IMG/VR virus record: IMGVR_UViG_3300032006_001851 | Length of the DNA stretch: 20,000 nucleotides | DNA from: an uncultured virus (IMG/VR IMGVR_UViG_3300032006_001851) | Taxonomy: Duplodnaviria > Heunggongvirae > Uroviricota > Caudoviricetes | Direction: 5' to 3' (one strand) | In this document: positions 1-20,000 of the stretch, one piece after another | Layout of the letters: the number at the start of each line of letters is the position of its first letter | Position numbering within the stretch: position 1 is the first letter of the stretch | Position numbers and translations under genes: made by a program | Notes under the pieces: model-generated | What the model saw: only the letters and a program-made list of their open reading frames with translations | The model's database searches: none | Told to the model about the DNA's origin: nothing

Positions 1-1162
1 CATCCTGATTAGAGAATGTTAGCGGAGGTCTAAGTCTTATTGACTTGCTTCCGCATTTTAATGCCAGCATATCTTTAGAGAGGATTGACATAACTAGATC
101 TCTCACATACTCTTCAGAAAGGTCAAATGCTATCATTAGCCCTCTACCTCGGACATTGCTAATTACAGGCAAGCCTCTAAGGTTAGAAATTAACCGCTGA
201 CCAACATTTCTAGCGTTGTCAATCAAATTATATTTCTCAATCGCATCTATTATGTGTCTCGATCTAACCATATCCACAATATTGCCGCCCCAAGTAGAGT
301 TAATCCTGCCACTAGTGTTGAAGACATTGTCTTTAACCTCGTCTATTCTATCAGTTGAGCAAAAACCACACACCTGAGTCTTCTTGCCGAAGCACATCAT
401 GTCTGGAATAACCCCGAAGTGTTCGTATGCCCACATTTTGCCAGTAAGTCCCATTCCCGTTTGGACTTCGTCAAATATTAGAAGACAATCTCTTTCATTA
501 GCTATGCGTCTAAGGTTTGTGAAGAACTCTTTAGGAAAATGATTATCTCCTCCTTCTCCCTGTATGGGTTCTATAATTATCGCAGCAACTTCTTCGTGCA
601 TACGATCCTCAATCTCTCTCCAGTTCGGTTTAACAGTAGTCCACCTGAATCTTGGAAAGAGATCAGTCTTTTCTGGAGTAGTATTAGTTAGCGAAAGAGT
701 ATAACCGGTTCTTCCGTGGAATGCATTCTTTAAGTGGAAGACATCCATGTTGTTTATATCTACATAATGAGAATACCCTAACTTCTTAGCCTTCCAGTCA
801 AACGCAGCCTTGAGTGCGTTCTCTACACCTAAAGCACCGCCATCTACAAAAAAGTAGTGCTTGAAATCAGGAGTTGCTTCTGAAAACTTATCGGCAAACA
901 TTGCATACTCTTCTGAGTACATATCACTGTTAGCCAGCTTGTGCAGGGCCGCATTTCCTAAATCGTATTCAGCTTTCTGTAGAGCAGGATGATTCCACCC
1001 TAGAGGCTGGCTTGCAAACTGGGAATAGCAATCAAGATACTTTTCTCCCGTTTCGACATCTACTATCCAAGACCCACGACTTTTGCTTATATCTACAGCT
1101 ATATGAAAGCCGTCAGTAAGGATATGCTGAGACAACCTGTCTATAATTCTAGCGTCAGACAT
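1..1162 (-). CDS. lat: L-lysine 6-transaminase-like class III PLP aminotransferase (3' end runs off the window; not in supplied ORF track)
   Basis: Manual translation from ATG at 1162: MSDARIIDRLSQHILTDGFHIAVDISKSRGSWIVD...YLDCYSQFASQPLGWNHP...IIIEPIQGEGGDNHF...LIFDEVQTGMGLTGKMWAYEHFG..PDMMCFGKKTQVCG...RINSTWGGN. These are Lat-type motifs including the PLP-binding lysine region. Overlaps the upstream gene by 22 nt. Confidence 0.9.
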   Translation of the reverse strand, partial: MSDARIIDRLSQHILTDGFHIAVDISKSRGSWIVDVETGEKYLDCYSQFASQPLGWNHPALQKAEYDLGNAALHKLANSDMYSEEYAMFADKFSEATPDFKHYFFVDGGALGVENALKAAFDWKAKKLGYSHYVDINNMDVFHLKNAFHGRTGYTLSLTNTTPEKTDLFPRFRWTTVKPNWREIEDRMHEEVAAIIIEPIQGEGGDNHFPKEFFTNLRRIANERDCLLIFDEVQTGMGLTGKMWAYEHFGVIPDMMCFGKKTQVCGFCSTDRIDEVKDNVFNTSGRINSTWGGNIVDMVRSRHIIDAIEKYNLIDNARNVGQRLISNLRGLPVISNVRGRGLMIAFDLSEEYVRDLVMSILSKDMLALKCGSKSIRLRPPLTFSNQD

Positions 1163-1956
1163 CTTACTGCTCCTCCAGCCTTCATGAACTCTGACATATC
1201 GCAACAGTGAACATCGTGCTTATTTCCAAACATATCTTTACCGTCAGCGGAAGGTGTGATGATATTGTCGTCTATCTCAAGGCTATTACATATAAATTGT
1301 TCAGCGTATTGTTTATCTACATTTAATATATCTAGTTCAGTCTGTGAAAATAGACACTTCTCAAAAACCTTATTCATGATTTTATCACACGTCTTTGAGG
1401 AAAACGCATCTCTATAATACATGAATCTTTCCTTCATGGGAAAGAAACAGGTGTCGAGGTGATAGAAGTGCGGATTAACCAATTCACAAGATACGTAATC
1501 AACATCGAAAACTTTAGCGATTATTTTGTGAGACTCTATACTGGTCCTGAAGCCGTAACCCATAAATAAAACATTCTCAAAAAATATTGCATCTCCAGCG
1601 CCCTCAAAATAAATATTATCAGGAAGCTCAATAACTCTGTACCCGTTATCTAAGAACCATCGCTTGAATAACGCGCTCTCTCCCTGTCTCTCTTTATGTC
1701 TGTTATTGGATAATACTACAGTCTTGTCTACTACCAGACCAGCATTAGCAGTAAATACCATGTCGGGAAGGTCTGGGTCTGGTTTTATCTGTGAGAGATA
1801 CGCACCGGATCTCACAATCCTATCACACATTCTGATCCACTGCAAATTCGCCTTTTTGCTGTCCACAGAAACATCTGAGTTCATCCAAGCGTTTATCTCA
1901 TAGTTAACGCCGTAGAAAGATGGTGGACAGACAAGGACGTTTTTCATTCTATCCAA
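1141..1956 (-). CDS. Amidinotransferase/pentein-family hydrolase (DDAH / ArgZ arginine-dihydrolase-domain-like)
   Basis: Motifs CPPSFYGVNYEINAWM, LPDMVFTANAG, FEGAGDA, FYHLDTCF and EFMKAGGAVRCLTL (catalytic Asp/His/Cys of the pentein fold). Confidence 0.88.
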   Translation of the reverse strand: MDRMKNVLVCPPSFYGVNYEINAWMNSDVSVDSKKANLQWIRMCDRIVRSGAYLSQIKPDPDLPDMVFTANAGLVVDKTVVLSNNRHKERQGESALFKRWFLDNGYRVIELPDNIYFEGAGDAIFFENVLFMGYGFRTSIESHKIIAKVFDVDYVSCELVNPHFYHLDTCFFPMKERFMYYRDAFSSKTCDKIMNKVFEKCLFSQTELDILNVDKQYAEQFICNSLEIDDNIITPSADGKDMFGNKHDVHCCDMSEFMKAGGAVRCLTLEL

Positions 1957-2321
1957 GACTCCTCTGGTTGTTCTAAAGAACTATCATTATTGTAATTCAC
2001 CAAAAGCTCCTGACCTTCTTCTACGTCTTGGGTAGTTACCATGCCCTTTGTTTGTCCTTCGGTTACTATTTTACAGTTGGGATACTTTTCGGAATGGTTG
2101 TACTTATTGTTCGGAATTAGATTAATCCATTCATTTGCTGGAGCGGGTAGTCCAGTGTCATTGAGGATATCCCTATGAACATGAGTTACGTGGATAAAAG
2201 TGTTCTGCTGTAATTTAGTTTTAGCGAACAGACCTTCTCCATGTCTGGCACTGATTAAAACTTCTACCTGATCGCTAATAATTCCGTGTAGGCAAGTTTT
2301 TTCTTCGGCAGATGTCATCAT
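1944..2321 (-). CDS. Minimal SET-domain protein (putative lysine methyltransferase)
   Basis: SET motifs HGEGLFA (GxGLFA), KYNHSEKYPNC (NHSxxPN) and GQELLVNY (ELxxxY); 125 aa stand-alone domain. Confidence 0.8.
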   Translation of the reverse strand: MMTSAEEKTCLHGIISDQVEVLISARHGEGLFAKTKLQQNTFIHVTHVHRDILNDTGLPAPANEWINLIPNNKYNHSEKYPNCKIVTEGQTKGMVTTQDVEEGQELLVNYNNDSSLEQPEESWIE

Positions 2322-3835
2322 TCAGTTCCCGTATTCATTCCTTGTGGAAAATTAAGACTGTCTCCGTGATTAACAGTCCAAGCAACTTCATGGGTAACCG
2401 ATCTAAAAGTTCTTGCGGCACTAGGTTGTCCATTGCCAGATTTCTTTACTCCTCCAAATCCAAGATGGCTTTCAGCCGCAATACTGCCACCGTTCCAGTA
2501 ACCAAGACCAAAATCACATTCGTTACGAATTCTTCTGGCAACTTTAAAGTTCTCCGTTACTACTCCTAGAGCAAGTCCATAATCAGTGTCGTTATAAATA
2601 TTGATAGCTTCAGTTACAGTATCGTATGGCATAATGGAGACGTGAGGTCCGAAGACTTCGTTCTTTAGGTAGGGTGCATCCCTCCATTCTGTTTTGTAAA
2701 CAGTTGGGGTTAGAAACAAGCCTTCTGGTTCGAGATTAACACCTGCCAGCAGGACATCTACCTGTGTGTCACTGAATACCATGCTGTTGAAATTGGAGAC
2801 TCTCTCGTGCTGCTGCTTATTGATAAGTGGCCCGTAGAAAGTATTCTCATTGAATGGATCTCCGGTTTGAAGCTGAGAACTTCTCTTAGCAAATTCATCC
2901 GCAAATTGATGGTACAGAGATCTGTGAACAATCAGGCGTCCAGCGGAAACACATCTTTGTCCTGACAGTTTGTATGCGCTAGCTAGGCACGCCGCCATAG
3001 CCATATCATAGTTGGCATCTTCATGAATAATAACCGCTGATTTACTTCCCATTTCACAAGAACAAGTCTTATGCCAGCTTTCAGCACAAACCTTTCTGAC
3101 ATGCATCCCAACATCAGCGCTTCCGGTAAAGCAGACGTGGTCTACATCCTGATGTATTAATGCGTCACCAGCTTTTCCGTCGCCATGCACAACATTAAAT
3201 ACGCCGGGAGGAAATCCAGCATCGTAATAAAGTTTTGCAGTAATTTGACCAACCAAGGGAGTGTCTTCGCTTGGCTTTAAAATTACGGTATTGCCCTCAA
3301 CAAGAGCAGGAGCAGCGCACCAAAAACCACCAATCGCAAAAGGAAAATTAAAAGGCGCAACAATTGCAACCACTCCTTTTGGCTTCCTAAGCATGTACGC
3401 ATCTTTTTCTGGTAATTCTGAAGCAATTGCTTCACCATAAGGCATTCTCCCTGTACTAAATGCATATTGTGCCATATGCAATGCTTCGTTTACTTCTGCA
3501 ATAGATTCATTATATACCTTACCGGTTTCAAGAGTGATTGCTGTGGCGATCTCTTCTCGCCTCTCTTCTATTAGACTGGCTAGTCTCAGAAAGTAATCGG
3601 CTCTCTGCACCCTACTAAACTGCCTCCACCCGTGAAAGCTGTCTCTTGCACAATGATATGCTGAATCTATATCCGACTGAGTGGCTTGAGGAAATACTCC
3701 AACAACCTCTCCGGTTGCAGGATTTAAACTTTCAAATGAGTCGTCTTGGTTTCCGTTGCTGAACTGACCATTTATAAAGTGTGCGCCAAAAACTTTAGTT
3801 CCTTTGGCGACTTCATATATTGCACTAGTTTCCAT
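2318..3835 (-). CDS. NAD(P)-dependent aldehyde dehydrogenase (semialdehyde/P6C/P5C dehydrogenase-like)
   Basis: PFNFP, LKPSE, FTGS, CEMGSK (catalytic Glu), GQRC (catalytic Cys), EVFGP and FGGVKKSG; 505 aa. Confidence 0.93.
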   Translation of the reverse strand: METSAIYEVAKGTKVFGAHFINGQFSNGNQDDSFESLNPATGEVVGVFPQATQSDIDSAYHCARDSFHGWRQFSRVQRADYFLRLASLIEERREEIATAITLETGKVYNESIAEVNEALHMAQYAFSTGRMPYGEAIASELPEKDAYMLRKPKGVVAIVAPFNFPFAIGGFWCAAPALVEGNTVILKPSEDTPLVGQITAKLYYDAGFPPGVFNVVHGDGKAGDALIHQDVDHVCFTGSADVGMHVRKVCAESWHKTCSCEMGSKSAVIIHEDANYDMAMAACLASAYKLSGQRCVSAGRLIVHRSLYHQFADEFAKRSSQLQTGDPFNENTFYGPLINKQQHERVSNFNSMVFSDTQVDVLLAGVNLEPEGLFLTPTVYKTEWRDAPYLKNEVFGPHVSIMPYDTVTEAINIYNDTDYGLALGVVTENFKVARRIRNECDFGLGYWNGGSIAAESHLGFGGVKKSGNGQPSAARTFRSVTHEVAWTVNHGDSLNFPQGMNTGTE

Positions 3836-4335
3836 TATAATCCTTTCGTGCTTGTCATTAAGTCTTTAACTGATTTTTCACAGAAGCCTTTCGACCCGCG
3901 TTCAATCAACTCTATAATTATTCCACCTAAATACTCTAAAGGCTTAGTAAAGATTTGTCTGAGATCGTCATCTGGACAATCAATTATATCATCTGTAAGA
4001 AATTCGACAAATCTCTGTTTCTTCCATTCTTCAACAATACTGTCTATGTTTTTTACCTTGTAGGCTATATGATGTATCCCGCCGACATTATTTCTAGCTT
4101 CAACCCAATTTCCCACGATAGAGCCGGGGCTTCCATCAGAGATAAATATCTCTGGTCCCTCACGAACCAACACTAATGGCGTAACAGGGGGTATAAGAGC
4201 ATAGCATTCCGCTTTAGAACCATCATCGAACTCTATGTCAAACTCGGTTCCAACTTCATAGTTAAACATCAGGCGGAAAAACTCAGCCGCCTTATGTCTA
4301 TCCTTTACACGGTAAGCGATATGGTCTAGTTTCAC
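3835..4335 (-). CDS. VOC-superfamily metalloenzyme resembling an isolated C-terminal domain of 4-hydroxyphenylpyruvate dioxygenase
   Basis: LDHIAY, GGIHHIAY and LRQIFTKPL...IELIERGSKGF match the HPPD C-terminal His/His/Glu triad and QIFTKP motif. GTG start overlaps the upstream stop. Confidence 0.75.
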   Translation of the reverse strand: MKLDHIAYRVKDRHKAAEFFRLMFNYEVGTEFDIEFDDGSKAECYALIPPVTPLVLVREGPEIFISDGSPGSIVGNWVEARNNVGGIHHIAYKVKNIDSIVEEWKKQRFVEFLTDDIIDCPDDDLRQIFTKPLEYLGGIIIELIERGSKGFCEKSVKDLMTSTKGL

Positions 4336-4742
4336 GATACAATTTTTCTCCCATATCTGTCCCTGCCCTCCAGATCCTCAATTTCCTCCCAAACCTGACT
4401 CCATCCATCATCATCATCACTTCTAACTCTAGCAGCCTTGTCGTCAATATACATAACACCGGCAAGTTTGCCCATGTGTGCATGGTGATATTTAACGCCG
4501 TGTTTATCAAGCCACTCTATCCATTCTATATACCCTCTCTCGTATTGTCTGTGCATATTGCCCTTTTCCCTGTCGCCATACCTAGCTGTATATAGCACAA
4601 TTTCAAAACCCATGTCATAGAGTTTGTTTACTTGGTCGATTCCATGCTGTAGGGGGCCAGCATTTGCGTAGATGCCACCATGCTCCTTATCAGCAATAAC
4701 GCCATCACAATCCACGATTAATCTTTTTGAGCTATCTACCAT
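4332..4742 (-). CDS. Capless HAD-superfamily phosphatase (capsule-biosynthesis phosphatase-like)
   Basis: Motif I IVDCDGVI, motif II LYTAR, motif III/IV GK...YIDDKA; strong SD AAAGGAGGTGA upstream. Confidence 0.8.
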   Translation of the reverse strand: MVDSSKRLIVDCDGVIADKEHGGIYANAGPLQHGIDQVNKLYDMGFEIVLYTARYGDREKGNMHRQYERGYIEWIEWLDKHGVKYHHAHMGKLAGVMYIDDKAARVRSDDDDGWSQVWEEIEDLEGRDRYGRKIVS

Positions 4743-4805
4743 TTATCACCTCCTTTTATACTGCCCATTAATAATAACGAATATAAACGTAAAAAACACT
4801 AATAG

Positions 4806-4878
4806 TACCCTCGGCAGGACTCGAACCTGCAATCTACGGATTAGAAGTCCGTTGCATTATCCATTATGCTACGAGGGC
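4806..4878 (-). tRNA. tRNA-Arg(UCU), CCA not encoded
   Basis: GCCCTCG/CGAGGGT acceptor, anticodon arm ACGGA-CTTCTAA-TCCGT, T arm GCAGG-TTCGAGT-CCTGC. Confidence 0.95.
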
Positions 4879-5018
4879 AATAGATTAAATACTTTTAGAA
4901 AAATCAGAGTACCCGTAATCGCAGCAATAAGAGAGAACAAAGTTCTCATCATAGCCATTGTGTGATTGTGTCTGTCTAACCACCTCTCAAGGGGGCTTCT
5001 TTTTTTATTGTTTTCCAT
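4869..5018 (-). CDS. Small putative membrane protein (49 aa)
   Basis: MENNKKRSPLERWLDRHNHTMAMMRTLFSLIAAITGTLIFLKVFNLLPS*. It fills the gap between neighbours, its start overlaps the upstream gene end, and it has one hydrophobic segment. The stop lies 10 nt inside the tRNA-Arg 5' end. Confidence 0.55.
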   Translation of the reverse strand: MENNKKRSPLERWLDRHNHTMAMMRTLFSLIAAITGTLIFLKVFNLLPS

Positions 5019-5268
5019 TCTCATAAGCTTCTATAACGCGGCTAGTAGGTATTATTGTGTCATTAAAGCTATCAATAAGGAATGGTTCTCTGTTAGAAGG
5101 GAAGCCCTTCTGGTTAACAATAAAGGAATCTCCCAAGGTAACACCGCCCTCTCCAGTATCTAGGAAATGGTTGGAGGCTCTGCGTACTGCAAATACACAG
5201 GCGTAAAAAGGGGTGCTAGACGACACTACTTGTTGTAAGTTTCCAGTTTCCACATAGTATTTAGGCAT
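5005..5268 (-). CDS. Hypothetical protein (87 aa)
   Basis: TAATG overlap with the glmS stop; same strand as all neighbours. Confidence 0.65.
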   Translation of the reverse strand: MPKYYVETGNLQQVVSSSTPFYACVFAVRRASNHFLDTGEGGVTLGDSFIVNQKGFPSNREPFLIDSFNDTIIPTSRVIEAYENGKQ

Positions 5269-7058
5269 TAGACAGTTACACTTTTTGCTAGGTTACGAGG
5301 ACGATCAGGATTAAGCCCTTTTTTAACAGCTACATGATACGCAAGTAGCTGTAAAACTACGTTTGCTGCTAACGGCTCCATTGCTACTTCGCATGTTTCA
5401 TGTGTTCGGAAAGTCCAGTCTGCAACTTTTTTGACCCTGTCGTAATTTACAGGACTGACAACGGCGAACACTTCTCCTTTTCTAGATTTAACTTCTCTCA
5501 TATTGGAAATAATTGTGTCTATATCGAAAGAGCCAGTAACAGTAAATATACTTGGGGTCTTTTCATCCACTAAGGCAATAGGCCCGTGCTTCATTTCTGC
5601 TGCTGGCATACCTTCTGCATGGATGTAGCTCACTTCTTTTAACTTAAGAGCGCCCTCTAAGGCTATTGGATAGTCCCAATGTCTGCCTAGGAATAGAGCG
5701 TTGTCATACTGGGCTATCATCTTTGCAATAGTCGCCACGGCTTGTTCGCGGTCAAGTACATACTTGATTCCTTCGGCTAGGGCGTCTTGGTAGTCTAACA
5801 CTTTAAGTTCGTTTTCTTTAGATGACCAGTGCCACGCAAGCTCCCATAATGCATAACAAGTCAAGGTAAAGGTTTTTGTGGCGGCAACTCCTTGTTCAAG
5901 ATTTGCGCCAATATCAATCGTATTGAAGAAAGAATTGCCTAGCTGGGAGAAGGGTTGATTTGTGACTACAAATACTTCGTCTGATTTATCGTGGCAAGAT
6001 GCACGAACAATATCTTTAGTTTCCCCACTTTGAGTTATGTAGATTTTAGTTTCTTTAGGGTCTTTGAGCGTTACATTGATTGCTTCGCTTCCGTAAGTTA
6101 CCTTAGTGGGAATCTTTGCGAGTTCCTCAAACCAAACCTTCGCCCACATAGCTGCATAATAGCTACTACCGCAACCAATTAGGTGCAGTCTCTCTGGACG
6201 AAACGGAGGATGGTACATAGGATAATTACCCATATCCTCTATGAGTGAATATTGTTCTTTGATTTCATTGAGCATATGATGCTGCCCAAGAGGTTCACTG
6301 TTTATCGTATCTTGTGGTACGGATTCGGTAACTATAGAGTTGTTCGACAACTTTACACTGTGTACTATTCCCTCAGACGAGAGGCAGACTACGGAGTTCT
6401 TAATCCTCTTAGCCTCTTTTGCTTTCCCGGCGATAGCGTATGAATCGCTACTAACATATCCATTGTCAGTCACTAGCAGAGAGCTAGACCCTTTAGATGC
6501 ACAAAAGATAAGATCAGGTAGCTTTGCGAAAGACACTAAGAATGAGTTATCACCTTCCAGTTTATCAAGCACAGAATGAACTAGGTTAAGATGGTCCTCT
6601 GCTGTTATCGGAATATCTGATGAAGAAAGTTTAGTAGCATATCTATCTTTACTATCAACTTGAGCAAAATGAAAAACGGTTTTCAACTGTAGCTGTTGCA
6701 CTATAAATTGCGTATCTAGTAGCTCCGATGGAGAATTTTCCACCGTCCCGTTATGAACAACAAACACTCTCTGAGCCTTGTCATGTTGGGGATGGGCATT
6801 TTCCTTGGAGACTTCTCCGTGAGTAGCCCATCTCGTGTGACCTATTCCTGAGATAAAATCCCCATTGAGAGTATGAACTATACCTGCGAGTCTAGGATTT
6901 TGTGAAACAATCCCGATGTCTTTATAGAGAAAATGAGAGTTGTTCCTAAACGCACAAAAGCCATAGCTATCATACCCGCGATACTCTAGCCTCTTCATTC
7001 CTTCTACTACAGTGTTGGCCACATCGCTGCCACCCACATATCCTATTATGCCACACAT
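5268..7058 (-). CDS. glmS: Glutamine--fructose-6-phosphate aminotransferase (isomerizing)
   Basis: MCGIIG (Cys1), LEYRGYDS, GHTRWATHG, NAHP, VVHNG, CGSS, TQSGET, VAATKTF, ALEGALKLKEVSYIHAEG, KHGPIAL and PRNLAKSVTV. Confidence 0.96.
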   Translation of the reverse strand: MCGIIGYVGGSDVANTVVEGMKRLEYRGYDSYGFCAFRNNSHFLYKDIGIVSQNPRLAGIVHTLNGDFISGIGHTRWATHGEVSKENAHPQHDKAQRVFVVHNGTVENSPSELLDTQFIVQQLQLKTVFHFAQVDSKDRYATKLSSSDIPITAEDHLNLVHSVLDKLEGDNSFLVSFAKLPDLIFCASKGSSSLLVTDNGYVSSDSYAIAGKAKEAKRIKNSVVCLSSEGIVHSVKLSNNSIVTESVPQDTINSEPLGQHHMLNEIKEQYSLIEDMGNYPMYHPPFRPERLHLIGCGSSYYAAMWAKVWFEELAKIPTKVTYGSEAINVTLKDPKETKIYITQSGETKDIVRASCHDKSDEVFVVTNQPFSQLGNSFFNTIDIGANLEQGVAATKTFTLTCYALWELAWHWSSKENELKVLDYQDALAEGIKYVLDREQAVATIAKMIAQYDNALFLGRHWDYPIALEGALKLKEVSYIHAEGMPAAEMKHGPIALVDEKTPSIFTVTGSFDIDTIISNMREVKSRKGEVFAVVSPVNYDRVKKVADWTFRTHETCEVAMEPLAANVVLQLLAYHVAVKKGLNPDRPRNLAKSVTV

Positions 7059-7471
7059 AATATATCTCCGTTTTTATCTGACCACCAAATATCATCCACA
7101 CCAATAGCAGACAATACAGTTTGGCAATCCCTGCAAGGCTTTGCGTTTCTTAGAACACAACCTCTTGAGACTCTTAAGGAGACTAAGCTAAACGAATTAT
7201 CTATTTGTTCCCTGCCCCAAACTTTTTGCAGGGCATTTATCTCTGCATGAATATAGGGATATTTAATACGATGTTTTGTTTTGAACCTTTTTGCAAAGTA
7301 CAGTGCTTTTGCGCATGGTTTATCGGCACAGTTTTGACCAATAGAAATAAGCCTGTTCTTTTTCCATAAAAAGGCAAAATGAAAAGCCTTGTGACTTGTG
7401 GCATTTTCATATCGTTGAGGAAAAAGCTGACAGGCTATCTGAACAGACTTATCAATGTTCTTCTGGTTCAT
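7046..7471 (-). CDS. Zn-dependent cytidine/deoxycytidylate deaminase-fold protein
   Basis: HAEINAL and KPCRDC zinc motifs; SIGQN upstream. Confidence 0.8.
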   Translation of the reverse strand: MNQKNIDKSVQIACQLFPQRYENATSHKAFHFAFLWKKNRLISIGQNCADKPCAKALYFAKRFKTKHRIKYPYIHAEINALQKVWGREQIDNSFSLVSLRVSRGCVLRNAKPCRDCQTVLSAIGVDDIWWSDKNGDILCVA

Positions 7472-7646
7472 TCTTCTCTGGGTTCCTATAGGGAGTCAAC
7501 CTCTCTCTGGCCTCCCACTGTATTCTTTCAATTTCTTTTTCTATCCTCTTGGATTCCCTTAATTCATTTCTTCTCTTTACTACCCTAGCCTTGGCAACAG
7601 TCTCTCTATTCTTTTTCTTCTGCATCTTCTTGCGTTGTTTTCCCAT
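7452..7646 (-). CDS. Small highly basic hypothetical protein (64 aa)
   Basis: K/R-rich; TGATG overlap with the upstream gene. Confidence 0.6.
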   Translation of the reverse strand: MGKQRKKMQKKKNRETVAKARVVKRRNELRESKRIEKEIERIQWEARERLTPYRNPEKNEPEEH

Positions 7647-8131
7647 CAGCCCGAACCTCCTAACTCTAATTCAAATGGATCGCTTGGATCATTATGCTGT
7701 TTTAATTCTCTGTCCTTATGGTCATAATCCCTAGCGTGAGTCACTAATTCACTACTGCTCTGGATTTTATTACCACCAATATTCCACTTAAGACCTATGC
7801 CATATCGCTTACAAAACTTTACCTCTGGAACATTGTCAGAGATTCTATCTCCACCATTAGCGAAGTAGCATGGGCGTAATTTATCCAAAGCATCACACAC
7901 AGTGCCATCGGAGTCGTCCACCTCAATAACATGATGAACATCACTAAACGCTTCTAGGATCGACTTTCTTTCCTCAAAAGGCATGAACACATACCCTTTC
8001 TTTTGCTCCAACCAATCGTCGCTATTTAAAATAACGATAACATCACCGTGCTGTGAGGCATCTTTAATCATATTAAGATGCCCGATATGAACCGGATCAA
8101 ATCCACCACTGATAGCTATAGTTTTATTCAT
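7646..8131 (-). CDS. HIGH-motif cytidylyl/adenylyltransferase (TagD/RfaE/RibL-like family)
   Basis: SGGFDPVHIGHL, LNSDDWL..KKG, ERKSIL, FANGGDR and KIQSSS. Confidence 0.88.
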   Translation of the reverse strand: MNKTIAISGGFDPVHIGHLNMIKDASQHGDVIVILNSDDWLEQKKGYVFMPFEERKSILEAFSDVHHVIEVDDSDGTVCDALDKLRPCYFANGGDRISDNVPEVKFCKRYGIGLKWNIGGNKIQSSSELVTHARDYDHKDRELKQHNDPSDPFELELGGSG

Positions 8132-8146
8132 TTATACCACCTAATT

Positions 8147-8401
8147 TTAAAAGTCAAAGAAAGCAATACATTGTTCGCCTTCTTCTGTAAACCTCATGCT
8201 TGCAGCCTTATTCATAAACTTTAGTAGTTCGTCAGGCTCCAAGCCAAAGACAATCTCTTTGTCTTCGACATATCTTTTTTCAAAACCTGTAACTTGGATA
8301 GGACCAGCTTTGTTGTGGGATGCGCTTGCCAGCCAGCCGACATTGGATACATCCCTCTGAAAAAAAACGGTTACGTCATTCTTGAATTTAATATCTGGCA
8401 T
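8147..8401 (-). CDS. Hypothetical protein (84 aa, start revised to MPDIKF)
   Basis: The track start at 8461 lies inside the tmRNA 3' end. ATG at 8401 is preceded by AAGGA. Confidence 0.65.
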   Translation of the reverse strand: MPDIKFKNDVTVFFQRDVSNVGWLASASHNKAGPIQVTGFEKRYVEDKEIVFGLEPDELLKFMNKAASMRFTEEGEQCIAFFDF

Positions 8402-8418
8402 TTTTAATTCCTTTAAAA

Positions 8419-8759
8419 TGGAGGCGGCGGGAATCGAACCCGCGTCCTGTATAGTTTCCATAACAGCTTCTACATGGTTAGTTTATTGTATTCGCACAAC
8501 AAACAAGGCTAGCCTGATAAGTTCGGTTGGCATGCTCAGACGGCCCATATCCAACCTAGTGTGCGTTATTGAGGAATCGCACCAAAACCTTGTTTGGCTT
8601 GATTGGTTAATAAGGCTCAAGCCAGCCCCAAGCTACACTAGGCAGCTAACGCGAATTGCTTTTCGGCAATTACTTTTTTGGTCAGCTTTTATAGTGGCCA
8701 ACTGACCAACCACTCCATGCAACTATTATCTCCACTACCAGTCGAAACCAATCGCCCCC
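8419..8759 (-). ncRNA. ssrA: tmRNA, tag peptide (A)AEKQFALAA*
   Basis: 5' GGGGGCGATTGGTTTCGAC; 3' GACGCGGGTTCGATTCCCGCCGCCTCCA; acceptor stem with G3-U pair and A discriminator; pk1 (AGTGGTT/GGCCACT and GGTCAG/CTGACC); tag ORF at 8638-8667 GCC GAA AAG CAA TTC GCG TTA GCT GCC TAG. Confidence 0.95.
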
Positions 8760-8764
8760 TTGTA

Positions 8765-9793
8765 TTAAGTACTTGTAATAAACGGCGGGAGTCCCGCCCC
8801 TAGAGCTAACGCTACATTTATCTCTGCGGCACTATCAACTATATCTTCGTCAAGAATCTTACCGGCTTCTTCAAGCATAGGTGACATTAACCTATCTTTA
8901 ATTGCACTAGACGATTCTCTAACCTTTCCCGGCACAGAGGATCTGCCAGCCTTTTTACCTGATACGGTATCATAGCTATAAAATCCTCTATACGACTTTC
9001 TTCCGAAGTCTTTATTTTTGTATAGCTGATGGCATACGCTATTATCAGAAACGGTTATGTGATCATATGCTTTTGCTATACTTTGAGACCCGTGGTAGAT
9101 AACATCAAGACCAACGAGATCACATAGTTCTGCTGGACCCATAGGCCAGCCGTGATTTTTCATGACCGTATCTATGTGAGAATAATCGTGATCTTCTGAG
9201 ACCATCTTATCAAACTCAATGAGATAAGGCATTAACATTCTATTAACTACAAAACCACTGCAATCATTGCAAATTAGCGGCACTTTTCCTATAGCTAGAG
9301 ATGTCTTGCATAGAATGGCTACGGTTTCTTCTGAGGTAGATGGACTTGAAACTACTTCAACAAGAGGCATCCTAGATACAGGATTAAAAAAGTGCATCCC
9401 TCCGAAGTTACTGTTGGACGAAATGTCTTCTACTTTAAATGTTGAAGTGTTTGTTGCTACAAACTTGTCATCCCCACACTTGGAAATAAGGTCTCTCTTT
9501 AGAGAGATGACCTCTGGAACCGCTTCTATTACGAGATCGGCAGACTCTACTGCTTCCGATAGATCGGTTGTTCCTTTGATTAATGGAATATCTTCAGCTA
9601 ATTTAAATTGACCGACATCTATGTCGTACAGGTTTACATTAATAGCTGCCTTCTCAGCCAAGGCGGAAGCGATACCCATACCCATAGCTCCTGCTCCAAG
9701 AACAGCAACAGTTTTTGGGATATCAGTATTAGCAGAAAATTTTTCCGCCTTAGCTATAAGGCCCGAATAAAGATCACTCTTGTTCTCTGACAT
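8765..9793 (-). CDS. 3-hydroxyacyl-CoA dehydrogenase (C-terminal half of a FadB/FadJ-type enzyme)
   Basis: VAVLGAGAMG, EAVPE, ATNTST, GMHFFNPVSRMPLVE (catalytic His/Glu), GFVVNR and GWPMGP..L.D.VGLDV. Ends with a partial second HAD C-domain (...LGAGLPPF). Confidence 0.92.
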   Translation of the reverse strand: MSENKSDLYSGLIAKAEKFSANTDIPKTVAVLGAGAMGMGIASALAEKAAINVNLYDIDVGQFKLAEDIPLIKGTTDLSEAVESADLVIEAVPEVISLKRDLISKCGDDKFVATNTSTFKVEDISSNSNFGGMHFFNPVSRMPLVEVVSSPSTSEETVAILCKTSLAIGKVPLICNDCSGFVVNRMLMPYLIEFDKMVSEDHDYSHIDTVMKNHGWPMGPAELCDLVGLDVIYHGSQSIAKAYDHITVSDNSVCHQLYKNKDFGRKSYRGFYSYDTVSGKKAGRSSVPGKVRESSSAIKDRLMSPMLEEAGKILDEDIVDSAAEINVALALGAGLPPFITST

Positions 9794-9854
9794 TTTAAAT
9801 CCTATAAATATTGATCGTGCTGTTTCTACTGAGACATCTTTCCAACAAATTAAG

Positions 9855-9926
9855 TACCCCCGGTGAGAGTCGAACTCACGTTACCGCTTTATAAGAACGG
9901 CGTTCTAACCGTTGAACTACGGGGGC
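9855..9926 (-). tRNA. tRNA-Ile(UAU), CCA not encoded
   Basis: GCCCCCG/CGGGGGT acceptor plus A73, D arm GTTC/GAAC, anticodon arm CCGTT-CTTATAA-AGCGG, T arm GTGAG-TTCGACT-CTCAC. Confidence 0.92.
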
Positions 9927-9932
9927 ATTTTA

Positions 9933-10130
9933 TTATGCCCTGTCTATGCGACCTATTATATCCCGTAATTCATCCGTCGTCATTATTACACTCTGTTTGC
10001 TTAACACTTTAGTTTCGTCAAACCATGTCTGCACAAACGAAACTTCTTTATTTCCCTCGGAAATGAATGCTTTAGTCTCCCAATGAAAACTCCCCATGCC
10101 TTCATCACATTTATATATTAATCGTCCCAT
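9933..10130 (-). CDS. Hypothetical protein (65 aa)
   Basis: Overlaps the aldolase 3' end and fills the gap before tRNA-Ile. Confidence 0.6.
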   Translation of the reverse strand: MGRLIYKCDEGMGSFHWETKAFISEGNKEVSFVQTWFDETKVLSKQSVIMTTDELRDIIGRIDRA

Positions 10131-11070
10131 GAAGTTCGCCTTGTGTTGCTAGGCTGCATTGATTGGCTCGTTCCAACAAAGCGTTCTTGGCATCTTGCTT
10201 TTTTGCGTTTGCCCAAAGGCTTAAAGCATTCTTCTGCAACTCTCTACCAAATGAGAATGAAACATACCAAGGCAGATTAGATTCTTTATTTATAGCATTA
10301 AGATTTTCTACAGCAACCCCGTCATCTTGGCCCCCACTGAGGAAAGCGATCATGGGAACTGCTGATGGAATTGTACGCTTGAATGATCTGGTAGTTAACT
10401 CCGCTGTAATACTCGGATCGTTTTCTACGTCAGATTCGTATCCATTTAAAATCATGTTGGGTTTAAGTATAATATACTCCAACTCAACTCTCTCGTAGAA
10501 CATGGCATCAAATACATGGTGCAATACTCTTTCGGTTACGATAGCGGCATCCTTTATATAATGAAAGCCGTCCATTATTATCTCTGGTTCAACAATGGGG
10601 ACGATACCTTCAAGCTGACACTTTTTAGCATATCTAGCAAGGTTCCAAGCGTTAGCGAGAATACAAGAACCACTATCACGAACATTAATAACAGCACGCC
10701 ACTTAGCGAATTCGGCCCCCAAGTCTTTATAGACTCTGAGTCTTTCTGTAAGTCCATCTAATCCCTCCGTTAGTTTGCAGCATTCACCATAAGGTTTTGC
10801 ACCCTTATCAACCTTGATGCCAAGAGGGATCTTATCAAGCACTGGGGCAATGGTGTCCGAATTTCTAATAGTTTCGTCATACAGTATGATGCCACTAATA
10901 TAGTCTTCCAATCCATCGGCGCTAAATAGTGTGTGTCTATATGAGTGTCTGGTTCCTTCTGTGGAATCAATACCTACAGAATCAAATCTTTTCTTGATCG
11001 TGGGGGTACTCTCATCCGCTGCGAGAATTCCCTTGCCACGAACACATAACCTATCAATAGTATCTTGCAT
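10111..11070 (-). CDS. Class I fructose-bisphosphate aldolase (glycolytic, eukaryote-like family)
   Basis: GKGILAADES, ILYDET, GIKVDKG, TEGLDGL, FAKWRAV, VPIVEPE, LKPNM (Schiff-base Lys), FLSGGQ and SFSFGRELQ. Confidence 0.95.
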   Translation of the reverse strand: MQDTIDRLCVRGKGILAADESTPTIKKRFDSVGIDSTEGTRHSYRHTLFSADGLEDYISGIILYDETIRNSDTIAPVLDKIPLGIKVDKGAKPYGECCKLTEGLDGLTERLRVYKDLGAEFAKWRAVINVRDSGSCILANAWNLARYAKKCQLEGIVPIVEPEIIMDGFHYIKDAAIVTERVLHHVFDAMFYERVELEYIILKPNMILNGYESDVENDPSITAELTTRSFKRTIPSAVPMIAFLSGGQDDGVAVENLNAINKESNLPWYVSFSFGRELQKNALSLWANAKKQDAKNALLERANQCSLATQGELHGTINI

Positions 11071-12158
11071 TAGTAATGAACCCTATTCGTCCTGATGAAA
11101 GTTGCACACTTAGGAAAGTCTTTTAAAGACCTAGCACCAACGTAGGCACATGCGCTCCTAATACCTCCCATAATTTCTTGAACGACCTCTGAGACCGGAC
11201 CCTTGTAGTCAACAGACATAGACTTGCCTTCAGATGTTCTATAGGCTCCAACTCCACCGTTATGAGCCTTCATAGCATCCTCACTCGACATACCATAAAA
11301 CTTTAATGACTTTTTAACATTCTTTTCTCCGACATCATAACCACCAGAATCATTCTTAGTGATCTCTCGCTGATAGTTCCAGTCTCCTTCACACTCCTCT
11401 GTCCCGGCGAACATGCTACCCAGCATAACAAAATCGGCCCCGGCGGCAAATGCCTTAACAACATCTCCCGGTGTCCTGCACCCACCATCTGCACAGATAT
11501 GACCGTTAAGACCATGAGCCGCATCCGCACACTCTATAATAGCTGACAACTGAGGATAACCGCAACCTGTTACCATTCTAGTTGTGCATACACTACCCGG
11601 TCCTATTCCTATTTTAACGATATCGGCCCCTCCACTGATAAGTAATTCACTAACCATCTCTGGTGTACATACATTGCCAGCCATTATAATGGCGTCGGGA
11701 AACATATCTCGTATACGCTTAACATGGTCAACGAAAACCTTCTGATAGCCGTTTGCTACATCAATGCATATCTTATGTATACCTAAACCACACTCATCAA
11801 TGTGAGGAAGTTCATAGTCTACATCTAATAGTTTTTCAACGTCTTCTTCTTTTATGCCTATAGTGTAGAACGTGTTCAGTCTGGGCTGAGAACTAAAGTA
11901 GCCCACTAAGTCATCTACTTTGTAGTATTTATGCAAACAGGTCTGCATGCAATGCTTGTGCAGACTGTCAGACATTTCCATTGTTCCTACGGTGTCCATG
12001 TTTGCGGCAACAATAGGCACAACTATTTCTTCTGCTGGCGCATGAAGATATCGGTAGTGTTTTTCAACTTCAACCCCAGACCGACTATTGAGAGTGGATC
12101 TTTTCGGTCTGATAAGAACGTCGTCGAAATCTAGCTTAACTCCATCCTCGAATTTCAT
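11070..12158 (-). CDS. guaC: GMP reductase
   Basis: KLDFDDVLIRPKRSTLNSR, AANMDTVG, CIDVANGY, GIGPGSVCTTR, GYPQLSA, ADGGC, FYGMSS, YRTSEGK and GGIRSACAYVGA. Confidence 0.95.
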   Translation of the reverse strand: MKFEDGVKLDFDDVLIRPKRSTLNSRSGVEVEKHYRYLHAPAEEIVVPIVAANMDTVGTMEMSDSLHKHCMQTCLHKYYKVDDLVGYFSSQPRLNTFYTIGIKEEDVEKLLDVDYELPHIDECGLGIHKICIDVANGYQKVFVDHVKRIRDMFPDAIIMAGNVCTPEMVSELLISGGADIVKIGIGPGSVCTTRMVTGCGYPQLSAIIECADAAHGLNGHICADGGCRTPGDVVKAFAAGADFVMLGSMFAGTEECEGDWNYQREITKNDSGGYDVGEKNVKKSLKFYGMSSEDAMKAHNGGVGAYRTSEGKSMSVDYKGPVSEVVQEIMGGIRSACAYVGARSLKDFPKCATFIRTNRVHY

Positions 12159-12187
12159 ATCAGCATTCCTGAACGAAGTATTTAAAA

Positions 12188-12270
12188 GTGCGGAGACAGG
12201 ACTTGAACCTGTATTTCCTGTTGTGACGGACAGAATACAACAGACGATCTTCCAGTTGATCTACTCCGCT
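12188..12270 (-). ncRNA. tRNA-like cloverleaf with enlarged non-canonical anticodon arm (no assignable anticodon)
   Basis: AGCGGAG/CTCCGCA acceptor (1:72 mismatch), D arm GATC-AACTGGAA-GATC, T arm ACAGG-TTCAAGT-CCTGT. The anticodon arm is an 8-bp stem TCTGTTGT/ACAACAGG with a 12-nt loop ATTCTGTCCGTC; 83 nt total. Confidence 0.75.
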
Positions 12271-12271
12271 G

Positions 12272-12406
12272 GCGATTAACCAAGCTATAGGGGGTTCGCA
12301 TTCTCACAAAATGCGATATAGAATGGCTAACCGCAATAGCCGGTGTCCTGTAACCAAATTCGGAGTATACACCTATACCCTACAGGACTACCCATAACCG
12401 GCTATT
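12272..12406 (-). ncRNA. Two abutting long bulged hairpins; putative structured RNA contiguous with the tRNA-like element
   Basis: Hairpin 1 (12335-12406): AATAGCCGGT/ACCGGCTATT, GTCCTGTA/TACAGGAC, GGGTATA/TATACTC. Hairpin 2 (12272-12334): GCGGTTAGCCA/TGGTTAATCGC, CTATA/TATAG, TCGCATT/AATGCGA. G-U pairs work only on the minus strand. Confidence 0.6.
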
Positions 12407-12723
12407 TAAACATCAAGTACCTGACGAATCTTACCGCGAAGAACCTGATAGTTTCCACGATTAGACTTAGCTTGCGTGGCGTTGGAAACATTAGTCGTTA
12501 GCGTGCTGGTCAGACCGAGCTTGCTAGCGGCTTGCTTCTTACCCTTACAGGTAGAAGCATAGGTTCCCTTGCCAGTTGAGCGAGAAACAGCAGTAATAGG
12601 GTCATACTTCTTGCCCCTAGTCTTACCATTCTTTGCGGTCCCAACGATGCTCTTACCTTCCAGACTCCAAGAATAGGCACTTGTTGTCTGCGACAATGCT
12701 ACCAAAAATTGTGTCTCTGTCAT
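12406..12723 (-). CDS. Basic Lys/Thr/Ser-rich hypothetical protein (105 aa)
   Basis: SD AAGGAG upstream and TAATG coupling; many K/R and few acidic residues. Confidence 0.75.
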   Translation of the reverse strand: MTETQFLVALSQTTSAYSWSLEGKSIVGTAKNGKTRGKKYDPITAVSRSTGKGTYASTCKGKKQAASKLGLTSTLTTNVSNATQAKSNRGNYQVLRGKIRQVLDV

Positions 12724-12863
12724 TACTCACTCTCCTTCTCGTTAAACTCTTCCTCACATTCTGCAACGTGTTTACGCAACGCTGCTAATTGTTGTTCAAC
12801 ATCAACAATTTTCTGTTTCACTTGGTCAATATAGGCTTGAGCCATTTCGTCTTTACTTGGCAT
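12723..12863 (-). CDS. Small acidic coiled-coil-like protein (46 aa)
   Basis: SD AAAGGAG, then MPSKDEMAQAYIDQVKQKIVDVEQQLAALRKHVAECEEEFNEKESE*. The stop overlaps the next ATG (TAATG). Below the ORF-track cutoff. Confidence 0.7.
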   Translation of the reverse strand: MPSKDEMAQAYIDQVKQKIVDVEQQLAALRKHVAECEEEFNEKESE

Positions 12864-12907
12864 ATCGTTCTCCTTTATAGTCGGGCCGAATATATAATAA
12901 GATTAAC

Positions 12908-13207
12908 TTAATACTTTTTCACAATTCTAGGGCTAGAAGACATACGGTTGTCTTTAGAAATTTCTACGAAGAAAGAATCATCTATACTGAAGGTTGGCAC
13001 AACACCCTCACCAGTGCCACGACCTATACACCAAACATTAACCCGCCACTTATTAGCCCAAAGATGATGAGCGTCGATCTTAAAGAAGTTAGATGGCTTG
13101 CCCAGCTTCTTCATAACCTTAGCTTTAATAGCTTCCTCCGTAGCGGAATGGTCTTTGGTTCCCTCAACGTGCTGGTGCATCGGCTGTTTAGGCTGTTGTT
13201 TTTTCAT
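12908..13207 (-). CDS. Hypothetical protein (99 aa)
   Basis: ORF in the same-strand run; LWANKWRVNVW segment; no family recognised with confidence. Confidence 0.7.
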   Translation of the reverse strand: MKKQQPKQPMHQHVEGTKDHSATEEAIKAKVMKKLGKPSNFFKIDAHHLWANKWRVNVWCIGRGTGEGVVPTFSIDDSFFVEISKDNRMSSSPRIVKKY

Positions 13208-13210
13208 AGC

Positions 13211-13438
13211 TCAATCCACTTTGTACTTACTTAAAAAATCTTGCATGTGGGCTGTGCTTGCAGCAGTAACGATGGCCGCAAACTGCCTCACTCCAATGTC
13301 TATTGAACTGTAGGCTTTTATCTCGGAGCCTTTGAATAATCCTTGTACCAGATTCAAGGTCTGGGTTTCGAGATTATAATAAGCCCTTGTTTCTACATCG
13401 AGACTTTCCGAGCTTTCAGTATCATCATAAATAATCAT
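13211..13438 (-). CDS. Hypothetical protein (75 aa)
   Basis: ATGA overlap with the upstream small ORF. Confidence 0.65.
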   Translation of the reverse strand: MIIYDDTESSESLDVETRAYYNLETQTLNLVQGLFKGSEIKAYSSIDIGVRQFAAIVTAASTAHMQDFLSKYKVD

Positions 13439-13608
13439 TGCCTATTCCAAAGAAACCACCCTAGTCCTAAACCCCCGGCAAACACGATACCGTTGTATAA
13501 TGTCACAGTTAGCATGTCTAACAGGTCATATTTTCTCATTAGGCTTTTCTTAGAAGAAGGAGTAGGAAGTGTAATGCCCTTTGACGTTTGACTTTTTGAG
13601 TCAGTCAT
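13435..13608 (-). CDS. Small putative membrane protein (57 aa)
   Basis: SD GAGGT; MTDSKSQTSKGITLPTPSSKKSLMRKYDLLDMLTVTLYNGIVFAGGLGLGWFLWNRQ*; C-terminal hydrophobic segment; ATGA coupling to the next gene. Confidence 0.65.
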   Translation of the reverse strand: MTDSKSQTSKGITLPTPSSKKSLMRKYDLLDMLTVTLYNGIVFAGGLGLGWFLWNRQ

Positions 13609-13628
13609 TTTTATTACCTCTCTAGTTA

Positions 13629-13657
13629 ATTATAGGTGTCTATCTGAAATCGGTCAA
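13629..13657 (-). promoter_or_regulatory. Near-consensus sigma70 promoter
   Basis: TTGACC (13657-13652), 17-nt spacer, TATAAT (13634-13629), about 20 nt upstream of the ATG at 13608. Confidence 0.7.
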
Positions 13658-14230
13658 GCAGTCATTTTGAAAATATTCTTCTTCGTCAACCCCCGTGACG
13701 CTTTTGAGCCTCTCTACGCCTCTCCTTATGCCTTCGCTAACGGCTTGTTTGCTGATGTCACATTGTCTGGCTATTTCGACGCAGTTGTAACCTTCAACAT
13801 AGTATTTCTTGAGATACTTTTTCATGCTCTCAGACAGACAACTATGGTTAACGAGCTTGTTTACCTTATAGCTTGTGTCAGTCTCTTCGGGTTCTCTTTG
13901 AACTATAGTATCTCCGAATTCTGTGTAGTGACCCTCGTCGTCTTCTACACGATAGTTAAGAGACAGTGTTTCCTTGGCCTTGGCATCACGCTTCTTGAGC
14001 TTGCCAGCCCAAGATACCAAAGCCCATCGGCCACTGGATATACGATAGGTTGATCTCTTAGCTCCTTTGTCGGGATCATACTTCCAATCCGCTCTCATCA
14101 TCCAGTAAGAGACAAAGGCTACACACTCATCATCTTTCTGCCATTCCCACTTACCCCATTTTCCTATAACTCTCTTTGCCTCATGCCAGTAGTCCTTAAG
14201 GGATTTACCTTCCATCATGAATACCTCCAA
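13640..14230 (-). CDS. Divergent sigma-70-family RNA polymerase sigma factor
   Basis: Region-2-like ADWKYDPDKGAKRSTY..SGRWA (cf. FDPxKGxKFSTYA) and region-4 HTH LSESMKKYLKKYYVEGYNCVEIARQCDISKQAVSEGIRRGVERLK. Confidence 0.8.
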   Translation of the reverse strand: MEVFMMEGKSLKDYWHEAKRVIGKWGKWEWQKDDECVAFVSYWMMRADWKYDPDKGAKRSTYRISSGRWALVSWAGKLKKRDAKAKETLSLNYRVEDDEGHYTEFGDTIVQREPEETDTSYKVNKLVNHSCLSESMKKYLKKYYVEGYNCVEIARQCDISKQAVSEGIRRGVERLKSVTGVDEEEYFQNDCLTDFR

Positions 14231-14494
14231 TTAGTTTTTTATTACATCAATTTCAACACAGGACATCTTCGCTCTTATCTTCTGCATAGCAACAATTGCA
14301 TCTTTTCTGGTATTGAACACCCAAGTATGAGTAACTATTCCAGAAGTATTTGTTTCTGATAATGGGGAATGTTCTGCTTGTACCAGAACTAGCCCAGAAT
14401 CATTGTGGGGTTTACCAACAATCTCCTCAAGTTCTTTATTTGCGACTCCAATTGGGTGGTCATATAAATTATACTTTACGATCAGGCGAAACAT
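14231..14494 (-). CDS. Hypothetical protein (87 aa)
   Basis: Same-strand ORF abutting the sigma gene. Confidence 0.6.
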   Translation of the reverse strand: MFRLIVKYNLYDHPIGVANKELEEIVGKPHNDSGLVLVQAEHSPLSETNTSGIVTHTWVFNTRKDAIVAMQKIRAKMSCVEIDVIKN

Positions 14495-14750
14495 TCTTTC
14501 TCCATCCTAACTTCCAAAGAATACAGGAAAGTTCGGTGGCGGTTTGTTCTACCCATTCCTCATCTTTATACCAGTCAGCAGCGTGTAATAATTCATGTAT
14601 TGTTACATCTAATTCTTCTACGCCTTCGAGTTCCTTGGATATGCGAATTTTCTTATCAGTAGTGTCAGGAGAATCGCACTTGCCAAGATAATCCCCTCTT
14701 AATTTTTTGAAGATTAGCTTCCAGTATTTTCCGCCAACCTTTATTCTCAT
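14469..14750 (-). CDS. Small HEXXH zincin-like putative metallopeptidase (93 aa)
   Basis: LGKCD...IRIS...VTIHELLHA...EEWVE minimal zincin pattern; ATGA overlap with the acyl-CoA dehydrogenase stop. Confidence 0.6.
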   Translation of the reverse strand: MRIKVGGKYWKLIFKKLRGDYLGKCDSPDTTDKKIRISKELEGVEELDVTIHELLHAADWYKDEEWVEQTATELSCILWKLGWRKNVSPDRKV

Positions 14751-16600
14751 GTTCTTTCGTACTTCATTAGAATAGACTCGTATCCACGCTCCCCCTTCTG
14801 GTTTGCAATAGCTTCACCAAGAGACACGCTCTTTCTTATCTGTGCATCGGTTGGATGTCTACCTGTTATTTTGTTTCTAAGATTATGACAAGACACATCA
14901 GCTATCAGTGCTTGCATTGGTTCTGCTTGAGCATAAGCGTAACAAACTGTAACCATAATAGTTATAAGATTCTGAATCTTTCTAGAGAGTATAGACATCC
15001 TGCACTGTTTGTCTGCTAATCCCAGTTGGTACTTGCGCATCAAAGAACTAATTTCCCAAGCAGATTTCTGCAATCCCTTAATGGCGAAGTTTGCATGGCT
15101 TACTAAGTCAGCATTAAAACCTATAGGTCTTATGCCACCCTTCGGAATAAGTTTCTCTTTAGCCATCCATTTCACATAAGGCATGAAAGTTTCAACATTG
15201 TTAATTACATCAAGGATGCTTGGGCTTCTCTTGCCCAGATTAGCCATCAGCTTTCCAACAGGCTCAAAGAAGGTCTGACCATGCTCTTTAACCAACCCCT
15301 TAAAGAAAGCCATGTTCAACATATCGCCTTCGCCCTCATAAATGAGAGGAGCAAGTATGTCGTGGATATTATCGCCAACAATATGCCCCGATAAAAATGA
15401 CCTTCCGCCGTGAGTTTTCATGCACAAATCAATTGCAGCTTCTTTCTGACACTCTGATCCAAATGTCTTCGCTATTATACACTCTAGCTCTCCTCTGTAT
15501 CCCTTGTCAATCAATCCTGAACACCAAGCTACAAGAGCATCAGATGAAAGAATGTATCCTGCAAGTCTAGCAATTCGTTCCTGAACCAACTCTCTGTTTT
15601 TGATTGACTGTCCATATGTTGACCTATAGGATGACCAAGGAAGCATCGAGTCCAGCATGGTCTTCATGCAACCAGATGCGTTAGCACATAAAGATATTCT
15701 TCCTAAGTTCAATCCGTGATATGCTACAGTCAGACCATCACCTCTGTCTAACTGGATAAGATTTTCTTTTGGTACTCTATGATTTGTAAATGTAAGTGAG
15801 TTGTTGTTAAGCCTAGTAAGCGCATGTATATCATAGTGTCCTATCTTAAATGTGTCAGTATCCGTCTCGGGAATTTCTACAAGAAGGACTTGAGGCTTAT
15901 TATCTATTTTACATACTACAGAAACAAGACCACCATAATGCACGTTTGTGATAAACAACTTAGTGCCGTTTAGAACGTAGTCGTCTCTGTCCATTATAGC
16001 ATATGTTTTCAGTGCTGTCAAGTCCGATCCGGCACAAGGTTCGGTTAGAGCAAAGGCAGATAGAAAAGTTCCATCAGCCAGTCCCGGTAAATACTTTTTC
16101 TTTTGATAGTCATTTCCAAATGTTCTAACAGGATCAACGGAACCTATACATCCATGAATGGAACACATTCCTGCCACGCTTGGTTCAATAGTGGCCATCT
16201 TTGTTAGGAATGAAGAAAACTCCGAGAAGGATACTGACGATTTATCTGGGAGTGGTACTAGCAGTCCGTAGTATCCGGCCTTAGACAAGGCGGTGATAAG
16301 TTCCTCGCTTAGTTTTCTTCCGTCGTACAGTTTATCTAGTTCTTTAAAGTGTTTGACAATTTCAAAACAGTTGTCCAGCATAGCCGAATTAGGTCTATGG
16401 AAGTCAAACTCAAAAAATTCTCTGGTTGGGAACTCCCCGCTCCATACAGCTTTGTGTGCTGGACTATTCTTGGTTTGATATTTATCGTCAAACAGTTCCT
16501 CTATTTGGTCATCTGCCGTATCTACTTTTCCTATGCTCGTAGACTCCTCTGCGGTTTTGCCGCTTAACTCCATAGCAGTTTCAGCAAAAGATTTACCCAT
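14747..16600 (-). CDS. Acyl-CoA dehydrogenase (FadE-like, with C-terminal extension)
   Basis: FGNDYQKKKYLP, SAFALTEPCAGSD, LNGTKLFITN, LNLGRISL, IAKTFGSE, THGGRSF and IYEGEG (catalytic Glu). Confidence 0.93.
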   Translation of the reverse strand: MGKSFAETAMELSGKTAEESTSIGKVDTADDQIEELFDDKYQTKNSPAHKAVWSGEFPTREFFEFDFHRPNSAMLDNCFEIVKHFKELDKLYDGRKLSEELITALSKAGYYGLLVPLPDKSSVSFSEFSSFLTKMATIEPSVAGMCSIHGCIGSVDPVRTFGNDYQKKKYLPGLADGTFLSAFALTEPCAGSDLTALKTYAIMDRDDYVLNGTKLFITNVHYGGLVSVVCKIDNKPQVLLVEIPETDTDTFKIGHYDIHALTRLNNNSLTFTNHRVPKENLIQLDRGDGLTVAYHGLNLGRISLCANASGCMKTMLDSMLPWSSYRSTYGQSIKNRELVQERIARLAGYILSSDALVAWCSGLIDKGYRGELECIIAKTFGSECQKEAAIDLCMKTHGGRSFLSGHIVGDNIHDILAPLIYEGEGDMLNMAFFKGLVKEHGQTFFEPVGKLMANLGKRSPSILDVINNVETFMPYVKWMAKEKLIPKGGIRPIGFNADLVSHANFAIKGLQKSAWEISSLMRKYQLGLADKQCRMSILSRKIQNLITIMVTVCYAYAQAEPMQALIADVSCHNLRNKITGRHPTDAQIRKSVSLGEAIANQKGERGYESILMKYERT

Positions 16601-16775
16601 TATTTAACTCCCTCACTTTCTTACCTGTGTGGTCTACAACAATAGGGCCACATCCCTCACATAAAACCTTAGCGGCATCGCCTCTTAAGTATTGTTCTTC
16701 TGAAACTATGTAGGCTAGGTCACGAAAATCCTCTCCAAAAAACTTCTCGCTACACTCCTTACAGAAATCAGCCAT
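16593..16775 (-). CDS. Small Cys4 putative zinc-binding protein (60 aa)
   Basis: MADFCKEC...VLCEGCG; SD AGGAG upstream. Confidence 0.65.
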   Translation of the reverse strand: MADFCKECSEKFFGEDFRDLAYIVSEEQYLRGDAAKVLCEGCGPIVVDHTGKKVRELNNG

Positions 16776-16777
16776 AA

Positions 16778-17398
16778 CTAATCTCTCCTAGCTGTGAATA
16801 CGAATACATCCATGTAATTAAGTTCAATACCTTCAACATCTTTTGTAATACGATTTCCATCATGCCACACTTCTCTGTCATTGAATACAACAACATCTCC
16901 CGGCTTAAGGAGTATAGTCCAAAATGGGTGTGAATCTTTATCATCAAATACTAGCAACTCTCCCCCACACACATTTGATCTGTTTATGGAGAATATACCC
17001 ACGGCATCGAAACCGTCTTGGTGCGGTCCTTCTGGAGATAATTCAGCAAACTGCATACCTTCTGGGACAGTCACTCTCATCTGATGGACTTCTATGTCTT
17101 CCAAATCTATTTCACCAGCACGGCGAAATAGACTTAGCATTTTTTCGAAGCATTGACTATTTAATACTGAATCTTCAATCGGTTCAAACTTTCTTAGCAC
17201 ATCACCCTGATACTTATTATAATCAGACGATTGCGTAAATGTCGATTCTCCTACAGGCACATTAAGGTGGTCAATAATAGAATAACGTCTAAGCCTGAAT
17301 TCACCGTCAGCATGATCTGTATTTGGCAGATCGTAAAACGATAACTGAACCTGCTTGATGTCTCCATAGTCTAACTTGTCAAGTATAATTTTGTGCAT
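16778..17398 (-). CDS. 2OG-Fe(II) dioxygenase family protein (2OG-Fe_Oxy_2-like)
   Basis: RLRRYS, FTQSSDYN...G...RKFEPI, VHQMR, SPEGPHQDGFD (HxD), WHDG (distal His) and MDVFVFT. Confidence 0.82.
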   Translation of the reverse strand: MHKIILDKLDYGDIKQVQLSFYDLPNTDHADGEFRLRRYSIIDHLNVPVGESTFTQSSDYNKYQGDVLRKFEPIEDSVLNSQCFEKMLSLFRRAGEIDLEDIEVHQMRVTVPEGMQFAELSPEGPHQDGFDAVGIFSINRSNVCGGELLVFDDKDSHPFWTILLKPGDVVVFNDREVWHDGNRITKDVEGIELNYMDVFVFTARRD

Positions 17399-17401
17399 TG
17401 T

Positions 17402-17608
17402 TCACTCCGTAGCGTTGTCGTAATAATAGCACACTAATTCCCAGCCTCTAAGATCCCTGAACTCCTCCACCATCCTAGCCATCCCAACAACCATGCGAGA
17501 AGTGATCCAGTTTTTCCTTAGCTCAAGTGGAACACTAAGAAAAGAGGTGATTCCACTCACCTGCCTCTGATACATCAGATGGACTATAACCACATCTTTT
17601 CTAACCAT
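17402..17608 (-). CDS. Hypothetical protein (68 aa)
   Basis: Same-strand ORF overlapping the upstream small ORF. Confidence 0.55.
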   Translation of the reverse strand: MVRKDVVIVHLMYQRQVSGITSFLSVPLELRKNWITSRMVVGMARMVEEFRDLRGWELVCYYYDNATE

Positions 17609-17747
17609 CTACCCCATCGCTTGAAGGAATATCTATTCCTAATTCTTCTGCCGTTATTAAGTCTAGTTTTCTTCTTAGGTCTTTCTTTTCTTCTTCACTC
17701 AGTCTAATGTATCTGTACCAACATTCCCTAAGTGTCTGACTGCTCAT
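17601..17747 (-). CDS. Hypothetical protein (48 aa)
   Basis: MSSQTLRECWYRYIRLSEEEKKDLRRKLDLITAEELGIDIPSSDGVDG*; exactly fills the gap and overlaps both neighbours. Confidence 0.5.
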   Translation of the reverse strand: MSSQTLRECWYRYIRLSEEEKKDLRRKLDLITAEELGIDIPSSDGVDG

Positions 17748-18024
17748 AATTCATCTCGTCTATTTCAACCTGTTTCTCTAGAGACTTATACATGAGATTA
17801 CATGATATTTTGGCTATTGCTATACATTCCTCCACTCGTTCAATATCATCTTCGCCCATGTACTCCGCAATAGCTTCAATAAATGAGTATAAAACATGAC
17901 CCAGTTCTATGTTATCGGATTCCATTGAGGATACGAATTCCTCTAAGCCGAATGTTTCATTCTTGGCATACACCTCCTGAATGATGCTTTCTATAGTTGC
18001 AGATTTGACGTATGGTAATTTCAA
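17728..18024 (-). CDS. Acidic hypothetical protein (~98 aa; TTG start proposed)
   Basis: GGAG upstream of a TTG that overlaps the hydratase TGA (TTGA). The track start at 18066 lies inside the hydratase gene. Confidence 0.6.
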   Translation of the reverse strand: MKLPYVKSATIESIIQEVYAKNETFGLEEFVSSMESDNIELGHVLYSFIEAIAEYMGEDDIERVEECIAIAKISCNLMYKSLEKQVEIDEMNYEQSDT

Positions 18025-18989
18025 CCTCTTTCTCCATTTAGAAACTTTTGCACCAGTTCTCTGCATTCATCACTTCTGACCAGTGGGATAAAAGCCTTGC
18101 GTTCTAGTTCTAAAGATTCATCCCTGTTCATGGTCCTAGTTTCCTTCAGTACCTCTAGAGCTTTGTAGGGGGATGGATACCTATTAGGGTCACCAAACAT
18201 CTTCTTCTGTTTTCTACGAATTGTATACTCGACGATAGGGTAAGTAATACTAGCCCTCATCTTGCCAAGATTAGTTGGGCCACGTTTCTTGTTTCTAATA
18301 GCAGCCCATGTCATCATATCACTATCGCTCAGTTCGTCGATAATTCTACGGGCTTCCTTAAACGCTTGACTATACTCTACTATACCATCGACCAGACCAA
18401 TTTTCAAAGACTCTTTCTGCTTTACATTTCTTCCGGTGCAGATAAGCTCGATAGCCTTGGTTGGACTAATAATACGAGGAAGTCTGGTGGTTCCTCCCCA
18501 CGATGGAAGGATACCTAGTTTGACTTCTGGCAATGCCAGCTTAGTAAGTTGTAGCGTAGTATATTCTGGATCTTTTGGAACAGGGTCTTTAACTAAAATC
18601 CTACTAGTACAGGCTAGAGCTAATTCCAGCCCACCCCCCATCGTCGTCCCCTTCATAATCGAGCAGGTAGGTATAGGTAAGTCTTCAATTCTATTGAGTA
18701 CATCCTGCCCCTCTGTTAAGAAGCCATCTATTGTTTCGTCATCTGCATCATGTGCTGTGACAAATATTTTAATATTCGCCCCGACTATAAATGTTGACTT
18801 ATTACTGCTGAATATGATCCCCTTATAATTTCCCTTCTCTGCTACACCAATAAGAACCTCTAGCTCCTGAAGCGTTTGCGTATCAAGAAAATTATATGGC
18901 CTTTTCATATGGTCAAATACGATATTATAGATTCCGTCGTGACTATATGCCTTAAAGTTCTCTAGCGTGTTGCCGTTAAGTAGCATCAT
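18021..18989 (-). CDS. Enoyl-CoA hydratase (N-terminal half of a FadB/FadJ-type enzyme)
   Basis: FIVGANI, MGGGLELALAC and LPEVKLGILPSWGGTTRLPR (both catalytic Glu), plus the FadB linker YPSPYKALEVLK...ESLELERKAFIPLVRSDECRELVQKFLN. Confidence 0.92.
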   Translation of the reverse strand: MMLLNGNTLENFKAYSHDGIYNIVFDHMKRPYNFLDTQTLQELEVLIGVAEKGNYKGIIFSSNKSTFIVGANIKIFVTAHDADDETIDGFLTEGQDVLNRIEDLPIPTCSIMKGTTMGGGLELALACTSRILVKDPVPKDPEYTTLQLTKLALPEVKLGILPSWGGTTRLPRIISPTKAIELICTGRNVKQKESLKIGLVDGIVEYSQAFKEARRIIDELSDSDMMTWAAIRNKKRGPTNLGKMRASITYPIVEYTIRRKQKKMFGDPNRYPSPYKALEVLKETRTMNRDESLELERKAFIPLVRSDECRELVQKFLNGERG

Positions 18990-18991
18990 GT

Positions 18992-19087
18992 TTAATCTCT
19001 CTCCTCAAGCCATCCAAAATAATCTGCCAAAAAGGCAAATGTCCAAAGTCCTGCTACACCACCTATGATTAATACCCACTCATTCAT
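18992..19087 (-). CDS. Tiny single-TM peptide (31 aa)
   Basis: MNEWVLIIGGVAGLWTFAFLADYFGWLEERD*; AAGGA upstream; fills the gap and overlaps the upstream ORF. Confidence 0.5.
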   Translation of the reverse strand: MNEWVLIIGGVAGLWTFAFLADYFGWLEERD

Positions 19088-19232
19088 TTTGCTTATCCTT
19101 GTTTATCATGTAATCCAAAGCCTTGCTATGAAGTTCGGGGTTATCGTATTTAAGATTAAACCACTCGATCTTTTGCCAGTAGCTATCTAGCTTGTCCATC
19201 TTAGTAAGAAAATCCTTAACTTCCTGATCCAT
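19080..19232 (-). CDS. Hypothetical protein (50 aa)
   Basis: SD GGGGAG; MDQEVKDFLTKMDKLDSYWQKIEWFNLKYDNPELHSKALDYMINKDKQNE*. Confidence 0.55.
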   Translation of the reverse strand: MDQEVKDFLTKMDKLDSYWQKIEWFNLKYDNPELHSKALDYMINKDKQNE

Positions 19233-19458
19233 CTTTATCTCCCCATTTATGTGCCATTCGTTTCACTATAGCTTTTTTGTCGTACCATTCTAGCAATTTA
19301 TCTAATCTCCATGTTACATCAGCAAGCTCATCTTGAATCTTACTATGACGATCTTGCCAAGGCTTATTGGTCTGTTTGATTAGCTCTCCAGCTAATTCAA
19401 TTAACTCTTCGGCTAATTTCTTGGCGTCATGCTTCCAGTCTTCGTTGTTGTGCATCAT
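19216..19458 (-). CDS. MazG-like all-alpha NTP pyrophosphohydrolase
   Basis: KLAEELIEL...IQDELADV (EExxE ... ExxD metal-binding pattern). Confidence 0.7.
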   Translation of the reverse strand: MMHNNEDWKHDAKKLAEELIELAGELIKQTNKPWQDRHSKIQDELADVTWRLDKLLEWYDKKAIVKRMAHKWGDKDGSGS

Positions 19459-19739
19459 GAGTTAAGATCCTCCGCAATTGGACGGTCAACCTGAAAACTA
19501 CCATCAACATAACTACTTTTGCTGGGCAAAGGAAAGTCATTATCTTCCACCTTTTCAATTGCCTCATCAAGACTGGTAGCCGCAACCTCAACAGTTCCAT
19601 AAACTTCCCAGCTACAAGGAATCTCGTACCACTTATTATTCATGTTCTCACCTTTCAATTTACGTTCCTCACGCATCCTTTTGCGTCGTTCAATTCTAGT
19701 CTCTTTATTTCTCATAAATATTACCAATTCTATTACCAA
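19455..19739 (-). CDS. Hypothetical protein (true start may be 19643, MNNKWYEIP)
   Basis: ORF from the track; internal ATG at 19643 preceded by AAGGTG; VEVAATSLDEAIEKV segment. Confidence 0.6.
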   Translation of the reverse strand: MVIELVIFMRNKETRIERRKRMREERKLKGENMNNKWYEIPCSWEVYGTVEVAATSLDEAIEKVEDNDFPLPSKSSYVDGSFQVDRPIAEDLNS

Positions 19740-20000
19740 GGAAGGTTGTCATCAGAACCAAGCATTTCGTTGTAATCCTCATCTGGTAATCCTACTTGTG
19801 GACATTCAACATGGGCATACTTTTCTTCAATCTGCTTGACGAAAGATAGAGCATCCTTAAGAGCCACAACAGCTTTCCTTGTAGGTGTAGTAGCCTTTTC
19901 GTATGCTTCTACTGTGGTACTTTCATCAGGTGCAATTTCTTGCAGAGCATCACAGATTAGTTTGTCAATAGACCCTAGCATAACTTTTGTTCCATAAGCA
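19733..20000 (-). CDS. Hypothetical protein, probably 5'-partial
   Basis: The frame stays open from the window edge (GCT TAT GGA ACA AAA GTT ATG...) to the stop at 19733. Confidence 0.55.
   Translation of the reverse strand, partial: AYGTKVMLGSIDKLICDALQEIAPDESTTVEAYEKATTPTRKAVVALKDALSFVKQIEEKYAHVECPQVGLPDEDYNEMLGSDDNLPW

Follow-up and report, generated by a model that had tools for sequence, protein, structure and literature searches.

A putative arginine- and lysine-degrading operon in an uncultured marine tailed phage

The cyanobacterial ornithine-ammonia cycle contains ArgZ (Sll1336, Synechocystis) and AgrE (Alr4995, Anabaena), for which PMC8042125 gives the conversion of arginine to ornithine, NH3 and CO2. 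Hydroxyglutarate synthase (HglS, YdcJ or FLO7; DUF1338, PF07063) converts 2-oxoadipate to D-2-hydroxyglutarate, and PMC7286885 places its metal triad at His70/His226/Glu294; the distal carboxylate of 2-oxoadipate is bound by Arg74, which lies four positions further along than His70. In the bacterial lat-pcd lysine route, exemplified by Mtb LAT, a LAT-family enzyme (L-lysine 6-transaminase) works with an aldehyde dehydrogenase partner, P6C dehydrogenase.

Here we analysed a window of 20,000 nucleotides from an uncultured virus (IMG/VR record IMGVR_UViG_3300032006_001851), at one edge of which lies a cassette encoding relatives of these enzymes. We propose, at a probability of roughly 0.55 and on the strength of homology and gene order, that the cassette is an auxiliary metabolic operon with which an uncultured marine tailed phage would degrade host arginine and lysine. 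A literature search found no paper describing the module.

Layout and translation signals of the cassette

Six minus-strand genes run from 4742 to 2, and the ORF coordinates confirm the description in an earlier note of each as overlapping its neighbour, at all five junctions. The HAD-like gene comes first (4332..4742, 136 aa), followed by VOC (3835..4335, 166 aa, with a GTG start), ALDH (2318..3835, 505 aa), SET (1944..2321, 125 aa), the gene for a guanidino-group-modifying enzyme (GME; 1141..1947, 268 aa from its ATG, with an alternative TTG at 1956) and Lat (2..1162), of which 387 aa are seen and whose 3' end falls beyond the window edge. Pfam and NCBIfam upheld the family labels previously given to these genes, save that the supposed amidinotransferase, GME, proved closest to an ArgZ-type arginine dihydrolase. 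The overlaps measure 4 nt at HAD/VOC (GTGA), 1 nt at VOC/ALDH (TAATG), 4 nt at both ALDH/SET and SET/GME (ATGA in each case) and 22 nt at GME/Lat. Because overlaps also occur at 12 of the 23 remaining protein-gene junctions of the window, five out of five is only mildly unusual (about 0.04 at that rate), and gene overlap by itself does not show a common pathway.

The earlier note placed the six genes behind one strong SD sequence. Such a sequence, AAGGAGGTGA (4746..4755, minus strand), can be read directly before HAD, its GGAGG core 6 nt from the ATG at 4742. It is not the only one, however, as SD-like motifs also precede ALDH (AAGGA, 5 nt), GME (AGGAG, 11 nt) and Lat (GGAGG, 9 nt); at VOC and SET the motifs are either weak or poorly spaced. 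Promoter and terminator scans returned no more sites than shuffled sequence did. A tRNA-Arg(TCT) gene (4805..4878, minus strand; found by ARAGORN and, at 74.6 bits, by Rfam RF00005) lies directly upstream and is given as context only.

The conserved core and its viral setting

The conserved core of the cassette is VOC-ALDH-GME-Lat. Contiguous ALDH-GME-Lat occurs in 22 IMG/VR contigs, made up of 19 of the 69 viral GME loci and three more contigs, with two truncated contigs counted apart; the gene-neighbourhood check proposed earlier thus finds the core genes together elsewhere. In 15 of 19 related loci ALDH is immediately preceded by VOC, and in every relative ALDH itself immediately precedes GME or SET. 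Of the viral Lat loci at 62% identity or more, all 22 fall within ALDH-GME-Lat contigs. Comparison with L001 gave dN of 0.10-0.18 with saturated dS, indicating purifying selection. In the relatives the cassette extends past the point where the window ends. The viral setting is likewise supported, the related loci being IMG/VR contigs that include a 161-kb record, 100% complete by CheckV, with a terminase; the window itself also encodes a tmRNA and three tRNAs.

Cellular genomes offer parallels to both halves of the proposed route. In two cellular loci (L119 and L130) GME adjoins an ornithine aminotransferase scoring above cut-off. A Verrucomicrobiales operon, L109, encodes Lat (552, above 520.8), P6C dehydrogenase (764, above 730) and then an unannotated 457-aa protein that aligns with the viral VOC protein through its C-terminal half and shares its motifs there (probability 84.3, E 7e-6); the family of this protein adjoins a P6CDH-like gene in four of the four genomes that have it. 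In a second viral design, L202, an ALDH (58%) is paired with a lysine-dehydrogenase-like gene. Counting against our reading, a LAT-family gene lies near GME in just one of the best 80 cellular GME loci.

The core genes could instead be independent auxiliary genes, packed together by phage genome compaction, each of them drawing on a separate host pool. Overlaps are indeed normal in this window, GME occurs without the module in 48 of 69 viral loci and Lat in 27 of 49, and SET and HAD are variable. We nevertheless consider this improbable, given that ALDH-GME-Lat is unsplit across the 22 contigs despite protein identity down to 47-62% and saturated dS, that a reaction order follows from the three families, and that cellular genomes link GME to ornithine aminotransferase and Lat to P6CDH and a VOC relative.

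The idea that all six genes belong to one pathway finds no support for HAD, which only 8 of the 19 related loci have, or for SET, which lies between ALDH and GME in five contigs (the window, L014, L150, L151 and L152). Both are probably passengers that share the transcription unit and have other roles. HAD contains a DCDG motif and matches TIGR01689 (50.7 bits, cut-off 162), phrog_1238 (E 8.7e-21), PDB 1xpj (E 1e-10) and 9iqw, a 'capsule biosynthesis protein' (E 7e-5); it is a small cap-less phosphatase-like protein, related to capsule-biosynthesis phosphatases and probably outside the amino-acid route. SET, a minimal vSET-like methyltransferase, scores 32 bits with PF00856 (cut-off 22.4) and has conserved NHS and ELLVxY motifs, and the Foldseek matches of its AF2 model (pLDDT 80.3) are SET methyltransferases, with vSET (3kma) at rank 3.

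Sugar-metabolism genes around the core also count against our reading, and raise the question of whether the module might be biosynthetic, making a non-protein unit such as pipecolate, ornithine, 2-aminoadipate or an amino acid of opine type to be put on a glycan or the virion by nearby sugar genes. In the window the core is flanked by GlmS, a cytidylyltransferase and the capsule-phosphatase-like HAD; in 15 of the 19 relatives Lat is coupled to a short UDP-glucose-dehydrogenase-like gene, of nucleotide-sugar-dehydrogenase type; and L008, L010 and L014 have glycosyltransferase-like genes in place of VOC or flanking the core. However, the short dehydrogenase-like gene is widespread in phages, with the module in only 12 of the 80 loci listed, HAD is confined to the minority of relatives given above, and the neighbours scanned included no amino-acid-attaching ligase or transferase. 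As the closest characterised relatives of the core enzymes are, moreover, all catabolic, a biosynthetic role seems to us quite unlikely.

Predicted activities and the proposed route

The best NCBIfam model for GME is NF052232 Arg_dihydro, although its 243 bits fall short of the equivalog cut-off of 450, which counts against our reading; in the PDB it aligns over 264 residues with Sll1336 (6jv0, E 9e-59) and Alr4995 (6lrf, E 2e-55). C263, H163, N68 and other residues are invariant in 21 viral homologs. We predict a stand-alone arginine dihydrolase, converting arginine to ornithine, two NH3 and CO2. This assignment bears on whether the route has an ornithine branch at all: Lat, ALDH and VOC could form a lysine-only route, with GME acting on homoarginine (to give lysine), on methylated arginines in the manner of DDAH, or on citrulline. 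The best Pfam match of GME is DDAH_eukar, an Mtb-type dimethylargininase model scores near Arg_dihydro (200 against 243 bits, both below cut-off), and the best 80 cellular relatives share just 36-43% identity with the viral clade. Lysine is also what is indicated by Lat, by VOC and by a SacDH/LysDH-like gene that relatives carry (PH1688, E 4e-19). Even so, we find the restriction to lysine doubtful, because its closest matches among solved and characterised proteins are the two arginine dihydrolases, with DDAH1 structures reaching only E 1e-5, because cellular stand-alone GME homologs adjoin ornithine aminotransferase, and because 7 of the 19 loci with the module also carry a gene of the ornithine-cyclodeaminase family.

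Lat belongs to PF00202 (280.7 bits), and TIGR03251 LAT_fam is its top model (482 bits) by a margin of more than 250 bits. Against Mtb LAT (PDB 2cin, E 1.2e-103) the positions of K300, D271, E243, T330, R170 and R422 are conserved, the PLP lysine among them. Two observations count against our reading: four full-length relatives (such relatives being about 402 aa long) score 468-484 against an equivalog cut-off of 520.8, and about 22 residues of Mtb LAT (chain residues 198-225) have no counterpart in the viral Lats. Lat is a divergent LAT-family class-III aminotransferase, predicted to be a lysine/ornithine omega-transaminase. ALDH is a full-length PF00171 member (432.6 bits) that reached no NCBIfam equivalog cut-off (best 324.7 of 615; P6C dehydrogenase 275 of 730). 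Its PDB matches are generic and, counting against our reading, it fits no subfamily and shares only 27-30% identity with bona fide P6C dehydrogenases. We predict an NAD(P)-dependent enzyme acting on 2-aminoadipate semialdehyde, glutamate semialdehyde or both.

The VOC protein turns out to be a stand-alone HPPD/HMS-type catalytic domain, an identification that is new here and suggests a part for a protein to which the earlier note assigned none. Its Pfam match is Glyoxalase_4, and across the family 40 of 41 members match TIGR01263 4HPPD (best E 1.3e-43) and all 41 match methylmalonyl-CoA epimerase (MCE; best E 1e-18). Could it then be an MCE-type enzyme, serving acyl-CoA genes elsewhere in the window and standing outside the lysine route? 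The window does encode an acyl-CoA dehydrogenase, an enoyl-CoA hydratase and a 3-hydroxyacyl-CoA dehydrogenase, TIGR03081 is the best NCBIfam match of the window's own protein (E 8e-9), and in the PDB it is MCE that gives the lowest E-values, by sequence and by Foldseek alike. The family-wide 4HPPD match is far stronger, however, and in VIA-align comparisons of the AF2 model (pLDDT 93.5) HMS (Z 19.2) and HPPD (18.0) stand three to four Z units above MCE (14.9) and cover a C-terminal helix that MCE lacks (model residues 1..166 against 1..148). With motifs (QIFT, E-x3-R, GF...ST) of HPPD/HglS type, and a gene coupled to ALDH at a distance of some 4-14 kb from the acyl-CoA genes, an epimerase is very improbable.

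Returning to the oxygenase reading, the link to HglS comes from shared motifs and from profile alignments with probabilities of about 84%. In hhalign, VOC and a canonical Pfam-HGLS protein (probability 83.6, E 8e-6) align end to end, with H5, R9, H89, E142 and R146 matched, as are DH-x3-R, PEIFIS/PKIFIS, the second His, E-x3-R and GF...L-x-ST at the C-terminus. Across the VOC family H89 and E142 do not vary, and H5 and R9 are each kept in at least 90% of members. Rice HglS (6w1k, Z 13.3) covers the whole model end to end. Against this, the Pfam HGLS model matched one of 41 family members, at E 0.067. VOC is put forward as a predicted decarboxylating Fe(II) oxygenase of 2-oxoacids, for which 2-oxoadipate is a candidate substrate, and a domain of HPPD/HMS/HglS type fits the lysine branch.

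Taken together, these assignments suggest the following route. The ArgZ-like hydrolase would first release ornithine, two NH3 and CO2 from arginine. The LAT-family transaminase would then transfer to 2-oxoglutarate the omega-amino group of lysine, and probably that of ornithine, giving glutamate plus 2-aminoadipate semialdehyde or glutamate semialdehyde, which ALDH would oxidise to 2-aminoadipate or glutamate with formation of NAD(P)H. A host transaminase, or Lat itself, could convert 2-aminoadipate to 2-oxoadipate, whereupon VOC, as a miniature HglS/HPPD-type Fe(II) oxygenase, would decarboxylate and hydroxylate it to 2-hydroxyglutarate, for the host to oxidise to 2-oxoglutarate. Counting against our reading, a search of four related viral records, one of them complete, for a class I/II aminotransferase (PF00155) or a FAD_binding_4 oxidase (PF01565) found neither, so the steps from 2-aminoadipate to 2-oxoadipate and from 2-hydroxyglutarate to 2-oxoglutarate are not recognisably encoded. 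The suggestion in the earlier note of a lysine and/or arginine route yielding nitrogen and glutamate is, for the core, backed by homology, conserved order and the cellular GME/ornithine aminotransferase pairs. If it is correct, nitrogen from arginine and lysine would pass to ammonia and glutamate, and carbon to glutamate or 2-oxoglutarate, products usable for phage nucleotide and amino-sugar synthesis.

Comparison with known systems

The phage SET protein resembles vSET of Paramecium bursaria chlorella virus 1, a minimal viral SET protein of about 120 aa (TM-score 0.67, target-normalised), but comes from a bacterial phage and lies within a metabolic operon. HPPD and HMS, the best structural matches of the phage VOC protein (Z 19.2, 18.0, 17.9 and 17.3), have two domains and an aromatic context, whereas the phage protein is a single domain in an amino-acid-catabolic context. 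The VOC family carries LxQIFTKP, ELIxR and GF, which we take to be HPPD motifs, and the phage protein has an Arg four residues after the first metal His, where HPPD presumably has Asn. With HglS it shares the VOC fold, the His/His/Glu triad, that same Arg, the PxIFIS and GF...L-x-ST motifs and a lysine-catabolic gene context. HglS proteins are 272 to about 450 aa long, and the phage protein, at 166 aa, is shorter because a helical insertion is absent; it also escapes the Pfam HGLS model and is nearer in sequence and structure to the HPPD/HMS C-terminal domain.

Phage GME has the guanidino-group-modifying fold of ArgZ and AgrE, together with their C-terminal Cys, HLDT His and FTANAG Asn. The cyanobacterial enzymes, however, are fusions of about 700 aa with an ornithine-cyclodeaminase-like domain, whereas the phage enzyme is a single domain, coupled not to a cyclodeaminase partner but to a LAT-type transaminase and ALDH. 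This last pairing, of a LAT-family enzyme with an aldehyde dehydrogenase, is that of the lat-pcd route, and in L109 a third gene, related to phage VOC, comes next. The phage version differs in that its Lat is below the equivalog cut-off and shorter, its ALDH lies outside the P6CDH family, and its gene order is its own, with the guanidino hydrolase inserted.

The viral gene unit and its accessory genes

Every credible gene in the window is on its minus strand, where the cassette opens with a HAD-like ORF (4742..4332, the first of six) and runs through VOC (4335..3835), ALDH (3835..2318), SET (2321..1944) and GME (guanidino-group-modifying enzyme, 1947..1141) to Lat (a LAT-family class-III aminotransferase, 1162..2), which continues past the window's end. 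Stops and starts overlap at every junction (GTGA between HAD and VOC, TAATG between VOC and ALDH, ATGA on either side of SET and 22 nt between GME and Lat), bearing out the description, in an earlier note, of six genes each overlapping the next. Overlap is a general style of this genome, since 12 of the window's 23 other protein-gene junctions overlap too. The same note placed all six genes behind one strong SD. The SD itself, AAGGAGGTGA, can be read at 4755..4746 (minus strand), just after a tRNA-Arg(TCT) gene (4878..4805, minus strand) directly ahead of it, but SD-like motifs also stand in front of ALDH, GME and Lat. Promoter and terminator scans of the window gave sites not above those of shuffled sequence.

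A search with GME returned 69 viral loci, in 19 of which ALDH, GME and Lat are contiguous; two are contigs interrupted at GME with ALDH upstream, and 48 carry GME alone. VOC stands ahead of ALDH in 15 of the 19 module loci, and of the remaining four one starts within ALDH and the others carry glycosyltransferase-like genes in VOC's place. HAD is present in 8 of the 19 and SET in 1; other genes of these loci are a short UDP-glucose-dehydrogenase-like gene after Lat (15/19), a saccharopine/lysine-dehydrogenase-family gene (9/19; best PDB match PH1688, E 4e-19) and an ornithine-cyclodeaminase-family gene (7/19). Three further contigs, L150-L152, added by a scan with the SET alignment, have the window's full HAD-VOC-ALDH-SET-GME-Lat order. 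The genes thus do co-occur elsewhere, ALDH-GME-Lat being found at 19 GME loci and in the three SET-scan contigs. Using Lat as the query gave 49 viral loci, of which the 22 at 62% identity or above are these 19+3 module contigs (matched for L252-L271 by contig names); the other 27 (L272-L298, 45-59% identity) have no GME, ALDH or VOC within 7 kb. Some of these Lat-only contigs are 340-530 kb long. Comparison with the viral locus L001 gives dN values of 0.10-0.18 and saturated synonymous sites. We conclude that ALDH-GME-Lat, in most cases together with VOC, is the invariant unit, that HAD, SET and the genes downstream are accessory, and that this is a real, conserved phage auxiliary operon.

The short UDP-glucose-dehydrogenase-like protein (280 aa in L001, 4744-5586) keeps the GGSCFPKD catalytic motif and lacks the C-terminal UDP-binding domain, and its gene is widespread in viral contigs, with at least 542 confirmed stretches. 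Its candidacy as a missing 2-hydroxyglutarate dehydrogenase is unsupported, because the catalytic motif is that of a UDP-glucose dehydrogenase and 68 of the 80 listed loci (L172-L251) are without the module. In contigs of the type seen at viral locus L004, the module and an RNase T-like exonuclease gene lie between two halves of a DNA polymerase III alpha gene, a split DnaE with a PHP/NTPase half and a finger/HhH/OB half (L004:3847-5763 and L004:12521-14212).

HAD scores 50.7 bits against the capsule biosynthesis phosphatase model TIGR01689, short of its cut-off of 162, and has PDB relatives 1xpj (E 1e-10) and 9iqw (E 7e-5). It resembles small capsule-biosynthesis phosphatases, and for that reason goes better with the sugar genes nearby than with amino-acid catabolism. 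The SET protein is a genuine SET domain of minimal size: it scores 32 bits against PF00856 (gathering cut-off 22.4), the Foldseek matches of its model, as listed, are SET-domain methyltransferase entries, and the NHS motif is invariant. Scanning with the single protein gave no loci and scanning with the alignment gave 10; SET occupies the same junction in five contigs, the window counted, at 42-48% identity, and other positions at six loci of the alignment scan. A link of SET and the TMABA-dehydrogenase-like ALDH to carnitine synthesis was considered and rejected, since SET sits in only those five contigs and there is no coupled aldolase or hydroxylase partner.

A viral setting, previously called probable, and a marine one are now well supported. 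Megablast of the whole window found no DNA-level match among cultured phages, and its relatives are IMG/VR contigs. One of these, the 161-kb record G001 (CheckV 100%), has neighbouring genes in common with the window at 72-89%, and its terminase large subunit shares only ~23% identity with the cultured-phage ones. Marine plankton or seawater DNA runs, at least 20 in number and drawn from three studies or more, contain the first 5.3 kb almost without a changed letter, many of them possibly being the window's own source, and no RNA run was among the listed sequencing runs matching this stretch.

Beyond the cassette the minus strand carries GlmS (5268-7058, above its NCBIfam cut-off) and, by family match, a deaminase-like protein (7046-7471), a cytidylyltransferase (7646-8131), a class-I fructose-bisphosphate aldolase (10111-11070) and a GMP-reductase/IMPDH-family protein (11070-12158), which together form a central-metabolism island of unusual density. 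Family matches on the same strand also identify a 3-hydroxyacyl-CoA dehydrogenase (8765-9793), a 617-aa acyl-CoA dehydrogenase (14747-16600) and an enoyl-CoA hydratase (18021-18989); these three could be fatty-acid oxidation genes or, alternatively, could serve the branch of lysine breakdown from glutaryl-CoA to acetoacetyl-CoA. A 2OG-Fe dioxygenase (16778-17398, minus strand) matches PF10014 at 142 bits, a family that we take to contain free-amino-acid hydroxylases. The 196-aa product of 13640-14230 (minus strand), whose C-terminus resembles sigma-70 region 4, may be a phage transcription factor. The window further holds three tRNAs, many small ORFs without a family and, on the minus strand, a tmRNA (8416-8759; Rfam RF00023, 134 bits; ARAGORN tag AEKQFALAA), whose 3' end is overlapped by a 104-aa ORF (8147..8461) that is 86% conserved in the viral locus L003.

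A predicted dihydrolase, an aminotransferase and a dehydrogenase

The best NCBIfam model for GME is arginine dihydrolase NF052232, at 243 bits against an equivalog-domain cut-off of 450, followed by the Mtb-type dimethylargininase at 200 bits. The closest solved proteins are dihydrolase domains, those of Sll1336/ArgZ (E 9e-59) and Alr4995/AgrE (E 2e-55), with DDAH1 at only E 1e-5, and residues 4-267 of GME align to 28-289 of Sll1336, a full-length similarity. The C-terminal Cys (C263), the His of HLDT (H163) and the Asn of FTANAG (N68) proved invariant when 20 of the 69 viral homologs were aligned with the window protein; C263 and H163 are presumably catalytic. ArgZ itself breaks arginine down to ornithine, ammonia and CO2 (PMC8042125).

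LAT_fam (TIGR03251) is the top model for Lat, leading by more than 250 bits. The window copy, cut by the window end, scores 482 bits, and four full-length viral relatives score 468-484, all under the equivalog cut-off of 520.8. Lat matches Mtb LAT (2cin) at E 1.2e-103, and in this alignment it keeps K300 and E243, which we take to be the PLP lysine and the switch, as well as D271, T330, R170 and R422, presumed LAT hallmark positions. About 22 residues of Mtb LAT (chain 198-225) are absent.

ALDH is a full-length PF00171 protein (432.6 bits, profile positions 5-455 of 461), and no NCBIfam subfamily cut-off is approached, the scores being 325 bits for aminobutyraldehyde dehydrogenase, 309 for glutamate-semialdehyde dehydrogenase and 275 for the P6C/2-aminoadipate-semialdehyde dehydrogenase NF050084 (cut-off 730). 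Its PDB matches are generic, and the homolog search yielded no subfamily either, because the 120 best relatives listed (62-97% identity) are all unnamed metagenome proteins. At the viral locus L202 (2890-5614), an ALDH 58% identical to the window's is directly paired with a saccharopine/lysine-dehydrogenase-family gene and stands without GME or Lat; the pair resembles a different design, of two genes, for turning lysine into 2-aminoadipate.

Cellular models and the proposed route

Cellular relatives of GME are distant, the best 80 of 597 being only 36-43% identical. Within these 80 a LAT-family gene lies near GME at a single locus, L109 of Verrucomicrobiales, and three others (L119, L121, L130) have class-III aminotransferase matches of 27% nearby. 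At the two of these that were checked, L119 and L130, GME directly adjoins an ornithine aminotransferase gene on the same strand (543 and 517 bits, cut-off 378). The L109 operon combines a Lat (552 bits, above 520.8) and a P6C dehydrogenase (764 bits, above 730) with a 457-aa protein (L109:3317-4690, minus strand) that matches no Pfam or NCBIfam family. The viral VOC aligns with the C-terminal half of this protein (prob 84.3, E 7e-6), the two having in common the motifs DH-x3-R, HH, QxFT, E-x3-R and GF. Of 151 Verrucomicrobiota genomes sampled, 4 have the 457-aa family, and in all four (L109, L169, L170, L171) it is adjoined by a P6CDH-like gene, to which the window's ALDH is 27-30% identical; in two of them the pair is separated by a saccharopine-DH-family gene. 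A search of three of these four genomes (G005, G067 and G124) found no canonical HGLS, and the 457-aa family is a candidate for non-orthologous replacement of HglS. VOC would also point to an unannotated enzyme family for the 2-oxoadipate step in bacterial lysine operons. Both halves of the cassette thus have cellular models: the L119 and L130 pairs join GME to an ornithine transaminase and the L109-type neighbourhoods of Lat, P6CDH and the 457-aa protein join an AASA-forming enzyme to an ALDH and an HPPD/HglS-like VOC.

We propose that the core genes of the cassette form a single route. GME would convert Arg to Orn, 2 NH3 and CO2; Lat would take Lys or Orn, with 2-oxoglutarate, to a semialdehyde and Glu; and ALDH would convert the semialdehyde to 2-aminoadipate or Glu. 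The host, or Lat, might then turn 2-aminoadipate into 2-oxoadipate, which with O2 VOC would convert to 2-hydroxyglutarate and CO2, and the host would return 2-hydroxyglutarate to 2-oxoglutarate. Four related viral records, including a complete one, were searched for a PF00155 aminotransferase and a PF01565 oxidase, and neither was found. The weak points of the route are that GME and Lat fall under their cut-offs, that ALDH has no subfamily, that PF00155 and PF01565 were not found in those records and that VOC is tied to HglS by remote homology. Such a mechanism is plausible; the earlier note had proposed a breakdown of lysine and/or arginine. The full reading joins all of these parts into a self-sufficient four-protein funnel for both amino acids, in which a dihydrolase yields Orn, one Lat serves Lys, Orn and 2-aminoadipate, a broad ALDH handles both semialdehydes, and the 166-aa VOC is a minimal hydroxyglutarate synthase, the smallest known member of HPPD/HMS/HglS, with two-domain cellular relatives that replace HglS in the lysine operons of bacteria without DUF1338. 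We hold this combined reading to be doubtful, at roughly three chances in ten.

Arginine and lysine are nitrogen-rich amino acids. A phage route that strips them would show that the rewiring of host nitrogen metabolism by marine phages goes further than the nucleotide and photosynthesis genes known so far. The enzyme superfamilies are already known; our literature search turned up no published account of such a viral module, nor of the combination, its viral location or a single-domain HglS-like oxygenase. The nearest published statement concerns large marine phages, which show a KEGG-level enrichment for 'lysine degradation' AMGs (PMC10732071).

The VOC protein and HglS

An exhaustive search for VOC homologs gave only 210 representative clusters at E <= 1e-3. 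From the 150 homologs listed we picked 40 near-full-length sequences for alignment with the window protein, excluding fragments and the two-domain proteins P0261 and P0264. In these 41 sequences H89, Q127, F129 and E142 are invariant, and conservation is 90% or higher at D4, H5, R9, H88, T130 and R146. Two families compete for the protein. The methylmalonyl-CoA epimerase (MCE) model matches all 41 sequences (best E 1.1e-18) and the 4HPPD model 40 of them (best E 1.3e-43), while the window copy alone scores 36.1 bits against TIGR03081 (MCE, cut-off 114.95) and 28 bits against TIGR01263 (4HPPD, cut-off 277, profile positions 304-342 only). As a single 166-aa domain, VOC falls outside HPPD proper, which has two domains and ~350 aa. 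Pfam returns only generic glyoxalase families, and its HGLS model (PF07063) leaves the window VOC unmatched and hits 1 of the 41 family members, at E 0.067.

Structure comparison favours the oxygenases over MCE. With a confident AF2 model (pLDDT 93.5), Foldseek places MCE first by E-value, but the query TM-score is 0.75-0.77 for HMS/HPPD against 0.66 for MCE, and VIA-align gives Z 19.2 and 17.9 for HMS, 18.0 for P. fluorescens HPPD, 17.3 for human HPPD and 14.9 for MCE. Rice hydroxyglutarate synthase (6w1k_C) follows at Z 13.3 (rmsd 3.1 over 158 residues, 1..166 to 56..310), with 3lho and 3iuz at 11.7 and 10.6. A BFVD fold search with the model gave one match at E <= 1e-3, with an uninformative TM of 0.30.

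A profile alignment of the viral VOC with a canonical Pfam-HGLS protein (L301, from a gammaproteobacterial genome) spans the full viral length (prob 83.6, E 8e-6) and superposes the viral motifs DH-IAY-R, PEIFIS, HHIA, E-x3-R and GFCEKSVKDLMTST on DH-LAL-R, PKIFIS, NHFA, E-x3-R and GFIAASADKLFEST. Because of this end-to-end alignment, the superposed motifs and the H-x3-R spacing, the likeliest reading is that VOC would be a minimal HglS/HPPD-type 2-oxoacid oxygenase with 2-oxoadipate as its predicted substrate, although we infer the link to HglS from remote homology. If true, VOC is a very small, easily expressed model for the HPPD/HMS/HglS oxygenases. HglS is itself a VOC enzyme with a mechanism like that of HMS/HPPD, its metal is held by His70, His226 and Glu294, and Arg74 (Arg64 in FLO7) holds the distal carboxylate of 2-oxoadipate and determines specificity, according to PMC7286885. 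The viral protein has the VOC fold in common with solved HglS, repeats its H-x3-R spacing in H5 and R9, and, with H5, H89, E142 and R9, aligns with the counterparts of the His/His/Glu triad and substrate Arg in the Pfam-HGLS protein.

Follow-up and report, generated by a model that had tools for sequence, protein, structure and literature searches.

The question arises what an 83-nt gene that combines the acceptor stem, D arm and T arm of a tRNA with an overlong anticodon arm does between two protein genes of a phage, and in particular whether it can decode at all. The gene, hereafter the element, lies in a stretch of 20,000 nt (the window) that belongs to a metagenome contig of 176,883 bases, is present in marine plankton DNA runs and comes from a large marine phage of a bacterium. 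From our point of view, the element is best read as a predicted non-decoding tRNA mimic that derives from an initiator tRNA and would be processed like a tRNA, a reading to which we assign a probability of about 0.45.

Results

The locus and its stable RNA genes

All plausible genes of the window are located on the (-) strand, and many of them are auxiliary metabolic genes with matches to phage families. Such genes are dense in the run at 1-19000 (-), which holds genes for acyl-CoA dehydrogenase, enoyl-CoA hydratase, 3-hydroxyacyl-CoA dehydrogenase, class-I fructose-bisphosphate aldolase, GMP reductase, a GlmS-like amidotransferase, aldehyde dehydrogenase and a class-III aminotransferase, and further for a DDAH-like protein, a SET-domain protein and a 2OG-Fe dioxygenase. 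The same strand carries the stable RNA genes tRNA-Arg(UCU), tRNA-Ile(UAU) and a tmRNA (Table 1). None of these encodes CCA, so that the phage's tRNA-Arg, tRNA-Ile and tmRNA must also receive it. The context of the element is like that of these genes, as it lies on the same strand, encodes no CCA and shares with the tmRNA the sequence TTTTAAA directly 3' of the gene. In relatives of the phage, the tmRNA tags read AEPQFALAA, AEKQYALAA and ADEKSTAEKQFALAA.

A further short motif, AGTAYTTAA, is located 5-6 nt upstream of tRNA-Arg and tmRNA (4885-4893 and 8765-8773, both (-)) and also occurs on the opposite strand 2 nt past the 3' end of the element (12177-12185, (+)). These three matches in the window compare with 0.66 expected, and three were reached in 4 of 200 shuffles; the motif may represent a promoter or processing signal for stable RNA genes.

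Table 1. Position and description of the element, its arms and the features around it.
Feature	Position	Strand	Description
tRNA-shaped gene (element)	12188..12270	(-)	83 nt; 5' end 12270, discriminator C at 12188; ARAGORN, Rfam, cloverleaf as minimum-energy fold
D arm	12246..12261	(-)	GAUC-AACUGGAA-GAUC; 4-bp stem, 8-nt loop with GG; fold and Rfam alignment
Remodelled anticodon arm	12217..12244	(-)	8-bp stem 12244-12237/12224-12217; 12-nt loop AUUCUGUCCGUC at 12236-12225; fold and Rfam alignment
T arm	12196..12212	(-)	ACAGG-UUCAAGU-CCUGU; 5-bp stem; fold and Rfam alignment
Trailer	12159..12187	(-)	29 nt, UUUUAAAUACUUCGUUCAGGAAUGCUGAU; from the 3' end of the element to the GMP reductase ATG
GMP reductase / IMPDH-family gene (3' neighbour)	11070..12158	(-)	PF00478 7.6e-67; phrog_9582; named GMP reductase in phage XacN1
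Upstream hairpin 2	12272..12334	(-)	Abuts the 5' end of the element; missing from L109, the closest relative (alignment)
Upstream hairpin 1	12335..12406	(-)	Begins at the stop codon of the 105-aa ORF; 10-nt outer arms perfectly complementary
105-aa ORF (5' neighbour)	12406..12723	(-)	No known family; query for finding related phages
tmRNA	8416-8759	(-)	Full, 134 bits; tag AEKQFALAA

An intact tRNA body

Read 5' to 3' on the (-) strand, the element begins with AGCGGAG UA GAUC AACUGGAA GAUC G UCUGUUGU AUUCUGUCCGUC and continues with ACAACAGG AAAU ACAGG UUCAAGU CCUGU CUCCGCA C. Its minimum-energy fold is a cloverleaf (-25.7 kcal/mol, z -2.44; 3 of 200 shuffles were as stable), in which all 23 pairs are standard, one of them G-U, if the mismatch at 1x72 is set aside. 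The acceptor stem consists of six pairs plus this A1xA72 mismatch and is followed by U8 A9; the D arm contains A11:U24, A14, A15, G18 G19 and A21, with G26 behind it; the variable loop is AAAU (4 nt) and the discriminator is C73. The core positions U8, A14, A15/U48, G18 G19, A21, G26/A44, U54 U55 C56, A58 and G53:C61, whose roles in tRNA tertiary structure are well established, are all present.

A local search of 301 bases placed the element in the tRNA family RF00005 with 41.2 bits against a cut-off of 29 (E 1.2e-7), and ARAGORN called a gene at exactly the same coordinates. In the RF00005 alignment the anticodon loop takes up 17 bases where the model has 6, i.e. 11 extra, and the remainder is aligned. 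An earlier note, made from the letters of this DNA, had described the A1:A72 mismatch, the GG of the D loop, the T loop TTCAAGT and a fully paired anticodon arm of 8 bp with a 12-nt loop that is 11 nt too long, and all of this is confirmed by the fold and the Rfam alignment. A scan of the whole window at the Rfam gathering threshold did not list the element, presumably owing to speed filters, and the search of 12100-12400 with E values up to 10 returned no family except tRNA and, in particular, no intron family.

An assembly slip can be dismissed for the sequence of the element. Each sampled 31-mer of 11500-13000 recurs in 17 DNA runs that were assembled separately; as these runs are flagged as potential sources of the assembly, they do not represent independent samples. 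One run contig of 8,713 nt is identical to the window over 1.5 kb. RNA was considered in three RNA-library runs that contain small shares of the stretch. A single contig from these libraries touches the element (174 nt, 12249-12424, depth 2.8); it extends from the end of the 105-aa ORF through both hairpins into the element, of which it covers the first 22 nt, and thereby crosses 12270/12271. Relative to the window it shows 1-nt deletions at 12302, 12304 and 12308, in or beside the loop of hairpin 2. It shows that a second study contains a strain nearly identical to this one, and it could represent carried-over DNA.

An anticodon arm without a decoding register

The arm of a decoding tRNA, namely a 5-bp stem and a 7-nt loop with U33 and a purine at 37, is absent from the element. 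Its place is taken by the strands UCUGUUGU and ACAACAGG, which form eight uninterrupted pairs without a bulge; the 28-nt sequence of the arm occurs once in the window, and CAU is found nowhere in it. If the canonical register is imposed (5-bp stem 27-31/50-54), the loop starts with U32 G33 and is thus without U33, so that an excision of 11 nt cannot create the U33 turn at any site, and removal of 11 nt at the canonical 37/38 site leads to the loop UGUAUUA, again with G33, so that a normal loop is not restored.

Two decoding readings are nevertheless offered by ARAGORN. By default it reports tRNA-Tyr(GUA) with the stem GUCUG/CUGUC, of which three of five positions are paired and two are U.U mismatches; this reading leaves out the single base that separates the D stem from the anticodon stem and makes a false variable arm of the leftover bases. 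In intron mode it reports tRNA-Asp(GUC), for which 9 nt are taken out at 33/34 and the stem is shifted by one base; two bases are then left after the D stem, and the loop becomes GU-GUC-AC with U33, A37 and C38.

Three statements of the earlier note bear on these registers. That excision of 11 nt at 37/38 gives no U33 loop holds true, given the G33 in register, and the weak GTA (Tyr) reading that had been noticed in a shifted register has the same anticodon as the Tyr call of ARAGORN, which needs a distorted arm. The suggestion of an atypical mini-intron fares worse, as there is no bulge-helix-bulge (two 3-nt bulges and a 4-bp helix) in the fold, no U33 after canonical excision, and a conflict between the Asp assignment and C73. 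With only 11 nt, the insert is also far from the some hundreds of bases of a self-splicing group I intron. Families of splicing endonucleases or RNA ligases were not found among the genes of the 20-kb window, and no splice joint was seen in the RNA-library contigs, which barely cover the gene.

The pentamer UCUGU occurs twice in the element, at positions 27-31 and 37-41. An origin of the insert by tandem duplication is not supported, as the two 10-mers that start with UCUGU agree in those five bases only.

Probable descent from an initiator tRNA

Bacterial initiator tRNAs are defined by G2:C71, C3:G70, G4:C69 and A11:U24, and their 1x72 mismatch is usually C1xA72. The element possesses all four pairs as well as an unpaired 1x72. 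It lacks CAU, A73 (the position being C73) and the three G:C pairs at 29-31/39-41, where U29:A, G30:C and U31:A are found instead.

In viral contigs, a scan for the acceptor bases 2-7/66-71 of the element in combination with U8 A9 G10 and a standard T loop yielded a pattern-selected set of at least 113 loci. Among the matches listed, 103 of 113 were called tRNA-Met(CAU) by ARAGORN, the remaining ten being two Pyl-CUA, two Leu-CAG, two Asn, one Arg, one Leu-UAA and two uncalled genes; 1x72 was unpaired in 73 of these 113 listed matches, A11 was present in 63 and C73 in none. Several of these viral tRNAs start with AGCGGAG and end with CUCCGCAA, and consequently have A1xA72 as in the element. 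A full scan for C73 returned four loci only, with two distinct sequences.

Since the acceptor stem is common to Met-CAU tRNAs and is accompanied by G2:C71, C3:G70, G4:C69 and A11:U24, the ancestor of the element was probably an initiator-type tRNA-Met. The likeness to initiator tRNAs, which had been remarked on before for the A1:A72 mismatch, is strengthened by the shares of Met-CAU genes and of 1x72 mismatches among the matches listed. It should be added that A11:U24 is not exclusive to initiators, as it also occurs in phage tRNAs for Gln, His, Asn, Pro and Val, and that a U1->A change in a U1:A72 tRNA would give the same 1x72 mismatch, which weakens the case for initiator ancestry.

Absence from related phages

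Related loci were sought via both neighbouring genes. In 80 viral GMP-reductase loci (best identity 74%), the element was absent according to our own model R1, which was run on all 80, and it was found neither by ARAGORN in the 19 of the 80 loci that were scanned nor by Rfam in the 8 of 80. In five whole records from this set, R1 gave no match, but as it also missed a known tRNA, this outcome carries no information on the element. A search with the 105-aa ORF led to five closer phage relatives (88 to 64% identity), and within 2.5 kb of this ORF the element was found in none of the five related contigs. In the closest of them, L109, the two genes that flank the element are direct neighbours as well; the spacer between them has about half the length and closes with a stem and a T-run, and both hairpin 2 and the element are missing. 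The related viral records reach 161 kb, and in three of them, one rated complete, a tRNA search of the whole record detected only tRNA-Asp(GUC), tRNA-Ile(UAU), tRNA-Arg(UCU) and tmRNA, and not the element.

The element, together with hairpin 2, is thus, as judged by sequence comparison, a lineage-specific insertion or replacement. The case that close relatives carry a normal tRNA here, which would have spoken against anything but a unique mutation, was not seen, as L109 has no tRNA at this place; its absence there agrees with an element acquired recently as well as with a relic that is short-lived. The tRNA-Asp(GUC) of the relatives was rejected as an ancestor, given its acceptor strand GGGGACG, its G73 and no similarity by alignment. 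This tRNA-Asp is itself unusual in two relatives (L118:1501-1574 and L119:1500-1574), where the anticodon loop UUGUCUA has U37 in place of the usual purine.

Beyond the relatives, an exact 26-mer of the element had no match in viral contigs, an exact 28-mer matched the source contig alone among metagenome contigs, and blastn of the element against GenBank phages gave chance-level fragments only. The three scans of viral contigs that were able to match the element, namely with this 26-mer, with the acceptor pattern described above and with a pattern of D arm and T loop, returned nothing similar among the matches listed. The last of these patterns found 26 ordinary tRNAs of many isotypes; the D arm is therefore not diagnostic. 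Since no homologue was found, there is neither conservation nor covariation that would show selection.

Look-alikes in other contigs

When long variants of tRNA genes in viral contigs were sorted into loop classes according to how we read their folds, a normal 7-nt anticodon loop was missing from 7 of 36 loci, and from 16 of 64 under a relaxed acceptor pattern; in the other long variants the 7-nt loop is kept, and it is the variable, D or T region that is enlarged. One of the loci without a normal loop, L305 (on a contig shared with L241 and L267), is 83 nt long, has C73 and carries the loop CUCAUA + 10 nt + A, from which removal of the 10-nt insert gives the universal initiator loop. L304, L307, L320 and L336 (hereafter the L304 family) are 85 nt long and represent two sequence variants; they combine C1xA72 and C73 with a loop of 13-15 nt in which a small hairpin, but no CAU, is found. 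One record of this type is classed as a provirus in which the look-alike is the sole tRNA match, and its gene may belong to the host. In L294 (on a contig shared with L235), a tetraloop caps a stem of 11 bp, and the gene belongs to an array of 48 tRNAs on a 313.6-kb record; L338 has an anticodon stem of 8 bp with an 8-nt loop. In bacterial and archaeal genomes, a long-gap pattern mainly found archaeal initiator tRNAs with introns of 12-16 nt and, in a bacterial bin, one contig on which a 7-bp stem closes a loop of 23 nt. In none of the look-alikes is the sequence of the anticodon arm similar to that of the element. Genes of this kind thus recur, which does not imply that they are conserved.

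Other departures from the standard cloverleaf were seen in viral contigs. In L302, L327 and L329 (matches at 101-181), the anticodon arm is replaced by the conserved core GCAAGGACGCUUCCCA while the flanks differ, and these tRNA-shaped genes may form a small family. L259, L261 and L265 (matches at 301-391) are tRNA-shaped genes of 94 nt, with an initiator-type acceptor, a hairpin inserted in the D loop and no CAU in the anticodon loop. The loci L085:45-218, L088:203-288 and L099:366-445 contain viral Thr, Lys, Pro and Cys tRNAs of 80-86 nt, whose extra bases ARAGORN puts into variable arms, which is unusual for class-I isotypes.

Discussion

How the element could work

The features by which processing enzymes recognise a tRNA are all intact, namely the helix of acceptor stem and T arm, the D/T elbow and the tertiary positions of the core. 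The element would therefore be expected to be released from a polycistronic (-) transcript by RNase P and RNase Z, after which CCA would be added. The 8-bp helix with its 12-nt loop would have replaced the ancestral anticodon arm. By the identity rules of tRNAs, the product should neither be charged with Met nor be used in translation, since it offers no CAU to MetRS and no loop with U33, an anticodon and a purine at 37 to the ribosome. It might then be kept as a stable tRNA mimic, for which two candidate roles can be imagined, namely that (i) it marks and processes the junction between the upstream 105-aa ORF and the GMP reductase message; or (ii) it binds factors that recognise initiator tRNA at its acceptor end. 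As L109 has a stem and a T-run at the same gene junction, the element sits where a transcript boundary lies. This place, the flawless stems and core and the extra pairing of the arm make up the case for a function, although three extra stacked pairs would arise by chance in about 1 of 20 cases by our estimate; the case against a function is the complete lack of conservation. The earlier proposal of a non-decoding mimic is hence supported in part: no register gives a normal loop, stems, elbow and core are intact and the initiator origin has gained strength, and the element, known from one lineage, remains a lead.

Alternative explanations

The main rival, in our view less probable than the mimic, is that the element is a young pseudogene without a function, i.e. 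an acquired initiator-type tRNA that was disabled by an insertion into, or replacement of, its anticodon loop together with changes at positions 1 and 73, and that has not yet been deleted. Such a decay would be in line with the occurrence in one lineage and the absence from five relatives including a complete genome, with the missing anticodon, the A1xA72 mismatch and the unusual C73, and with similar oddities within large phage tRNA arrays; the repeated UCUGU at 27-31 and 37-41 could further hint at slippage or duplication. However, all stems are perfectly paired and the tertiary positions are kept, although the loop is much more than one event away from an initiator loop, and a simple deletion cannot restore CUCAUAA as it can in L305. 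Useless DNA is quickly removed from phage genomes, which we also count against a pseudogene, as we do the fact that the same sequence is fixed in the 17 run assemblies, possible sources as these are.

The element could also represent one domain of a structured RNA of ~220 nt (12188-12406) that includes the two upstream hairpins, which we regard as unlikely. The 135 nt in question (12272-12406) abut the element without a gap and fold far more stably than shuffled sequence (z -5.69 for 12271-12420, 0 of 200 shuffles as stable), the RNA-library contig spans the 12270/12271 junction, and hairpin 2 and the element are jointly missing from L109. Against this, hairpins behind a stop codon are ordinary terminators or stabilisers, Rfam recognises the tRNA family alone in 12100-12400, and the RNA-library contig is thin and may be DNA.

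Very unlikely, from our point of view, is a decoding tRNA whose insert is removed or tolerated, either as tRNA-Asp(GUC) minus 9 nt at 33/34 or as tRNA-Tyr(GUA). The Tyr version suffers from its 3-of-5 stem, and the element has neither A73 nor G1:C72 nor a real long arm. For the Asp version, the loop with U33, A37 and C38 is attractive, relatives of the phage do carry a tRNA-Asp(GUC), and G10 and G2:C71 suit Asp identity; yet the tRNA-Asp of the relatives differs in the acceptor stem, has G73 and is dissimilar to the element, and the reading requires two bases between the D and anticodon stems. An arm without bulges cannot contain a bulge-helix-bulge, no enzyme for such introns is known from bacteria, neither a splicing endonuclease nor an RNA ligase family was found in the window, and the RNA contigs examined, with their poor cover, hold no joint. 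Finally, a chance match or an assembly artefact, in favour of which one could quote the whole-window Rfam scan that did not list the element, is hardly conceivable in view of the score in the local search and the identical sequence in separate run assemblies, even if these are possible sources.

Wider meaning

Returning to the non-decoding mimic, one could speculate that large phages repeatedly evolve anticodon-less copies of initiator-type tRNAs as processed, CCA-tailed decoys or sinks. Such copies would be marked by the lack of a 1x72 pair, by C73 and by an anticodon hairpin of increased length; they would have been invented twice independently, once in the element and once in the L304 family, and the targets might be tRNA-directed defence nucleases, end-modifying toxins, formyltransferase or IF2. 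On the sequences at hand we hold this general scenario to be improbable. It would nonetheless matter, as the current view, in which the tRNA genes of phages counteract tRNA-cutting defences, has so far considered decoding tRNAs only: a processed tRNA copy without an anticodon would, if true, be a different tool, a mimic and not a spare part. There is also a practical side. Look-alikes are scattered over viral contigs and are labelled by gene finders with arbitrary anticodons, such as the Tyr of ARAGORN in the present case; these labels inflate tRNA counts and can mislead studies of codon usage or code reassignment.

Comparison with known systems

Searches of the full-text literature did not find any account of lengthened anticodon stems in phage tRNA genes. 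The stable RNAs of T4 (species 1 and 2) and other tRNA-like substrates of RNase P are comparable in being phage-encoded, tRNA-like and non-decoding, and have no sequence relation to the element. The intron-bearing archaeal initiator tRNAs (L273, L280, L281, L285) resemble it in the start AGCGGAG UAG and in 12-16 extra bases in the anticodon loop. In contrast to the element, however, they keep CUCAUAA after removal of the intron and have A1:U72 and A73, and the phage of the element carries a tmRNA, a bacterial feature.

Altered-loop phage tRNAs are reportedly tied to the escape from host anticodon nucleases in Azam et al. 2024. The same role has been proposed for phage tRNAs with altered anticodon loops by van den Berg et al. 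2023 (PMC10264068), and the sections of that paper drawn on here add that phages generally avoid encoding tRNA-fMet where tRNA-fMet is the nuclease target; the terms decoy and pseudo do not occur in these sections. As far as they describe these tRNAs, the element is like them in being a phage-encoded tRNA-type gene that departs from the norm in its anticodon arm, whereas they keep a 7-nt loop and decode and the element is without a usable anticodon.

With the initiator tRNA-fMet of bacteria and phages, the element shares G2:C71, C3:G70, G4:C69, an unpaired 1x72, A11:U24 and, in the case of phages, a closely similar T arm; it differs in the missing CAU, the missing three G:C pairs of the anticodon stem, in C73 instead of A73 and in an arm that is 11 nt too long. 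The viral look-alikes (L304 family, L305, L294, L338) have the same build, in that the anticodon arm is lengthened or replaced and the acceptor, D and T arms are left intact; the L304 family, despite an unrelated arm sequence, also agrees with the element in the 1x72 mismatch, C73 and the lack of CAU.
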